This document shows positions 1-64,000 of a DNA stretch of 64,000 nt, in pieces. Origin of the DNA: Candidatus Daviesbacteria bacterium (GTDB taxonomy: Bacteria; Patescibacteriota; Microgenomatia; Daviesbacterales; UBA10151); contig JACPEW010000020.1 of assembly GCA_016183305.1 (NCBI GenBank), positions 4,247-68,246 on the forward strand, read 5' to 3'. A program made the position numbers and the translations under genes. How positions within the stretch are numbered: the stretch's first letter is position 1; each line of letters begins with the position of its first letter. Under the pieces are notes generated by a model that was not told the DNA's origin, made no database searches, and was given only the letters and a program-made list of their open reading frames with translations.

Positions 1-33
1 TTATACCATAAATGTACTGACAATGTACTGACA

Positions 34-437
34 TTAAATTTTTATACCAAGCTCCTGAAGCCTTATATTTAGATCTTGAGGATCTTTAAAAAGTATCCCT
101 TTTATGCCTACTTTTTCTGCTCCTTTGATATTACTTTCTCTGTCATCAATAAATATAGCCTCTTCAGGTTTAACTTTTTCATCAATTCATACACCTCTTC
201 ATTTAAAATAGAAGTATTTAAAATTTCCTCCTTAACTTGCCCTACAGTTTTACCGGTTTCTTTTGCCAGGTGCTCCAAAAATTGAGTGGGAGTAATGGTC
301 TCCCTATCAACTTGATGGGAAATATCCATAAAAAATTGTCTTTTTTCCTCAAGGTTAGGGATATTTTTTCCTAGCCACATCCAATAGGCTTCTGACATAA
401 TCACCCCAGCATTGTCAAAAATAATAGCTTTAACCAT
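34..437 (-). pseudogene. HAD-superfamily hydrolase remnant (internal deletion plus frame change)
   Basis: ORF 108..437 begins MVKAIIFDNAGVI (HAD motif I-like). The C-terminal VKPEEAIFIDDRESNIKGAEKVGIKGILFKDPQDL is readable only in another frame from about 175 down to stop 34..36. The central cap and motif II/III region is absent. Confidence 0.6.
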
Positions 438-475
438 TAAACTTAATATATTATAACAAACTTACCTCTTCCCCT

Positions 476-556
476 GTCATTCCGACCCTGAGCGAACGAA
501 GTGAGGTCGAAGGGGAGGAATCTTCCACCTAAATCAATTAATTAACTTGGAAGATT
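476..556. repeat. GTCAT-hairpin-ATCTTCC miniature repeat with downstream GGAAGATT inverted partner
   Basis: gtcattccgaccctgagcgaacgaagtgaggtcgaaggggaggaatcttcc (476..526), then ggaagatt at 549..556, complementary to aatcttcc. Same family as 6095..6160 and others. Confidence 0.7.
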
Positions 557-631
557 GCTTCAGGTTTTTTAGACCTTTAAGGATTATATGGTTTAAATAC
601 ATATTTTTTCATTGTTTTTAAGTATGTCAAT

Positions 632-1432
632 TTATAGCTCAAAATCCAAAATTAAGGGTAGATGATCGGAGACATCAGAATCTAAAACTTCAAAAGAATT
701 TACCTTAACCCCTTTGCTGATAAGGATAAAATCTATAACATTTCTTTTTAAATGGCTTAACTCATTACTTTCAGGCCTGGTGGTTTGGATATTATGCTGG
801 TCTACTAAGCTAATAAAGTGTTTATTAAATACCTTCATAGATTCAGAATCAGGAAACAAATTAAAATCCCCAGCTATAATAGTGGGATAATTTACCTCTC
901 TAGCAAGCTGATTAATCTTTTTACAAGCTTTCAAAGTTTCTTTATTCCCAATTTTCTCCTTGGTCCAAATACCATGGTAATTTAGAATCCTAAGCTTTTT
1001 ATTTCCTGATAAGATTAAGTCTACTACCTGGACTGATTTAACCTCATTTTCAGGCCAATTTGTCCACTCAGTCATTGGCCCAAAGTTATTTTTGAGGAAA
1101 ATATTAGCAGTTTTTAACATCTCAAACCTAGATTTAACATAAATTCCAGATTCAATCCAGCCTCCAAAATCTATAAAATAATCTTCTTTTTTGTGGAAAT
1201 TTTTAAGATGAAAATCTTTGCTTAACCAAGTAGAGCTAAAAAAAGAGTGGGTTAGTTTTTTAGTAGCTTTATCAATAAAATCTTTAGATAAATAGTCTTT
1301 AACTACTTTAGGGTCAATGCTTAAGGCCACTTCCTGCAAACAGACAATATCAGGTTCCTGATCAAGCAAGAATTGATAAAGTTTCTCATTGTTAGTCTCG
1401 AATAGGGCTACATTTAGAGAGATTAGTTTCAT
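632..1432 (-). CDS. endonuclease/exonuclease/phosphatase (EEP) family protein
   Basis: 266 aa with N-terminal LISLNV, DIVCLQEV, GDFN and C-terminal SDHLPL motifs typical of the EEP fold. Confidence 0.8.
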   Translation of the reverse strand: MKLISLNVALFETNNEKLYQFLLDQEPDIVCLQEVALSIDPKVVKDYLSKDFIDKATKKLTHSFFSSTWLSKDFHLKNFHKKEDYFIDFGGWIESGIYVKSRFEMLKTANIFLKNNFGPMTEWTNWPENEVKSVQVVDLILSGNKKLRILNYHGIWTKEKIGNKETLKACKKINQLAREVNYPTIIAGDFNLFPDSESMKVFNKHFISLVDQHNIQTTRPESNELSHLKRNVIDFILISKGVKVNSFEVLDSDVSDHLPLILDFEL

Positions 1433-1447
1433 TTACTAAAAATTATA

Positions 1448-1867
1448 TCAGTTACCGATGTCCTGAGGTTGCAAAAGGGTAATTTCCTTAAACTTTTTGA
1501 AGTCTTTATCAAAAGTAACGATCTTATTAATTTTATTTTCTAAGCAGACTGCCAGATGGATTAAATCCCTGCTGCTGGCATTTTTATAAATAGAAACATA
1601 TTTTAAGTAAATTTCTATGATGGACTGATCAATGGGTAGCAGACCGCTTAACAATTGAAGGGTTTGCTTAGCAGCTTCTAAACCTTCCTTCACCTGTTTA
1701 ACATTTTTACTGTAATGGATAATTTCCTGAATGGTTTCCGTTGAGGTCAGCAGTAAAATCTTTTCTTTTTTACAAAATTTAATAAACTTAAAACAAGAGA
1801 GATAATAGGGAGATGATTTGTCTGATAAATAGAGGAAAATATTGGTATCCAAGTACAGGCTATTCAT
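1448..1867 (-). CDS. vapC: PIN-domain toxin (VapC-like)
   Basis: LYLDTNIFLY near the N-terminus and TFDKDF near the C-terminus. ATG 1867 overlaps the upstream antitoxin stop (ATGAATAG). Confidence 0.75.
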   Translation of the reverse strand: MNSLYLDTNIFLYLSDKSSPYYLSCFKFIKFCKKEKILLLTSTETIQEIIHYSKNVKQVKEGLEAAKQTLQLLSGLLPIDQSIIEIYLKYVSIYKNASSRDLIHLAVCLENKINKIVTFDKDFKKFKEITLLQPQDIGN

Positions 1868-2096
1868 ACCTTTTTTCAAAGATCTTTTTCATCTGCCCAG
1901 GGCTTTGGGTTTTAATGCCAATAGATCCCATTCTTTTGGCAACTGTTTCTATATCAGGCTTGGAACCTTCCTCTAAAGGGATAATTTTGTATCTTTTATT
2001 GCTATCTTTTTTAATAATAGTCACTTCTTCTCCACCATCTATCATCTTAAAAACCTTAAATATCTGGTTGCGAAGTTCTGTCACATGCAGGATCAT
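1860..2096 (-). CDS. small antitoxin (Phd/YefM-like) paired with VapC
   Basis: 78 aa, overlaps the PIN gene start by 8 nt, the typical TA operon arrangement. The family assignment is tentative. Confidence 0.5.
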   Translation of the reverse strand: MILHVTELRNQIFKVFKMIDGGEEVTIIKKDSNKRYKIIPLEEGSKPDIETVAKRMGSIGIKTQSPGQMKKIFEKRYE

Positions 2097-2142
2097 ATGT
2101 ACATAGTGTACATGACAACTGTTATGCTGTCAAGATATTATT

Positions 2143-2342
2143 TTAGGAACCATTTCTTGCAGGATATTCTCTCAGTAATGGTCTATCTCTAAAACCTCTG
2201 TAAAGAGCAAGTTGGTAATGAAATGCGATACCTTTATTGATTTGCCAAGGATGAGGTGCATCAGGTCTAGCGGGCTCAGCTAATTCACCTCCGTCTTGGG
2301 TTGTTGATTCAGCACCTTTATAATTCCTTCCGCATTTTCCAT
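2143..2342 (-). pseudogene. small GC-richer ORF, apparently frameshifted (ATG frame stops after 20 codons; a 65-codon open frame without start follows)
   Basis: ATG at 2342 gives MENAEGIIKVLNQQPKTEVN-stop. The adjacent frame reads YGKCGRNYKGAESTTQDGGELAEPARPDAPHPWQINKGIAFHYQLALYRGFRDRPLLREYPARNGS-stop (2143..2145). Confidence 0.25.
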
Positions 2343-2450
2343 AAATTATATTTTATCATGAATAAATTACTGGCTAATGGCTACTTGATCTAGATTGTTG
2401 TAGATAAGCTATCTTGTAGTGCTACCTAAAAATGAACTATTTTAGAGTAT

Positions 2451-3320
2451 ATGGCTTGGGATAATATTCCCCGTATTCACTGTTTTTCTTTGGGGGATCT
2501 TCATGAATTTGACAGGTGTTTTTTTTCTTTTTTTGTTAAACACCATTTAGGTAAAAAATACGAAGTGGCAGAAGGTAATATGAGCCAGGCTGTAGGTTGC
2601 TTGCTGGATTTGGCTATTAAAAAGCTTCATCAAATTAGAGCTTATAACCAGTCCCCCCAGTATCTTCAAACTTTAATTAAAGCAGCAGAAAGGGAGATGA
2701 GGGAAGATATTGAAAAAAGAGGTAAAAATTCTTTTTATGGGGCCCAATTGGAATTCTTAACTCCTGAGGTAGTAAGCAGAGCCCAGGAAATTTTTAAAAA
2801 ATATATGCAGCAGATAGCAGGTAAGTTTAAAAAACTGCTTTTGACAGAAATATCTCAAAAACAAAAACCATTCTGGCAAAGAGTAATTAGCTCTACCCAA
2901 GATTTAAAACTCTGGGGAGGACCAGATGCTATAGAAATAGGAGAAGACGGGGTTCCCGAGGTGGTGGATTATAAATACTTTGAGGATTTAGAAAGAGGTA
3001 AAGGTAATTTAGATATGGATTTGATGCCTAAAGTCTATATTTTGCTTTGTGCTGAAGATTTAAAAAAATCAGGTTTTTCTAAAGCCAGGTTTAAAATCAG
3101 GTTTTGGGAGGATCCTTTAAATGAGGATTTTTATGAAGAATTTGATTTAACAAATGCTCCAAATTTAGAAAATTATCTAAAAGATAAAATAGAAAGGATA
3201 CTGCGGACTACTGAAGTTTCTTTTTGTGAAAGGGATTACTGTAGGGTCTGCAAGCATCCTCAAAAAGCAGAATGGCTTAAACAATTAGCAGCTTTGGGTC
3301 TGGTAGAGCATAAAGTATAA
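2451..3320 (+). CDS. PD-(D/E)XK nuclease superfamily protein (Cas4/RecB-like, four-Cys)
   Basis: GGPDAIEIGEDGVPEVVDYKY (D...E-x-K-like core). An N-terminal Cys (FDRCFF) and the C-terminal C-x4-C-x2-C (CERDYCRVC) resemble Fe-S Cas4/AddB-type nuclease domains. Confidence 0.5.
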   Translation: MAWDNIPRIHCFSLGDLHEFDRCFFSFFVKHHLGKKYEVAEGNMSQAVGCLLDLAIKKLHQIRAYNQSPQYLQTLIKAAEREMREDIEKRGKNSFYGAQLEFLTPEVVSRAQEIFKKYMQQIAGKFKKLLLTEISQKQKPFWQRVISSTQDLKLWGGPDAIEIGEDGVPEVVDYKYFEDLERGKGNLDMDLMPKVYILLCAEDLKKSGFSKARFKIRFWEDPLNEDFYEEFDLTNAPNLENYLKDKIERILRTTEVSFCERDYCRVCKHPQKAEWLKQLAALGLVEHKV

Positions 3321-3336
3321 TACTATTGACTTATAT

Positions 3337-3356
3337 GAGCAGAGCAGAGCAGAGCG
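3337..3356 (+). repeat. pentanucleotide repeat (GAGCA)x3 plus GAGCG directly after an ATG
   Basis: atgagcagagcagagcagagcg read directly; ATG at 3335..3337. Confidence 0.95.
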
Positions 3357-3485
3357 ATTTGGCCAGGTTTTTTCCCACTAGCTCTAAGACCTTGTAGTCT
3401 TAGATTCCATATTCCTTACCAGCCAGTAGGGATTGACCAGGGTTTATTAATAGAGGAACAAGAAACCAGTAAAGTAAATTCAACC

Positions 3486-4133
3486 TTGGCTGAAGCTGAA
3501 ATTTGTTTTTCAGTAGTGGAACTAAACCAGCGGGCGGGCGCAGGGGAATTAGTAGCTGTTAGAGTAGCTAAGCTTATTAATAATGATCTTCAAACTAGGT
3601 TACTAGAACGGGAAGGAAAATATTCGTTTCAAGTAACAGCTGCTGGTAAATCAGGTTTATATAATGCTTTAGTTTTTGCTAAGGCGATTAGCTTAACAGA
3701 TGCCTTGCGTTTGATTAAAGAAGAATCCAAAGCAATTGGATTGGCTCAAAAAGCCTATTTCTCCTCTGCCGTTACCTCGGAAGATTTGTTATATACGCCT
3801 ATTCTAAGGGATTTCTTAAACAATATGCAGGACACTACTGCTGAAGTAGCAATTAAACAACCTAACTTGACTGTAGTAAACGGAAAAGGTAATAAGGTTT
3901 CTGGGGAGGCAGAAATCAGGCAAGAAATCATCGAGCAAGCTCTTAGGCCATACAACGAATTAGCAGTTAATGAGACATTAAGAAAGCTTAAAGCTTATCG
4001 GCCTTTTGAGGTTGGACTACAACCAAGAGGTAATAAAACATACCTGACCGGTGCAATGGCAGCAGGTACAATTTTAGCACTAATAGCTTGTGAGGCTTAT
4101 GGTAGATATCAGAGAAGAAATAAATTAAGTTAG
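3486..4133 (+). CDS. hypothetical C-terminally membrane-anchored protein (frame is open upstream to 3339)
   Basis: 215 aa from a TTG start with a C-terminal hydrophobic helix (GAMAAGTILALIACEAY). The same frame has no stop back to 3339, next to the pentanucleotide repeat. Confidence 0.5.
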   Translation: MAEAEICFSVVELNQRAGAGELVAVRVAKLINNDLQTRLLEREGKYSFQVTAAGKSGLYNALVFAKAISLTDALRLIKEESKAIGLAQKAYFSSAVTSEDLLYTPILRDFLNNMQDTTAEVAIKQPNLTVVNGKGNKVSGEAEIRQEIIEQALRPYNELAVNETLRKLKAYRPFEVGLQPRGNKTYLTGAMAAGTILALIACEAYGRYQRRNKLS

Positions 4134-4685
4134 TTTCACTTCAGTTAAAGTATTATGCTGATGGAAGCCATCAGAGGGGATTGATTCAAAAAGTTTTATA
4201 GAAGTAATCTGGATTGGCTCAAAGTTTTGGGCCATGATTTCTTCTAAACCTCTTTCCAGATTTCTATCAACTGCAAAGTCATTATTTAATTTGGCAATGG
4301 AAATATGTGGGACAAAGCGCCTTTCATCTATGGGTAAGTGTAAGTCTTCTAGCTCATCTTGAATTCTTTCATGGATAATAAAAAGCTTATCAATATCACC
4401 TTTTACCCCTACCCATAAAACCTTAGGTTGGTGAATGGTAGGGAAGCCATCAATATATGCAGGAGTCACCTCAAAAGAAGGAATATCAAAGGTTGCATCT
4501 TTAATAACTTGAGCTAAAGACTTTCTATAAATATCTGGTTGTTCCCCAATAAAGGCTAAAGTAAGGTGAACTTTGTCCAAAGCAGTAAGTTTTGCCTGAG
4601 GAATTAATGTATGCAAACTCTTTTGAATAGCTTGAAACTGTGCTAAATTCCCACTTGGTATTTCCAGGGCTATGAAGAACCTCAT
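4125..4685 (-). CDS. thpR: RNA 2',3'-cyclic phosphodiesterase (2H phosphoesterase, LigT/ThpR family)
   Basis: Two H-x-T/S motifs (HLTLAF and HISIAK) at the expected spacing. MRFFIALEIP N-terminus typical of the family. Confidence 0.8.
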   Translation of the reverse strand: MRFFIALEIPSGNLAQFQAIQKSLHTLIPQAKLTALDKVHLTLAFIGEQPDIYRKSLAQVIKDATFDIPSFEVTPAYIDGFPTIHQPKVLWVGVKGDIDKLFIIHERIQDELEDLHLPIDERRFVPHISIAKLNNDFAVDRNLERGLEEIMAQNFEPIQITSIKLFESIPSDGFHQHNTLTEVKLT

Positions 4686-4704
4686 TTAATTTTTATTTTA
4701 GAAA

Positions 4705-5001
4705 CTAGCTTGAGAGCCCGAAGGGTATCGGGGAGTATGGCTTTTGTAAACATACTACCTTTCTTTTATCTAATCCTAAAAAGTCAGCCCAAAAGTTGGC
4801 AGTTTTTGGTGAAAGGTCCCTGCTGGTTAAGAGTAAAGCCTTAATATCCTCTTTTTGGAAATTATCCGCTACCCATTTTAAAGCGCTGGTGTCACCGCGG
4901 TCAAGCAGGCGTTTGAGGATAAAAGACCGGGATTTTTCCAAGCTTACCTTATTAAAATCCACATCCCAAAAATATTGTTTAAATGATCTAGGAAGTTTCA
5001 T
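4705..5001 (-). CDS. conserved hypothetical protein
   Basis: 98-aa ORF (YFWDVDF...ANFWADFLGL); I cannot name the family with confidence. Confidence 0.4.
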   Translation of the reverse strand: MKLPRSFKQYFWDVDFNKVSLEKSRSFILKRLLDRGDTSALKWVADNFQKEDIKALLLTSRDLSPKTANFWADFLGLDKRKVVCLQKPYSPIPFGLSS

Positions 5002-5043
5002 GTCTTGACAATATTATACCAATATTTTATATTAATTGTGAAA

Positions 5044-5169
5044 ACTGAATATCAATCAAGAGCGGTAGATAGAGTATTGGCTCGTTAAGCTACCCAGCAA
5101 CCTAGCAAAACTAAGGTGCTACACCCAAACCTAACGTCGATTTACAATCGAACGAAAGGGAGGATTAGT
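5044..5169 (+). promoter_or_regulatory. candidate SAM-I-clan riboswitch aptamer
   Basis: AAGAG (5058..5062); P2 GGUAG/CUACC (5064..5068 / 5090..5094) enclosing GAG-UAUUGG-CUC; GCAACC (5097..5102); AAGGUGCUA (5113..5121). Possible pseudoknot UUGG (5077..5080) with CCAA (5125..5128). P4 hairpin tcgatt-tac-aatcga (5137..5151); GAAAG (5154..5158). The order matches the SAM-I consensus. Confidence 0.55.
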
Positions 5170-5197
5170 CCTGAAATAAATTTAAGGAAAAAAGTAT

Positions 5198-5224
5198 AAC
5201 CTCTCTTTCAAGAGAGGTTTTTTT
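5198..5224 (+). terminator. intrinsic terminator (riboswitch expression platform)
   Basis: aacctctct-ttca-agagaggtt followed by a T-run. The 5' arm cctctcttt (5200..5208) can alternatively pair with aaagggagg (5155..5163). Confidence 0.7.
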
Positions 5225-5242
5225 ATGGAAGGAGGTGAAAAT

Positions 5243-5617
5243 ATGGCAAGTAGAGAAAATGGAAATCCATATGGATTTTATGATGCATTATTAGATGAGG
5301 CTGCAACAGCTGTAGCCCGAGGCCGAAAGGCCACTGCACCTGAGGATTCAGGGCAAGTTGTTATTCCTGTTGCTGACATTAACAACGGACATGCACGTTT
5401 AGTATTAGGTAATTTTCCCTATGAGAAAAGATTTAGAGGTATTCCAGGTCGCAGCCTAACTGGAAGATCAACAATACAACCTGTGTTTGCTGTGGTAGAA
5501 GGCCGAGCAATTACGCCTATACCTTACGCAGAGAATGTTTTAGGACTGGGGGTGCCATTAGCTTCAGAGGTAGTTAGTCGTTTGGAAGCATTAAGGGAGA
5601 GGCAGGCTGCTATTTAA
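5243..5617 (+). CDS. hypothetical protein (GC-richer than flanks), downstream of the riboswitch candidate
   Basis: ggaggtg SD 6 nt before ATG 5243 (the track start 5225 sits in the terminator T-run). 124 aa with no family recognised. Confidence 0.6.
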   Translation: MASRENGNPYGFYDALLDEAATAVARGRKATAPEDSGQVVIPVADINNGHARLVLGNFPYEKRFRGIPGRSLTGRSTIQPVFAVVEGRAITPIPYAENVLGLGVPLASEVVSRLEALRERQAAI

Positions 5618-5635
5618 TGCCCAAAGATTTAATTT

Positions 5636-5669
5636 GAGCTGGGTGAGTCAACCCGCGCCCAGCTCTTTT
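5636..5669 (+). terminator. intrinsic terminator
   Basis: gagctggg ... cccagctc stem followed by tttta. Confidence 0.6.
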
Positions 5670-5755
5670 ATTGGACAAACGGGGAGAGTTGCTTAAGATA
5701 CTTGAAATCTCAATTATTTATGGCATACCGTAGGGATGAGGGGAGGTGATGGAAA

Positions 5756-6031
5756 ATGGTAAAACCAGAAAGCGGATCAGGTGAGATGACTATCAGAGAA
5801 GCTGGAAAACTGGGTGGTGAGGCTGTGGTTGAGACAAGAGGTCCGGAATTCTATAGAGAAATCGGCAGGAAAGGCGGTATAGCAGTTAGAGAAAGCAGGG
5901 GGTCTGAATTCTTTAAAGAAATTGGCAGAAAGGGTGGGGAGACTTTAAGAGATCAGGTGGGCCCGGGATATTATTCCAGAATAGGCCGGATGGGTGGCAC
6001 GTCAAAAAAAGGTCGGGAGCGGTTACATTAA
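5756..6031 (+). CDS. KGG-repeat general stress protein (YciG/GsiB-like)
   Basis: Three repeats of G-x-EF[YF]-x-EIGRKGG (EFYREIGRKGG, EFFKEIGRKGG, YYSRIGRMGG). Confidence 0.75.
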   Translation: MVKPESGSGEMTIREAGKLGGEAVVETRGPEFYREIGRKGGIAVRESRGSEFFKEIGRKGGETLRDQVGPGYYSRIGRMGGTSKKGRERLH

Positions 6032-6094
6032 GTTTTTGTAATTATGTCCGTGGCTGCTGCATAGAGTAGAGCTTCAGGATTTAACAAAGGATTT

Positions 6095-6160
6095 GTCATC
6101 TCGAGCGACTAGCGAGAGATCTTCCGAGGTTGGAAGATTCCTCGTTTCACTCGGAATGAC
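6095..6160. repeat. inverted pair of GTCAT-hairpin-ATCTTCC repeats
   Basis: gtcatctcgagcgactagcgagagatcttcc (6095..6125), gaggtt, ggaagattcctcgtttcactcggaatgac (6132..6160). Confidence 0.8.
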
Positions 6161-6235
6161 AGGTTTTGACAACTCCTGAACGATTACTGCATAGAATCTT
6201 GACTAATACATACAAAAACTATATAATTATATTGT

Positions 6236-6520
6236 ATGAATAGGGTTATTGTTCAGGTTCCTATGTCAAAAGAGTTAAAAGAAAAGGCTGAAACAGTATC
6301 TTCTGATATGGGTTTTTCTTCCTTGCAAGAGATCATTAGATTGTTTCTTAATAAGATAGCTGCTGGTGAAGTTAATGTGAGATTTGAAGAAACAGTTAAG
6401 CTTTCACCAAAAGCTGTTAAACGTTACGATAAAATGATTGATGAGATAGAATCCGGGAAAGTTAAGACTGAAGAGTTTACTGATACAGATAGTTTGATGA
6501 AGTATTTAAATGATAATTAG
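6236..6520 (+). CDS. RelB/DinJ-like antitoxin
   Basis: 94 aa, N-terminal ribbon-helix-helix-like VIVQVPMSKELKEKAETV..SSLQEIIRLFL. Overlaps the downstream toxin start. Confidence 0.6.
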   Translation: MNRVIVQVPMSKELKEKAETVSSDMGFSSLQEIIRLFLNKIAAGEVNVRFEETVKLSPKAVKRYDKMIDEIESGKVKTEEFTDTDSLMKYLNDN

Positions 6521-6776
6521 GTTAGGTAAGAGGTTTAAAAAAGCTTACAAAACTAGAATTGCTTCTAATAAAAGATTAATTCTACAAGCAAAAGAGAGAA
6601 TTGATTTGTTTAGATCTGATCCTCAAAATCCCATTTTAAAAGATCATAGATTGTCCGGAGCCAAACGGGAATTACGTGCATTTTCTATTACAGGGGATAT
6701 CCGTTTAGTTTATTAACCAGTTTCAGAAGACGAAGTTATATTCTTAGATATTGGATCACACAACCAGGTGTATTAA
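6510..6776 (+). pseudogene. RelE/YafQ-family toxin with in-frame TAA
   Basis: ...LKDHRLSGAKRELRAFSITGDIRLVY-TAA(6714..6716)-PVSEDEVIFLDIGSHNQVY-TAA(6774..6776). The family-typical C-terminal strand lies after the first stop. Confidence 0.65.
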
Positions 6777-6777
6777 C

Positions 6778-6818
6778 TTTAGGTTCCCTCATTCCAGGAG
6801 GAGAGGTATTTTTTCTGT
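6778..6818 (-). pseudogene. orphan duplicate of the ahcY 3' end (12 codons plus stop)
   Basis: 39/41 identical to 8244..8284. Encodes QKKYLSSWNEGT-stop; both differences are synonymous. Confidence 0.9.
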
Positions 6819-6966
6819 ATTATTTATACTCTTTTTGTTAAGCGTCTCTGTCTAAACGCGTTAGATTTGCCTGATAGACTTTGAAGTGTTTTTATTATAA
6901 ACTATAAGTCTGAAAATATACTTATGGTAGAAATACAACGGAGGCCTATTGATATAGATTTGGCAA

Positions 6967-7479
6967 TTGCAGATATCAGGTATCCTGTGGGGGGGAGAAT
7001 GTGATGCAGAAAAGCTTCAGGTTGAATGTTTAGCTTTGGCAGCAGCAGATCAAAGTTTAGCGTTACCAGCTCAAGCTGTGTTGGAGTTAAGCAGGATAAT
7101 GAGGGTGCCTGTTAGTTCGGTTCCTGTGTTTGCAGGATTCGGGCGATGGGTCTTAGATCCTGAGGCGAGCGATGAATTGGGTGATTACGCTGAAGCATTA
7201 AGTGGTGTGCAGGAATGGCTTATTGAAAAAAGGCAATTTGAAAAATTAAAAGCTCCCCGTCCTAATGTGTCTGTAAATAGAGGATCACGACATGTAAGGT
7301 GAGACTTTAAAGGAAAAGTATTAGCCCTAAGACAGGCTGGAGATTCTTGCGCTGAGGTTGCTGAACAATTGGAGCGTCCCTTGGGAGCTATCCAGGAAGC
7401 ATCACGATGGTTAATAAGACAAGGCTTGCTTGATAATAGATCTAACAATAATCCTCAGGTTCGAAGAGGTTTGTATTAA
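6967..7479 (+). pseudogene. GC-rich ORF with in-frame TGA; C-terminal helix-turn-helix
   Basis: 111 codons, TGA (7300..7302), then 58 in-frame codons DFKGKVLALRQAGDSCAEVAEQLERPLGAIQEASRWLIRQGLL... (HTH-like). TTG start is uncertain. Confidence 0.4.
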
Positions 7480-7502
7480 AATTCTGCCTCAGAGGAGTGA
7501 AG

Positions 7503-7922
7503 CTACACCTGGGGTTTGTGATATAACTTTTTCAAATCTTGGTCAGAAGTCAGGAATTCATCAGGCTGAAAGTTTTGGATTTGAGTTAAAATTATTGAAT
7601 CAGTAAATTTGATATTTGATTGCCTGAAGATATTTAAGGCCTGTTCTAGACTGGGTTTGTCTTCTGTCAGTACTCCTTCCAGAGCGAGTAATTCTTCAAG
7701 AAACTCAATGATTAAATCTTTTGGTTGTTTATAAAAAGACCATAAAACCCACTCTATTTCCGGGAAAACAATATCAGGAATAAAAATTCTGACCTTATTC
7801 AAAACACAATTGTTTATTAAATGTAATGCTTGAGTAAATCCAGGCTCTCTTTTAAGACGGTAGTCCAGTAAAACATTGGTATCAACGGCTGCGATTTTTG
7901 TCATATGGTCGTTTATCCTCAA
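7503..7922 (-). CDS. vapC: PIN-domain toxin (VapC-like)
   Basis: AAVDTNVLLDY N-terminal acidic motif, PIN-size protein, overlaps the upstream AbrB-type antitoxin. Confidence 0.75.
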   Translation of the reverse strand: MRINDHMTKIAAVDTNVLLDYRLKREPGFTQALHLINNCVLNKVRIFIPDIVFPEIEWVLWSFYKQPKDLIIEFLEELLALEGVLTEDKPSLEQALNIFRQSNIKFTDSIILTQIQNFQPDEFLTSDQDLKKLYHKPQV

Positions 7923-8169
7923 TCCATTTTTCTACAGCTATCTTTTCAGCAATTTCCCTGATTTGTTTTAAAGATTTTCCATCATCCAGATGAGCAAGGT
8001 CACCGGCAAACTGTAAAATATCTGATTTTTTCCTGGGTCTGCCAATAAAACCACCATCCAGGGTAGGGTAAATATCTATTTTAGCGCCTCTTTTTAAACC
8101 CAGAGTGTCCCGTACTGGTTTAGGAAGGGTTAATTGATTTTTGGTAGTTAGAGTTGTAGTAAAATTCAT
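7882..8169 (-). CDS. AbrB/MazE/SpoVT-family antitoxin
   Basis: TTKNQLTLPKPVRDTLGLKRGAKIDI looped-hinge-helix signature. Confidence 0.7.
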   Translation of the reverse strand: MNFTTTLTTKNQLTLPKPVRDTLGLKRGAKIDIYPTLDGGFIGRPRKKSDILQFAGDLAHLDDGKSLKQIREIAEKIAVEKWIEDKRPYDKNRSR

Positions 8170-8244
8170 ACACGCTAATTATATAAAAATCTTACTTTAT
8201 TGTCAAATGCCTTACTTTAAATTAAATATCCTTACTTAATAATT

Positions 8245-9498
8245 TTAAGTCCCCTCATTCCAGGAGGAGAGGTATTTTTTCTGTTCCTCTGTGAGGGTAT
8301 CAATTTTAGTTCCCAAAGATTCTAACTTTAATTTAGCAATCATATCATCTAGCTCTCGTGGAATAGTATAAACTCCTGGTTTTAATTTACCCTTATGTTG
8401 AATCAAATATTCTGCTGCTAAGGCTTGGTTAGCAAAAGACATGTCCATCACATCAGGCGGATGGCCTTCTGCTGAGACTAAATTAATTAACCTGCCCTCA
8501 CCTAAAACAAAAACCTTTTTCCCATCCTTTAAAGTAATTTCTTCCAAATTAGACCTTAAAACCCTTCTATTTTTAGCAGCTTTTACCAAGCCTTCATAAT
8601 CAAATTCCACATTAAAATGGCCGGTATTACAAACAACTGCCCCATCTTTTAATGAAGTGAGCATTTTTAAAGGCAATACATCTTTATTGCCAGTAGCTGT
8701 GCAAATAATATCTGCTGATTTAATAGCCTCCTCCATTGGCATTACCTCAAATCCATCCATAACAGCCTCCAAAGCTTTTAGAGGATCTACCTCAGTAACT
8801 ATTACTTGTGCTCCCATCCCTCTGGCTCTGCTAGCCAAACCTCTGCCACACCATCCATAACCTGCCACCACAAACTTTTTCCCAGCCAGTAATACATTAG
8901 TAGCCCTGATTATTCCATCAATAGTAGACTGGCCAGTGCCATACCTGTTATCAAACATATGTTTGGTGTTTGAGTCATTGACAGCAATCACTGGAATTTT
9001 TAAAGCCCCGTCTTTTAACATAGCTTTAAGCCTGATTACTCCAGTGGTAGTTTCCTCAGATGAGCCTAAGACTTCCTTTAACTGTGACTTTCTTTCTGTA
9101 TGCAAAAGAGTAACCAAATCTGCCCCATCATCCATAGTAATTTGGGGTTTAAAGTCTAAAACAGCATTTAAGTGTTTATAATAAGTTTCTTTATCCTCAT
9201 CTCTGATAGCAAAAGTAGGGATATCAAAATCTTCTGATAAGGAGGCTGCTACCTCATCCTGGGTAGAAAGGGGATTGGAGGCACATAATGCTAATTTAGC
9301 TCCAGCGGTTTTCAAAGCAATCATGAGATTTGCTGTTTCACTCGTTACATGAAGGCAAGCTCCAATGGTTATGTCTTTGAGGGGTTTTTCCTTAGCAAAA
9401 TGCTTCTCTAAAAGCTCTAGGACCTTCATTTGTGATCCAGCCCACTCAATTTTTAATTTCCCAGCTTTTGCTAAATTTTTATCTTTAATATCGCTCAT
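8245..9498 (-). CDS. ahcY: adenosylhomocysteinase
   Basis: 417 aa, full-length similarity pattern to SAH hydrolases (EWAGSQM, NPLSTQD, TTTGV, NDS-TKH-FDNRYG, GYGWCGRG NAD site). Confidence 0.9.
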   Translation of the reverse strand: MSDIKDKNLAKAGKLKIEWAGSQMKVLELLEKHFAKEKPLKDITIGACLHVTSETANLMIALKTAGAKLALCASNPLSTQDEVAASLSEDFDIPTFAIRDEDKETYYKHLNAVLDFKPQITMDDGADLVTLLHTERKSQLKEVLGSSEETTTGVIRLKAMLKDGALKIPVIAVNDSNTKHMFDNRYGTGQSTIDGIIRATNVLLAGKKFVVAGYGWCGRGLASRARGMGAQVIVTEVDPLKALEAVMDGFEVMPMEEAIKSADIICTATGNKDVLPLKMLTSLKDGAVVCNTGHFNVEFDYEGLVKAAKNRRVLRSNLEEITLKDGKKVFVLGEGRLINLVSAEGHPPDVMDMSFANQALAAEYLIQHKGKLKPGVYTIPRELDDMIAKLKLESLGTKIDTLTEEQKKYLSSWNEGT

Positions 9499-9588
9499 AA
9501 TAATTCAAAATTTAAAATTCAAAATGCGAAATTACAATTCAAAATTAAAAAGTTTAAATAAAAGTTTTCGAAGAAAACTTCCATACTT

Positions 9589-10524
9589 TTAACTTAACTT
9601 TAGCTCTTCTCCAAAATTCTGTTTATATCTCTCACAAAACTCTATAATTGAGAACTTGTGGTTAGTTGTACCATATTTTTCTACAGCATAACAAGCGGTA
9701 ACAGAACCCATCTGGCCACAAGTTTTGAGATCAAGATTCTTTAAATACCCTGCTAAAAAACCTGCTCTATAAGCATCACCAGCTCCTGTTGGATCTATAG
9801 CTTTGCTAACTTTACCAGCAGTTATTTGGATATTTTGGTCTTTAGTTTGGATTAAAGAGCCTTTTTCTCCTAAAGTGGTAATTAATACTTCTATATTATC
9901 CAAAAGTCCAGCCTCATCTAAAGAAACTTTTTCTTTTAATAAACTGATTTCATAATCATTGCCTATTAAGATAGCAGCTTCTTTGAGCATACCCCTTAAA
10001 TTATCTGGATTTAAAGCAGGCAGCTGCATACCTGGATCTAACATAAAAGGAATTCTTTTTTGCTGAGCTTCTCTGGTTAAATTAACCATAGCTTCTGGAT
10101 TATTTGGAGAAATTACTGCAAAATCAGTTTTTACTTTTGCTAAAGATAATTTATTAGCATACTCCATTGCTCCTGGATAAAAGGCAGTAATTTGGTTATC
10201 AGAAGAATCAGTCATAATAAAAGCAGAAGAAGTTAAATTATTTTCGGCTGTTTGGATTTGAGAAATATCTACTCCAGCATTGGCTAAGAACTTGGCATAC
10301 TCCAAAAAATCTATACCAGCCATTCCTAAGATCCCAACAGGGATGTTAAGTAAAGCCAAATTGTAGGCAATATTGCCGGCAGTCCCGCCTTTTTGTTTGC
10401 TTAAAGTATTTACCAAAAAAGATAAATTAATCTGATGGATTTTACCGGGCATAATATGGTCAGAAAACCTACCCGGGTAATTCATAATATGATCAAAAGC
10501 CAAAGATCCAGTTACGGTAATCAT
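9589..10524 (-). CDS. PfkB-family carbohydrate/nucleoside kinase (possibly adenosine kinase)
   Basis: GGTAGN and DPTGAGDAYRAGF motifs. The position next to ahcY suggests an adenosine kinase role (inference). Confidence 0.7.
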   Translation of the reverse strand: MITVTGSLAFDHIMNYPGRFSDHIMPGKIHQINLSFLVNTLSKQKGGTAGNIAYNLALLNIPVGILGMAGIDFLEYAKFLANAGVDISQIQTAENNLTSSAFIMTDSSDNQITAFYPGAMEYANKLSLAKVKTDFAVISPNNPEAMVNLTREAQQKRIPFMLDPGMQLPALNPDNLRGMLKEAAILIGNDYEISLLKEKVSLDEAGLLDNIEVLITTLGEKGSLIQTKDQNIQITAGKVSKAIDPTGAGDAYRAGFLAGYLKNLDLKTCGQMGSVTACYAVEKYGTTNHKFSIIEFCERYKQNFGEELKLS

Positions 10525-10949
10525 TGGTATATAGTATATTGTTTTTGGTGTGCCGTAAATATATAATTTTTAAAGAAAATAAATTTAATTTGTTATATGT
10601 AATTAGGTAAAATTTACTTCCTAAGGTGGTTAGGTAAATTAAAGTTTGGGCAAACACAAGAAATTAGATAGCACTGAAAGGTGTTTAATTTTTGAGTGGC
10701 ATAACCAAGGATTATCTAATATGAACCAACCCATGCCCAATCAATTTCAGAGAAAAGAAGGTAGAATGCCTGGAATGTCAAACAGCCTTTGAAAAGCAAG
10801 AGAATTTTGGATATGTGATTGATCATTTAAGAGGAGGTTGGAGCCCCAACAGACCCAGAAAAAGGTTACAACACAAAACACCACAGGAAGGAAGTATTAC
10901 TCATACCTTAAGGGGTTGCATTAGTTCCTAGAATACAGGAGAATTGTGT

Positions 10950-11615
10950 TTAGCGCCAGTCGATGGGTGTTATCCCGTGTGCCAAAAGGTATTGATTACA
11001 CTTGCTAAAGTGATGTTTGCCAACAAATAGTGATGCAGAATACGGAGATGGATGCCCGGATGTCAGCACTAAATTCTGATCTCTGCTTATTACCTCCCCT
11101 TTGCTTTGGGCATATTTTCCCCATAATAGATATACTATGTGAGTGCGTTTATTGTTAAGTGTCCGGATAACACTATCAGTAAATTGCTCCCAGCCTATTC
11201 CGGCATGAGAGGCAGGCTTATTTACCAGTACTGTTAGTACACTATTTAACATAAGTACACCTTGCTTTGCCCAGCGTGAAAGATCTCCTGAAGGTAGTGG
11301 TTTAACCTGCAAATCATTTTGTATTTCCGAAAATATATTTTTAAGGGAAGGCGGGAGGGGTATGTTGTTATTTACAGAAAAGGATAATCCATTTGCCTGG
11401 CCTGCTCCATGATATGGATCCTGTCCAACAATAACAACTTTTACAGAGTCCAAAGGGCAAAGATCAAAAGCTTTGAAGATATTTACAGCAGGGGGGTATA
11501 CCTGTTTGGTTTGATATTGACCCCGGATATTAGCGGTTAATTCTGCCCAGTATGATTTGAGGAATTCTGGTTCTAATGCTTTTTTCCATGTCGGATCAAT
11601 TTTAATATTATTCAT
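10950..11615 (-). CDS. ung: uracil-DNA glycosylase, family 1
   Basis: GQDPYH water-activating loop, GVLMLN, HPSP motif. GC visibly higher than neighbours. Confidence 0.85.
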   Translation of the reverse strand: MNNIKIDPTWKKALEPEFLKSYWAELTANIRGQYQTKQVYPPAVNIFKAFDLCPLDSVKVVIVGQDPYHGAGQANGLSFSVNNNIPLPPSLKNIFSEIQNDLQVKPLPSGDLSRWAKQGVLMLNSVLTVLVNKPASHAGIGWEQFTDSVIRTLNNKRTHIVYLLWGKYAQSKGEVISRDQNLVLTSGHPSPYSASLFVGKHHFSKCNQYLLAHGITPIDWR

Positions 11616-11625
11616 CTAGCTTCTA

Positions 11626-13362
11626 TTATTGTGTTCCCACTAAATATACTGCCTGCCAGGGTTTGTAATTAGACCTCCAGGTTTCAGAGGCAATAATCCC
11701 CTCCCCTCTGGTAACAATCCTTTTAAAGCTGACACTGGCTCCCCAGGCTGACCAATCAACTTGTTTAACTGTACCTCTTGGTAAGGTGGGATCATCCTGT
11801 CTTAATTCGGGCGGAGGAGGAGTTTGATTAGTGATTACTGGTTTACTTAAATTAACCTCTCTACCATCAGAGGTCCCATATAGATCAACATATAAAATAG
11901 TACCTGAGGTGTAAGCCTGGATTAAAATATGGGCCGGGGTATCATTTTTAAACTGAAAATCCACACTAGGATAATAAACTGTAGCATCAAGTCCTGGAGG
12001 AAAACCCTGCTCATAATAACCCACTCTATAAACATGGGCTGTTCTTTGTATTATTGGCAGCCCGGCATTCAAAACTGCCCTAAATAGGGTAGTAGAATCC
12101 TGGCAAACCCCACCACCATCATCTAAAACAGTCCTGCCTTCTTTAATCACGTAAGCTTGTCTAAAACCAGTAGCAGCAGAGATATCTCCAACTGTCCGGT
12201 TAAAAGAAAAAATCTGGCTAGGCGCTACTAAAACTCCATTAATTTTAGAAGCAGTGAGGGCAATATTATAGATCCTGTTTGGAATTGAACCAGCAAAATG
12301 GGAAATACCTCTGCCCAAAAGTTCTTTAATTCCCAAGCTGTTAACATCTTCAGTTTGGATTTTAGGCAAAACTTTAGCAACAGGCAGATTAATGGTTTTT
12401 GATCCATCATGAGTCAAAGCGGCGGTGATTTGTTGATAAGTTGCTTCAATATCTAATTTTCTGCCTTCTTGGGAGGGTTTAAAAGCAGTTACTCTTTTAG
12501 TTTCCGGATTAAATTCAAATAATCCTTCCACTACTTCCTGGTCTATTTCTGAAGCAATGCTTTTTAAATAAATAGCAGCTTTATCTTTGTTAAGCAGATT
12601 ATCTTGTCCAGTTTCTAAATCAAGTAAAGTTAGTAGTTGTTTGATATCAATAAACCAATTTTGGTTATCGAACACAAGCCTTATAGGATTACTGGCTAGT
12701 TTATCCAAAGCTGTTTTAGCTTTAATAACATGCTGGGTAGTCACTTTTGCTGGAATTGTCTTTAAAGGTATGGAAGAGGAGTATTTACCGGATAATAAAT
12801 AAGATTCTACTTTTCTTTTCATCTGGTCTTTATCTAAAGTAAAGCCAGGAACACTGTCTGTAATTTGTATTTGGGAAGAGGAAGTAGCTTCAGCAGGGGT
12901 TTCATTAAAGATTAATTTAGCATCTTGGGGTTCCTTATTTACTGCTAGTGCAGTATTATCTAATTGTTTATCTAAATTAATTACTACTTTAGGGTTGATC
13001 TTTGAGTTAGTAAAAAAGACAAATGGTGAGGTATGGGTATTATTAAAACCTTTTTCTAAAGCAGAATAATCAAGGCTAGCTGAAGAGGTAGCTAAATCTA
13101 GGGTAAATGAGCCTTGCGCCCATTCAAACTGCAGTTTTTGTTGGGCTCTTTTTTGAAACCTAGCATCTACAGCTTTTATAGCCTGTCCTTTGGTTAAAAA
13201 AGAGATATTAGTGTCTCCTACCAGGGTAACTGGGTAGTATTTGTTTGCCATAGCTAGCTGATAAGTAATGGTTGTTAAAACCAAAAGCACAAAGAATAAA
13301 ACTATTGACAGAAGATTTTGTTTAAAAATTTTAAAATAAGATACCTTTTTAGCTTTAGCCAC
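11626..13362 (-). CDS. VanW-domain protein with C-terminal G5-like domain
   Basis: N-terminal TM helix. VanW core YVIKEGRTVLDDGGGVCQDSTTLFRAVLNAGLPI..R..H; GTG start. Confidence 0.7.
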   Translation of the reverse strand: MAKAKKVSYFKIFKQNLLSIVLFFVLLVLTTITYQLAMANKYYPVTLVGDTNISFLTKGQAIKAVDARFQKRAQQKLQFEWAQGSFTLDLATSSASLDYSALEKGFNNTHTSPFVFFTNSKINPKVVINLDKQLDNTALAVNKEPQDAKLIFNETPAEATSSSQIQITDSVPGFTLDKDQMKRKVESYLLSGKYSSSIPLKTIPAKVTTQHVIKAKTALDKLASNPIRLVFDNQNWFIDIKQLLTLLDLETGQDNLLNKDKAAIYLKSIASEIDQEVVEGLFEFNPETKRVTAFKPSQEGRKLDIEATYQQITAALTHDGSKTINLPVAKVLPKIQTEDVNSLGIKELLGRGISHFAGSIPNRIYNIALTASKINGVLVAPSQIFSFNRTVGDISAATGFRQAYVIKEGRTVLDDGGGVCQDSTTLFRAVLNAGLPIIQRTAHVYRVGYYEQGFPPGLDATVYYPSVDFQFKNDTPAHILIQAYTSGTILYVDLYGTSDGREVNLSKPVITNQTPPPPELRQDDPTLPRGTVKQVDWSAWGASVSFKRIVTRGEGIIASETWRSNYKPWQAVYLVGTQ

Positions 13363-13426
13363 CTCGTTATTGTAACTTTTTAAGGTATAATTAACAAATC
13401 AGTTTATAATTTCAAAAAACCAATTT

Positions 13427-13455
13427 GTCATCCTGAGTGATTAGCGGAGGATCTC
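13427..13455 (+). repeat. GTCAT-hairpin repeat overlapping the Shine-Dalgarno of the next gene
   Basis: gtcatcctgagtgattagcggaggatctc. The ggagg inside it lies 9 nt before ATG 13460. Confidence 0.75.
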
Positions 13456-13459
13456 TATA

Positions 13460-14770
13460 ATGAAAAAAATCATAATTATTGTCCTATCCTTAAGTATAGT
13501 TTTAGGTTTTGTATTTTGGAAATTTGGTCCAAGCATTTCCCTATTTAATAAACCAAAAGAACAGAATCCAATAACTTTAACTTATTGGGGTTTATGGGAA
13601 GATGATAATTTAATAAGGCCAGCAATTGCCCAGTATCAAAAACAACACCCCAATATTACTATCAGTTATGAACGGAAATCTTCTGTAAATTACCGGACTA
13701 GAGCTCAAACTCAAATTAGGGAAGGTGTGGGTCCAGATATCTTCAGGATGCATAATTCCTGGCTGCCGATGTTTGAGTCAGATTTAGCTCCGGCCCCTGC
13801 TGATGTTTTTAGCTTAAAAGACTATAAAAATATCTTTTACCCGGTGGCTGCAGACAGTTTTGTTAGGGGAAATTACATATATGCTGCACCAATGGAAATA
13901 GATGGTTTGGCTCTTTTTTATAATGAAGAAATGTTAAATGGAGTAGGCGGCAAACCACCAAAAAACTGGCAGGAATTTATAGATTTGGCAAATAAAATGA
14001 CAGTAAAAGATGCTACAGGGATCAAAACTTCTGGAGCAGGACTTGGGACTGCTTCAAATGTTGATCATTGGTCAGATATAGTAGCTTTACTTATTTTGCA
14101 GCAGCCAGATTCTAGTTTGACTAATGTAGCTACTCCAGAGGTGGCTGAAGTAATACGTTTTTATACTGGTTTTGTGACAGACCCAAGAAGAAAAACCTGG
14201 GATATAAATTTACCCCGGTCTACAGATATGTTTGCCCAAGGCAGGTTAGGTTTTTACTTTGCCCCTTCCTGGAGGGCTCATGAGATTAGAATAGTAAGTC
14301 CTAATCTTAAATTTAAAGTAGCTGCAGTGCCACAACTTTCTGGTAAAGCTTTTGGCTGGGCTTCGTTTTGGGGTGAGGCTGTCTCTGCAAGGTCTAAAAA
14401 TATTGCTGAAGCCTGGAAATTTATTAAATTTTTAACTTCCCCTGAGGTACAAAGACTGACTTACCAACAGGCTGCTCAAATTAGGTTATTTGGTGAGCCT
14501 TACTCACATACTAGCCTGCAAGCAGAGTTAAGTCAGGATCCGATTGTTGGAGCATTTGTAACTCAAGGCCCAATTTATAAAACCTGGTATCTTTCTTCAA
14601 ATACTTTTGATAATGGCTTAAATGATGAAATGATTAAATATTTTGAAGATGGGATCAACGCTGCCTTAGCAGGATCTAATCCACTCTCAGCTTTACAGAC
14701 AGTTAACCAAGGTATCCAGCAAGTCTTAGGAAAATACACTCAACAAGCCCCTCCTGCTACAAGTAGATAA
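13460..14770 (+). CDS. ABC transporter substrate-binding protein (sugar-type, family 1), orphan
   Basis: 436 aa, signal/anchor helix, family-1 SBP pattern (WGLWEDD..., FRMHNSW, YNEEML). No permease genes adjacent. Confidence 0.65.
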   Translation: MKKIIIIVLSLSIVLGFVFWKFGPSISLFNKPKEQNPITLTYWGLWEDDNLIRPAIAQYQKQHPNITISYERKSSVNYRTRAQTQIREGVGPDIFRMHNSWLPMFESDLAPAPADVFSLKDYKNIFYPVAADSFVRGNYIYAAPMEIDGLALFYNEEMLNGVGGKPPKNWQEFIDLANKMTVKDATGIKTSGAGLGTASNVDHWSDIVALLILQQPDSSLTNVATPEVAEVIRFYTGFVTDPRRKTWDINLPRSTDMFAQGRLGFYFAPSWRAHEIRIVSPNLKFKVAAVPQLSGKAFGWASFWGEAVSARSKNIAEAWKFIKFLTSPEVQRLTYQQAAQIRLFGEPYSHTSLQAELSQDPIVGAFVTQGPIYKTWYLSSNTFDNGLNDEMIKYFEDGINAALAGSNPLSALQTVNQGIQQVLGKYTQQAPPATSR

Positions 14771-14771
14771 T

Positions 14772-15092
14772 ATGGATATGGTTAAGATTGTGACTTTTGT
14801 TCCTGTAAAAGATGCTGAGAAAGTGAGAACTGTTATGGGAGATGCAGGGGCTGGAGTATTAGGAAATTATACTCATGCCTCTTTTTCTACCAGAGGCATA
14901 GGTAGATTCATTCCCACTCAAGGAGCACATCCAGCCATAGGTAAGATAGGGCAGTTAACAGAAGTAGAAGAAGAAAGGATAGAAGTAATTTGTCCAAAAG
15001 AAAAAGCCAAAGAAGTAATTGCAGCAATTAAGAAAACTCATCCCTATGAAGAAGTTCCTTTGGAAGTTTACCAGTTAGTAGAGGAGGCCTGA
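14772..15092 (+). CDS. YqfO/COG3323-like protein (stand-alone Nif3-insert, PII-like fold)
   Basis: KIVTFVPVKDAEKVRTVMGDAGAG..GNYTHASF...PAIGKIGQLTEVEEERIEV..K.HPYEEV pattern. Confidence 0.55.
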   Translation: MDMVKIVTFVPVKDAEKVRTVMGDAGAGVLGNYTHASFSTRGIGRFIPTQGAHPAIGKIGQLTEVEEERIEVICPKEKAKEVIAAIKKTHPYEEVPLEVYQLVEEA

Positions 15093-15302
15093 TGCAAAGA
15101 GCATCAAAGCCCCAAAAATTATAGCTAGTATTCCGTATATTCTATATGTCCATACAGTAATTGTTGTTATCTTGGTCTGAATCCCACGCATTGAATTAGT
15201 CAAACGTATTGTGAATTCCCTAGTAGGTTTGAAAAGCATACTTATCCCCCATACAATAAAAACAATTCCGAAAAAAGCAAATACAATATTAGTAGGTGTC
15301 AT
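15075..15302 (-). CDS. small membrane protein
   Basis: 75 aa, two hydrophobic helices. Confidence 0.4.
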   Translation of the reverse strand: MTPTNIVFAFFGIVFIVWGISMLFKPTREFTIRLTNSMRGIQTKITTITVWTYRIYGILAIIFGALMLFASGLLY

Positions 15303-15314
15303 TTCTTGATAAAG

Positions 15315-15509
15315 TTAAGACTTACGATTAAAGTAGTTTCTGTTTTGATACACATAAAATGCAGCTAATGCTACGATTACGAGAAAAAATCCTGTATATA
15401 TTTTGTCACTAGTTTGGGTATTATTGTTTAAACCTATTATAAAAAGTAGTACCTCAGTTAAAGTTATCCCTAAAAATAATTTCCAGCTCCAGGATAATCT
15501 TTTAATCAT
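15315..15509 (-). CDS. small membrane protein
   Basis: 64 aa, two hydrophobic helices. Confidence 0.4.
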   Translation of the reverse strand: MIKRLSWSWKLFLGITLTEVLLFIIGLNNNTQTSDKIYTGFFLVIVALAAFYVYQNRNYFNRKS

Positions 15510-15569
15510 CCCAATGATCCATTACTAAATTTGTCTTAGTATAGCGATAAGAAATTTGCAACGGTCGTT

Positions 15570-16532
15570 TTAGAGTAAAGGTGGTAAGTTAATTAGCTGG
15601 ACTTCAGGTTCTAAGATAACTCCAAATTTTTCTTTGACTTTTTTAGCATATTCTTTGGCTAAAGTATAAAAAGCTTTAGCTGTGCCAGTACCAGTGTTTA
15701 AGAATAAATTAGCATGGTATGGGGCTATTTCTATACCATCTACAGACTGGTCTTTTGCTCCAACTATTTCTAATAATGTTCCTGCTGGGATTTTTCCATA
15801 AACTATTTTGCCTGCAGGGATTCTGGCTAAGATTTCAGCAGGTAAATCTGAGGCAATTAGGTTTTTGAAAAAACTGCCAGGACATTTAATGCCTTTTGGA
15901 TATTTAATTAATCTGGCTGCTAAAGTTTGCTCAGCTTCTTTTTTGAGTTCAATAGTATCTCCTGCTGTAAGCTGAAATTCAACTTCTAAGATAAAATGAT
16001 GGGTTTTTTTAAAAATGCTATCCCTGTACCCAAACCTACACTCAGGATTGTTAAATTGCTGAATTGTTAAATTATTGGGATTTAAAGTTGTGACTGTAAT
16101 AAGGTGGTCAGAAATTGCCTGGCCATAAGCTCCTGCATTACCATAGATTGCTCCGCCAACAGTACCGGGAATGCCTGCTAATTTTTGCAAGCCAGCAAGT
16201 TGATGGGAAATAGCATAATCAACCAATGCTTGCAAAGGAGTGCCACTTTTAACCTTTACTTTTACAGGCACCTCGGGGGTGGGCTTTGACTCCCCCGAGG
16301 CGGATATTCCCACTATTTCATTTTTTATAACTAGGGCATTCACCCCTTCATCAGCAATTAGTAAATTGCTGCCACCGCCAATTATTAAATAATCCAAATT
16401 ATTTTCTTTGGCATATTGGATAGCTTGAACTAATTCTTCCTGGGTTTTAACTGCTGCAAATTTTTTAGCAGGCCCACCAATAGATAGTGTAGTGATATTT
16501 TTTAATAAGTAGTTATCAATAAATTTAAGCAT
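15570..16532 (-). CDS. murB: UDP-N-acetylenolpyruvoylglucosamine reductase
   Basis: LSIGGPAKKF, IIGGGSNLL, GLQKLAGIPGTVGGAIYGNAGAYG motifs. ATG 16532 (MLKFIDN) preferred over the track start 16580, which overlaps the divergent gene. Confidence 0.85.
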   Translation of the reverse strand: MLKFIDNYLLKNITTLSIGGPAKKFAAVKTQEELVQAIQYAKENNLDYLIIGGGSNLLIADEGVNALVIKNEIVGISASGESKPTPEVPVKVKVKSGTPLQALVDYAISHQLAGLQKLAGIPGTVGGAIYGNAGAYGQAISDHLITVTTLNPNNLTIQQFNNPECRFGYRDSIFKKTHHFILEVEFQLTAGDTIELKKEAEQTLAARLIKYPKGIKCPGSFFKNLIASDLPAEILARIPAGKIVYGKIPAGTLLEIVGAKDQSVDGIEIAPYHANLFLNTGTGTAKAFYTLAKEYAKKVKEKFGVILEPEVQLINLPPLL

Positions 16533-16551
16533 AGGTGATATTATACCTCTT

Positions 16552-17433
16552 ATGGAGAAGGCTATACTTAAGACTCTCATTTATGCTGATATCTTTGATT
16601 ACCCTTTAACTGTATTTGAAATTCATAAATGGTTAATAGGTAAAAAAGCCACCCTCAGGCAAGTAGAGAAGACTCTTTATAAGTTGAGTCGAGAGTCAAG
16701 GGTTAAGAGTCAAGGGGAATATTATTATTTACCCAGAAGAAGTAAATTAGTAAGCAAAAGATTACGCTGCGGGCAGCAGTCTTTAATATATTTTAGAAAG
16801 GCAAAGATGCTTTCTCAAATTTTAAAACTTATTCCCTGGGTAAAACTTGTAGGGATTTCTGGAGGTCTTGCGCTAAATAGTGCCTCTAAAAAGGATGATA
16901 TAGATTTATTTATTATTATCTCTAAAAACAGGTTATGGGTTAGCAGATTATTTATAATAGGACTGTTTTCTTTGATAGGCCAAAGAAGGAAAAAAGGTGA
17001 CCAGGGAAGAAAAATTGCAGGCAAATTCTGTATCAATATCCTGCTTGAAGAAGATAAATTAGAGCAGCAAAATAAAGATATTTTTATAGCACATGAACTA
17101 TTACAAATGAAACCTTTATGGTTTAGAGGCGGGATTTATTCTAAATATCTTTTAGATAATGAGTGGGTTTTTAAATCTTTACCAAACTGGATAGGGAATG
17201 CCAGCCAGGAATTAAGAATTATGAATTATGAATCAAGGAGAAAGCACAAAAACCGCAATTCACTTATAAGTCTTCTAGAGAGTTTTGCTAAATGGTTTCA
17301 ACTTAAGATTATGCAGCAATCCCGAGGCATGGAGCGGATAGAAGATGGGGCTTTATACTTTCATCCAAAAGATTGCAGGCGCGGGGTTTTGTCTAAATAT
17401 AAGCAAAGAGTGAGTTTCATAATCAGTCCTTGA
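16552..17433 (+). CDS. predicted nucleotidyltransferase-fold protein with N-terminal wHTH-like region
   Basis: GISGGLALNSASKKDDIDLFII matches the G[SG]-x(9-13)-D-x-D pol-beta NTase signature. Confidence 0.45.
   Translation: MEKAILKTLIYADIFDYPLTVFEIHKWLIGKKATLRQVEKTLYKLSRESRVKSQGEYYYLPRRSKLVSKRLRCGQQSLIYFRKAKMLSQILKLIPWVKLVGISGGLALNSASKKDDIDLFIIISKNRLWVSRLFIIGLFSLIGQRRKKGDQGRKIAGKFCINILLEEDKLEQQNKDIFIAHELLQMKPLWFRGGIYSKYLLDNEWVFKSLPNWIGNASQELRIMNYESRRKHKNRNSLISLLESFAKWFQLKIMQQSRGMERIEDGALYFHPKDCRRGVLSKYKQRVSFIISP
16686..16713 (+). repeat. 28-bp block of four imperfect heptamers (GAGTCGA GAGTCAA GGGTTAA GAGTCAA)
   Basis: Read directly; lies inside the CDS (LSRESRVKSQGE). Confidence 0.85.
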
Positions 17434-17459
17434 CAAGTAGTGCTAGTGTTTGGTATAAA
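17430..17459 (+). promoter_or_regulatory. putative sigma70-type groESL promoter with a CIRCE right-half remnant
   Basis: ttgaca (17430..17435), 17-18 nt, tataaa. The spacer contains tagtgctag, 7/9 to the CIRCE half GAGTGCTAA; no left half is present. Confidence 0.45.
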
Positions 17460-17496
17460 TCATTTCTAGTTTGTAGTCTGCCCTCAATATCTTAGT

Positions 17497-17826
17497 ATGT
17501 CAAAAGTTAAAAAAGAGTCAAGAGTCAAGAGTCAAGAGTCAAGGATTAAACCTCTGATGGGTTATATACTGGTTGAACCTTCTGAGGCAGAAAGCAGGAC
17601 AGCCTTAGGTATAATCTTGCCAGAATCAGCTCAAGAAAAGCCAGCCCAGGGAAAAGTAGTAGCTTGTGGTGATGAAATGGTTTTAGAAAATGGCAAAGTG
17701 GTAAAATGCCCAGTTAGTGTTGGAGATAAAGTAGTTTACAAAAAATGGGGCGGGGATGAAATTAAAGCAGATGGCAGGGAATTAAAATTAGTAAAATTTG
17801 ATGACCTAATGGCAATATTGGAGTAA
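17497..17826 (+). CDS. groES: co-chaperonin GroES (with repeat-encoded N-terminal extension)
   Basis: IKPLMGYILVEP...GKVVACG...GDKVVYKKWGG..IK.DG.E. 16 extra N-terminal residues. Confidence 0.9.
   Translation: MSKVKKESRVKSQESRIKPLMGYILVEPSEAESRTALGIILPESAQEKPAQGKVVACGDEMVLENGKVVKCPVSVGDKVVYKKWGGDEIKADGRELKLVKFDDLMAILE
17514..17541 (+). repeat. perfect (AGAGTCA)x4, 28 bp, in the groES 5' end
   Basis: agagtcaagagtcaagagtcaagagtca read directly. Confidence 0.98.
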
Positions 17827-19446
<1,620 letters not shown>

Positions 19447-19448
19447 AA

Positions 19449-19862
19449 TTAGAAAAAAGGGTTAATTATTCTAAGGCCTTGAAATTTCTTAAAATCAGAA
19501 ACATTATCTGTTGCTATCGTAGCTATCCCATTGCTTAAAGCAGTAGCTGCCAGGTATGCATAAAATATCCTATTACCAACCAGATTATGTTTTTTTATAA
19601 GTTCAAGAAATAGGTAATAAGAAGTTTGTGTAGGAGAAATTATCCGGCATGATTGCGTGATGGCCTGGGTAGCTGTTAGTGCCATATCTAAGCTCATTGG
19701 ATTAGAAAATTTTTGGTGAGTTAATACCCTGATAGTCTCTAAAATATTTTGATGGGCAATTTCTAAATTTCTTAAATTTTCTTGTAAAAATTGCTGGGAT
19801 TTTTTATGTTTAGGAGAATCAGTATTTATAGAGTAGATTAAAATATTACTATCAATGAGCAT
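19449..19862 (-). CDS. vapC: PIN-domain toxin (VapC-like)
   Basis: MLIDSNILIY start at 19862, 2 nt after the stop (19864..19866) of the upstream antitoxin reading frame. Confidence 0.7.
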   Translation of the reverse strand: MLIDSNILIYSINTDSPKHKKSQQFLQENLRNLEIAHQNILETIRVLTHQKFSNPMSLDMALTATQAITQSCRIISPTQTSYYLFLELIKKHNLVGNRIFYAYLAATALSNGIATIATDNVSDFKKFQGLRIINPFF

Positions 19863-19863
19863 T

Positions 19864-20260
19864 TTAAATCTTAGGGTCTTGGTAAAAATCGTCACGGGTT
19901 AAATTATCCAGAGGTTCTCCCAGGTGATGGGTTTTAAAGATGATTTTTTCAGCTTTTTTTGGCGTCTTTGTCTAAATATTCTTCCAGGGCCTGGTTAAAA
20001 ATTTCCTGCAAAGCGACATCGTCTTGCAAAGCTTTCCTTTCGGGCCTTTGTGGTTGTTGTGGATGACGGGTTAAATTTAACCTTCTTGGTTCAACTGGTG
20101 CTTCAGGGAGTCTTAAAACTAATGGCTCTTCCCGTTGTGGTCTTGGTTGTTGCCCTGACCTTCTTAAAATTAAGGGAGGCCTGTGTAAAGACCTGATAGT
20201 ATCTTCCATGGCTTTATATAATCCTTCCCCATCTGTAATAGGCCTTTCGTTTTCAGGCAT
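19864..20260 (-). pseudogene. antitoxin gene interrupted by a frameshift in an A7 run
   Basis: 103-aa ORF ends ...EEYLDKDAKKS-TGA. The +1 frame continues AEKIIFKTHHLGEPLDNLTRDDFYQDPKI-stop, abutting the vapC ATG. The shift is at 19954..19960. Confidence 0.55.
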
Positions 20261-20444
20261 AGCAGCTATCTCCTCTCAAGTAATAGAGCAGCACCTGTGC
20301 CCATATTTATCCCAACCATATCCTTTGACTTTTTCTTCTAATTCACGCCTTTCTCTACTGTCTCTTTCAGCAAGTGGTTCTACCATAATAAAGATATTAT
20401 AACAGGAACACTTAAGCTTATCAGAATTTGGTACAATATTCTTG

Positions 20445-21038
20445 ATGGTTAAGTTTCATTACCGGGATTCCCCGACAGACAAACAAAAAAATACTTTTAA
20501 AAAATATTTATCTGAAGATGAAGAGCTGGTTTTGTTAACTGGTTTTTCTCAGGCCTATATTAGGTCTAAATTTATAATTTATTTATTATTCCCTGGTATG
20601 TTTTTTTTGGGATTAAGCTTGGGGTTAGGGTGGGTTTTAGGATTAGATAAAATCTTGGTATTAGTGTTAGGCTTGGTATTAATGTTTATGGCAGCAATCC
20701 TTAGGACCATGCATATTTATCATGCAAATAGGTATTTATTAACAACCAGAAGAGTAATAATTAAAAAAGGTTTATTTTCAGTAAAGCTTACTGCTGCCCT
20801 TTTTGACAAAATTACCCATTTAGAAGTTGATCAGTCATTTGTTGATAGGTTATTTTTGCACCATGGCACAATTATTATTAACACAGCTGGATTAAATAAA
20901 GGAGAAATTCAACTACAGTTTATTGATTATCCATTAGAACTTAAAAACTTGCTTGAAAGGCTTATAAACCGCGAAAGGGAGCAATTTGGACTCCGGGGAG
21001 CAACTTTAACAGAAGTAGAAGGAGAGATTATCTCTTAG
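20445..21038 (+). CDS. membrane protein with bacterial PH (bPH_2/YdbT-like) domain
   Basis: Two TM helices, then YLLTTRRVIIKKGLFSVKLTAALFDKITHLEVDQSFVDRLF..GTIII. Confidence 0.6.
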   Translation: MVKFHYRDSPTDKQKNTFKKYLSEDEELVLLTGFSQAYIRSKFIIYLLFPGMFFLGLSLGLGWVLGLDKILVLVLGLVLMFMAAILRTMHIYHANRYLLTTRRVIIKKGLFSVKLTAALFDKITHLEVDQSFVDRLFLHHGTIIINTAGLNKGEIQLQFIDYPLELKNLLERLINREREQFGLRGATLTEVEGEIIS

Positions 21039-21702
21039 CTAAAGTAGGCAAATTAGATATTTTTGGAAGTAAAGCCTGAGGGTCAATGAATCTGCCATCT
21101 TTAGTAATCTCCAAGTGGGTGTGAGGGCCAGAGGTCCTGCCAGTTAATCCTACTTCTCCCAGGGTGTTTTCAGAAAGTACCTTATCCCCAACTTTTACGT
21201 AAATTTTTCCCATATGGCTATATTTTGACTTAAAACCATTTTGATGGGCTACTACTACAAAATTGCCTAAACCGAATAAATCCCTGCCTACTTCTGAAAC
21301 TTCCCCTTCAGTAATAGAGTGAATTGGCATCCCCAAGCCTGTAGCAAGGTCTATACCAGGGTGATAAGAGGCAAACTTAGTAGTTAAATAACCTGGATGT
21401 GGCAACACAAGCGGTTTAGAAAAAGACTCTGCAATAACCTCTCCTGTTTGCTCCAAAGATTCAGCTTGAACAATGGACCTTTTAACAGGTGGGATAGCTA
21501 AGGTAGGGTAATAACCTGCAAAGTTGAGCAAAATAAAGAGAAATATAACAAGCCTTGTAAACCTATGAGGAACCCTAGGCTTGATTTTCGGAAGCTTCTG
21601 AGTTAGGGCATCCCTTTCAGAAACTGTCTTAGACAGAAGGTTTTTGTGCCTTATTAGCACAAGACAAAGCTGTATGATAGCAAATCCTGCCTCAAAAGTC
21701 AA
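21028..21702 (-). CDS. M23 family metallopeptidase
   Basis: HPGIDLA ... GLTGRTSGPHTHLEI (H-x-x-x-D and H-x-H motifs). TTG start is uncertain. Confidence 0.8.
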   Translation of the reverse strand: MTFEAGFAIIQLCLVLIRHKNLLSKTVSERDALTQKLPKIKPRVPHRFTRLVIFLFILLNFAGYYPTLAIPPVKRSIVQAESLEQTGEVIAESFSKPLVLPHPGYLTTKFASYHPGIDLATGLGMPIHSITEGEVSEVGRDLFGLGNFVVVAHQNGFKSKYSHMGKIYVKVGDKVLSENTLGEVGLTGRTSGPHTHLEITKDGRFIDPQALLPKISNLPTLAKR

Positions 21703-21727
21703 AGGTTAGGGTATAATTAAAATATTC

Positions 21728-22531
21728 ATGAAAAAATTTCTTGTCTGGTTGTTAGTTTTTATTAGTTTAGGAGCGCTGCTTCTGCGCTTTTCTGATAAAT
21801 GGGCAGAGATCTTTTTTGGAATTAAAGCTACCAGTGGAATATCTATATTGTCTCAACCTTCTGAAGCTGTAGTTTTTATCAATGATAAGGAGGTTGGTAA
21901 AACTCCATATGAAGATAAGAACTTAGATGTTAAAGATTATCTTGTTAAACTCAGTAAAGAGGGTGCTTCTTGGCAAGGCAAAGTGGCCTTAACTGCTGGG
22001 ACAGTTACTGTTATAAACCGGGATTTATCTCCAGATCCAACCTCGTCTGCAGGAGAAATCCTAACCTTAAAGAAAGGTAAAGGTTTAACTATTACCTCTA
22101 ATCCTGCTGGAGCTGATATAGAAATAAATGGCAAATCCTATGGTAAAACACCGGTTACTCCCGGTATTGAGCCAGGCGATCATACTATTTTAGTAAATCA
22201 AGCCAATTATTTAAAAAGAAGCATCAGGGCTAATCTGCCCAAAGGGTATAATCTAACAATTTCAGTAGATTTAGCTTTATCAGAAGCAGATTTAACTGAA
22301 ATCCAAACTCCGGTAACTACTAAAACCTTGGAGATAGTGGTAAAAAATACTCCTACTGGGTTTTTGAGGGTGAGAAATAAAGCAAGTTTAAATAGTGCAG
22401 AAATAGCCAGAGTTAAACCAGGGGACAGCCTAATACTTTTAGAAGAATTAGGGTCATGGAATAGAGTGCGTTTGTCTAATAATACAGAAGGTTTTGTTTC
22501 TTCTGACTATGTGGAGAAAAAAAGCTTCTGA
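21728..22531 (+). CDS. PEGA-domain and SH3b-domain envelope protein
   Basis: Two PEGA-like units (SQPSEAVVFINDKEVGKTPYE; SNPAGADIEINGKSYGKTPV). C-terminal LRVRNKASL..GSWNRVRL..EGFVSSDYV. Confidence 0.6.
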   Translation: MKKFLVWLLVFISLGALLLRFSDKWAEIFFGIKATSGISILSQPSEAVVFINDKEVGKTPYEDKNLDVKDYLVKLSKEGASWQGKVALTAGTVTVINRDLSPDPTSSAGEILTLKKGKGLTITSNPAGADIEINGKSYGKTPVTPGIEPGDHTILVNQANYLKRSIRANLPKGYNLTISVDLALSEADLTEIQTPVTTKTLEIVVKNTPTGFLRVRNKASLNSAEIARVKPGDSLILLEELGSWNRVRLSNNTEGFVSSDYVEKKSF

Positions 22532-23188
22532 CTAGACAGAATCAATTGATGATTCTTCAATAAGTAGCGGTAGGTTTTTTACTATTAAATGTCTGCTCCG
22601 GTATTCAATTAAACCTTTTTTCTGCATTTTTTTCATCTCAATACTGACTGTTTCGCGGGCTATTCCCAATAGCTTGGCAATATCCTGATGGGTTACAGGC
22701 AAATGGACAAGAATGCCTTTTTTGTCTTGCAACCCATGTCTTTCAACAAAGATTACAATTATGGAGGCTACCTTGCTATAAGCATTGCCAAACATAGCAT
22801 GCTCCATTCTTTTTAATAGTCCACCAAAACGGGTTAAAACACGGCTGTTAATCTCAAAAAGCAGCTCATTATCATTTTTGATAAACTTAAGGAATTCTTC
22901 TCTTGGAGCTTGATAAAGTTCTACGCTAGTCATAGCATCCATATAATAAGTATGTGGTGTAGCATTAATAGCCCACATAATAGGGAAGAAATCCTCAGGC
23001 TTAAAGATGATTAAAGTTAATTCCTGGGCGTTTTTAGAAACAGAGTAAAGCTTGGTGTAGCCTTTTTTAAGGTATAAAACTCCCCTTGGTTCATCTTGGG
23101 CGCGGAGTATTGTCTCGCCTTTTTTATATAAGATTTTTTTATATTTAGAGAAAAAATTCTCAAGTTTTGCAAAAGCGCTTTTTTCCAT
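22532..23188 (-). CDS. Crp/Fnr family transcriptional regulator
   Basis: cNMP-binding-like beta-roll N-terminus and C-terminal HTH THQDIAKLLGIARETVSIEMKKMQKKGLI. Confidence 0.8.
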   Translation of the reverse strand: MEKSAFAKLENFFSKYKKILYKKGETILRAQDEPRGVLYLKKGYTKLYSVSKNAQELTLIIFKPEDFFPIMWAINATPHTYYMDAMTSVELYQAPREEFLKFIKNDNELLFEINSRVLTRFGGLLKRMEHAMFGNAYSKVASIIVIFVERHGLQDKKGILVHLPVTHQDIAKLLGIARETVSIEMKKMQKKGLIEYRSRHLIVKNLPLLIEESSIDSV

Positions 23189-23255
23189 AAGCGGATTTTA
23201 TAACTAACATACCTTAAATTACAATAATTGTATTAGTTTACGATTGGTATACTGC

Positions 23256-24188
23256 TCATACCCCTAGATAGTAAATAATTCCTAATACTAATATTCCCCA
23301 GATTAATACAGAGATAAGAAGCGGGGTATCAGTGAGGATTACCCGTTCAGGGGATTCTCCTTCCTTTTTCTCATAAATAATATAAAGGTATCTCATGACA
23401 GCATAAAGAACTACTGGAACTGTGGCCATTAAATATTTAGCTTGAGTAAATGGCAGCTCAAAACCACCTAAAATATTTGATACTACATTCCTGGCTTGAA
23501 TAGGTGGTTGCAGGAAAGCAAAGAATGCATAAGTTAACCAGGTTGAGTTGGCAAACATAGAAGTTAAAATATCTAGTAAATTTTCAGGATAATGCAATAA
23601 AGTTTCCCGGTGGCGGAAAGCTTGTGATTCCATCAAAGTCCTCTCAGATCTTCTTTTTCCAATTGCAAGAAACAGCGCAAAACTAGTAACAGAAAGCAGG
23701 AACCAAACATTCAAATGAGCATCAATTACCCACACCCCTGCATACACCCTTAAAACAAACCCGGCTGCAATAACCAATACATCAACTAAAATTACTTGCT
23801 TAAGATATGCTGAATATAATACCTGCATTATTAAATAAGCAGTTGCAGCAAAGAAAAAAGCAGGAGAGAGGCTATATGATAATGGTAAAAATAAGATAAT
23901 AAGGGCAAAAGCTATGCCGATCGCTACTGGAATAGGAATAATTCCTAAGGCAATTGGACGTTTTCTTTTAAAAGGATGGAGTTTGTCCCGCTCAATATCA
24001 AATACATCATTTAGTAAATAGGTAGCAGATGAAAAAATGCAAAACAAGGCAAAAGCTGCTAAGGTTTTAAGCTGATTTGTTGGATCAGTTAAGGTACCAG
24101 AAAAAATCAAAGCAGCAAAAACTGCAAAGTTTTTTATCCATTGTCTGGGACGGACTGCTTTGAAAAGCGCCCAAAGAAATTTAACCAT
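23256..24188 (-). CDS. UbiA-family prenyl-phosphate phosphoribosyltransferase (DPPR synthase-like)
   Basis: RPRQWIKNFAVFAALIF N-terminus and NDVFDIERDKLHPFKRKRPIA aspartate-rich motif; 8-9 TM helices. Confidence 0.65.
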   Translation of the reverse strand: MVKFLWALFKAVRPRQWIKNFAVFAALIFSGTLTDPTNQLKTLAAFALFCIFSSATYLLNDVFDIERDKLHPFKRKRPIALGIIPIPVAIGIAFALIILFLPLSYSLSPAFFFAATAYLIMQVLYSAYLKQVILVDVLVIAAGFVLRVYAGVWVIDAHLNVWFLLSVTSFALFLAIGKRRSERTLMESQAFRHRETLLHYPENLLDILTSMFANSTWLTYAFFAFLQPPIQARNVVSNILGGFELPFTQAKYLMATVPVVLYAVMRYLYIIYEKKEGESPERVILTDTPLLISVLIWGILVLGIIYYLGV

Positions 24189-25150
24189 AATATAGCTCCT
24201 AAAATAATTATTCCTACTAAGCTTGCTGCAAATAGCTTGCCGGAAGATGTTAGACTTAGGGCTGCTGCACCCAGAATAACACTTCCGGAAATGTAAAACA
24301 AGGCTATTTGCTCGTGCGTTAGACCTTTTTCTAGTAGTTTATGGTGAAGATGGCCGCGGTCTCCCCAGACAGGTGATTTGCCTTGTAAAATCCTGCGGAA
24401 AAAAGTGTAGGCAAAATCAGTGGCAGGAATAAGTAGTACTAATCCTGCTGTGGCTAGTTTTCCTCCAGACAGAATAGCTAAAACTGCGATCATAAATCCT
24501 AGTATGCCTGATCCGGAAAAACCAGGAAAAATTTTTGCTGGATGCCAATTAAAAACTAATAATCCTAAAGCAGCGCCTGCAGTAATAAAGGCCAGTTCTG
24601 GTGAAGAGTTTAATTTTAAAGATAACAATCCTAAAACTGTGGCAGAAACAACAGACACTCCTGGCATTTGGCCATCAACCCCTTTTGACCAGTTCAACAT
24701 ATTCATTACCCAGACAATCCAAATCAAAGCTAACAAGTCTGCAATTGGACCAAAATAAAGAATACCTCCCAAGGGATTGGTAATAAATGGGATGCTGACT
24801 CCGCTATAAACTGCTGCCCCTGCTGCCAAAACCTGGCCAGCAAGTCTAAGGTAAGGTGAAAAATTGTGATATTTATCATCCAGAAGTCCTATTAACAATA
24901 AAATAAAAAGCCCAATAATAATTCCAATAGTAGAAGTTTGAAAAGGAAGAAAGGCAGTTATAGCAAATATTATTCCTATAAATACAGCCAACCCTCCTGC
25001 TCTTGGCACAATCCTTTGTTGGGTATGGGCAGGGTGTAATCTTTTTTGGGGATTATCCACCAAGTTAAATTTTTTAGCAAAAGCAATGGTAACTGGTATA
25101 CAGGCAGCAGTTAAAATAAATGAAATTAAACCAGGCAAGATTAAATCCAT
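24134..25150 (-). CDS. glycosyltransferase family 4 polyprenyl-phosphate sugar-1-phosphate transferase (WecA/MraY-like)
   Basis: LLDDKY, NMLNWSKGVDGQ, multi-TM protein. Confidence 0.7.
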   Translation of the reverse strand: MDLILPGLISFILTAACIPVTIAFAKKFNLVDNPQKRLHPAHTQQRIVPRAGGLAVFIGIIFAITAFLPFQTSTIGIIIGLFILLLIGLLDDKYHNFSPYLRLAGQVLAAGAAVYSGVSIPFITNPLGGILYFGPIADLLALIWIVWVMNMLNWSKGVDGQMPGVSVVSATVLGLLSLKLNSSPELAFITAGAALGLLVFNWHPAKIFPGFSGSGILGFMIAVLAILSGGKLATAGLVLLIPATDFAYTFFRRILQGKSPVWGDRGHLHHKLLEKGLTHEQIALFYISGSVILGAAALSLTSSGKLFAASLVGIIILGAILWLNFFGRFSKQSVPDNG

Positions 25151-25151
25151 T

Positions 25152-25481
25152 TTAAATAAACATTAAAACAATTTTTATAAAAGCAATCACTAAAATTAAA
25201 CTAACTATAATTGATGCTGCAAATAAAGCAATTCTAAAAAAGGCTTGAGATTTATGCAGCTGCCAACAAATAAGCAAATTAAGAAGAGTCACGATGCTGA
25301 TACTGGCAGGAATAATTAAAAATTGACTGGATGTGGCTAATTGGTTTTCTCCCCAAGGCAGAGAATAAAACAAAGGCATTCTAGAAGGTAAATATTTTAG
25401 GGTAGTTATAATTACCGTAATTAAAATTAGACTTAAAAGCAGTGGGGATAATCCTGTCCAAAGATATAATTTCTTAGGCAT
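25152..25481 (-). CDS. small integral membrane protein
   Basis: 109 aa, three to four hydrophobic helices, in an operon with GT genes. Confidence 0.45.
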   Translation of the reverse strand: MPKKLYLWTGLSPLLLSLILITVIITTLKYLPSRMPLFYSLPWGENQLATSSQFLIIPASISIVTLLNLLICWQLHKSQAFFRIALFAASIIVSLILVIAFIKIVLMFI

Positions 25482-25484
25482 ATT

Positions 25485-27260
25485 TTAAGCTTTTTCTAAA
25501 AGCCGGGATTTGTTGGTGACTCTAAACTCTAATTTTCTGCCAAACATTAATGAAGTTTGAGCATCTATAGCCGGAATGGAGGAAATAGTTATTAAAATAA
25601 GCGGTATCAAAAGCCATTGGATATATGACCAGATGATTTTAAAAGTAGACCAATTAGCAGGTCTTTTGGGAGCTAATTTTTCATGAACAAAGATAGTGGC
25701 AAAAAGCCCAAAAAAGGTAATGGTTAATATCCAGGAAGAGATAATTGGTAAATTAACTGATAAAACCGATGCTCTAAAGTTTGGGTTTATTAGAGGGATA
25801 AGAAGGCTGCCAAAGGTGACAAATATAGCCAAAAATCCCCACTTTAAATCACCCCAGATCTTAAACAATACTCTGTCTGTTTTATCCCAGAAATCCATTT
25901 CCTTTTTAAAATATTCTTTAACAATATAAGGAATGTGTTCTACCCCATAAGCCCATCTTTTAATTTGGAAATACTGATTTTGGAAAGTTTTTAAAAGAGT
26001 TGTATCTTGGACAGCATCGCCAGAAATTGGCAAAAAATGAGGAACAACCTTATAATCTCCATTAAAATGGAAATAGGCCTTCCAGTAAAAACCATTATCA
26101 TCATTAACCTTATCCGGTATCCAAAGGCCAATATCAAGTAAAGCTTTAAGGCTGATTGACATAGAAGAGTAGTTCATATATTTATCAGATCCTACCATTT
26201 CTGCCATTTGCCAAAATGAAGTTCCTGTTGCCATAAGCCTCATTGGTGTGGGAGTTTGCCAATAATTATTATGGTATAAAAATACTCCGGTAAAAGTTCT
26301 TCTATCCCGTTCAGTTTCTGGCAATGATAAATATTTATGTAAAGCTCCTGCTAAAAATTCCGGGTGGACAACAAAGTCAGCATCTAAAGTAGTGACAAAC
26401 ACATCCTCAATTTTGATCCCTTTTTCCTGTAACTTGGGTACAATATGTTTTACCATCCAATTTTTATTTGATCCCTGGCCTGCTACTTCTCCTGTTAAAC
26501 CATATGGATGAGTAGTTATAAAAACACCAGCAATCTTTTTTTCAATCTTTTTAAGATATGCAGTAACCTCTTGAATTTTTTGAGGGTCATCCCTTTCCTC
26601 AAAGCCAACAGCAAGTAATATTTTTTCTTTAGGGTAATTAGAATTAGTAATAGCATCACAGGTTGGACCAAGGATATATAAAGCTTCTTTATATGTAGGA
26701 AGGAGTATTAAATGGTAATATTTATCCCACTCTTTAGGGTAATCTTTTTTTAACAGTTCAAGCCAGGGTTCTTTCTTGGCCCATTCAAGTTTTTTATAAC
26801 CAATCAAAATTAAGACAGCAATCCTAAAAGCTGTCAGCAACCAATACACATCAGCAATTAAAATTAAATAAGCAACAGCATAAGGGAGAGAAAAAGATAG
26901 CCAAATAGGTGAAGTTAAAGCCAACCAAGTTAAACAACCTGGTAAGATTTCTAAAAACCTTTCAAATCTGTTTTCATGCCTTAAAACAAAAGCTTGTTCT
27001 TTTTTGGCAAAAAGGATAAAACGCCTGGATAATAAATGATGGGTGATAGTGCCCGCTCCAGCGCCTATTAAAAAAAAGGATGTTAAAATATTTAATCCTT
27101 CTGGTAAATAGGTTCCACCCAATAGTCCTGTTAAAATTCCCACTGTAACGAAGATAAGTCCAATAATGCTATAGCGCAGATCTTTAATTAAGCGCTTGAT
27201 GATTTCTGAGGAGTAGAAAAATCCCAAGAATCCAATAAAAAATACCAGTAAAATCCGCAT
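25485..27260 (-). CDS. membrane-embedded family 2 glycosyltransferase with QxxRW (processive synthase-like)
   Basis: TTLDADFVV (DxD) and QIKRWAYG (Q-x-x-R-W), flanked by multiple TM helices. Confidence 0.65.
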   Translation of the reverse strand: MRILLVFFIGFLGFFYSSEIIKRLIKDLRYSIIGLIFVTVGILTGLLGGTYLPEGLNILTSFFLIGAGAGTITHHLLSRRFILFAKKEQAFVLRHENRFERFLEILPGCLTWLALTSPIWLSFSLPYAVAYLILIADVYWLLTAFRIAVLILIGYKKLEWAKKEPWLELLKKDYPKEWDKYYHLILLPTYKEALYILGPTCDAITNSNYPKEKILLAVGFEERDDPQKIQEVTAYLKKIEKKIAGVFITTHPYGLTGEVAGQGSNKNWMVKHIVPKLQEKGIKIEDVFVTTLDADFVVHPEFLAGALHKYLSLPETERDRRTFTGVFLYHNNYWQTPTPMRLMATGTSFWQMAEMVGSDKYMNYSSMSISLKALLDIGLWIPDKVNDDNGFYWKAYFHFNGDYKVVPHFLPISGDAVQDTTLLKTFQNQYFQIKRWAYGVEHIPYIVKEYFKKEMDFWDKTDRVLFKIWGDLKWGFLAIFVTFGSLLIPLINPNFRASVLSVNLPIISSWILTITFFGLFATIFVHEKLAPKRPANWSTFKIIWSYIQWLLIPLILITISSIPAIDAQTSLMFGRKLEFRVTNKSRLLEKA

Positions 27261-27302
27261 ACAGTATTGTTAAGTTTATCTTTTTGAATCTCAGAAAGCA
27301 AA

Positions 27303-28166
27303 TTAAATCTTAAATACTCGTTTGGCGTTTGTGGTTGTTTGTTTAGCTACTTCTTTCAGAGAGCTTCCTTTTAACTCTGCTATCAGTTGGGCAATTTCTT
27401 TGACAGTTGCTGGTTCATTCCTTTGGCCTCTTCTGGATTGAGAAGATAGAAAAGGAGAGTCAGTCTCTAGGATAATCCGGTCTAAAGGAATAATTTTGGC
27501 AGCCTTTCTTAGATATTCATTTTTAGGATAAGTAATATTAGCTGCAAAAGAAATTAGAAAATTAGTGTTTTGCAAGACAGAATCAGTAGTTTGGGGTAAA
27601 CCAGAATAACAATGGTAAATTCCAAAATGATCTTTAGTCATCTCTATAACTTTGTCCCAACATTCAGTATTTTCATGATTTTGGGAACGGTCATCCCTAC
27701 TATGAACTACTAAAGGTAGTTTAAGCCTTTTTGCCAGGTCAATTTGTGCCTGGAATAATTTAACTTCTAATGCTTTAACCTGGTCAAGCGATAGGGCAGA
27801 GGGAATAAATTCAGGATTAAACAGATAGTCCAAACCACACTCCCCAACAGCAACTACTTTTTTTGGGTTAGTACTATAAACTGTCTGTAATTCCTTAATA
27901 TCTCCCTCTAACTTGTCACTTGTCTCTTGTTCCTTGTCACTATACTTGGGGGCCTCGTGTGGGTGAATACCAATAGTTGAGTATACTGATAAGCCTTCAG
28001 GCAAGTTAGTGTTATTAGTTTGATCTAGGGCAATTTGGCTTTTTTCCACATCAACCCCGGTATTGATAATAGTAGTAATGTCAGCATCTAAAGCTCTTTG
28101 GATAACATCGTTAAAATCATCTTTAAAAGAATCCCAATAAAGGTGAGCATGAGTATCAATTAGCAT
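27303..28166 (-). CDS. tatD: TatD family metal-dependent hydrolase
   Basis: MLIDTHAHL, GECGLDY, VVHSRD, ETDSPFL motifs. Confidence 0.85.
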   Translation of the reverse strand: MLIDTHAHLYWDSFKDDFNDVIQRALDADITTIINTGVDVEKSQIALDQTNNTNLPEGLSVYSTIGIHPHEAPKYSDKEQETSDKLEGDIKELQTVYSTNPKKVVAVGECGLDYLFNPEFIPSALSLDQVKALEVKLFQAQIDLAKRLKLPLVVHSRDDRSQNHENTECWDKVIEMTKDHFGIYHCYSGLPQTTDSVLQNTNFLISFAANITYPKNEYLRKAAKIIPLDRIILETDSPFLSSQSRRGQRNEPATVKEIAQLIAELKGSSLKEVAKQTTTNAKRVFKI

Positions 28167-28174
28167 GTAGCAAA

Positions 28175-28804
28175 TTATACATGCTTTAGTCCTAAAACTG
28201 TAGCAAATCTAAAATCCTCAGGTAGGTTTTGGTCAACATATCTTCTGTGGGAAAAATATTCTATATTATGATAAGTACAGATTTTGGGATTATCAATATT
28301 CTTGGGTAAAACTCCTAAGTTTTTCAACTGATTTTCTGCTTCTTTCCAAAGGTCCATTCTATAACAACAAGGCCCGATAGCAGGGCCAAATCTAACAATT
28401 AAATCTTTTGATTTTGATTTATAATTTTTCTTCATCTTTTCAACTGCATTTTTAATAATGCCTTTTTCTAAGCCCTTAAAGCCTGCATGGATTAAAGCTA
28501 TAGCTCCATTTTTAGGATCATAAAAAGCAATCTGGTGACAGTCAGCAGCTTTAACCATTAGGTATATATTAGGTAAATTAGTCATAAATCCATCTGCTTC
28601 TGTCAGCCTTTTTCCTAAAGATGATCTGGTAATTTTAAGAATCCTTTTACCATGGATTTGTGTAGTATCAATTACTGATGTTATATCAATATCAAATTTA
28701 CTTAAAAACTTCTGTCTGTTTACTAAAGCTTGTTTGGGATCTCCTCTTAGAAAAGACATATTTCCATCCTTTACTGTGGAAGTAAGGAAAACTAAAGAGT
28801 TCAT
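28175..28804 (-). CDS. pgeF: YfiH/PgeF (DUF152) family protein
   Basis: KAADCHQIAFYD...ALIHAGFKGL...CTY....FSHRR motifs. Confidence 0.75.
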   Translation of the reverse strand: MNSLVFLTSTVKDGNMSFLRGDPKQALVNRQKFLSKFDIDITSVIDTTQIHGKRILKITRSSLGKRLTEADGFMTNLPNIYLMVKAADCHQIAFYDPKNGAIALIHAGFKGLEKGIIKNAVEKMKKNYKSKSKDLIVRFGPAIGPCCYRMDLWKEAENQLKNLGVLPKNIDNPKICTYHNIEYFSHRRYVDQNLPEDFRFATVLGLKHV

Positions 28805-30219
28805 ATTCTGGGAAATAGTGGGGCAGACGAGGTGACTTGACCGGAAAATTGTTGGAGGATTTTGTCAGCAGTTTCTGGCAAGAAAGGTTTTAAGCTTAAA
28901 GCAATAGAACGGATTTTTACTGCACTTTCAGATAAAAATTCCTTAAGCTTTTCTTCTTCTAGCTTCCAGGGTTGAACCTCATTAATCTTTTTATCTAAAG
29001 CAGCAATATCTTGCCAAATAGCTCCTAAAGCTTCATTAAATTTAAATTGCTCTAATCTTTCTTTTACCAAAGGATCAAAAATTTCTGTGGTTTGAGTTAT
29101 TTCAAAACTAACCTTTTCTGCAAGTTTAGCAATCCTGGCTACTAAATTACCCAAACCATTAGCCAAATCAGCATTATATGTTTCCAGCATCTTTTCATCA
29201 GAATAATCACCATCTGTAAAAGGAGAAACTTTAGCCAGAAGATAATATCTTAGTGCATCAGTGCCATATTTTTTAATTACTTCCAAAGGATCAATAATAT
29301 TGCCTAGGGTTTTAGACATTTTTTGTCCATTAATAGTAATGTAATCATGAACAAATAATTTTTTTGGTAAAGCTAAACCTGCTGAAAGTAAAATTGCAGG
29401 CCAATAAACAGCATGAAATCTGATGATTCCTTTACCAATCACATGAAGATCTGCTGGCCACCATTTTTTATATTTTTCTTCATCCCAGCCAAAGCCTATT
29501 CCAGACTGATAAATGTTTAAAGCATCAAACCATACATATTCCCGTTGGTTAGGGTCTCCTGGCACTGGTACCCCCCAATTCTTAGCTCTTTTATTAGTTC
29601 TGGAAATACTAAAATCTTGCAAACCGCTTTTTATAAATGAGATAACCTCGTTTTTTCTAAAACTTGGGATAATTTGGTATTTTTCTGATTCTATAAGTTG
29701 TAACAGTTTATCCTGATAACTTGATAATTTAAAAAAGTAATTTTCTTCTTTAACCTCTTCTAGTTTTTTGCCAGGATGCTCAAAGCATTCTCCTTTTTCA
29801 TCCAATTCATCAGGGGTATAAAAAGCCTCGCATCCAACACAATATAAACCCTTGTAGGATTTCTTATAAATATCCCCCTGTTCTGCGCAAAGCTGCCAAA
29901 GCTTTTGGGAAGCAAGATGATGTTTTTCATCACTACCTTTTTGGAAAACATCAAACCGAACATTTAGTTTTTCTGCCAGGTCCTGGAATAACTTGGCATT
30001 TTTATCAACAAAAGCCTGGACATTTTCTCCTAAGCTTTCAGCTGCCTGGACATTTTTTAAGGCATTTTCATCAGCTCCTGATAGTAAAATAACTTCACTA
30101 TCTAAAAGCCTATGATAACGGGCAATAGTGTCCCCTTGGATAAACTCTAAGGCATGACCCGCGTGGGGCGCGGCATTTACATAAGGAATAGCACAAGTAA
30201 TATATTGTTTCACGCCCAA
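28801..30219 (-). CDS. metG: methionine--tRNA ligase
   Basis: IPYVNAAPHAGHAL (HIGH), KMSKTLGN (KMSKS), CVGCEAF zinc knuckle. TTG start. Confidence 0.9.
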   Translation of the reverse strand: MGVKQYITCAIPYVNAAPHAGHALEFIQGDTIARYHRLLDSEVILLSGADENALKNVQAAESLGENVQAFVDKNAKLFQDLAEKLNVRFDVFQKGSDEKHHLASQKLWQLCAEQGDIYKKSYKGLYCVGCEAFYTPDELDEKGECFEHPGKKLEEVKEENYFFKLSSYQDKLLQLIESEKYQIIPSFRKNEVISFIKSGLQDFSISRTNKRAKNWGVPVPGDPNQREYVWFDALNIYQSGIGFGWDEEKYKKWWPADLHVIGKGIIRFHAVYWPAILLSAGLALPKKLFVHDYITINGQKMSKTLGNIIDPLEVIKKYGTDALRYYLLAKVSPFTDGDYSDEKMLETYNADLANGLGNLVARIAKLAEKVSFEITQTTEIFDPLVKERLEQFKFNEALGAIWQDIAALDKKINEVQPWKLEEEKLKEFLSESAVKIRSIALSLKPFLPETADKILQQFSGQVTSSAPLFPRI

Positions 30220-30229
30220 ATTATACCAT

Positions 30230-31060
30230 TTATCCCTTTAAAAGAGCTTGGAGTTTGGTTAAATAGTTTTGTTTAGTGGAAACTTTTTTGTGGCTTTTCT
30301 GTTCAAGCTCTTCTCTGGCATTCCCGGCTACTGTGCCGCCGTCCTGAGCAGCTTTCTTGTTCTGATGAAATTCTTGAGTATCTCTATTCTTAGCGGTCTC
30401 TGTAGTAGAAGCATCGCCCAGCATAGAAAAGATTAGTTCTAAATCATTCATATGATCCCTTAAGTCTTCCCTTTCTAAGTTCTTAAATTTTTTATATTAG
30501 GATGGAGTCATCCCAAGAGTAGCTTTAGAAATTTCTGCAGTGAGTATTGCATATTCTCTATCTTTACCAACTTCTCTTTTCTTCCATTCATCAGTTAAGG
30601 TCTCTCTGATCTCAATTCCCCTCACCCTTTTTTCAATCCAAGATTCAGAGTAACCTTTAGCTTTATATAAAGCCCTTGTGCTTTTAGTAGCTGGTTCCGG
30701 ATCTTCTATTTCCTGTACTCTTTCATAACCAACCCTGGCTAACCATCTTTTAAATGGTTCTGTTTTTGGTGAGGGGATAGTTTGAATAATTCTAAATACA
30801 GTCTCGGTATTGGCACAGTCTATTAAGTATTTTTTGCCATCAGGGGATTCTAGTTTCAGTTGTCCGATTTTTTCGGACAACTCAATATATCCTTCCTTAA
30901 TAATCTTGGTTTTTAAATCATTCCAATACTTTCTTGGTCTGTCTGTACCAGTCAACGCTTCGGCAATATCAGTTACAGAAAACCACCATTCATTGTTATA
31001 GATAGTTTTTCTAACCTTGGTGCCTTTAAAGATTGCTACTTTAGTGATTTCGTTAACCAT
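30230..31060 (-). pseudogene. dinD: DinD/Bro-N family protein with in-frame TAA
   Basis: ORFs 30497..31060 and 30230..30451 are in one frame: ...ATLGMTPS-TAA(30497..30499)-YKKFKNLEREDLRDHMNDLELIFSMLGDASTTE... Confidence 0.65.
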
Positions 31061-31098
31061 ATATCAATATAACCAAATAAAAACCGAAAAGTCAAGGG

Positions 31099-31488
31099 TT
31101 ATTTTTCTCTTCTCCGGAGGTTAGTTAGCTTGTGGATTTTTGGCAACTTAATAAGTTCCTTTCTCTGGTTCTTTTTAAAGTAGCTGACAAGTAATCCTAC
31201 AGAAATAATAATTAAAATACCTGTCACAATATTTAGTGAGTCCAGGGCTTGCAAAATTAAAAAGAAAATTAATCCTAAACTAATAGAAGAAGAAATAAAA
31301 ATATTTTTTAATATAATATTCAAAGTAAAGACAAATGCTAAATATAGAGGTATGAAAAACAGAGCAGTTTGATTAAGGTTTGCCTGGGTCAGGCTGTCAG
31401 GATAAGGGGTACTAAAAATAACAAATATAACAACTCCCCAAAATAATAAACCAGGAACAATCTTTTGAATTATTTTAAACATAAACAC
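31099..31488 (-). CDS. membrane protein
   Basis: 129 aa, four hydrophobic helices, basic C-terminus. Confidence 0.45.
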   Translation of the reverse strand: MFMFKIIQKIVPGLLFWGVVIFVIFSTPYPDSLTQANLNQTALFFIPLYLAFVFTLNIILKNIFISSSISLGLIFFLILQALDSLNIVTGILIIISVGLLVSYFKKNQRKELIKLPKIHKLTNLRRREK

Positions 31489-31500
31489 ATTCTAGCTTAA

Positions 31501-32706
31501 ATGCTTATTACTTCAAAAGGTGGTAAAATACCGGAGCTTATGGATACCAATCCTACCACGACGATACTCGTTTGCCCTAATTGTAAAAAACAAATATCTA
31601 TTGATGAAGCGTTAAGGTCTCGACTGGAAGGTCAGATCAAAAATAATTTAAGAAACGAATTTAATCAAAAGTGGGTTGAAGAAAAGAAAAAGCTGGAGGA
31701 AAATTTGCAGGGTCAAATTGATGAGAAAACCAAAAAAGAAAAACTGGAACTTGAGAAGCGGTTGGAAAAGCAAAAGAAAGAGATAGATACATTTAGGGAA
31801 AATGAACTCACTCTCCGCAGAAAAACCCAGGAAATGGAAGAAAAAGAGAAAAATTTAGAGCTTGAAAAACAGCGTCAGATTGATGAGGAAAGAAAAAAAA
31901 TACAGGAAAAAACTGCGGAGGAGTTTATGGAAAAATTTCATCTTAAAGAAAAGGAGCATGAACAGCAAATGGAAGCAATGAAAAAATCTTTGGATGAAGC
32001 CCAAAGAAAAGCCAGTCAGGGCTCACAACAACTACAGGGAGAGGTTTTAGAACTTGAACTTGAAGGTATTTTAAAACAGGAATTTCCAGCTGATGAAATT
32101 ATTCCTGTTCCAAAAGGAGTCACCGGGGCGGATGTTATTCAAAAAATTAAAGATTTAAACGGCAGAGATTGTGGCATAATTATCTGGGAAAGCAAAAGAA
32201 CTAAAAATTGGACAGAAGGTTGGATACAAAAGCTGAAGGATGATCAGCGGGCTACTAAGGCAGATGTGGCAATAATTGTATCGAGTATTTTACCTGAAGG
32301 AGTGAAAAATTTTGTAACAAAGGATGGGATTCATATCACAAGTTTCGACGCGTTTATCAGTCTTGCGAAATTAGTCAGGTCATCCTTAGTTGATCTTCAG
32401 AAAACAAAACTTTCTACAGTGGATAAGAGCAATAAAATGGAAATTGTCTATACATATCTTTCCGGAATTGAATTTAGACAAAGGTTTGAGGCAATCATAG
32501 AAGCATTTACCGGAATGAAGGGAGATTTGGAAAAGGAAAAACTGCTTTATATCAAGGTTTGGGCGAAGAGGGAGAAACAAATTCAAAAGGTTGTTGGTAA
32601 TACTGCCGGCATGTATGGAGATTTGCAGGGACTGATGGGTGCGTCTTTGCCGGAAATAAAATTGTTGGATGTTGATGTTGAACTACTTGAAAGTCCGGAA
32701 GAATAA
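31501..32706 (+). CDS. DUF2130-like protein: Zn-ribbon, long coiled coil, C-terminal restriction-endonuclease-like domain
   Basis: CPNCKK near the N-terminus, about 150 aa of K/E-rich heptad-like sequence, then GVTGADVIQKI..GIIIWESKRTKNW..GWIQKLKDDQR..ADVAIIVS. Start may be ATG 31540. Confidence 0.5.
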   Translation: MLITSKGGKIPELMDTNPTTTILVCPNCKKQISIDEALRSRLEGQIKNNLRNEFNQKWVEEKKKLEENLQGQIDEKTKKEKLELEKRLEKQKKEIDTFRENELTLRRKTQEMEEKEKNLELEKQRQIDEERKKIQEKTAEEFMEKFHLKEKEHEQQMEAMKKSLDEAQRKASQGSQQLQGEVLELELEGILKQEFPADEIIPVPKGVTGADVIQKIKDLNGRDCGIIIWESKRTKNWTEGWIQKLKDDQRATKADVAIIVSSILPEGVKNFVTKDGIHITSFDAFISLAKLVRSSLVDLQKTKLSTVDKSNKMEIVYTYLSGIEFRQRFEAIIEAFTGMKGDLEKEKLLYIKVWAKREKQIQKVVGNTAGMYGDLQGLMGASLPEIKLLDVDVELLESPEE

Positions 32707-35700
32707 TGGTTTCACCGCAATTTAAAAATCTATATTCCAAATTGAATACCAGACAAAAAGAGGCAGTTGATGAAATCGAGGGGCCGGTTATGGTAATTGC
32801 AGGTCCGGGCACAGGCAAGACTCAAATACTTACCTTAAGAATTGCTAATATCCTACTTAAGACTCAAGTTAACCCGGAAAATATTCTGGCTTTAACTTTT
32901 TCGGAAGCTGCCAGTTTTGAAATGAGGGACAGGCTTTCGGAAATTATCGGAACACCGGCCTTCAGAGCGGAAATTTCAACATTTCATTCTTTTTCAAACA
33001 GTATTATCAAAAATTATCCGGAGGAATTCCCCACTCTTTTATCTTCAGAACTTATTACCGAAATTGAACAGGTTGAGATTATTGAGAAATTGATCGGATC
33101 GTTGGATCTGCTTCTCCTTAAGCCTTTCGGAGAACCACTTTATTTTCTAAAAGATATATTGCAATCCATCAATGATCTAAAAAAAGAAGGGATAGTGCCG
33201 GAGAAGTTAAAAACTGCTGTTTTAAAACAGGAAAATGCTTTTACAAAAATAAAGGATTTGTATCACGAAAAAGGTAAGTACAAAGGGGAAATGAAAGGGC
33301 AGCACCAGACTCTTAAAAAAGATATTGAAAAAACAAAAGAATTTTTAAAAGTTTTTGAAAATTATCAGAAATCTTTAAGCGGGCAAAAAAAATATGATTT
33401 TAACGATATGCTTTTGGAGGTTATCAAAAGTTTGCAGTCCAATAAATCTTTACTTCTAAGAATACAGGAAAAATATCAATATATATTAATAGATGAGCAT
33501 CAGGATACCAATGCAGCGCAAAATAGACTTATTGAGCTGGTTGCGAGTTTTTATGAAATTCCTAATTTATTCGTAGTAGGAGATGCTAGTCAGGCAATTT
33601 ACCGTTTTCAGGGGGCTTCTTTGGAAAACTTCCTCTATTTTAAAAAAATTTATCCGGTTGCTAAGTTAATAAATCTAAAGATTAATTACCGGTCCCATCA
33701 AACTATTTTGGATGCATCAGGAAGCCTGATAGAAAAAAATATCAGCGCAAATGTTTTGCCTGCGGAAAATTTAGTATCCAGTCCTCAAAAAATGCCGGAG
33801 AAAATAAAAGTTGCGGAACTTTCCGGTTATGATCTGGAATACGAATATATAGCATCGGAAATCGGTAAACAGATTAAAAAAAATGATCCTTCTAAGATAG
33901 CAGTTTTGGCAAGAAGAAATATGGATCTTGCACCGCTTGCGCAAATTTTTAACAGGAAAGGTATTAAATTTGTAATCAGAGCAGATCAGGATATTCTAAA
34001 AGATCTTGAGATAGAAAAAATTCTGCTTATTTTTGAAGCCATCGGAAAACCTTTTGACGAAGAAACGCTTGTAAAAGTTTTACAGATAAATTTCTTGGGT
34101 ATTGATTCTTTTGACGTTTATAAAATAATAAGTTATTCAAGAAAACAGAAAATAAGTATTAATGAATTTATAAGGAAGATAAATGACAAGAATGGTAATA
34201 AGTTAGGATTGGAGAAACCTAATGCAATTATCAGTTTCTACAGGAAATATTCTAGTTGGATAAGCGGTAGCAATAATATTCCTTTTGATGAACTGTTTGT
34301 TGATGTGGTAAACGGATCAGGGTTTAAAGAATATTTTCTGCAGTCAGGGCAAAGGTATCAGATACTTAATAAATTAACCGCTCTTTTTGATGAAGTTAAA
34401 CTATATCTTAGTAAAAACCCCAAATTTAATTTAACAGATTTTTTGCATCTTCTGCAGACAGCGGAAAAACACAAAGTTTCCTGGAGGACAAAATATAATT
34501 TGTCTACGGAAGAGGGAACAAGGCTTATGACAGTGCATCAATCCAAAGGTTTGGAGTTTGAATCTGTATATATCATAAATTGTTTTGATGAAAGATGGGG
34601 TAATAGCAGAAAAAGGGGTACGAAGATAAAAATCCCCTGGGAATATTTGGGACAAAGTATTAAAGCGGATGTTTCTTTTGAAGAAATTGAAGACGAGCGA
34701 CGGCTTTTTTATGTTGGGATGACCAGGGCTAAAAAAAGCGTTTTACTAACATATTCTAAATACGGGATAGACGGAAAGGCGCAACTACCAAGTCAATTTC
34801 TACAGGAAATCAGCAGCAAGTTTTTAGAAAAAATAAATATTTCCGGGTTTGAAAAAAGTTTTAATAATGCTCAGGTTTTTAATCAACCGGAAAAAAAGGA
34901 AATTTCTCCAAAAGATAAAAAATATTTGCAGGGTCTTTTTTTGGAAAAAGGTCTGTCAGCAACAGGACTGGATAATTTTATCAAATGCCCCTGGAGATAT
35001 TTTTTCAGAAACCTTGTTTCCCTGCCGGAAAGGAAAGATAAAAATTTAATATTCGGGTCTGCAGTGCATTTTGCATTAAGCGCCTACATTAAATACGGAA
35101 AAATAAAAAAAAGAAGGTACCATTTCTTGATTGATAAATTCAGGGAATACTTAGACGGTCAACCTCTTTCCCAGGAAGAAGAAACAGAGTGTCTGACTAA
35201 GGGTGAAAAAGCGTTAAAACATTTTTATAAAGAGGCAATCCCGGCCTGGCCTGCAGATTTGCAAAGCGAAATGCCAATTAAGGGAGTGAAGTTTGCTGAA
35301 GGGATAATTCTTAATGGAAGATTGGATATGATCGAATTTTTGCCAGGTGATGGGGCGGTTCGGGTGCATGATTTTAAATCAGGTAAACCAAAAAACAGAT
35401 CACAAATTGACGGAAGCAAGAATACGAAAGATTACAATTATTTAAGACAACTGATTTTTTATAGAATACTGCTGGATAGATACAAAGAAGGATTAATGAA
35501 AATGAAAGAAGGTGTTATTGATTTTATAGAACCGGATGAAAAGCAAAGACTCAGAAGCGAGACTTTTTCAATCGGTGAATCAGAAGTACGCAGTTTGGAG
35601 CAGATGATAAAATCAGTTGGAGAGCAAATTATTAATTTGTCATTTTGGGATCAGACATGCGGAGAGAAAGATTGTGAATTTTGCTTATTACGGAAAATGG

Positions 35701-35708
35701 TTTTTTAA
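32706..35708 (+). CDS. UvrD-family helicase fused to a C-terminal PD-(D/E)XK (Cas4/AddB-like) nuclease
   Basis: AGPGTGKTQ (Walker A), LIDEHQDTN, VGDASQAIYRFQGA, NYRS, MTVHQSKGLEF. C-terminal KCPWRYF, RLDMIEF...VHDFKSGK, C-x4-C-x2-C (CGEKDCEFC). Confidence 0.8.
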   Translation: MVSPQFKNLYSKLNTRQKEAVDEIEGPVMVIAGPGTGKTQILTLRIANILLKTQVNPENILALTFSEAASFEMRDRLSEIIGTPAFRAEISTFHSFSNSIIKNYPEEFPTLLSSELITEIEQVEIIEKLIGSLDLLLLKPFGEPLYFLKDILQSINDLKKEGIVPEKLKTAVLKQENAFTKIKDLYHEKGKYKGEMKGQHQTLKKDIEKTKEFLKVFENYQKSLSGQKKYDFNDMLLEVIKSLQSNKSLLLRIQEKYQYILIDEHQDTNAAQNRLIELVASFYEIPNLFVVGDASQAIYRFQGASLENFLYFKKIYPVAKLINLKINYRSHQTILDASGSLIEKNISANVLPAENLVSSPQKMPEKIKVAELSGYDLEYEYIASEIGKQIKKNDPSKIAVLARRNMDLAPLAQIFNRKGIKFVIRADQDILKDLEIEKILLIFEAIGKPFDEETLVKVLQINFLGIDSFDVYKIISYSRKQKISINEFIRKINDKNGNKLGLEKPNAIISFYRKYSSWISGSNNIPFDELFVDVVNGSGFKEYFLQSGQRYQILNKLTALFDEVKLYLSKNPKFNLTDFLHLLQTAEKHKVSWRTKYNLSTEEGTRLMTVHQSKGLEFESVYIINCFDERWGNSRKRGTKIKIPWEYLGQSIKADVSFEEIEDERRLFYVGMTRAKKSVLLTYSKYGIDGKAQLPSQFLQEISSKFLEKINISGFEKSFNNAQVFNQPEKKEISPKDKKYLQGLFLEKGLSATGLDNFIKCPWRYFFRNLVSLPERKDKNLIFGSAVHFALSAYIKYGKIKKRRYHFLIDKFREYLDGQPLSQEEETECLTKGEKALKHFYKEAIPAWPADLQSEMPIKGVKFAEGIILNGRLDMIEFLPGDGAVRVHDFKSGKPKNRSQIDGSKNTKDYNYLRQLIFYRILLDRYKEGLMKMKEGVIDFIEPDEKQRLRSETFSIGESEVRSLEQMIKSVGEQIINLSFWDQTCGEKDCEFCLLRKMVF

Positions 35709-35728
35709 CTATGATGAATTTTATATTT

Positions 35729-35768
35729 GTCATTGCGAGGCCCGTCAAAGGCGGATCGTGGCAATCTT
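35729..35768 (+). repeat. GTCAT-hairpin repeat
   Basis: gtcattgcgaggcccgtcaaaggcggatcgtggcaatctt. Confidence 0.7.
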
Positions 35769-35789
35769 GATTGAGCTGGAAGGTATAAT

Positions 35790-36941
35790 ATGAGGATGTT
35801 TACCAGCCGCATCAACATAATTAGAGCTTACTTAAACAAGCAAAAACTTGATGCGGTTTTGATTTCTTCTGTTTTCAATATTACATACCTAACTGGGTTT
35901 TCTAATTTTTCCAAAGAAGAAAGGGAAGCATATTTACTGATTGGTAAGGATTTCCAATATATTATTACTGATGCCAGGTATTCAGAGGCAGTTAAAAGTG
36001 AAGTGCCTCATTTGATATTATTTGAAAGGGGTTATAAGCAATCTACAGAAGACCTTCTTAAAAAGCATAAAAAAGAAATTAAAAATTTGGGGATAGAGGA
36101 AGATGATTTAACTGTAGCAGAACATAAGTTACTCAAAAAACATTTTAAAACTATTAAACATTTAGATATTAAAACTCACCGGGCTATTAAAACCCTTGAA
36201 GAAATAGACAAAATTAAAAAAGCTGCTAAGTTAGGAGATAAAGCTTTTGAATATATTTTGGAAAAGATTAAACCAGGAGTTTCTGAAAAAGAAATTGCTT
36301 TTGAGCTGGAATCTTTTGTTAAAAAATATGGAGCAGATTTAAGCTTTCCTTCTATTGTAGCTTTTGGGAAAAATTCCGCGGTACCTCATCATCAAACAGG
36401 GAATACTAAATTAACTGGCAAAGGAGAATTTGTGTTGTTAGACTTTGGGGTAAAATACAAAAATTATTGTTCTGATATGACCAGGACTGTTTTTTTAGGA
36501 AAACCCTCAGAAAAACAACAAAAAATTTACCAGGCAGTTTTAGCAGCTCAACAAAAAGCGATAGATTTTATCAATAAAAAATTAAAGGCTGGTAAGGAAA
36601 TTAAGGCAGGTGAGGCAGATAAGGCAGCTAGGGATTATATTGTCTCTAAAGGTTATCCCGGTATTCCTCATTCGCTTGGACATGGGATTGGTCTAGAAGT
36701 TCATGAACATCCTTTTCTTTCTTCAAAAAGCAAAGAAGTTTTAAAGGAGGGGATGGTTTTTTCTATAGAGCCGGGTATTTATATTCCTGATTTTGGCCCG
36801 CCTCGCCCGTCTTTGGCGAGGCTTCGTGAGGCTCGCTTCGCGGGCGAAGCGGGAGGAGTAAGAATTGAGGATTTATTTGTTTTAGAAAAGGATAAGCTAA
36901 GTAACATAACTCACAGCCCAAAGCAAATAATTTCAATTTAA
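35790..36941 (+). CDS. pepP: Xaa-Pro aminopeptidase (M24B) carrying an in-frame GC-rich insertion
   Basis: DFG..Y..YCSDMTRT, HSLGHGIGLEVHE, FSIEPGIYIP...GGVRIED. About 19 extra residues sit between the last two motifs. Confidence 0.85.
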   Translation: MRMFTSRINIIRAYLNKQKLDAVLISSVFNITYLTGFSNFSKEEREAYLLIGKDFQYIITDARYSEAVKSEVPHLILFERGYKQSTEDLLKKHKKEIKNLGIEEDDLTVAEHKLLKKHFKTIKHLDIKTHRAIKTLEEIDKIKKAAKLGDKAFEYILEKIKPGVSEKEIAFELESFVKKYGADLSFPSIVAFGKNSAVPHHQTGNTKLTGKGEFVLLDFGVKYKNYCSDMTRTVFLGKPSEKQQKIYQAVLAAQQKAIDFINKKLKAGKEIKAGEADKAARDYIVSKGYPGIPHSLGHGIGLEVHEHPFLSSKSKEVLKEGMVFSIEPGIYIPDFGPPRPSLARLREARFAGEAGGVRIEDLFVLEKDKLSNITHSPKQIISI

Positions 36942-36943
36942 AT

Positions 36944-37501
36944 TTACTTCTGGTAAAACCAAAAATTACCAGCCCCTTTAATATCCTTTGATAAACCTAC
37001 TTCTTTAGAAAAGTCTAATTTCTTAAAAGGCTTCCAATTAGGAAAATGATAAGTCTGGGTAATTATGATAGTGCCTTTTTTTAATTCTTTCTTTAATTTC
37101 TCTTCTAATTTTTTAACACCTTTATGTAATAGGTAAATATAAACAATATCAGCATCTCGGTAGGTTCTTTTAAAAACATCCTCATGATAGAACTCCACAT
37201 TCCCACATCGGAAGTGGGAAGCTAGTTTACTTGTTTGGTATTTAGAATATAAAACCCGTAGCCAGGATTGTTCTATACCAGTAGCATCTGCACCTAGTCT
37301 CGCTGCATGGATAACAACCCTGCCATCTCCTGACCCCAGCTCATAAAACTTTTTCCCTTTTTTAACCCCAGCCAATCTTAGGATCCTCCTAATAATATCT
37401 GAGTTAGTAGGCACATAAGGAGCATCAGATCCAGCAAACCAAGATAGGGCAATAAAGCATCCCAATAATATCCCTCCAGAAATTATTAATGTAATATCCA
37501 T
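36944..37501 (-). CDS. class I SAM-dependent methyltransferase with N-terminal TM helix
   Basis: FYELGSGDGRVVIHAA (motif I), DIVYIYLL (post-II region). Confidence 0.65.
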   Translation of the reverse strand: MDITLIISGGILLGCFIALSWFAGSDAPYVPTNSDIIRRILRLAGVKKGKKFYELGSGDGRVVIHAARLGADATGIEQSWLRVLYSKYQTSKLASHFRCGNVEFYHEDVFKRTYRDADIVYIYLLHKGVKKLEEKLKKELKKGTIIITQTYHFPNWKPFKKLDFSKEVGLSKDIKGAGNFWFYQK

Positions 37502-37651
37502 AATAAGTTAAAAATCAAAAGTAAAAAGTTAAAAGTATGGTAGTTCTGCTTTGCAGAACTTTTTAATTTTAAATTGTAATTTTGATTTTTGAGTCTTCGA
37601 AAAAATAGTCTTTTGAAGAAAGTATATTTTTGCATTTTAAATTTTGAATTA

Positions 37652-38662
37652 CTATTTTCCAAGTAGTTTTAACAAGAAAACCTTAATTGGTGTTAACCGG
37701 TCAATAGCAGTAAATGCTAAATAAATAGGCCAGTTAAATACCAAATCATAAGTACTAATATATTCTACTAACCTGCCACCATATCCCTGTTTAAATCTGT
37801 GGAATCCATACCAGGGGTCTTTTGGGTCTGCATCAGGGCCTAAAGCTCCCCACATATCAAACTTTTTTAAGCCTAATTTCTTGCCTAATTTAATTGCTTC
37901 CCAAGCTACTAAATTATTGGCCATTACCTCCTGATGGGCTTTGGAAGAACCACCATAAGGATAATAAAGAGTGTCTTTAAAATTAAGTAACATCCAGGCA
38001 GTTAGAGGTTGGTTCTTATAATAGGCAATAATCAATCTAACTAGTCCAACTTTTTTTAGAGTTTCCCAAACTTGTTGATGATAATATTGGTTGTGCCCAT
38101 GGTAACCCTGTCTTTTGGTGGTGTCAAAATAGAGTTTTAAATAATCCTTAAAAGCCGCGTCATCTGTTTTAGATTCTACCTTTACCCCATGTCTTTGTGC
38201 AACCCTAATATTATATCTGGTTTTAGAATGCATGTTTTTTAACAATTCCTCTTCTGATTTTGTTAAATCCAAAACAAAGTTATATTTGGTGAAAAGTGGT
38301 TTTGGTGATTTCGTGAATCCATCTGTAACTTGTAACCTGTCCCCTGAAACCTGTTCTATATCTGGCTCTATTTTGACAAAAGCACAATTATTTTTTTTAC
38401 CAATTTCTTTTAAAGCCTCAGCTAGTTGCTTATCTGGGTCTGGCCCTTTAGGCAAATAACCTATATATTGATTGGTAAAGGGAATTTTATGTAAAACTAG
38501 CTGGAAAGCTGCAGTTAATTTATTATTCTGGTAAATGCCATATCTTAAAACCGGAATATCTAAACTTTTTCTAAACTCTCCCCACTCCCAAGACTGAATT
38601 ACATGAGTAACTAACTTATTATATTGAGCTTTCTGTTTGTCAGTGATTGGTCGCAAATCCAT
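37652..38662 (-). CDS. FemAB-family peptidoglycan aminoacyltransferase
   Basis: 336 aa. SWEWGEF, TRYNIR, TTKRQGY..H...Y, YYPYGGSS pattern of FemX/MurM-type enzymes. Confidence 0.75.
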   Translation of the reverse strand: MDLRPITDKQKAQYNKLVTHVIQSWEWGEFRKSLDIPVLRYGIYQNNKLTAAFQLVLHKIPFTNQYIGYLPKGPDPDKQLAEALKEIGKKNNCAFVKIEPDIEQVSGDRLQVTDGFTKSPKPLFTKYNFVLDLTKSEEELLKNMHSKTRYNIRVAQRHGVKVESKTDDAAFKDYLKLYFDTTKRQGYHGHNQYYHQQVWETLKKVGLVRLIIAYYKNQPLTAWMLLNFKDTLYYPYGGSSKAHQEVMANNLVAWEAIKLGKKLGLKKFDMWGALGPDADPKDPWYGFHRFKQGYGGRLVEYISTYDLVFNWPIYLAFTAIDRLTPIKVFLLKLLGK

Positions 38663-38674
38663 GCAACCATTATA

Positions 38675-39349
38675 CTAGAAGATTTGGATTTTAGCTTTAG
38701 AGCGGAGTTCTTGAAATTTTTGCTGGAATATTTGGGATAATTTTTGGTTTCTTAAAGCATCAGTTGCTTCTTTTTTCTGTCCAGCAGAATCTGTAGCTTT
38801 GAGCTGTTCGCTATTTTGTTCTATAAATTCTTCCACCTCTTGTGCAGAAACTGTAGCTTCTTTAGCATAAAGCTTTTCAATAGAAAGTTGGAGTTTAATC
38901 TGTTGTCTAATAGAATCCTTAGTTTGACCTTGTTGAGAAAGCAAAGCATTTAAAGCTTCTGCTCCGCCAATACTGGTTTCTATCTCGGATATTTTTTTGT
39001 TAACTTCTACTTCAGTTACTACAGCATTATTTTTAATTGCCTCGTTTAAAATAACTCTCTCATTAATTAGCTGATTTAAGACTTGAGTACGGAATTCTTT
39101 ATTTAAGCGCAGTTGTAGATCTAAATTAGTAATAGGAGAACTATTAACAGTAGCAGCAATAAACCAATTCTTTTTATATACAGCCAAAAGTAATAATACA
39201 GCAATGATTAAAACAATATAAAAAGTTTTGGATCTTCTAAAATTAATAACCTTATCTGAATAAGTATTTAGAAAATTATTTAACTTACCTCCCGGGATAA
39301 TTTCTAAATTTTGATTTTTGACCTTTGATTTTTGACCTTTTTTCACCAT
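38675..39349 (-). CDS. SurA N-terminal-domain-like periplasmic chaperone (no PPIase domain seen)
   Basis: TM anchor, then VNSSPITNLDLQLRLNKEF..QVLNQLINERVILNEA. Confidence 0.45.
   Translation of the reverse strand: MVKKGQKSKVKNQNLEIIPGGKLNNFLNTYSDKVINFRRSKTFYIVLIIAVLLLLAVYKKNWFIAATVNSSPITNLDLQLRLNKEFRTQVLNQLINERVILNEAIKNNAVVTEVEVNKKISEIETSIGGAEALNALLSQQGQTKDSIRQQIKLQLSIEKLYAKEATVSAQEVEEFIEQNSEQLKATDSAGQKKEATDALRNQKLSQIFQQKFQELRSKAKIQIF
39311..39338. repeat. 28-bp tandem repeat (14-mer x2, heptamer periodicity) in a gene 5' end
   Basis: ttgatttttgacct x2 on the + strand. Encodes KGQKSKVKNQ at the N-terminus of the 38675..39349 product. Confidence 0.95.
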
Positions 39350-39406
39350 TGGCCGATAATAACAAAATTACTTGCATCTTGGCAATAGCTAACTTATGAT
39401 GATTGT

Positions 39407-40057
39407 ATGCACTTCGACTATGCTCAGTGTAAACAAAAAGGCTCTGTCCAGCTTTTGGTAATTATTGCGATTCTACTGTTTATTGGCGGAAGTGTAGTAT
39501 ATTTTCTCTCAAGTCAGAAGAAAAACAAAGAAACCCTGCCTACTCCATATAATAGTTATAACAATTATTCTAACCAATCCTTGGGTTTTGAGTTTCAGTA
39601 TGCAGACAAAGCCTTAGCAGTTAAAGGAGATTCAGAAGAAGAATTTAATAAACGGGGTAATGGTAATTTTAGAAAAAATTTTAAAGGTTATGTTGGCTAT
39701 GAACCAGGAAAGCCTCTAGGAGCTGTAGCAGTTTTAGATAAAACAGCTTCTTATGAAACTAATCCTTTTTCTGTTTGGGTTTTTGATAATCCTAATGAGT
39801 TGGCTGTTGATAAGTGGTTTGATAATTACTGGTATTACCCTTTTGTTTGGGGAGTATTTGATTGGACTTCAAAGAGCCATATTGCTCCGGATACAGAAGC
39901 AACAATCAGCGGTCAATTAGCTAAATCTAAAATTATTGCTTATCAACCTGGCAAGCCAAAGTTTATCTACATAAAAAATAAAGATAAGATGTATTTGATT
40001 AGGCTATTTGAAGGTGAAGGGGATAAATTGCTTTCTACTTTTAAGTTTTTAGAGTAG
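39407..40057 (+). CDS. hypothetical anchored protein (paralog of 54779..55462)
   Basis: N-terminal TM. The C-terminal FIYIKNKDKMYLI...LLSTFKFLE resembles VFIKNKNLIYTI...LVSTFKFVN of the other ORF. Confidence 0.45.
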   Translation: MHFDYAQCKQKGSVQLLVIIAILLFIGGSVVYFLSSQKKNKETLPTPYNSYNNYSNQSLGFEFQYADKALAVKGDSEEEFNKRGNGNFRKNFKGYVGYEPGKPLGAVAVLDKTASYETNPFSVWVFDNPNELAVDKWFDNYWYYPFVWGVFDWTSKSHIAPDTEATISGQLAKSKIIAYQPGKPKFIYIKNKDKMYLIRLFEGEGDKLLSTFKFLE

Positions 40058-40744
40058 ATAAATATCGATAAAACGGGCCCGCCAGCCAGCAGTTCTGGCA
40101 TCCTCAAAACCTAAATCAATAATATTGCCCTTAATTGCTCCCCCTGTATCTCCAGCAACAGCCATACCGTATCCAGGAATATAAACCTTGCTTCTTAGGC
40201 GAATAACTTTAGGATCAACTGCAATTACTCCTTTGCCTGCCCTCATGCCTATGGCTGTCCACTCATCACAGCCCTTACAACGTGAATCATAATGGGTGGC
40301 ATAAACCCGCATTTTCTTCCAGTATTTTATTTGTCCATCAGCTGTATCTAGAGTTTTCCAAACGATTTTAGTGCCTCTTAAAATTTTCTTATCTTTGGCT
40401 GGAATAGTTTCAACTGATACTAATTCTCTTTCAAATTCTTTGCCGTCTAAAGAGTAAGTAACTTTAAAAATTTTAGTTTTTTTACCATCACTACCTTCTT
40501 CCACAACTTTTTCTTCTCCTGCTTCAGTTTCTGGATCATCCTGGTAGACTACTTTTTTAGTTATAGCTTCACTTTCTTCCTGTAATTTAATTGTAAAGGA
40601 AGACTCGGTAGTAACAGGTTGGTTTATAGGTAAAATTTCTGTAGGAGAAAGAGTAGAGGTGCCTAAAACAGCAGGGGGCTGCCAAAAGGTTTTAGCAAAT
40701 ATGGTTAAGATAATGATTAAAAGAGCGCCTAAATAGCGTTCCAT
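40049..40744 (-). CDS. G5-domain and 3D-domain cell-wall protein
   Basis: G5-like VVYQDDPETEAGEEKVVEEGSDGKKT and 3D domain YATHYD...AIGMRAGKGVIAVDPKVI...VAGDTGGAIKGN.IDL. Confidence 0.65.
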   Translation of the reverse strand: MERYLGALLIIILTIFAKTFWQPPAVLGTSTLSPTEILPINQPVTTESSFTIKLQEESEAITKKVVYQDDPETEAGEEKVVEEGSDGKKTKIFKVTYSLDGKEFERELVSVETIPAKDKKILRGTKIVWKTLDTADGQIKYWKKMRVYATHYDSRCKGCDEWTAIGMRAGKGVIAVDPKVIRLRSKVYIPGYGMAVAGDTGGAIKGNIIDLGFEDARTAGWRARFIDIYLL

Positions 40745-40759
40745 ATTTAGTTTAGACTA

Positions 40760-42682
40760 TTAATAATTTAACCAATCATCTTTGTCCGGACTAGTATCAT
40801 CAAACGAGTCTTGACCCATGAAGTTGCTATTTGAGGTAATTAATTCCTTTGGGATATCTGATAAAAACCGGGAAACTAAATTATTGTTTCTTTGGCCAAA
40901 ATATAATCTTTGTCTGGTATAGGTTAAATATAATTTAATCTTGGCTCTGGTAATACCAACATAACAAAGTCTTCTTTCTTCCTCCAGTTCAGCCATATCC
41001 AGCATTGATCTGGAATGGGGGAATAACCCTTCTTCCATGCCTACCATAAACACTATGGGAAACTCTAACCCTTTGGCAGAATGCAGAGTCATTAAAGTAA
41101 CTGCGTTAGTCAGCTGTTCGCTATTAGCTTTTCGCTTTTGGCCAGATAGATGGCTATTTTCCACTAAAGCCACATTTTCCATAAATTCAATTAGGTTGGG
41201 AAATTCTTCAGCCACTGATCTAAGTTCTTTTACATTCTCTACCCTCCCTTTGCCTTCTTCCGTGCCATCGTCAAGATAGGCTAAATAGCCTGTTTTCTGA
41301 AGTATCTGGTCCAGTAGATCTAATGTGGAATATTGATCTATTTGAGGGCTTACTTCTGCAACAAGCTCCATAACCTTTCCTAACCTGCCTTTGCCAATTT
41401 TTTCAGCCCTTTTTAAAGCAACAGAATCTTTGGGGTTTTGCAGTAAACGGAGATATGAAAGCACATCTTTAATTTCCCTTCTTTCATAAAAGCTCACTCC
41501 TCCTACTAATTTATAGGGGATGCCAGCTTTTAAAAACTGTTCCTCCAAAGACCTTGATTGAGCATTAGTGCGGTACAAAATAGCAAAATCGGATAGTTTA
41601 GGTACACCTCCGGGGTGTGAGTTAGGTGACTGCTTGCGCTCACCTCGGAGGTGAGCTATGGTATCGATGATAAATAGCGCTTCTTCTACCTCATTTCTAA
41701 CTTCTACCACTTCTATTTTTTCTCCATTATCATTACTAGTCCAAAGTTTTAAAATAGGGTGGGACCTATTTTTTGAAATTACTGCAAAAGCTGTATCTAA
41801 GATATTTTGAGTAGATCTATAGTTTTGTTCTAAATTAAAAATTTTTGCGCCAGGATAATCTTTTTGGAAATTCAACATATTCCTATAATCAGCTCCTCTG
41901 AACGAATATATACTTTGTGCCATGTCTCCAACTACACAAATATTTTTGTGTCTGTTGGCCAAATATTTAGAAATTAAATATTGGGCAGGATTAGTATCCT
42001 GGTATTCATCAATTAAAATATACCTAAATTGGATTTGATAGCGGGTTAAAATTCTGGGATCTGTCTGGAAAAGTTTAATGGTTTTTAACAGCAAATCATC
42101 AAAATCTAAAGCATGATTATCCTCTAGAATTTTTTGATATTCCAGATAAATTTTAGCTACAGTTTCCTGAAAATAACCTCTGGCATATTGAGGGTATTCT
42201 AAAGCAGAAATAAGCTCATTTTTAGCTCCTGAGATAGTGGAGCGGACTGCATGAGGGGAAGTTTTTTGGGTAGGAATATTTAATTTACTCATTGCTTGTT
42301 TAATAGCATCTAAAGCATCGCCCTCATCATAAATAGCAAAACCAGGAGGCAGGCCTAAAACTTGGCCTTCCCGGCGCAATATCTTGGTGCAAAAAGAATG
42401 GAATGTTCCCATAACGGGAAGGTTGTAGGTGGTAGTTTGTAGGTTGTAGTTAAGGAGTTTTAAAATGCGGTCCCGCATCTCTCCGGCTGCTTTATTGGTA
42501 AATGTGACCATGAGAATATTTTCAGGAGGAATTTGTTTTTCTTTGATTAAATAAGATACCCGGTGGGTTAAGGCTTTCGTCTTCCCGCTTCCTGCGCCTG
42601 CCAAAATTAAAACCGGGCCTTCAGTGGTTTTAACAGCTTTTCGTTGGATAGGATTTAACTCATCAAGCAGGGAAGAAGACAT
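40760..42682 (-). CDS. pcrA: ATP-dependent DNA helicase PcrA/UvrD
   Basis: AGAGSGKTKALTHR, TFHSFC, LIDEYQDTN, VGDMAQSIYSFRGA, QNYRST, LYRTNAQSR, TLHSAKGLEFP, RRLCYVGITRA. Confidence 0.9.
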   Translation of the reverse strand: MSSSLLDELNPIQRKAVKTTEGPVLILAGAGSGKTKALTHRVSYLIKEKQIPPENILMVTFTNKAAGEMRDRILKLLNYNLQTTTYNLPVMGTFHSFCTKILRREGQVLGLPPGFAIYDEGDALDAIKQAMSKLNIPTQKTSPHAVRSTISGAKNELISALEYPQYARGYFQETVAKIYLEYQKILEDNHALDFDDLLLKTIKLFQTDPRILTRYQIQFRYILIDEYQDTNPAQYLISKYLANRHKNICVVGDMAQSIYSFRGADYRNMLNFQKDYPGAKIFNLEQNYRSTQNILDTAFAVISKNRSHPILKLWTSNDNGEKIEVVEVRNEVEEALFIIDTIAHLRGERKQSPNSHPGGVPKLSDFAILYRTNAQSRSLEEQFLKAGIPYKLVGGVSFYERREIKDVLSYLRLLQNPKDSVALKRAEKIGKGRLGKVMELVAEVSPQIDQYSTLDLLDQILQKTGYLAYLDDGTEEGKGRVENVKELRSVAEEFPNLIEFMENVALVENSHLSGQKRKANSEQLTNAVTLMTLHSAKGLEFPIVFMVGMEEGLFPHSRSMLDMAELEEERRLCYVGITRAKIKLYLTYTRQRLYFGQRNNNLVSRFLSDIPKELITSNSNFMGQDSFDDTSPDKDDWLNY

Positions 42683-42743
42683 GACGCTGCATATATTAAC
42701 ATTCTGCTTATAGAATTTACAAACTATGTTTAGACTGGAAAAT

Positions 42744-43013
42744 TTAAATTATGAATTGGCAGGTAGATATTTTGAAGGACTGCTTATCAATAGTGTCTAC
42801 TACTGCAGCTTTCATTATTTCTGCCTGGGTTAATAGATGGTAGTTTATAAATCTTTGGTAAAAACTTTTAATATCAGATTGCTTGTGGAATTTGTAGGCA
42901 GCTAGTTCTGTTTGATAAGCTGCGGTCCGGTTTAAAGTATAGGTATTTAAATTTAGCTTTTGGCAAAATTCCACCAAAGAATGAGTTTGCGTAGGTTCAA
43001 AGTCAAAAATCAT
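42744..43013 (-). CDS. hypothetical protein
   Basis: 89-aa ORF, no family recognised. Confidence 0.35.
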   Translation of the reverse strand: MIFDFEPTQTHSLVEFCQKLNLNTYTLNRTAAYQTELAAYKFHKQSDIKSFYQRFINYHLLTQAEIMKAAVVDTIDKQSFKISTCQFII

Positions 43014-43139
43014 GGCTATAACTTTGTCTGCTAAAACCTACTGTAATAGCTTTGCTGCTACTAAGGAATTAATGTCTAAAGATACTTCCGCTATAATTTT
43101 GGTATAACCTTGTTTAATTAAATCCTTCTGGGAGTATTG

Positions 43140-43159
43140 AAGTAAGTAAGTAAGTAAGT
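43140..43159. repeat. tetranucleotide repeat (AAGT)x5
   Basis: aagtaagtaagtaagtaagt read directly, in the divergent intergenic region. Confidence 0.98.
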
Positions 43160-43250
43160 TTACTGATCAATTGATCATCAATGTTTTTCTTATTAAACAA
43201 ACTGGACAGGTTTATTGTTTTGTATTATTTAGTAATAGTATACTAATTTT

Positions 43251-44147
43251 ATGGACAACCCGCCTTCTCCTGTTCAAGTAGCTCAAGGTTCTTCCTCAGG
43301 TGGTAATAAAGAGGATGAGGAGTCTTTATTTGAAGCAAAAATAAACAATCCTTTTAGCAAATTCTTTGGTTGGATTAAAAGATTAATTCAGAGTGAAGGG
43401 ATAAATATTAAAATTAAACCCCTAACAGCTATTGGTTTGGTTATGGCTTTGACAGGAGGCGGAGGAATAATAGGTGGTGTTATAGTCTATTTTTTTCCGC
43501 ATAATTCTCCAATCCTCCACAGGGAAGTAATGTATCAGGGCAGCTTACAAAGAACAGAAAAAGGCTTCTTTTTAACCTTACCTAACTCAGACTTATATAT
43601 CTTAAGACCTAAAGTAAACTCCAGTATTAATTTTCAGACCCTGCAAAATGGACAAGCTTTGATAAAAGGCAATCTGACTCCGGAAAATTTTGTGATTGAA
43701 GTATCGGAAATTATCCTTTTGAATCCATCAGCTTCGCTAAATCCAACCCCGGAGGTTGCTGTTCCCCAGATTTCCCTAAATTCCCCTAATTCTCCCAATC
43801 TCCCAAACAGCTCAACTCTTCCTGATCTTTATTCTGGTCTAAAGTGGGAAACCAATCAAAAGAAGCTGTTAATCTTTACCTCTGGCAAGAGAAAGATAGA
43901 ACAGGAAGGTATTTATCTGGAATCTGCTCAAATTTCTGCTTTTCCCCAGGATTTTATTAATTACTATCTTGGAAGCCTAAAAGCTCAAGGTTTTAAAGAA
44001 ACCTTAAATTCTATTAATCCCGAAGGAATTACTATTACCTATGCCAAAGATAATTTATTCTTAACCTTTGGCATCAAAAATATCTACAAAGGACCGGGGG
44101 ATAGAAAACAGCCTTCAGGCTACAAAGCCTTTATCGAGCATAACTAA
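43251..44147 (+). CDS. hypothetical membrane-anchored protein
   Basis: 298 aa, one TM helix (IGLVMALTGGGGIIGGVIVYFF), NSPNSPNLPNSS low-complexity linker. Confidence 0.45.
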   Translation: MDNPPSPVQVAQGSSSGGNKEDEESLFEAKINNPFSKFFGWIKRLIQSEGINIKIKPLTAIGLVMALTGGGGIIGGVIVYFFPHNSPILHREVMYQGSLQRTEKGFFLTLPNSDLYILRPKVNSSINFQTLQNGQALIKGNLTPENFVIEVSEIILLNPSASLNPTPEVAVPQISLNSPNSPNLPNSSTLPDLYSGLKWETNQKKLLIFTSGKRKIEQEGIYLESAQISAFPQDFINYYLGSLKAQGFKETLNSINPEGITITYAKDNLFLTFGIKNIYKGPGDRKQPSGYKAFIEHN

Positions 44148-44194
44148 TTTTCCTCTTTTATATTTTTTAAAAGAGTGATATTATCTTTGTCCGT

Positions 44195-45877
44195 ATGGTT
44201 AAACTTTTAGACTTTTGGGCTCCTTGGTGTGTAGATCCTCAAACTCCAGTATTAACAGAAAATGGTTATTTGCCTGCTTCAAAAATACAAGTTAATATAA
44301 ATCTACTAACAATTGATCCAAGAACGAAAAAACAGAGTCTTAAAAAGGTTAAAAAAATAAGAATTTTTAAGGATATTCCATCTAAGAGAATAATTTTGGA
44401 AACTGGAATAAATCTAATAGGAGATGTTAATCATCTGGTTTTAACCCAAGAAGGATTTAAGTCTTTAGGCAAGCTTAAGATTGGAGAGAGAGTTTTAATA
44501 AACCCTGTACAGGCTTCAGTTTTCGAACCGATTACTGATACAATCATACTGGAGACCACTGGGAATAATTTTGCTGATAAAGTTTTAAAAAGCTTAAACT
44601 TATTGCCTTTAAGATCAAATGATATCAGATTACCAGTTTTAGCAAGGTTGTTGGGCTTTGTAATGACCGATGGATATTATTTAAGACACAATATTTATGA
44701 AACACATTTTTTTATGGATACGGAAAAGGACGCTCAAGATATAAAAGCGGATTTACAAATTTTAGGTTTTGATAAATTGGAGATTAAACGACAGATCAAA
44801 AATCGCCAAATTGGAGAAAGAAAATTTACAATTAGCATTTTACGTTGTCGTAACTTGAACAAAGCAATATTTTTCTTGCTCAAAGCTTTAGGGGCTCCTG
44901 AAGGAAGAAAGAAAAATCAAGCTTATTTTATTTCGGATTGGATTATGGATGGAGAAAATTCTATTAAAAGAGCCTTTCTGAGTGGGTGGTTAGGTGGTGA
45001 TGGATGTAAAATCACCTATAGAGTAAAACACGAAGGAACAAGTTCTCATGATGCTGGATTTCATGTAAACGCAATCGAATTTCATAAAGAAAAAGAACTA
45101 GAGAAGGAAGGTATACTGTATGCTAAACAATTAGCAATTCTATTTGAGGAACTTGGAGTTGAGGTTAGAGATATATCAAGTAGCGGTGATGAGGATGGGG
45201 TTATTATATATCTTAGAGTTTCGAATTCTTATCCCTCACTACTAAATTTAACCAAGATTGGTTATGCCTATGCTTCGACTAAAAATAAACAAGTCCCCTT
45301 TATAAAGGAGTTTTTGAAGTATAGGTTGTTTGAACGAAGTAGTTATGCTGAGGTTAAAGAAATTGTTTTGAAGCAATTGGCGCTTGGAGTAAGTAATAGA
45401 AGTATAGCCGAAAATTTACAAATTCCTTTACATACAGTAGTCAGTTGGAGATATACAAGTCGCAATTCAAATATCTCGCATCCTTCTAACTCTGGTCAGG
45501 CGCTTTTTACAGAATGGTTGGAAGATAGGCAGGAAGGAAAATTATTGTGGGAAAAGGTAAAATTTATAGGTGATGCTGAGAATCGTGATGTAGTTGGTAT
45601 TACAGTAGCAAATCCCCATACGATTGTGACTAATGGAATAGTTTCTCATAATTGCGGTCCCTGCAGATTAATGAGTTCTATTATTGAAGAACTGGAGAAA
45701 GAATGGGCTGGGAAAGTAGAGGTAGAGAAAATTAATGTTGATGAATCTCCAGATAAAGCTTCTAAATATGGAGTAATGAGTATTCCTACTTTTATTGCCT
45801 TAAAAGATGAAAAAGAAGTAGGCAGGAAAATTGGAGTTACCGCCAAAGAAGATCTTCTTAAGTTGCTGCAATCATAA
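44195..45877 (+). CDS. trxA: thioredoxin precursor containing an intein
   Basis: Exteins MVKLLDFWAPW + CGPCRLMSSIIEELEKEW...YGVMSIPTFIALKDEKEVGRKIGV join to a WCGPC thioredoxin of 85 aa. Confidence 0.85.
   Translation: MVKLLDFWAPWCVDPQTPVLTENGYLPASKIQVNINLLTIDPRTKKQSLKKVKKIRIFKDIPSKRIILETGINLIGDVNHLVLTQEGFKSLGKLKIGERVLINPVQASVFEPITDTIILETTGNNFADKVLKSLNLLPLRSNDIRLPVLARLLGFVMTDGYYLRHNIYETHFFMDTEKDAQDIKADLQILGFDKLEIKRQIKNRQIGERKFTISILRCRNLNKAIFFLLKALGAPEGRKKNQAYFISDWIMDGENSIKRAFLSGWLGGDGCKITYRVKHEGTSSHDAGFHVNAIEFHKEKELEKEGILYAKQLAILFEELGVEVRDISSSGDEDGVIIYLRVSNSYPSLLNLTKIGYAYASTKNKQVPFIKEFLKYRLFERSSYAEVKEIVLKQLALGVSNRSIAENLQIPLHTVVSWRYTSRNSNISHPSNSGQALFTEWLEDRQEGKLLWEKVKFIGDAENRDVVGITVANPHTIVTNGIVSHNCGPCRLMSSIIEELEKEWAGKVEVEKINVDESPDKASKYGVMSIPTFIALKDEKEVGRKIGVTAKEDLLKLLQS
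44228..45652 (+). mobile_element. intein (475 aa) with LAGLIDADG homing-endonuclease domain
   Basis: Starts Cys (CVDPQTPVLTENG), block-B-like GDVNHLVLT, LAGLIDADG motifs LARLLGFVMTDGY and FLSGWLGGDGC, HTH (SNRSIAENLQIPLHTV). Ends VVGITVANPHTIVTNGIVSHN, followed by Cys+1. Confidence 0.85.
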
Positions 45878-45896
45878 GTGATTAATCACTTTCATC

Positions 45897-46199
45897 ATGT
45901 CCTTTAAAGTTAAGGTAATAAATATAGTTAATCAAATTCCTTATGCTAGGGTTACCACCTATGGTACGATAGCCACCTTAGCAGGAATTCCCAGGGGAGG
46001 TAGGCTAGTAGGTGGGATTTTGCATAATTTTGGAGAGGAAATTCCCTGGTATAGAGTAGTTAACAGGCATGGATTTATCTCTACCAAATGCCTTGATCAC
46101 TTTAAAAAAGCTCAAAAGGCTTTACTTGAACAGGAAGGGATAGAAGTAAGCGCAGATTTCATGATAGACTTGGATAGGTATGGTTGGTTTCCTTACTAA
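45897..46199 (+). CDS. atl: alkyltransferase-like protein (MGMT DNA-binding domain, active-site Cys replaced by Trp)
   Basis: IPYARVTTYGTIA..AG.PRGGRLVGGIL......IPWYRVVN, where MGMT has PCHRV. Confidence 0.7.
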   Translation: MSFKVKVINIVNQIPYARVTTYGTIATLAGIPRGGRLVGGILHNFGEEIPWYRVVNRHGFISTKCLDHFKKAQKALLEQEGIEVSADFMIDLDRYGWFPY

Positions 46200-46201
46200 T
46201 T

Positions 46202-46867
46202 ATGTGGATTATTGCTAATTGGAAATCTAACAAAACAATAGCAGAAGCTTTAGATTGGCTGGCCCAAGCCGGACCCAAAATCCCCAAAAACCCTAATTTA
46301 ACAGTAGTAGTTTGCCCTTGTTTCAGCGCACTTTCAGAAGTTAAAAAAGCCATCATTGTTGGTAATTTTCCACTACTGGTAGGGGCTCAAGATTTATCAC
46401 CTTTTGGAATGGGCGCCTACACAGGAGAAGAACCGGCACAAATTTTAAGGGAGCTTATAACCCATGCAATTTTAGGTCATTCTGAAAGAAGGCAAAATTT
46501 TGGGGAAACAGATGAAATAATAAGTCAAAAAGCAGCTCAAGCTAAAGCCAACAACATCACCCCTTTGATTTGTGTACAGGGAACAGATATTTTAATACCA
46601 CAAGATTGTGAGCTGGTTGCTTTTGAGCCAATCTCTGCAATAGGCACAGGTAATCCTGATACTCCAGAAAATGCTAATGAAGTGGCTAAGACTTTAAAAG
46701 AAAAGAATGGTCAGGATATACAAGTGTTATATGGTGGAAGTGTGACTGCAGATAATGTTCAAAGTTTTCTTACACAATCCTTTTTAAGCGGAGTAATGAT
46801 TGGTAAAGCTTCTTTGGATGTACAAGAGTTTATTAAAATATGCAAGAAAGCTTTGGAAAATATTTAA
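46202..46867 (+). CDS. tpiA: triosephosphate isomerase
   Basis: IIANWKSN, GHSERR, AFEPISAIGTG, YGGSV. ATG 46202 directly follows the upstream stop. Confidence 0.85.
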   Translation: MWIIANWKSNKTIAEALDWLAQAGPKIPKNPNLTVVVCPCFSALSEVKKAIIVGNFPLLVGAQDLSPFGMGAYTGEEPAQILRELITHAILGHSERRQNFGETDEIISQKAAQAKANNITPLICVQGTDILIPQDCELVAFEPISAIGTGNPDTPENANEVAKTLKEKNGQDIQVLYGGSVTADNVQSFLTQSFLSGVMIGKASLDVQEFIKICKKALENI

Positions 46868-48118
46868 ATGGAAAAATTAAGACAATTAAATCTGGGAAAA
46901 AGCGGGAAGGATAATCCCTTTAAAGTCAGAAAAGTTAAAAAAGTTTTGAAGAAGTTGTTTCCTTTATTGCTGGTAATTGGTATTTTAATATTAATTTCTT
47001 TCTTCTTAATTACCAGGTCAGGTACTACAACTTATGTCAATCTTAGCAAGATGTTGTCTGGTACATCTCTAAACTCTTCAGACGGAAAGGTTAATATATT
47101 GCTTTTAGGTATAGCAGGAGGCGCTCATGGTGGGGCAAATTTAACAGATACAATAATTGTTGCTTCTTATGATCTTAAAACTAACCAAGTTTACTTATTT
47201 TCTATTCCAAGAGATCTGTGGCTTCCTTCTTTTAAAAGTAAAGCCAATGCCATATACCAAATTGGTTTAACTCAAAATAATGGCTTAGGACTGGCTAAAA
47301 CTGTGATGGATAATATCGTTGGTTTGCCAATTCATTATGCTTTAAGGATAGATTTTAGAGGTTTTGTTCAAGTTATAGATGCTCTTGGTGGGATAGAAGT
47401 AATGGTGGAAAATTCATTTGATGATTATCTTTATCCAATACAAGGCAAAGAGAATGATTTATGTGGAAATGAAGAAAAAGAGATTGAATTTAGTGAAGAA
47501 GAGGCAGAAAAGCTTAATATCCCTTCAGGCAAAAGAACAGTTTTGATTACACCTGATGGCAGCATTGCTACTGATTCAGCAGAAGAAGATAAAGGGATTA
47601 AATATTATAGCTGCAGGTATGAACATATCAGCTTTAATAAAGGTAAAACTAGTATGAATGGGGCAATAGCTTTAAGTTTTGTTAGGTCAAGGCATGGTAC
47701 AAATGGTGAAGGTTCAGATTTTGCCAGGTCAAAAAGGCAGGAAAAAGTACTTGATGGAGTCAAAAGTAGAATATTCTCGCTTGAGGTTTTAGGTAACCCT
47801 GCTAAAATTTCAGAACTTTTAAAAACTTTTGATAAAAGTCTTGATACAGATATTTTAGCAAAAGATAGCTGGGAGCTTTATAAACTGTCCCGTAAAATGG
47901 ATAAAATTCACAGTTTTGTTTTAGATGATTCTCCAAGAACAGGTTTACCAAATAACAGAATCTCGCTTTTAGCTCATCCTAACCGCGGTGAATATGGAGG
48001 AGCCTATGTTTTAGTTTCTTTAGATGATGACTTTTCTTTAATACAAGGATATGTTAAAAACATACTCGAAGGGCAAATTTCAGAATATGAAGCTACTGCT
48101 TCTGCACGGTCCCGCTAA
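46868..48118 (+). CDS. LytR-CpsA-Psr (LCP) family protein
   Basis: TM anchor, NILLLGIAGG....LTDTIIVASYD, FSIPRDLW, GGIEV, ALSFVRSRHG. Confidence 0.8.
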   Translation: MEKLRQLNLGKSGKDNPFKVRKVKKVLKKLFPLLLVIGILILISFFLITRSGTTTYVNLSKMLSGTSLNSSDGKVNILLLGIAGGAHGGANLTDTIIVASYDLKTNQVYLFSIPRDLWLPSFKSKANAIYQIGLTQNNGLGLAKTVMDNIVGLPIHYALRIDFRGFVQVIDALGGIEVMVENSFDDYLYPIQGKENDLCGNEEKEIEFSEEEAEKLNIPSGKRTVLITPDGSIATDSAEEDKGIKYYSCRYEHISFNKGKTSMNGAIALSFVRSRHGTNGEGSDFARSKRQEKVLDGVKSRIFSLEVLGNPAKISELLKTFDKSLDTDILAKDSWELYKLSRKMDKIHSFVLDDSPRTGLPNNRISLLAHPNRGEYGGAYVLVSLDDDFSLIQGYVKNILEGQISEYEATASARSR

Positions 48119-48728
48119 AGTTGCCTCAAGGCAAAAGTTAATAGAGCTAAAACAAAAGTTTGATCAAAATGATATTGTAGTTTTTGAAGAAAGGGCAAAT
48201 ATTCAGGCAATGTTAGGTAGTTTATCTACTGCCTCTCTTTTTTCTGAGGAAAGATTAATTATTTTAGAAAACCCTTCAGAAGATTCTATTAACTATACCC
48301 TATACCCTATACCCTATACCCTAATATTGTGGTTTGATCATGAGGTAAACCCTAAAAAATGGCCTGGATTTGAGTGTCTGCTATTTTCAGAAGGCAGGGA
48401 AGTGTCTGTTTTTCCCTTTTTGGACTGTTTAGCAGAAGGCAGCAATAAAGCTTTTTTGGAAATAAATAAACTAAAAAAAGCTGGTTTTGAGATCCAATAT
48501 TTTATCACCATGGTTTTTTATTTACTGAGGAATCTGGCAGCTACCCCTAAAAATGCTCCACAATTTGTTAAGGACAAGCTCCAAAGACAAAGAAAAAACT
48601 TCTCCCAAGAAAAAATTACAAAACTATATAAAGAAATATTAGAAATTGATTTTAAAATTAAATCAGGTTTGTTAGAAAAAGACCAGGCAGGATTTCTGCT
48701 AATAAATAAGTTTGTTATCTCCAATTAA
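48087..48728 (+). CDS. possible DNA polymerase III delta subunit (HolA-like)
   Basis: MKLLLLHGP....QKLIELK N-terminus and size resemble minimal HolA. Weak call; start chosen at the second Met. Confidence 0.35.
   Translation: MKLLLLHGPAKVASRQKLIELKQKFDQNDIVVFEERANIQAMLGSLSTASLFSEERLIILENPSEDSINYTLYPIPYTLILWFDHEVNPKKWPGFECLLFSEGREVSVFPFLDCLAEGSNKAFLEINKLKKAGFEIQYFITMVFYLLRNLAATPKNAPQFVKDKLQRQRKNFSQEKITKLYKEILEIDFKIKSGLLEKDQAGFLLINKFVISN
48294..48321 (+). repeat. perfect (TATACCC)x4, 28 bp, inside the CDS
   Basis: tataccctataccctataccctataccc read directly; encodes YTLYPIPYTL. Confidence 0.98.
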
Positions 48729-48738
48729 ATACTATTGT

Positions 48739-49653
48739 TTACCGGGACCCTAAATCCTTAAGCTTTTGGGCCATTAAATCTAAATCTTTTTGATTAACAA
48801 CACCATCTTTATTTAAGTCAGCCTTATTATTTTTAGGATTATTACTGAAGTTTTGTAAAATAATTGCATTATCTGCTGAGTTTATTTTCCCATCACCGTT
48901 TAAATCATAATTTGGTGGAGGAGTCTCTTCTGGAGTAGTTAGATCTAAACTTTGTCCCAGTTTTATAGAAGGCAAAGGTAGTGTGTTGGCTGTTAATTTA
49001 GTTATTAAACTGGCTGATCCTTTATTTGAGATTATGGTAATTTTGGCAGTAGCATCTTCTGTTAAAGAATATATATCAGAAAGGTCATTTTTTCTAAGGT
49101 ATGAAAGAGGAATCAAGAAATTGCCTCCTGTTTTAATCAAGGCAGATTGCAGGTAAGCTCCGGTTACTGAAAGGTAAACAATACCTTCGTTTACAGGAGC
49201 AGTATCATCTAGTGCAGCCCCTATGATTGGAGTAAAACCAGTTTGACTAGCTAGAGATTTTGCTGTTTCAAAGCTTTTAAGCTCAGAAGTAACTTTACCT
49301 GAGGTAATTTTATATTGGTAACGGGCTTGGGGCAGTAAATTTTTTAAAGTTACATAATGGATCAGATGAGGCTTTGGAGCTGTATCCCGGTCATCCAAGG
49401 CTGTTTGTTCAGTTGGGTTCTCTTGACCAAAAGTTACAAAAGAGCTAGCAGGAGTATTGGTTTGCCAAGAAATAGTGACCGAATTTTCTGTTAAGTTTGT
49501 TAGAGTAATATTTTGCGGGGTTAAGTCTGGAGCAGCTTGACTTGTAAATATTTGTTCTTGTAAAACTAAATAGACTCCGCTTGCTAAACCTAAAAAAATT
49601 ATACTGAGCCCTAAAATAGTTGGAATCTTAAATCTGCTTAAAAAATCTGTCAT
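48739..49653 (-). CDS. secreted FN3-like plus dockerin-repeat protein
   Basis: PQNITLTNLTENSVTISWQT (FN3-like). C-terminal DLNGDGKINSADNAIIL and DLNKDGVVNQKDLDLM (dockerin/EF-hand-like repeats). Confidence 0.55.
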   Translation of the reverse strand: MTDFLSRFKIPTILGLSIIFLGLASGVYLVLQEQIFTSQAAPDLTPQNITLTNLTENSVTISWQTNTPASSFVTFGQENPTEQTALDDRDTAPKPHLIHYVTLKNLLPQARYQYKITSGKVTSELKSFETAKSLASQTGFTPIIGAALDDTAPVNEGIVYLSVTGAYLQSALIKTGGNFLIPLSYLRKNDLSDIYSLTEDATAKITIISNKGSASLITKLTANTLPLPSIKLGQSLDLTTPEETPPPNYDLNGDGKINSADNAIILQNFSNNPKNNKADLNKDGVVNQKDLDLMAQKLKDLGSR

Positions 49654-49826
49654 GGTGTAGATTGTATGCTTTTAATATTAAAATCCGGGCTAATTGGTTC
49701 AATTATGATTTGCAGCTGGGTAGGAATTTGAACCTGTGACCTGATATGGATTATATCAAATATTACCCAGGCCAAAATTGTAACAAATGTTAATATTGCA
49801 GCTATTAGCCACTCTTTTTTAGTCAT
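49650..49826 (-). CDS. small membrane protein (58 aa, below the ORF-track cutoff)
   Basis: ATG 49826, MTKKEWLIAAILTFVTILAWVIFDIIH.... The stop overlaps the ATG of the downstream gene (ATGA). Confidence 0.45.
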   Translation of the reverse strand: MTKKEWLIAAILTFVTILAWVIFDIIHIRSQVQIPTQLQIIIEPISPDFNIKSIQSTP

Positions 49827-49827
49827 A

Positions 49828-50433
49828 TTATTTTAGATAGTAAGCCTTTCCTGAAACTGACATAATTATGGTTGTTCCTTCGTTGGCTTTAGATAAAGAT
49901 AAATTATCTATAGAAAACAACCTATTGCTAGTTTGAAGATCTTGCAAGAGAGCAAGCAGGCTTGTATAGCTGCCTTCAGTGTTGAAGATAAAAGAAGCTT
50001 CGGCAATTGATCCTACCTGAACTTCATTTTTTGGTTCTAAAACCAGTGGTTGTATTTGTAATGCAGAGATTGATGCTTCGTTTCTTTTGGCTGTTTGTTC
50101 TAATGTTTGAATGATTGATTTTAAACTAACTGTATCAGGGATTAAAGCTGTAATCTTATCTTTAATATCCTGATCCATATTATCGTAATTTTCTTTACCC
50201 AAAGATAAATTATTGGCTTTTTGGGTAATCTTTTGTAAAACCTCGTTTGAATCAGCTAATTTTTTTTGTAGAACTAAAATCGTTTCAACGGTGGGTTTAA
50301 TAGCAAAAAATAACAGTATAGAGATAGTTAAAAGGCTAAATATTGTCGGCCCGTAATTTTTAACAATTGGGAGTTTGGTAACTGGTTTAATATATGTAAA
50401 ATATTTAGAATAAAGATTCGATTCGTTTCTCAT
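49828..50433 (-). CDS. PilO-like type IV pilus assembly protein
   Basis: TM helix, then a coiled-coil and a ferredoxin-like C-terminus. Overlaps the upstream PilN-like gene by 4 nt. Confidence 0.4.
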   Translation of the reverse strand: MRNESNLYSKYFTYIKPVTKLPIVKNYGPTIFSLLTISILLFFAIKPTVETILVLQKKLADSNEVLQKITQKANNLSLGKENYDNMDQDIKDKITALIPDTVSLKSIIQTLEQTAKRNEASISALQIQPLVLEPKNEVQVGSIAEASFIFNTEGSYTSLLALLQDLQTSNRLFSIDNLSLSKANEGTTIIMSVSGKAYYLK

Positions 50434-51014
50434 ATGACTTGTTGTTTAAAACCAGTTGCTTTAGCTGTTGCGTCAAGACTAAATTTAATTACTCCTTGTT
50501 CTAAACCAGCATTAACAAGGGTAACATTACTAAATGTTGTATCGCTTTTTAATCCAGCAATAAAACTCATTAAATCATTATTTTGAGGGGTTTGACCAGC
50601 AATACGAACTTTACCGCTATTTATTTGTTTTTCGATATTGATTGCAGTAATTTTAACACTGGTAGGTATCTGGTCAGCAATTTTTTTTAAAATTGCTGAC
50701 CAGTCAGGGGAATTTGTTTTGGTGTTATCAATAGTTGCTAGTTTAAGTTGGGTCTGTCTAATTAGAACTTCGTAAGCTTTTAGGCTTTCAATATAAGGAA
50801 TTTGTTCCTCAATAGCTTCTTTATCGGCTGCAAGGTCTGCATCTAATTTAAATCTGGCTCCAAAGGCAATTAATACCAAGGCCTCAACAAATACAAAAAT
50901 GTATCTGCCCGATAAAAGCAGCCAACGGAAGAGTTTAACAGGTAATTTTTCTGGATTACTTTGAGGTTTAAGTAAATTAAGCTTGATTGTTAGCTTAGGC
51001 TTAGGTTTGGGCAT
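50430..51014 (-). CDS. PilN-like type IV pilus assembly protein
   Basis: Basic N-terminus, single TM (YIFVFVEALVLIAFGA), coiled-coil periplasmic part. Confidence 0.4.
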   Translation of the reverse strand: MPKPKPKLTIKLNLLKPQSNPEKLPVKLFRWLLLSGRYIFVFVEALVLIAFGARFKLDADLAADKEAIEEQIPYIESLKAYEVLIRQTQLKLATIDNTKTNSPDWSAILKKIADQIPTSVKITAINIEKQINSGKVRIAGQTPQNNDLMSFIAGLKSDTTFSNVTLVNAGLEQGVIKFSLDATAKATGFKQQVI

Positions 51015-51057
51015 ATTAATATTGTACAGCGATAAGGAATTGAGGTATAGAGGTGAA

Positions 51058-51291
51058 TTATTTCACGCCTTTTGATAATCTTGACTTTAATCTAGAGGCC
51101 TTATTCTTATGAATAAGATTTACTTTGGTGGCCTTATCTAAAGCAGAAAAAACAACTTGTAAATCTTTTGTGGCTCTACTTGTCCTTACTTTTTTAATAG
51201 CAGATTTTAAAGCTAGCTCCCGTTTTTTATTGCGGGCTGTTCGAGTTTTATCTTTCCGTACCTTTTTAATTGCTGATTTAATGATTGGCAT
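51058..51291 (-). CDS. rpsT: 30S ribosomal protein bS20
   Basis: MPIIKSAIKKVRKDKTRTARNKK... typical bS20. Confidence 0.9.
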   Translation of the reverse strand: MPIIKSAIKKVRKDKTRTARNKKRELALKSAIKKVRTSRATKDLQVVFSALDKATKVNLIHKNKASRLKSRLSKGVK

Positions 51292-51351
51292 GCTCAGTAT
51301 AGTATCACAAGCGTCTATTATAAAGCAAGTTTATCTACTATAATATTTTAA

Positions 51352-52986
51352 ATGGTTAAGAATTTATTCTCTCTTCTTTATTCAAGACAAACATCAATTT
51401 TATCAGGTGCCACCATCATTATGCTAACTATGCTGGTAGCAAAAGTGCTTGGATTGTTAAAAGACCGTTTGCTGGCCCAGTTTTTTTCTCCTGACACTAT
51501 TGATATTTTTTGGGCAGCTTTTAGATTGCCAGACTTGATTTTTCAAATAGCAATACTGGGGGCTTTATCAGTAGCTTTTATCCCGGTATTTATTGAACTA
51601 AATGAAAATAAAGGCAAAGAAGAAGCTTTTGATCTTTCCAGAGCAATCTTAAATTTATGTTTGCTTACTTTTACTGCTGCATCAATTCTTATTTTTATTT
51701 TTGCTGAACCAATTATTACTTATTTTATAGCGCCGGGTTTTCCTTTTGCTAAACAACAACAAGTAATTGAACTTACAAGGATTATTATCTTTGGTCAGAT
51801 CATCCTGGTTTTTGGGGCATTTTTTATTGGTATTTTGCAATCTTTCCAAAAATTTATTATTCCAGCTTTTGCTCCTGTTTTTTATAACTTAGGAATTATT
51901 TTAGGAATAGTATTTTTATCTGGCTCAATGGGTATTAAAGGGGCAGCAATTGGGGTAATCATTGGTGCTATCTTGCATGCTTTAATCCAGTTACCGCTTA
52001 TTTTATCAGTCGGGTTTAGATTTAAATTGCCTCTAAAACTTTTTCATCCTGGGGTAAAAGAAATAATGAAACTAATGAGTGTCAGGACAATCGGACTGGC
52101 TGCAGAACAGATTAACGAAACAGTTGGTTTAAGGTTTGCCTCTTTAATTTCAGCTGGTTCTTATACATACCTTACTTTTGCGCAACACTTGCAAGTTGCT
52201 CCAATAGGTTTGTTTGGAGCAGCTTTAGCCCAGGCTGCTTTACCAGTTCTAGCCTCAGAAAAAGCCCGGGGTAAAATTGAGGAATTTAAAATTACTTTAA
52301 TTACTACTTTGCACCAAATCCTTTTTTTAACCTTGCCTGCAGCAGCTATTTTAATTGTGATTAGGATTCCAGTTGTCAGACTTATTTTTGGTGCAAGTAA
52401 ATTTGATTGGGAGGCAACTGTTTCAACCGGGGCAACATTGGCTTTTTTATCTATTGGCCTGGCTGCGCAAGCAGTGTCCCTTCTTTTAGTCAGAGGTTTT
52501 TATGCAATTAAAGACACTAAAACTCCCGTAATAGTTTCCTTGATTGTTGTTTTTGTAAACATTGTTTTAATTTATTACTTTATAACTATTTTAAGGTTAG
52601 ATGTGTGGGGAATAGGTCTAGCAAACTCGATCGCTGCAATTTTATCTGGAGTGCTGCTTTTTTCCGGCCTCCACTTTAAAATAGGCAAGTTTGACTTAAG
52701 GAGTGTGGTTTTGCCCTTTGCCAAAATGCTGATGGCCACTGTAATTATGGGTATGGCTTTATATATCCCAATAAAGCTTTTGGATCAGGTAATTTTTGAT
52801 ACGACCAAAACTATAAATCTGCTGATTTTAACTGGTTTATCTTCTATATTTGCTATAACAGTATACTTTGTTTTAGTTTGGTTTTTAAAAGTACGGGAGC
52901 TGGAAACCTATATTGAACTATTAAAAAGAATTGGTAATTTTCCCACAAAACTTAAGTCCAAAGAAATGCTGCAAGATACTGTTTAG
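51352..52986 (+). CDS. murJ: lipid II flippase MurJ
   Basis: 544 aa, 14 TM. GLLKDRLLAQFFS, AFRLPDLIFQ..ILGALSVAFIPVF pattern of MviN/MurJ. Confidence 0.85.
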   Translation: MVKNLFSLLYSRQTSILSGATIIMLTMLVAKVLGLLKDRLLAQFFSPDTIDIFWAAFRLPDLIFQIAILGALSVAFIPVFIELNENKGKEEAFDLSRAILNLCLLTFTAASILIFIFAEPIITYFIAPGFPFAKQQQVIELTRIIIFGQIILVFGAFFIGILQSFQKFIIPAFAPVFYNLGIILGIVFLSGSMGIKGAAIGVIIGAILHALIQLPLILSVGFRFKLPLKLFHPGVKEIMKLMSVRTIGLAAEQINETVGLRFASLISAGSYTYLTFAQHLQVAPIGLFGAALAQAALPVLASEKARGKIEEFKITLITTLHQILFLTLPAAAILIVIRIPVVRLIFGASKFDWEATVSTGATLAFLSIGLAAQAVSLLLVRGFYAIKDTKTPVIVSLIVVFVNIVLIYYFITILRLDVWGIGLANSIAAILSGVLLFSGLHFKIGKFDLRSVVLPFAKMLMATVIMGMALYIPIKLLDQVIFDTTKTINLLILTGLSSIFAITVYFVLVWFLKVRELETYIELLKRIGNFPTKLKSKEMLQDTV

Positions 52987-52998
52987 TATAATACCTTC

Positions 52999-54771
52999 AT
53001 GAATATACGGAATTTCTCAATAATTGCTCATGTTGATCATGGCAAATCAACCTTAGCAGATAGGTTGCTGGAAATAACTGGTACTATACCTAAAGATAAG
53101 CTGCAGCCTCAGCTTCTAGATTCTTTGGCTTTGGAACGTGAACGCGGTATTACTATTAAGCTTGCTCCTGTCCGTATGTCTTACATTCTGAATTCTGAAT
53201 TATACATTCTAAATTTAATTGATACTCCTGGCCATGTTGACTTCTCCTATGAAGTTTCCAGGGCTTTGGCAGCAGTAGAAGGAGCGATATTGTTAGTTGA
53301 TGCTACTCAGGGAATTCAGGCTCAAACTCTGGCTCATGGTTTAGCTGCTTTAGAGCAAAACCTAACTTTGATACCTGTTATTAATAAAATCGATTTACCA
53401 AATGCTGATATAGAAAATACCAAAAATCAACTGATGGAAACTTTTGGTTTTTCTGATGAAGAAATACTGCTTGTTTCTGGTAAGACTGGTCAGGGTGTGG
53501 ATAAATTACTAGAGATAATTGTAACTAAGGTTCCGCCGCCAAAGCAGGAAATAGGAAATGCTTTAAGAGCTTTAATTTTTGATTCATTTTTTGACAGCTT
53601 CAAAGGAGTAGTTGCCCAAGTTAGGATTGTAGAAGGCCAAACTCCGCCAAATCAAACTCCAATTGTATTTTTAGGTACAAAAGCGTCGGGGTATGTTTTA
53701 GAAAGTGGTTTTTTTGCTCCGCAGTTAACACCGGAAAATGGTTTAAAATCAGGCGAGATAGGCTATATTGCTACAGGGATTAAAGAGCCAGATTTAGTAA
53801 GAGTTGGTGACACTATTGCCACAGATTTTTCTTCTCAGCCTTTGCCTGGATACAAGCAAGTAAAACCAATGGTTTTTGTGGGGCTTTTCCCAATAGATGC
53901 AGATAAATATTTTGAACTTAAAGAAGTGCTGGGAAAATTTAAGTTAACTGATCCAGCTTTTTCTTATCTGCCGGAACAGTCACAAGCTTTGGGAGCAGGT
54001 TTTAGATGCGGGTTTTTAGGTTTGCTTCATGCTGAAGTTGTTCAGGAAAGATTATCTAAAGAGTTTAATATGGATGTGCTGGCTACTGCTCCCTCAGTAG
54101 AATATTTGCTGGATGATCAGCCAATTACTTCGCCTACTGAACTTACCGAGGGAGACAATACTAAAAATCTAAAAGAGCCTTGGGTAAACCTTAGGATCTT
54201 TGTACCACAAACTTATATTGGTCCAGTTATGGAATTAGTGCAGGATAAAAGAGGAAAGTTTTTAGATATGCAGCATTTTGGGTTACAAGTTGAGTTAAGT
54301 TATGAAATGCCTTTATCTGAGATGGTGACTAATTTTTATGATAAACTAAAATCAGTTTCCTCAGGTTTTGCTTCTTTGGATTGGGCATTGATAGATTTTA
54401 GGGAGGTAAATGCAGTAAGGGTAGATATCATGGTGGGAGGAGAAAAAGTAGATGCCCTGTCTTCTATTATTTTTAAGCCTAAGGCAGAAAGTTTTGGCAG
54501 GCAGATAGTGGAGAAATTAAAAGAAGTTTTACCCAGGCAAAATTTTTCAGTAGCAATACAGGCTGCTATTGGGGGAACTATTATTGCCAGAGAGACAATT
54601 TCACCATTTAGAAAAGATGTTTTGATGCATGGTAGCAAGGTCGTTGGCGGAGGGGACTACAGCCGCAAGAGAAAACTTTTGGAAAAACAGAAAAAAGGCA
54701 AAAAGAAAATGAAAATGATCGGTAAAGTGGAAATCCCCCAAGAGGCGTTCTTGTCAATTCTTAAGAGTTAG
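52999..54771 (+). CDS. lepA: translation elongation factor 4
   Basis: IRNFSIIAHVDHGKSTLADR, DTPGHVDF, NKIDL and the LepA C-terminal domain. Confidence 0.95.
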   Translation: MNIRNFSIIAHVDHGKSTLADRLLEITGTIPKDKLQPQLLDSLALERERGITIKLAPVRMSYILNSELYILNLIDTPGHVDFSYEVSRALAAVEGAILLVDATQGIQAQTLAHGLAALEQNLTLIPVINKIDLPNADIENTKNQLMETFGFSDEEILLVSGKTGQGVDKLLEIIVTKVPPPKQEIGNALRALIFDSFFDSFKGVVAQVRIVEGQTPPNQTPIVFLGTKASGYVLESGFFAPQLTPENGLKSGEIGYIATGIKEPDLVRVGDTIATDFSSQPLPGYKQVKPMVFVGLFPIDADKYFELKEVLGKFKLTDPAFSYLPEQSQALGAGFRCGFLGLLHAEVVQERLSKEFNMDVLATAPSVEYLLDDQPITSPTELTEGDNTKNLKEPWVNLRIFVPQTYIGPVMELVQDKRGKFLDMQHFGLQVELSYEMPLSEMVTNFYDKLKSVSSGFASLDWALIDFREVNAVRVDIMVGGEKVDALSSIIFKPKAESFGRQIVEKLKEVLPRQNFSVAIQAAIGGTIIARETISPFRKDVLMHGSKVVGGGDYSRKRKLLEKQKKGKKKMKMIGKVEIPQEAFLSILKS

Positions 54772-54778
54772 ATTAGGT

Positions 54779-55462
54779 CTAGTTAACGAATTTAAAAGTT
54801 GAGACCAGCACACCAAACTGATCTTCATCTTCTTTATATAAGAGACTGCCAGAAGTAATTGTATATATTAAGTTCTTGTTCTTTATAAACACTAATTTAG
54901 ATTTATAACCTTTTGGTAGTGGCGAACCTTTGGTCTGAAAATACGATTTCTGCTTCCTTATGATTTCGTCTGTAACTTCATAGTCGACCGCGACAGCGCT
55001 ACGTCCATCAACTAAAATATCATGGTAATTTTGATCTGGTAAAAATTCTATATAAGGTTTAAGACCGCTTTTTTTAACATAATCCTTAACATTGACATCT
55101 TGATCTAACTTGTTTACATTTATTGAAATTTCTATATTGTAAAGTTGATTATCAGTTTGTGAGCCTCCCGGGGGTATAAATTTTATCCATCCATATTGGT
55201 ATGTATCATCAATAGGACTGTATCCTTCCTGAAAAGTACTGTCCTTAGGATATTTAAATGCAAAATTAAATCTTGGATTTAAATAAATATGCCACCCTTT
55301 AGTCTTAGGATTTTCTATTTTTTGATCCCATAAAATTTGAGGTTGTTTATATAAATTGGGGGTTGTCCATTTATAATAGCTGAAGCCTAAATAAAAACTT
55401 ACCGGTGATAAAACCAATAGTATTCCAATTAAAATAATTTTATTTTTATTATATTTTTTCAT
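54779..55462 (-). CDS. hypothetical anchored protein (slot-1 cargo of the lepA-ldcA array)
   Basis: 227 aa, N-terminal TM, C-terminal ...LVSTFKFVN; paralog of 39407..40057. Confidence 0.45.
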   Translation of the reverse strand: MKKYNKNKIILIGILLVLSPVSFYLGFSYYKWTTPNLYKQPQILWDQKIENPKTKGWHIYLNPRFNFAFKYPKDSTFQEGYSPIDDTYQYGWIKFIPPGGSQTDNQLYNIEISINVNKLDQDVNVKDYVKKSGLKPYIEFLPDQNYHDILVDGRSAVAVDYEVTDEIIRKQKSYFQTKGSPLPKGYKSKLVFIKNKNLIYTITSGSLLYKEDEDQFGVLVSTFKFVN

Positions 55463-55502
55463 CTATTTTATAGTAGCATTATTTTAAAGTAATTACAAAA
55501 TT

Positions 55503-55590
55503 TTGTATAATACTTCCATAAAATTAGTAAAGCCGTCTAAATTAAATATTGGGAGTACTGTTGAAATTGTAGCTCTTTCTTTGCCAACAC
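55503..55590 (+). pseudogene. diverged fragment of the ldcA promoter and 5' end (copy 1)
   Basis: ttgtataat...ATA AAA TTA GTA AAG CCG TCT AAA TTA AAT ATT GGG AGT ACT GTT... aligns base-for-base with 58577..58664. ATG is replaced by ATA. Confidence 0.8.
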
Positions 55591-55595
55591 GAAAG

Positions 55596-55856
55596 CTAAT
55601 TGTATGTTTGGGTGGTACAGCGTTTGATATCAACAATTAAGATAACTTTAATAGTAAGGTCAATATCTAAGAAGATTCTGTAGTTGCCAGTTCTAATTCT
55701 GTGGCTAGTTTGATGAGGAGGTTTAAGCTTTTTAATATCTAAACTAAAAGGATTCTGCTTTATCTTTCCAAAAAAGGTCTTAATATACACTTGATCTTTT
55801 GACGGAAACCTCTTGAAGGACTTGACTGCATTTTTGGAAAAGTTTATCTGGAACAC
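55596..55856 (-). CDS. relE: RelE/ParE-family toxin
   Basis: ...HRIRTGNYRIFLDIDLTIKVILIVDIKRCTTQTY, the typical RelE/StbE C-terminal half. Confidence 0.7.
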   Translation of the reverse strand: MFQINFSKNAVKSFKRFPSKDQVYIKTFFGKIKQNPFSLDIKKLKPPHQTSHRIRTGNYRIFLDIDLTIKVILIVDIKRCTTQTYN

Positions 55857-55857
55857 T

Positions 55858-56160
55858 CTAGATGTCTAGTTCTTCCCATATTTTTTCTGCGGGGATGCCA
55901 CCATGCTTTTTTACATCAGCTAGAGCTTTATTTAATTTTTTGACAAACTTTGGATCATAGTCTGCCAGGTCATCTTTTAATTCCTTGATTCTTATATACG
56001 TTTCAATATCTACTAAAACCCCTTTTGGCTTGCCATTTTGAGTTATTACCATTTCTTTTTCTTTTGGTAATTTGCTTAAGATATCAGTGAGCTGCTTTCT
56101 TAGATCATCAGCACCGATAAATTTTTTGTCCAGTAATGAATACAGATTAATTGTTTGCAT
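55858..56160 (-). CDS. Phd/YefM-family antitoxin
   Basis: 100 aa, DDLRKQLTDILSKL.....VITQNGKPKGVLV; stop abuts the toxin start. Confidence 0.7.
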   Translation of the reverse strand: MQTINLYSLLDKKFIGADDLRKQLTDILSKLPKEKEMVITQNGKPKGVLVDIETYIRIKELKDDLADYDPKFVKKLNKALADVKKHGGIPAEKIWEELDI

Positions 56161-56243
56161 TAGGATATCATAACATATTCCTTAGGATTGTAAAGAATTA
56201 AATTTGCACAGGGCTTTAAATAGCGAGCGTCATATCTAATAAA

Positions 56244-56288
56244 GTGAAAATATCCCAAGAAGCATTTTTAAGTATCCTCAAGAGTTGA
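56244..56288 (+). pseudogene. diverged fragment of the lepA 3' end (copy 2)
   Basis: Encodes VKISQEAFLSILKS-stop versus VEIPQEAFLSILKS-stop of lepA (54727..54771). About 30/45 nt identical, with most differences synonymous. Confidence 0.8.
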
Positions 56289-56292
56289 CAAG

Positions 56293-56313
56293 TAATGTAT
56301 AATGTATAATGTA
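56293..56313 (+). repeat. (TAATGTA)x3 between a TTGACA box and the vapB start
   Basis: ttgaca(56285..56290)-ag-taatgta-taatgta-taatgta, with the last 'a' being the A of ATG 56313. Confidence 0.95.
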
Positions 56314-56594
56314 TGATTAGAAAACAGATATACCTGACACCCGAAATAGATAGAGAATTGAATATTCTTGCCAGACAGCAGGGTAAAAGCATGGCTGAAA
56401 TTGTCAGGGATATTCTAGAGAAAAGGCTAAAAATTAGCGAGAGACCAAAAAATACTGTTGAAGGTTTCTTAAATAGGATAACAGGAATTGGTAAGAAAGG
56501 CCCCCATGATTTATCTACAAACCTATTCAATTATCTGTATGGTGACAAGTCCCCTAATTATGGTAAACACAAGAAAATTACTCGTAGACGCTGA
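56313..56594 (+). CDS. vapB: ribbon-helix-helix (CopG/VapB-type) antitoxin
   Basis: MIRKQIYLTPEIDRELNILARQQGKSMAEIVRDILEKRL. Confidence 0.7.
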   Translation: MIRKQIYLTPEIDRELNILARQQGKSMAEIVRDILEKRLKISERPKNTVEGFLNRITGIGKKGPHDLSTNLFNYLYGDKSPNYGKHKKITRRR

Positions 56595-56982
56595 TGCTTT
56601 TGTGGCATTGGTTTGTCAAAATGATTCCAGTCACCAAAGGGCGGAAATTTTTCAAGAGCAAATTATCAAAGACAACTTTGAATTAATAGTTTCTGATCCA
56701 GCATTTGGAGAAGCAATAACAGTTATTAGTCAGAAAGAAGGTTTAAGGGTTGCTGTTAAATTTGCGGATGAGGTATTTGCCAGTCCACTAGAAATTATTG
56801 AGGTTGATCCGGCATTGCGCAAAGAGGGGTTGGATATTTTTAAAAAGCAAACTTCCAAAAATTCCAGGTTTACTGATTGTATTAATATGGCAATTATGAA
56901 AAAATTAGGCCTTAATACTATCTTCAGTTTTGATGTCCAATACAAAAAAAATAAATTTAAAAGATTTGGAGTAGATAAATGA
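56560..56982 (+). CDS. vapC: PIN-domain toxin (VapC-like)
   Basis: MVNTRKLLVDADAFVALV..., C-terminal FTDCINMAIM...IFSFD. Start chosen at ATG 56560. Confidence 0.7.
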   Translation: MVNTRKLLVDADAFVALVCQNDSSHQRAEIFQEQIIKDNFELIVSDPAFGEAITVISQKEGLRVAVKFADEVFASPLEIIEVDPALRKEGLDIFKKQTSKNSRFTDCINMAIMKKLGLNTIFSFDVQYKKNKFKRFGVDK

Positions 56983-57038
56983 AAGTTTTAAAGCCTTCTA
57001 AATTAAATATTGGGGATTACTATTGGGATTATGGCTTA
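56979..57038 (+). pseudogene. diverged, frameshifted fragment of the ldcA 5' end (copy 2)
   Basis: ATG AAA GTT TTA AAG CCT TCT AAA TTA AAT ATT GGG GAT t ACT ATT GGG ATT ATG GCT aligns with 58592..58650. Confidence 0.8.
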
Positions 57039-57040
57039 AT

Positions 57041-57301
57041 CTAGTGATAAGTTTGGGTGGTGCGACGCTCTATTTCTACTATTTCAATTATCTTAATTTC
57101 AAAGTCAATTCTCAGAAAGATTCTGTAATCTCCGACCCTCAATCTATGCGTGGCTTGGTAATAAGATGATAATTTTCTAAGATCCAGATCAAACGGACTA
57201 AGGCTTAATCTATCTGATGCTTTTTTAATTTTAACTTGGTAATCAATAGGGATTTTCTTTAAAGACTTAAGAGCTTTTTTAGAAAAGGTAATTTGATACA
57301 C
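57041..57301 (-). CDS. relE: RelE/ParE-family toxin (second copy)
   Basis: ...HRLRVGDYRIFLRIDFEIKIIEIVEIERRTTQTY. GTG 57301 mirrors the start position of copy 1. Confidence 0.7.
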   Translation of the reverse strand: MYQITFSKKALKSLKKIPIDYQVKIKKASDRLSLSPFDLDLRKLSSYYQATHRLRVGDYRIFLRIDFEIKIIEIVEIERRTTQTYH

Positions 57302-57303
57302 TT

Positions 57304-57606
57304 TTAAATACCTAGTTGTTTCCAAACTTTCTCTGCAGGAATACCGCCATGCTTTTTAATTTCCTCAACAGCCTTGTTAACTTTTTTAATAAGTTTAGGA
57401 TCAAAATCCGCTATTTGTTCATACAATTCTTCTATTTCAAGATAAGATTTAATGTCTAAAAGTACCCCTTTTGGCTTGCCATTTTGAGTTATTACTATTT
57501 CTTTTTCTTTTGGTAATTTGCTTAAGATATCAGTGAGCTGCTTTCTTAGATCATCAGCACCGATAAATTTTTTGTCCAGTAATGAATACAAATTAATTGT
57601 TTGCAT
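57304..57606 (-). CDS. Phd/YefM-family antitoxin (second copy)
   Basis: The first 36 residues are identical to 55858..56160; the C-terminal half is diverged. Confidence 0.7.
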   Translation of the reverse strand: MQTINLYSLLDKKFIGADDLRKQLTDILSKLPKEKEIVITQNGKPKGVLLDIKSYLEIEELYEQIADFDPKLIKKVNKAVEEIKKHGGIPAEKVWKQLGI

Positions 57607-57829
57607 TAGGATATCATAACATATTCCTTAGGATTGTAAAGAATTAAATTTGCACAGGGCTTTAAACGGGCGTTATAATCACTAGCAGAAAACCCCGCTT
57701 TCTTGCAATTTGTAAAACAAATTGGGTGCGTTAAGCAGGGATGAATGCTTTTGTGATTACAGTCTTCCGTGGGGTAGGTGGTAGAGTGGTAGATCTGGAT
57801 AGGGTTTTCTGTAGTTTCTTGTAAACTTT

Positions 57830-57859
57830 CAAAGAAAACCGCGGGCTTTCAGCCCGCGG
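57830..57859 (-). terminator. GC-rich hairpin with a T-tract on the minus strand
   Basis: ccgcgggct-ttc-agcccgcgg (57839..57859). The minus strand continues ttttctttg. Confidence 0.45.
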
Positions 57860-57904
57860 AAGTTTATAGTTAAAAAAAGAAAAAGATTTAAAAAATAGAA
57901 ATCC

Positions 57905-57948
57905 CCCAGAAGCACTCTTGAGTATTCTTAAATCGTAAAAGGTAGAAG
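57905..57948 (+). pseudogene. diverged, frameshifted fragment of the lepA 3' end (copy 3)
   Basis: atagaaatcccccagaagcactcttgagtattcttaaatcgtaa. Restoring one A gives IEIPQEALLSILKS-stop. Confidence 0.75.
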
Positions 57949-57995
57949 CTTACAAAATAATTGAATTACTGGTTAACTTATGAGACAGTTAAAAT

Positions 57996-58523
57996 ATGAA
58001 AGAAAGAGGTTTTACTTCAATATTATTTATATTCATCATATTGGTAATCTCAGCAGGGATTATTAGTGGGGCTTTTTACATTAAACAATCTAATCTTTCC
58101 AACAAGCAACTTAATAAGCAGCCTGAGGCTTATGTTAACACAACATCGATTGATCAACCTGCGCAACCTTCTTTAGAATCTTCACCGATTCAGTCTGCAA
58201 AACTAGACCAAGCACCAAAATCTGCTGTATCAAACAATGAAGCTGCTAGGTTTACTGGAATGATTACAGAGACTAACAATAGTTGTTGGGTAGATGGAGT
58301 GTGTAGTGTTAAAATTGATAGTTCATGGGTTGAAGTGGAAAGAGGTGGTTTAAGGCCTCCGAATATGATGGGAGAACCTGGCGGACAATTAATTGGAATA
58401 TCTTTTAGTTCTGATACTGAAAAGTATATTGGCCAAAAAGCAGAATTCTACGGCGCCAAAAAAGATGATGGAAGCTTTACAATTTATGGTAACTCTAATT
58501 ACTATCTAAAGTTAGTTAACTAA
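57996..58523 (+). CDS. hypothetical anchored protein (slot-3 cargo)
   Basis: 175 aa, N-terminal TM helix, Q/S/P-rich linker. Confidence 0.45.
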   Translation: MKERGFTSILFIFIILVISAGIISGAFYIKQSNLSNKQLNKQPEAYVNTTSIDQPAQPSLESSPIQSAKLDQAPKSAVSNNEAARFTGMITETNNSCWVDGVCSVKIDSSWVEVERGGLRPPNMMGEPGGQLIGISFSSDTEKYIGQKAEFYGAKKDDGSFTIYGNSNYYLKLVN

Positions 58524-58591
58524 TAATTTGATAAAACAATCATTATTAGTTGTTGTTATATCAACGAAATACTACATTGTATAATGCTTAA

Positions 58592-59521
58592 ATGCAGATT
58601 TTGAGACCTTCTAAATTAAATATTGGGGATACTGTGGGGATTGTGGCTTCTTCTTTGCCAGTTCTGCCTGTTTTTAAAGAAAGTTATGAAAGGGGCAAAA
58701 AAATACTTGCAGACTTAGGATTTAAGATCAAAGAAGGGGAAACTATTGGCAAAATCAGGTGGTGGGCTGCCGGAACACCAAAAGAGGTGGCAGCAGATAT
58801 AAATAAGATGTTTGCTGATAAAAGCATAAAAGCTATTATGGCTCAAACCGGTGGATACTCTGCTTTTTCTGTTTTGGAATATTTAGACTATGAACTTGTA
58901 ACTGCTAACCCAAAACCTTTTATTGGTATGAGCGATGTAACCAATTATTTAATGGCTTTTTTTACCAAATGCAGTATGGTTGGATTCCATATGGATGATG
59001 TTTTACACCTCAATAAAGAACTTTTCTTAAGATTTTTAACAAAAACTAAAGTACCGGGTAAAATTAAACCTTTAACTGAATGGGATGAGTGGAAAAAAGG
59101 CCAAACAGGAGGACATTTAATGGGTGGAAACTTGCATTTATTTTCTGGTTTAATAGGAACTGAATATTTTCCTAAGCCAGAATTTTTTGATGGGGCAATA
59201 CTGTTTTGGGAAGAAGTTGGGGAACCTTTACACAGCATTGCCAGGTTTTTAACCCAGCTAAAATATGCTGGAATTTTAGACAGGATTACCGGTATGCTGA
59301 TCGGTAAAATTACCCATATTAAACCAGCCAGGGAAAAAGAAGTAATAGAACCAACAGCAAAAGAGCTGGTTTTGGATATTTTAAAAGATTATAAATTCCC
59401 TGTTATGGCTAATATGGATTTTGGCCATTTTACAGTTAATATTCCAATGCCTATAGGAACAAAAGTTTCCTTTGATACTTCCAAATCAGAATTAAACTTT
59501 TTAGAATCAGCTGTAGCCTAA
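58592..59521 (+). CDS. ldcA: LD-carboxypeptidase (peptidase S66, LdcA/MccF family)
   Basis: LNIGDTVGIVASS, GGYSA, GMSDVT (nucleophile Ser), DFGH (His) pattern. Confidence 0.75.
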   Translation: MQILRPSKLNIGDTVGIVASSLPVLPVFKESYERGKKILADLGFKIKEGETIGKIRWWAAGTPKEVAADINKMFADKSIKAIMAQTGGYSAFSVLEYLDYELVTANPKPFIGMSDVTNYLMAFFTKCSMVGFHMDDVLHLNKELFLRFLTKTKVPGKIKPLTEWDEWKKGQTGGHLMGGNLHLFSGLIGTEYFPKPEFFDGAILFWEEVGEPLHSIARFLTQLKYAGILDRITGMLIGKITHIKPAREKEVIEPTAKELVLDILKDYKFPVMANMDFGHFTVNIPMPIGTKVSFDTSKSELNFLESAVA

Positions 59522-59524
59522 TCT

Positions 59525-60229
59525 CTAAACATCACGCCTGACTATACAATCAGGACATCTTAAGGAGTCTGTCTCATAGATTTTGGCTATTTTATCAGAT
59601 AATTGGAAAATTAGTTCTGATCCTTCATCAATATTAAAAATATCTGGATTATTATCAAAAGATAAAGTAGCCTGGCCCCGGACTAATTTGAAAACAACTT
59701 GATTCCGGTCTTTTAGTAAAAGAGGACCGATTTTTTCAATAGTATTATTAAAAGCTACCCCAAAGCCTTTATCAAAAGTCTGCCTGGTGATGCTTTTAAA
59801 ATAACCAGTTGAGCCAAAAGAAGTTGAAATAACAATCCCGTCTCCAAGAATCAGTTTATCTGAAGGTGGAATTTTAAAACGGATAGTATGGATAGGGTGT
59901 TTATTCCTTATGACAAAATCATTTAAAGCATAAAATGTTTTATAAAAAAATGTAGTTTCAAGCTTCTTATATTCTTTTAGTTTTAATTTACTTTTAAGAA
60001 GTTTTTGCAGTAATAATGTCTCATCGTGTCTGGGGCATTTTTTACAAATTAAACTATTCCGAATAGGTAATTTAGGAATCCCTGGATATGTTCTTTCTGA
60101 ATAAAGTAAAGTCCCATCCCCTCCATAGCTTATTATTACTTCAGGATTATAACTTACGACCTCAATTCCTAAACTTTTTAATAAAGGTTTGATATTTTGA
60201 GAATTCTTACCAGTTACTAATGCTTTCAT
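59525..60229 (-). CDS. nadK: NAD(+) kinase
   Basis: ISYGGDGTLL motif, GDGIVISTSFGSTGY. Short form of 234 aa. Confidence 0.7.
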   Translation of the reverse strand: MKALVTGKNSQNIKPLLKSLGIEVVSYNPEVIISYGGDGTLLYSERTYPGIPKLPIRNSLICKKCPRHDETLLLQKLLKSKLKLKEYKKLETTFFYKTFYALNDFVIRNKHPIHTIRFKIPPSDKLILGDGIVISTSFGSTGYFKSITRQTFDKGFGVAFNNTIEKIGPLLLKDRNQVVFKLVRGQATLSFDNNPDIFNIDEGSELIFQLSDKIAKIYETDSLRCPDCIVRRDV

Positions 60230-60288
60230 GAGCTCATGATACTACAAACATAACCCTAGTTTCAGGTATACTGGGATATTAAAAATTT

Positions 60289-61527
60289 ATGACCAATAAA
60301 ATCTCACCTTTTACTAGCCTTAAAATACCCCATTATAGAAATTATTTAACAGGAGCATTTCTTTCTGAAATTGGTAACCAGATGCAGGTAGTAGCAATTG
60401 CCTGGCAAGTTTATGAGCTAACCAGAAATCCTGCTGCTTTAGGACTAATTGGGGTAGCTAATTTTATACCAATAATACTGTTTTCTTTAATCGCTGGACT
60501 AATAGTTGATAAAGTAGACAGGAAGAAATTACTGATTTTAAGTCAGATTACCCAGGCTGTTTTAGCATTTGTGTTATTCTTTTTAAATTTTTACCAACTA
60601 ATTAACCCAGGGGTGATTTACTTAATTTTAGTGTTTATAGCTACTGCTCAATCATTTTCTATTCCAGCAAGACAGGCAGTTATTCCACATCTTGTGCCTA
60701 AAAAATATTTTATGAATGCTGTATCTTTAGGAACCTTGCAATTTCAAGCTGCCACAATGATTGGTCCAGCCATTGCTGGTTTTTTGATTGGCGGGGCAGG
60801 GGTACAAATTGTTTATTTAATAAATGCTTTATCATTTTTGTTTTTTATTGGTTCAATTCTTTCCATTAATATCTCCTTACAAAAACACAATCAGGAGGAT
60901 ATAAAGCTGAATGTTTCCTCTATTTGGGAGGGGATTAGATTTGTGTTGACTACTCCTATTCTATACCTGACTATGATTTTAGATTTTTTGGCAACCTTTT
61001 TTGGTACAGCCACTATCTTAATGCCTGTTTTTGCCAAAGATGTGCTTCATGTAGGAGCTCAAGGCTTAGGTTTTCTCTACTGCGCTCCAGCAATTGGCGG
61101 AGTGTTGGCAGGTTTGCTGGTTGCTTCTTTGCATCATAAACTAAAACACCAAGGCAAGGTTATTGTTGGGTCAGTGGTTTTATATGGTTTGGCTACGGTT
61201 GGCTTTGGCTTGTCAACAATTTTTCCTTTGTCTTTACTATTTTTGGTATTAGTTGGTTTTGGAGATATGACTTCAACTATTATTAGGAATACTATTAGAC
61301 AGTTAATTACCCCAGACCGCTTAAGAGGTAGGATGGGTTCGGTTACCAGGATCTTTTTCCAAGGGGGGCCGCAACTAGGTGAAATAGAAGCTGGATTTTT
61401 AGCCAAAGCCATAGGCGCTCCAGCCTCTGTGGTAATTGGCGGGGTGGGAGTAGTAATGATTACTATGCTGGTTGCTTTAAAAAGCAAAGCCTTAAGAAAT
61501 TACCAGGGCAAAGATTTAGCAGTTTAG
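60289..61527 (+). CDS. MFS transporter
   Basis: 412 aa, 12 predicted TM helices. GLIVDKVDRKKLL motif A-like loop. Confidence 0.75.
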   Translation: MTNKISPFTSLKIPHYRNYLTGAFLSEIGNQMQVVAIAWQVYELTRNPAALGLIGVANFIPIILFSLIAGLIVDKVDRKKLLILSQITQAVLAFVLFFLNFYQLINPGVIYLILVFIATAQSFSIPARQAVIPHLVPKKYFMNAVSLGTLQFQAATMIGPAIAGFLIGGAGVQIVYLINALSFLFFIGSILSINISLQKHNQEDIKLNVSSIWEGIRFVLTTPILYLTMILDFLATFFGTATILMPVFAKDVLHVGAQGLGFLYCAPAIGGVLAGLLVASLHHKLKHQGKVIVGSVVLYGLATVGFGLSTIFPLSLLFLVLVGFGDMTSTIIRNTIRQLITPDRLRGRMGSVTRIFFQGGPQLGEIEAGFLAKAIGAPASVVIGGVGVVMITMLVALKSKALRNYQGKDLAV

Positions 61528-61541
61528 GTTAGAATACCCTC

Positions 61542-61578
61542 TTGACAACAGTTAGCACTCATTATATTATACTGCTAG
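61542..61578 (+). promoter_or_regulatory. sigma70-type promoter overlapping a half-degenerate CIRCE operator
   Basis: ttgaca (61542..61547), 17 nt, tattat (61565..61570). TTAGCACTC (61552..61560)-N9-tactgctag (61570..61578) versus the consensus right half GAGTGCTAA (6/9). Confidence 0.55.
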
Positions 61579-61581
61579 TTT

Positions 61582-62172
61582 ATGTCAGATTTAACTGATC
61601 GGCAGCAAGCACTAAGGCAGCCTCATACTTCTGCAGGCAGAGCTCCTACATCTATGGGAATGAAGTTTTATATTGCTTCCTTGATGAAGGAAAAGACCTT
61701 GCCCGTGACAGCTGAAGTTTCTATTAAAGAGAAACTGATGGCAAATAGGTTTAAGCAGGAAAGATTAGTAAAAGAAGCAGTAACAGCTTTGGCCCAGAGG
61801 TTGGATATGTTAGGTTTGGCAATTGATGATGAAGGGATAGTCTATTATGCTGGAGCTGCCAATATCTTGGATTGGCCGGAGTTTTATGATATTGATGTAA
61901 CCAGATTTGTGCTGTCTTTATTTGATGAAAACCCAAGGTTGAGGGAGATTATTGGGAAAGCAGTTGGGACTGACCCAATCCATATTTTGTTTGGTGAAGA
62001 TATGGAGTTTGAGTACCTTAGGCCAACAGGTTTTGTTTTTACAAAATATGATGCAAGAGGAGACAAAACTGGGGTTATTGGAGTGATTGGTCCAGCCAGG
62101 ATGAATTTTTCTTTAGTGTTGCCTTATGTAAAATATGTCAGGAATTTGTTAAGCGAAGCAGTTAGAATATAG
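61582..62172 (+). CDS. hrcA: truncated HrcA-like protein lacking the N-terminal winged-helix domain
   Basis: MSDLTDRQQA joined directly to LRQPHTSAGRAPT. C-terminal GVIGVIGPARMNFSLVLPYV matches the HrcA C-terminus. 196 aa versus about 340 in B. subtilis HrcA. Confidence 0.7.
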   Translation: MSDLTDRQQALRQPHTSAGRAPTSMGMKFYIASLMKEKTLPVTAEVSIKEKLMANRFKQERLVKEAVTALAQRLDMLGLAIDDEGIVYYAGAANILDWPEFYDIDVTRFVLSLFDENPRLREIIGKAVGTDPIHILFGEDMEFEYLRPTGFVFTKYDARGDKTGVIGVIGPARMNFSLVLPYVKYVRNLLSEAVRI

Positions 62173-62179
62173 AATAAAT

Positions 62180-62686
62180 ATGACTAAAAAAATTGATAAA
62201 GTACAGGAACTGGAAAATAAAGTTAACGAATTGGAAGCCTTACTAAAAAGGGCAGTGGCTGATTATCATAACTTGGAAAAAAGGGTGCAGGAAGGAAGGT
62301 CAGAGTTAACCAAATGGGGTACTGGAGAATTATTAGTTAGGATTTTACCTACTTTGGATCATTTAGAACAAGCTTTAGGTGGGGCAAGTGAAGTTGACAA
62401 ACAATCAGGATGGTTTAGAGGGGTTGAGCTGGCTGTTAAAGAATTTAAAGGTGTTTTACAGTCTGAAGGTTTGGAAGAAGTTCCAACCGGAGGTGCATTT
62501 AATCCTGCTCTGCATGAGGCAGTTGACATACAGCAAGGTGATGATAATATAATTTTAAAAGTAGTAAGATGTGGGTATACTTTAAATGGTAAGGTATTAA
62601 GGCCAGCAGGAGTGGTGGTTGGCCGTAATGTCATTGCGAGCGAAGCGAAGCAATCTGGCTCAGAAGAAGGAGAAATGTCATCCTGA
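62180..62686 (+). CDS. grpE: nucleotide exchange factor GrpE (3' end extended by repeat elements)
   Basis: RAVADYHNLEKR, LPTLDHLEQAL, NPALHEAV, GYTLNGKVLRPAGVVV, then VIASEAKQSGSEEGEMSS encoded by GTCAT repeats. Confidence 0.9.
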   Translation: MTKKIDKVQELENKVNELEALLKRAVADYHNLEKRVQEGRSELTKWGTGELLVRILPTLDHLEQALGGASEVDKQSGWFRGVELAVKEFKGVLQSEGLEEVPTGGAFNPALHEAVDIQQGDDNIILKVVRCGYTLNGKVLRPAGVVVGRNVIASEAKQSGSEEGEMSS

Positions 62687-62771
62687 AGGTGTGTCATTCC
62701 CGCGTAGGCGGGAATCTAATTAACCATTTAAGATTAGTTTATAATTGGATCCCTGCATTCGCAGGGATGAC
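62630..62771. repeat. cluster of four GTCAT-hairpin repeats between grpE and dnaK
   Basis: 62630..62656 gtcattgcgagcgaagcgaagcaatct; 62677..62689 gtcatcctgaagg (truncated); 62693..62717 gtcattcccgcgtaggcgggaatct; 62747..62771 reverse copy ggatccctgcattcgcagggatgac. Confidence 0.85.
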
Positions 62772-62842
62772 AGAAAAGCAGAGAAAAGAGAAAAATTATG
62801 AAATGTCCAGTTGATCAAACAGAAAAGGAGGATTAATAACTT

Positions 62843-64000
62843 ATGGCCAAAATTGTTGGTATTGATTTAGGTACAACAAATTCTTGTGTAGCAGTAATGG
62901 AGGGTGGAAAGCCCAAAGTTATTCACTCTGCTGAAGGGGAAAATATTATCCCCTCAGTTGTTAATCCTATCAAAAATATTGTAGGAAGAGTGGCTAAAAG
63001 ACAGGCAATAGTTAACCCCAAAGAAACAATCTTTTCTATTAAAAGACTGATGGGTAGGAAGTATAAAGACCCGGAAGTCCAAAGAGACCTTAAATGGCTG
63101 CCTTACACTATTAAAGAAGGCAGGGAAGGTATGGCAGTTGTTGAAGTAGAAGGCCATGAATATACGCCTCAAGAACTCTCAGCTCAAATCCTGCAAAAAA
63201 TTAAAGCAGATGCACAGTCTTATTTAGGTGAAAAAGTTACAGATGCAGTAATTACAGTTCCTGCTTACTTTGATGATGCTCAAAGACAGGCCACCAAGCA
63301 GGCTGGAGAAATTGCTGGATTAAATGTTCAAAGAATTATTAATGAGCCAACTGCTGCTGCACTAGCTTATGGCTTGGATAAATCTCATGCTCATACTATT
63401 GCTGTTTACGACCTTGGTGGAGGAACTTTTGATATTTCTGTTTTGGAGCTGGGTGATGGGGTAATTGAGGTTAAATCTACTAATGGTGATACTCACTTAG
63501 GAGGGGATGATTTTGATCAAGTAATCCTAGACTGGCTGGCTGAGGAATTTAAAAGGACTGAAGGGATTGATCTTAAGACTGACAGGCAGGCTTTGCAAAG
63601 GCTAAGGGATGCAGCTGAAAAAGCCAAGATTGAGTTGTCTTCTACTCAGGAAGCAGAAATTTCCATCCCATTTATTACTGCTGGTGAGGGCGGGCCAAAG
63701 CATTTGGAAATCAAACTATCAAGGGCAAAACTGGAAGCCATGGTTAAACCTCTTATTGATAAAACCTTTGATGCTGTCAAGTCAGCCTTAAAAGATGCAA
63801 AACTGGAAGCTTCCAAAATAGATGAGGTAGTTTTGGTGGGTGGTATGACCAGAATGCCCCTCTGTCAAAAAGCTGTCCAGGATTTCTTTGGAAAAGAACC
63901 ACACAAAGGTATTAATCCAGATGAAGTGGTGGCAGTAGGTGCTGCAATTCAAGGTGGAGTCTTGGGTGGGGAAGTTAAAGATGTATTGCTTTTGGATGTG
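62843..64000 (+). CDS. dnaK: chaperone DnaK (5' partial, runs off the window)
   Basis: [51 protein letters not shown]. Not in the ORF track because no stop is reached. Confidence 0.97.

Follow-up and report, generated by a model that had tools for sequence, protein, structure and literature searches.

The results indicate that the lepA-ldcA interval of a Candidatus Daviesbacteria genome holds a real tandem array, in which dead ends of both flanking genes, derived from foreign alleles, lie between small cassettes. We read the array, with somewhat better than even confidence, as the product of serial gene-end displacement through homology-anchored illegitimate recombination. It resembles rhs and type VI toxin loci but lies at ordinary genes, and a recombinase gene is absent from the 64-kb window. 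The window, the whole 64,000-nucleotide stretch analysed, is part of a contig of an NCBI metagenome-assembled genome from an uncultured groundwater bacterium. Between its intact lepA and ldcA lie two lepA 3' fragments, two ldcA 5' fragments, two relE/phd modules, one vapBC and two orphan genes (Table 1). Each array feature listed in the original prediction was found at its claimed position or a few bases off.

Table 1. Features of the lepA-ldcA array and of the ahcY locus in the window
Feature	Position	Strand	Evidence or remark
ahcY 3' end (8240-8284), mazE-like/PIN module (7503-8169), 680 nt of GC-rich DNA, displaced ahcY 3' fragment (6774-6818)	6774..8284	-	tblastn, Pfam, GC profile
Intact lepA (elongation factor 4), left conserved flank	52999..54771	+	Pfam GTP_EFTU, EFG_C, LepA_C
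Cargo 1: 227-aa orphan gene	54779..55462	-	weak PsbP-like match; N-terminal hydrophobic segment
ldcA promoter and dead 5' fragment a	55483..55588	+	nhmmer E = 4e-11
Toxin-antitoxin module 1: relE1 (55596-55856), phd1 (55858-56160)	55596..56160	-	Pfam ParE_toxin (weak), PhdYeFM_antitox
203-nt tract copy 1: phd N-terminal codons, promoter/operator, ~60 nt further	56018..56220		near-identical to copy 2
Dead lepA 3' fragment b, VKISQEAFLSILKS and stop	56243..56288	+	nhmmer E = 2e-5
Cargo 2: vapB (56313-56594), vapC (~56563-56982)	56313..56982	+	Pfam RHH_1, PIN
Dead ldcA 5' fragment b, MKVLKPSKLNIGD then 1-nt insertion	56979..57038	+	nhmmer E = 4e-10
Toxin-antitoxin module 2: relE2 (57041-57325), phd2 (57304-57606)	57041..57606	-	Pfam ParE_toxin, PhdYeFM_antitox
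203-nt tract copy 2	57464..57666		near-identical to copy 1
Spacer of ~230 nt	57667..57895		promoter-like site; 9-bp GC hairpin 57839-57859
Dead lepA 3' fragment c	57896..57948	+	nhmmer E = 5e-5
Cargo 3: 175-aa orphan gene	57996..58523	+	N-terminal hydrophobic segment
Intact ldcA (LD-carboxypeptidase), right conserved flank	58592..59521	+	Pfam Peptidase_S66, S66C

Comparison with other assemblies reproduced the tandem structure. Per-run Logan assemblies (L161-163) matched window positions 54511..56047 at 100%. Logan contigs L169 and L170 matched 55478-56808 and 55453-56659, respectively, at 99.5-99.6%, spanning ldcA fragment a, relE1/phd1, lepA fragment b and vapBC, while L168 matched 56018-57493 at 99.5% (lepA fragment b, vapBC, ldcA fragment b and relE2/phd2) and L165 matched 57839-59400 at 100%, lepA fragment c included. 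The NCBI protein accessions MBI2315242-250 are consecutive; resident lepA (84% identity with the best relative) matches MBI2315242 and the 175-aa gene matches MBI2315249. Of the four junctions flagged beforehand as suspect, Logan reproduced three and the right-hand part of the fourth, leaving only 57494-57838 with a single assembly. The array is real. It is very improbable that strains with different single-slot alleles were chained during assembly via the shared relE/phd repeat. The near-identical 203-nt tract is a possible chimera point, 57494-57838 has no independent copy and the samples contain strain-level SNPs, but all odd junctions (ldcA fragment/relE1; phd1/lepA fragment/vapBC; vapC/ldcA fragment/relE2; hairpin/lepA fragment/175-aa gene/ldcA) lie in unique sequence and were reproduced at 99.5-100% in k=31 assemblies from six separate runs. 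A chimera within the tract may alter the number or order of units, but it could not make the fragments.

To characterise the fragments, we used two nhmmer profiles built from relatives, one covering 75 nt at the 3' end of lepA and the other 120 nt at the 5' end of ldcA. By profile score, all four gene-end fragments are above chance (E-values 2e-5 to 4e-11). Their DNA identity to the resident genes, put at about 65-80% in the original prediction, was 71% for both lepA fragments, 74% for ldcA fragment a and 83% for ldcA fragment b. In ldcA fragment a, which follows a promoter-like TTTAAA-17-TATAAT (55483-55511), ATA replaces the start codon ATG and three conserved residues are altered. The ATG of ldcA fragment b overlaps the vapC stop (ATGA), and its frame is broken by the 1-nt insertion. 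At the end of lepA fragment b, the TGA stop doubles as the -35 box (TTGACA) from which vapB would be transcribed. lepA fragment c carries a 1-nt deletion and an F-to-L change, and its reading as IEIPQEALLSILKS merges two frames because it crosses the deletion.

The differences between fragments and resident genes showed an excess of synonymous changes; the dN/dS comparison proposed earlier, run as pN/pS, gave 0.14-0.48, with 0.14 for lepA fragment b. The nearest DNA matches of the fragments were intact genes of other genomes (ldcA fragment a: L008/L113-117, 81%; ldcA fragment b: ldcA of L081, 90%). The ldcA fragments have the clade-consensus N-terminus (K2, K5), not the resident's unusual MQILRP, and a lepA fragment in the relative L011 is identical at 20/20 amino acids with only ~80% DNA identity. 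The fragments thus come from foreign alleles with a history of selection, in keeping with the original proposal that they came from orthologous loci of other lineages and not from local duplication and decay. Tandem duplication of the interval in place, followed by decay and cargo turnover, would yield the same topology, with relE/phd at the join points. This reading is largely refuted and retains almost no probability, since the copies diverge mainly at synonymous sites, the fragments are closer to clade consensus and foreign alleles than to the genes in place, and no relationship links the three cargo sets.

The sole database match of the 227-aa gene was itself, and none of 160 fetched relative loci held a homolog; no Pfam family was found for the 175-aa gene. 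The ~230-nt spacer had no homolog in any fetched locus and no Rfam family; its fold z-score was -2.7, and its hairpin is terminator-like when read on the minus strand. We found no donor for the exact ldcA fragment allele or for either orphan gene (227 aa and 175 aa), which counts against the displacement reading. The vapBC cassette was 66-80% identical (blastn) to those of L011, L104, L124 and L167. Intact lepA is directly followed by vapBC in three genomes (L104, L011 and L167), with the same overlap of lepA stop and vapB -35 box as at fragment b, and in L166 vapBC precedes intact ldcA with the ATGA overlap seen in the window. Relatives thus carry single-slot alleles, as had been expected. 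L011 also contains a one-cassette step, lepA/vapBC/lepA fragment, with neither relE/phd nor an ldcA fragment, so the proposed unit of a toxin-antitoxin module plus a foreign allele is not general.

The relE/phd modules also have counterparts elsewhere: relE1/phd1 was 77% identical in DNA to the module after lepA in L007, and relE2/phd2 was 74-75% identical to lepA-adjoining modules in L041, L010, L051 and L083. The two copies of the 203-nt tract differ by 2 mismatches, at sites that also vary between Logan contigs, whereas the remainder of the modules is 64% identical, a contrast that marks recent recombination between the two modules. The original prediction explained the array by two successive Campbell-type integrations. 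On this reading, circles of ~1.4-1.5 kb, each with relE/phd, a foreign lepA 3' end, cargo and an ldcA 5' end, would integrate by host homologous recombination and might exit via the repeats. We regard this as unlikely, though it accounts for several observations. The unit repeats with a period of exactly 1,446 bp, edged by the 203-nt tracts, and L168 consists of 1,446 + 30 nt with identical terminal 30-mers, that is, an assembly-graph cycle. The middle-unit fragments appear less decayed than the outer ones, and the 96.9% identity of vapBC to that of L166, against 91% DNA identity for ldcA in the same relative, suggests recent transfer. Circular intermediates have also been proposed for rhs tip displacement (PMC2935791). 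However, the lepA fragments share exact runs of at most 7-11 nt with the resident gene (27 nt for ldcA) and had diverged already when joined, which makes a homologous crossover within them unlikely; the crossover could lie only in the relE/phd tract, or perhaps in the 27-nt ldcA run. The circles also presuppose an existing ldcA-fragment/relE junction, whose origin they leave unexplained, and relatives (L011, L013, L029) carry single-cassette insertions lacking relE/phd and an ldcA fragment. A free circle and a tandem copy would yield identical sequence. What stands of the proposal is a possible circle for the middle 1,446-bp unit, with crossover in the 203-nt tract.

Displaced lepA 3' fragments were present in about ten other Daviesbacteria loci (L011, L013, L022, L029, L040, L041, L101, L105/106/108 and, in two copies, L124). 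Their left boundaries ranged from -28 to -67; a join at -40 beside a conserved ~46-nt element was common to five genomes, and the L011 and L013 fragments start at ATGAAAAT, the 8-mer that opens ldcA (microhomology). The window itself contains a second case at ahcY, whose displaced fragment is identical at 12/12 residues (tblastn, E = 1e-5). The two ahcY 3' copies are identical at 42/45 nt, and both coding differences are synonymous. The process is therefore not specific to lepA-ldcA; such scars are found repeatedly within the clade, and ahcY adds another target gene.

Integrases that insert into gene ends classically leave short direct repeats of the gene's 3' end, as with phage 21 and e14 in icd. 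It is conceivable, though improbable, that a recombinase acting in trans directs integrase-less passenger cassettes (cis-mobilisable, integron or XerCD dif-like) into an att site in the lepA and ahcY 3' ends. Such repeats do flank the inserts, closely matched at ahcY; cassette edges are exact in many contexts (relE stop, vapC stop, vapB -35 box), and the five genomes share an identical -40 join. Yet the spread of left boundaries makes a single att core unlikely: no core is common to all copies, and each window copy shares a different 7-8-mer with the resident end. A repeat search of the window's cassette boundaries found no att- or dif-like motif, two unrelated targets in one genome would need two specificities, and the ldcA 5' fragments are left unexplained. 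ORFs of 75 aa or more throughout the 64-kb window yielded no integrase or transposase domain, as the original description of the array as integrase-less implied, and no recombinase was evident among interval ORFs of relatives.

Under our preferred reading, gene-end displacement, the lepA-ldcA interval of Daviesbacteria would be a recombination hotspot gaining small, mostly toxin-antitoxin cassettes. DNA of a related lineage would enter, plausibly through natural transformation: Patescibacteria are known to include naturally competent members (PMC10633639), and the window has PilN, PilO and AddAB-like nuclease/helicase genes for uptake and recombination. The incoming DNA would pair with the recipient through the conserved flanking gene or a resident relE/phd module, while its non-homologous other end would be joined, putatively by an illegitimate event, to the flanking gene at its very end or slightly within it. 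It would thereby bring a working gene end with its own adjoining cassette, and the silent fragment would be either the former gene end of the recipient or flank sequence brought along from the donor. Three or more events of this kind would account for the window array. Its middle unit of 1,446 bp, which runs from lepA fragment b through vapBC and ldcA fragment b to relE2, appears youngest, inserted or last homogenised through recombination in the 203-nt tract; this order of events is a tentative reading of a handful of substitutions. The toxin-antitoxin modules may stabilise the array. The two ldcA-fragment/relE joints involve different alleles, yet each falls no more than 9 nt from the relE stop codon, which is unexpected for random illegitimate joints and hints that cassettes have defined ends or that breaks favour one site. 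The displaced fragments are all short (70 nt or less), a feature not predicted by the displacement model. Scanning lepA in sliding windows revealed no mosaic break, but the comparison had no power with the nearest relatives only ~80% identical in DNA.

Chromosomal integrons and Acinetobacter pdif modules include toxin-antitoxin cassettes. Like the present locus, they form arrays of small cassettes, promoter-bearing or promoter-less, in which new ones push old ones along. Here, however, intI, attI and attC were not found, nor XerC/D-type sites at the boundaries, and the separators are gene-end fragments of variable length. A second comparison is with Neisseria minimal mobile elements and core-gene-flanked integration hotspots (PMC1797815, PMC3787668). 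There too, the same two conserved genes bracket different whole-gene cassettes across genomes, exchanged through flanking homology without mobility genes. Neisseria-type exchanges swap one cassette for another and are not known to stack cassettes or to leave flank fragments.

Homology-facilitated illegitimate recombination in naturally transformable bacteria (reviewed in PMC3240628) likewise combines one homologous end with one illegitimate end (here putative), and the microhomology in L011 and L013 fits it. Classic events usually delete recipient DNA, whereas here short duplications are left, and the joint clustering at the relE stop is not expected from it. Type VI effector-immunity arrays, whose sequential displacement was attributed to this kind of recombination (Kirchberger et al. 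2017, PMC5361080), also grow stepwise without an integrase, with a conserved upstream region as anchor and older modules pushed downstream with 3'-end remnants. The modules kept there are immunity genes of obvious selective value, whereas the window array keeps orphan genes and toxin-antitoxin pairs that are complete in themselves, and its anchor is a translation factor gene.

The rhs/CDI loci, where C-terminal displacement leaves arrays of dissociated tips (Jackson et al. 2009, PMC2935791; Poole et al. 2011, PMC3150448), share several traits with the window array. In both, silent 3' fragments line up behind an intact gene, and each combines part of the conserved end with a downstream module of its own; frameshifts occur in the fragments, the same modules are joined to intact genes in other genomes, the incumbent end is displaced by insertion of exogenous DNA (here putatively), and circular intermediates have been proposed. 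Here, by contrast, conserved ends of housekeeping genes (lepA, ahcY and ldcA) are displaced instead of a polymorphic toxin domain, variability resides in a separate cassette (relE/phd, vapBC or an orphan gene), the fragments measure just 28-88 nt, one array holds fragments of both flanking genes (3' end and 5' end), and the host is a CPR bacterium.

The window lies on an NCBI contig of 83,743 nt, which belongs to a Candidatus Daviesbacteria MAG (CPR/Microgenomates) and on which the NCBI proteins from LepA (MBI2315242) to LdcA (MBI2315250) carry consecutive accessions. Every element of the layout read earlier from the sequence, a tandem stack of lepA 3' ends, variable genes and ldcA 5' ends separated by relE/phd modules, was found between the two intact genes (see table). 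Gene-end profiles built from relatives matched the four fragments, comprising two lepA 3' pieces (b and c) and two ldcA 5' pieces (a and b), with E = 2e-5, 5e-5, 4e-11 and 4e-10, and the same profiles detected no comparable extra ldcA fragment in the other fetched loci. No structured RNA was detected in the whole window by Rfam at gathering thresholds or by tRNA/tmRNA scans. None of the fetched loci contained a homolog of the spacer before lepA fragment c, the spacer matched no Rfam family, and a relaxed Rfam search of 57600-57960 gave chance-level hits only. This region (fold z-score -2.7) carried a promoter-like site on the plus strand (57651-57679) and a 9-bp GC hairpin (57839-57859), which on the minus strand resembles a terminator. 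In the promoters of ldcA, vapB and phd, the -10 box lay just 2-9 nt before the start codon (58577-58594, 56285-56315 and 56161-56194, respectively), suggesting that these mRNAs may be leaderless or nearly so.

Coordinates of the features of the lepA-ldcA array, of further features in the window and of a conserved element in relatives
Feature	Position	Strand	Remark
Intact lepA	52999-54771		
227-aa ORF		minus	after lepA
ldcA promoter and 5' fragment a	55483-55588		ATA replaces ATG
relE1/phd1	55596-56160	minus	putative TA module
lepA 3' fragment b	56243-56288		
vapBC	56313-56982		putative TA module
ldcA 5' fragment b	56979-57038		own ATG overlaps vapC stop
relE2/phd2	57041-57606	minus	putative TA module
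Spacer	57667-57895		~230 nt
lepA 3' fragment c	57896-57948		third lepA 3' end; 1-nt deletion breaks frame
175-aa ORF			between lepA fragment c and intact ldcA
Intact ldcA	58592-59521		
203-nt tract, two copies	56018-56220; 57464-57666		phd N-terminus, promoter/operator, ~60 nt beyond
ahcY	8245-9498	minus	
Putative TA module	1448-2106		
Putative TA module	6236-6716		convergent relB/yafQ-like pair
Putative TA module	7503-8169		
Putative TA module	19449-20260		
~46-nt element, L022	4610-4652		
~46-nt element, L040	2731-2773		
~46-nt element, L041	11749-11794		
~46-nt element, L101	1463-1496		
~46-nt element, L124	6763-6808		

The tandem junctions were checked against Logan per-run assemblies (k=31) of six sequencing runs from the same project, and the odd junctions were reproduced. 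Contigs L161-163 corresponded to window positions 54511..56047 and L165 to 57839-59400, both at 100% identity. L169 (55478-56808) and L170 (55453-56659), at 99.5-99.6%, linked ldcA fragment a, relE1/phd1, lepA fragment b and part of vapBC in this order, and L168 (56018-57493, 99.5%) contained lepA fragment b, vapBC, ldcA fragment b and relE2/phd2. All of the array except 57494-57838 has a second assembly. An assembly chimera was rejected, since one formed inside the repeat could alter the number of units but could not make the fragment junctions, which sit in unique sequence. L161-163 ended exactly 30 nt inside the repeat common to both relE/phd copies, and L168 consisted of 1,446 + 30 nt with an identical 30-mer at each end, forming a cycle in the k=31 graph. 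This is the expected k=31 output for a repeat-bounded unit, and a tandem copy and a free 1,446-bp circle give the same sequence. One further contig, L164 (SRR12113428), ended at window position 55588, the very point at which fragment a ceases to resemble ldcA. L169 and L170 ran unbroken through the 203-nt tract at 56018-56220, where a break is expected with both relE/phd copies present; some samples may also contain shorter forms of the array.

Against the resident genes, the fragments showed identities of 71%, 71%, 74% and 83%, with differences skewed to synonymous sites (pN/pS 0.14, 0.45, 0.43 and 0.48). Both ldcA fragments carried the clade-consensus residues K2 and K5, and the resident ldcA begins with the unusual MQILRP. 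The best DNA matches of the fragments were intact genes of other genomes, with ldcA fragment b 90% identical to the ldcA of the relative L081 and fragment a 81% identical to that of L008. Each fragment also bore inactivating or damaging changes, namely loss of the start codon, 1-nt indels (two in all) and substitutions at conserved residues. Therefore, the fragments diverged in working genes of other lineages and were silenced afterwards, which bears out the proposal that they are foreign alleles; local duplication and decay, by which they would be degraded copies of the resident genes, was rejected on the synonymous bias and the clade-consensus, foreign likeness. An exact donor of the ldcA fragments did not emerge, as the same N-terminus was present in 0 of the 120 best LdcA homologs. 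The close relative L166 was rejected as donor of ldcA fragment b because the first 57 nt of its ldcA were only ~77% identical, despite a vapBC identity of 96.9%. In a sliding-window nearest-neighbour comparison of lepA for a donor-derived 3' part, every relative was only ~80% identical, too distant to give the comparison power. The sole database match of the 227-aa gene was itself, with no homolog found attached to intact genes elsewhere, and the 175-aa gene had no in-context homolog and one distant tblastn match, in L080.

The gene order murJ-lepA-[interval]-ldcA-(234-aa gene)-MFS transporter was conserved in ~100 Daviesbacteria loci, with a lepA-ldcA interval of 3 bp to 4.9 kb and highly varied content. 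A small membrane protein occurred in 27 of the examined intervals, relE/phd directly followed lepA in many loci, and other intervals held vapBC, methyltransferases or a reverse-transcriptase-like gene. The single-slot alleles expected under the original prediction were present among these relatives. Intact lepA was followed directly by vapBC in L011, L104 and L167, in which the lepA TGA stop forms part of the vapB -35 box TTGACA, an arrangement identical on the window's lepA fragment b. In L166, whose ldcA is 91% identical in DNA, vapBC adjoined intact ldcA with the window's ATGA overlap, and the similarity to the window, 96.9% in vapBC, fell to ~77% at the cassette boundary, the first base of ldcA. 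The HrcA ORF comprised 196 aa in the window (61582-62172) versus 242 aa in L166 (4852-5580); this may reflect a wrongly called start or a truncated gene. Elsewhere in the window (44195-45877), a 560-aa ORF combined a C-terminal thioredoxin domain with a weak match to intein splicing over residues 44-486, and may encode a thioredoxin that contains an intein. In the longest interval, of L049, an ORF at 14939-15805 was reverse-transcriptase-like with a YCDD motif and adjoined relE/phd, with no integrase, which suggests that the hotspot may also gather defence-type genes.

Extra lepA 3' fragments were also found in L011, L013, L029, L022, L040, L041, L101, L105/106/108 and L124. The order was lepA, vapBC, fragment, relE/phd, ldcA in L011, and L124 contained two fragments (lepA, fragment, vapBC, fragment, relE/phd). 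Compared with their own resident ends, these fragments differed mostly at synonymous sites; in L011, 20/20 amino acids were identical, but the DNA was only ~80% identical. The displaced coding piece was conserved (VEIPQEAFLSILKS), and the variable part consisted of separate genes. Between the lepA stop and the displaced fragment, five genomes carried a conserved element of ~46 nt, GTTTATCCTGAGCG(AACGAAGTG)AGTCGAAGGAAA; the join beside it was always at -40, and the downstream cargo varied. A perfect 16-nt palindrome, AATGATTTAAATCATT, lay ~10-25 nt past the relE stop in L005, L041, L049, L101 and L107, and none was present at the window's relE copies. When every gene terminus in the window was scanned, one further scar came up, at ahcY (S-adenosylhomocysteine hydrolase). 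This gene is followed by a mazE-like/PIN module, then by 680 nt of GC-rich (42-45%) DNA without a recognisable gene, and beyond it by 45 nt that repeat the ahcY 3' end (42/45 nt identical, both coding differences synonymous); the whole region runs from 6774 to 9498, with the convergent relB/yafQ-like pair past the copy. Judged from its sequence, the ahcY locus is a second gene-end displacement scar. Given this case and the recurrence in the clade, the process is therefore general and not bound to lepA.

The relE/phd and vapBC modules matched Pfam PhdYeFM_antitox with ParE_toxin and RHH_1 with PIN, respectively, and the phd promoter contained an operator-like palindrome, TCCTTAGGA; they are type II toxin-antitoxin (TA) modules with predicted toxin activity. 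Up to seven putative TA modules were present in the 64-kb window, those at 1448-2106 and 19449-20260 with a Pfam match for the PIN toxin only. Several adjoined housekeeping gene 3' ends, for example a PIN gene that ends 3 nt past the groEL stop at 19446. The two relE/phd modules were 64% identical outside the 203-nt tract, which had 2 mismatches, and its two variable sites varied among Logan contigs of separate runs; the tract thus marks recent, perhaps ongoing, recombination between the copies. The fragments in the middle unit (lepA fragment b, vapBC, ldcA fragment b, relE2; 1,446 bp) were less decayed than the outer ones and, together with the vapBC similarity to L166 and the near-identical tract at the unit's borders, this suggests that the middle unit is probably the youngest part of the array. 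It may have entered, or may leave, by crossover in the 203-nt tract. Both joints between an ldcA fragment and relE lay ≤9 nt from the relE stop, although the alleles and the ldcA positions (+88 and +60) differed. Because the relE stop overlaps the lepA stop in relatives, the 8-10 nt before the window's relE may be all that is left of a displaced lepA end.

No integrase, transposase or other recombinase domain was detected among ORFs of ≥75 aa in the 64-kb window, in line with the claim of an integrase-less process, and no integrase or recombinase was evident among the ORFs of the relatives' lepA-ldcA intervals. A repeat search found no att- or dif-like motif and no repeated 28-nt motif at the window's cassette boundaries, and an integron was not indicated, as the window had no integrase domain and the boundaries no repeated imperfect palindromes. 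The displaced lepA fragments had left boundaries between -28 and -67 and no sequence core in common. These two results and the lack of a local recombinase make an integrase island or cis-mobilisable element at the gene 3' end unlikely.

Gene-end displacement is the picture that fits the clade best. Donor DNA would anchor by homology in the conserved gene, carrying its own gene end and the adjoining cassette, and illegitimate joining close to the gene end of the recipient would attach its other end. The 8-mer that opens ldcA, ATGAAAAT, also opens the fragments of L011 and L013, suggesting that microhomology guided the joint; in the window, divergence at the joints is too great for such a reading. 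Competence-type pilus genes and AddAB-like nucleases are encoded in the window, and natural transformation has been shown in Patescibacteria (PMC10633639). The displaced fragments are all short, 70 nt or less, a length for which the displacement model does not account. The original prediction instead invoked successive Campbell-type integrations of circles. The longest exact runs shared with the resident gene were 7 and 11 nt in the lepA fragments and 18 and 27 nt in the ldcA fragments. A homologous crossover within the lepA fragments is unlikely, because these runs are so short and the pieces had already diverged when they were joined. RecA-scale identity is borderline in the ldcA fragments and present in the relE/phd tract, where a crossover is possible for the middle unit. 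Overall, the original prediction holds in part: foreign alleles are stacked at a hotspot, with no integrase found in the window, and Campbell circles and a stabilising role of the TA modules are hypothetical. A more far-reaching scheme, which we regard as improbable, is integrase-free cassette mobility in CPR bacteria, in which ~1.4-kb TA units edged by conserved gene-end scraps would form circles through recombination between resident TA modules, pass into competent relatives by uptake and integrate again at housekeeping gene ends. The conserved gene ends would act as a portable address, and the TA modules as recombination mediator and penalty on loss. Should circles exist, the array would amount to a mobile cassette that needs no integrase; should this route be true, streamlined genomes without classical mobile elements would have a general way to gain genes.

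Genomes of CPR/Patescibacteria are tiny, with highly variable gene content and few mobile elements that can be recognised, and their gene gain is poorly understood. The locus offers a readable record in which cassettes from related lineages were added beside conserved genes, each step flagged by a displaced gene end. As the scar recurs at a second gene within 64 kb and in ~10 other Daviesbacteria loci, it could serve as a genome-wide marker to count and date acquisitions. TA modules lie at the join points and can serve as portable homology. The same displacement logic has been proposed for rhs tips (PMC2935791), and displacement in type VI effector-immunity arrays has been attributed to homology-facilitated illegitimate recombination (PMC5361080). 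As in an rhs-type array, silent pieces of a gene's conserved 3' end lie beyond the intact gene, each with a different downstream module, at lepA (fragments b and c), ahcY (one), L124 (two) and L011 and others (one), and the displaced vapBC is attached to intact lepA or ldcA in other genomes. In rhs, the variable module belongs to the displaced protein itself, as its C-terminal part (toxin tip plus immunity gene); here the modules are separate genes. The end-displacement logic of polymorphic toxin loci (rhs, CDI, type VI) thereby extends to ordinary housekeeping genes, and the array reads as a case of end displacement with TA cassettes in a CPR bacterium.
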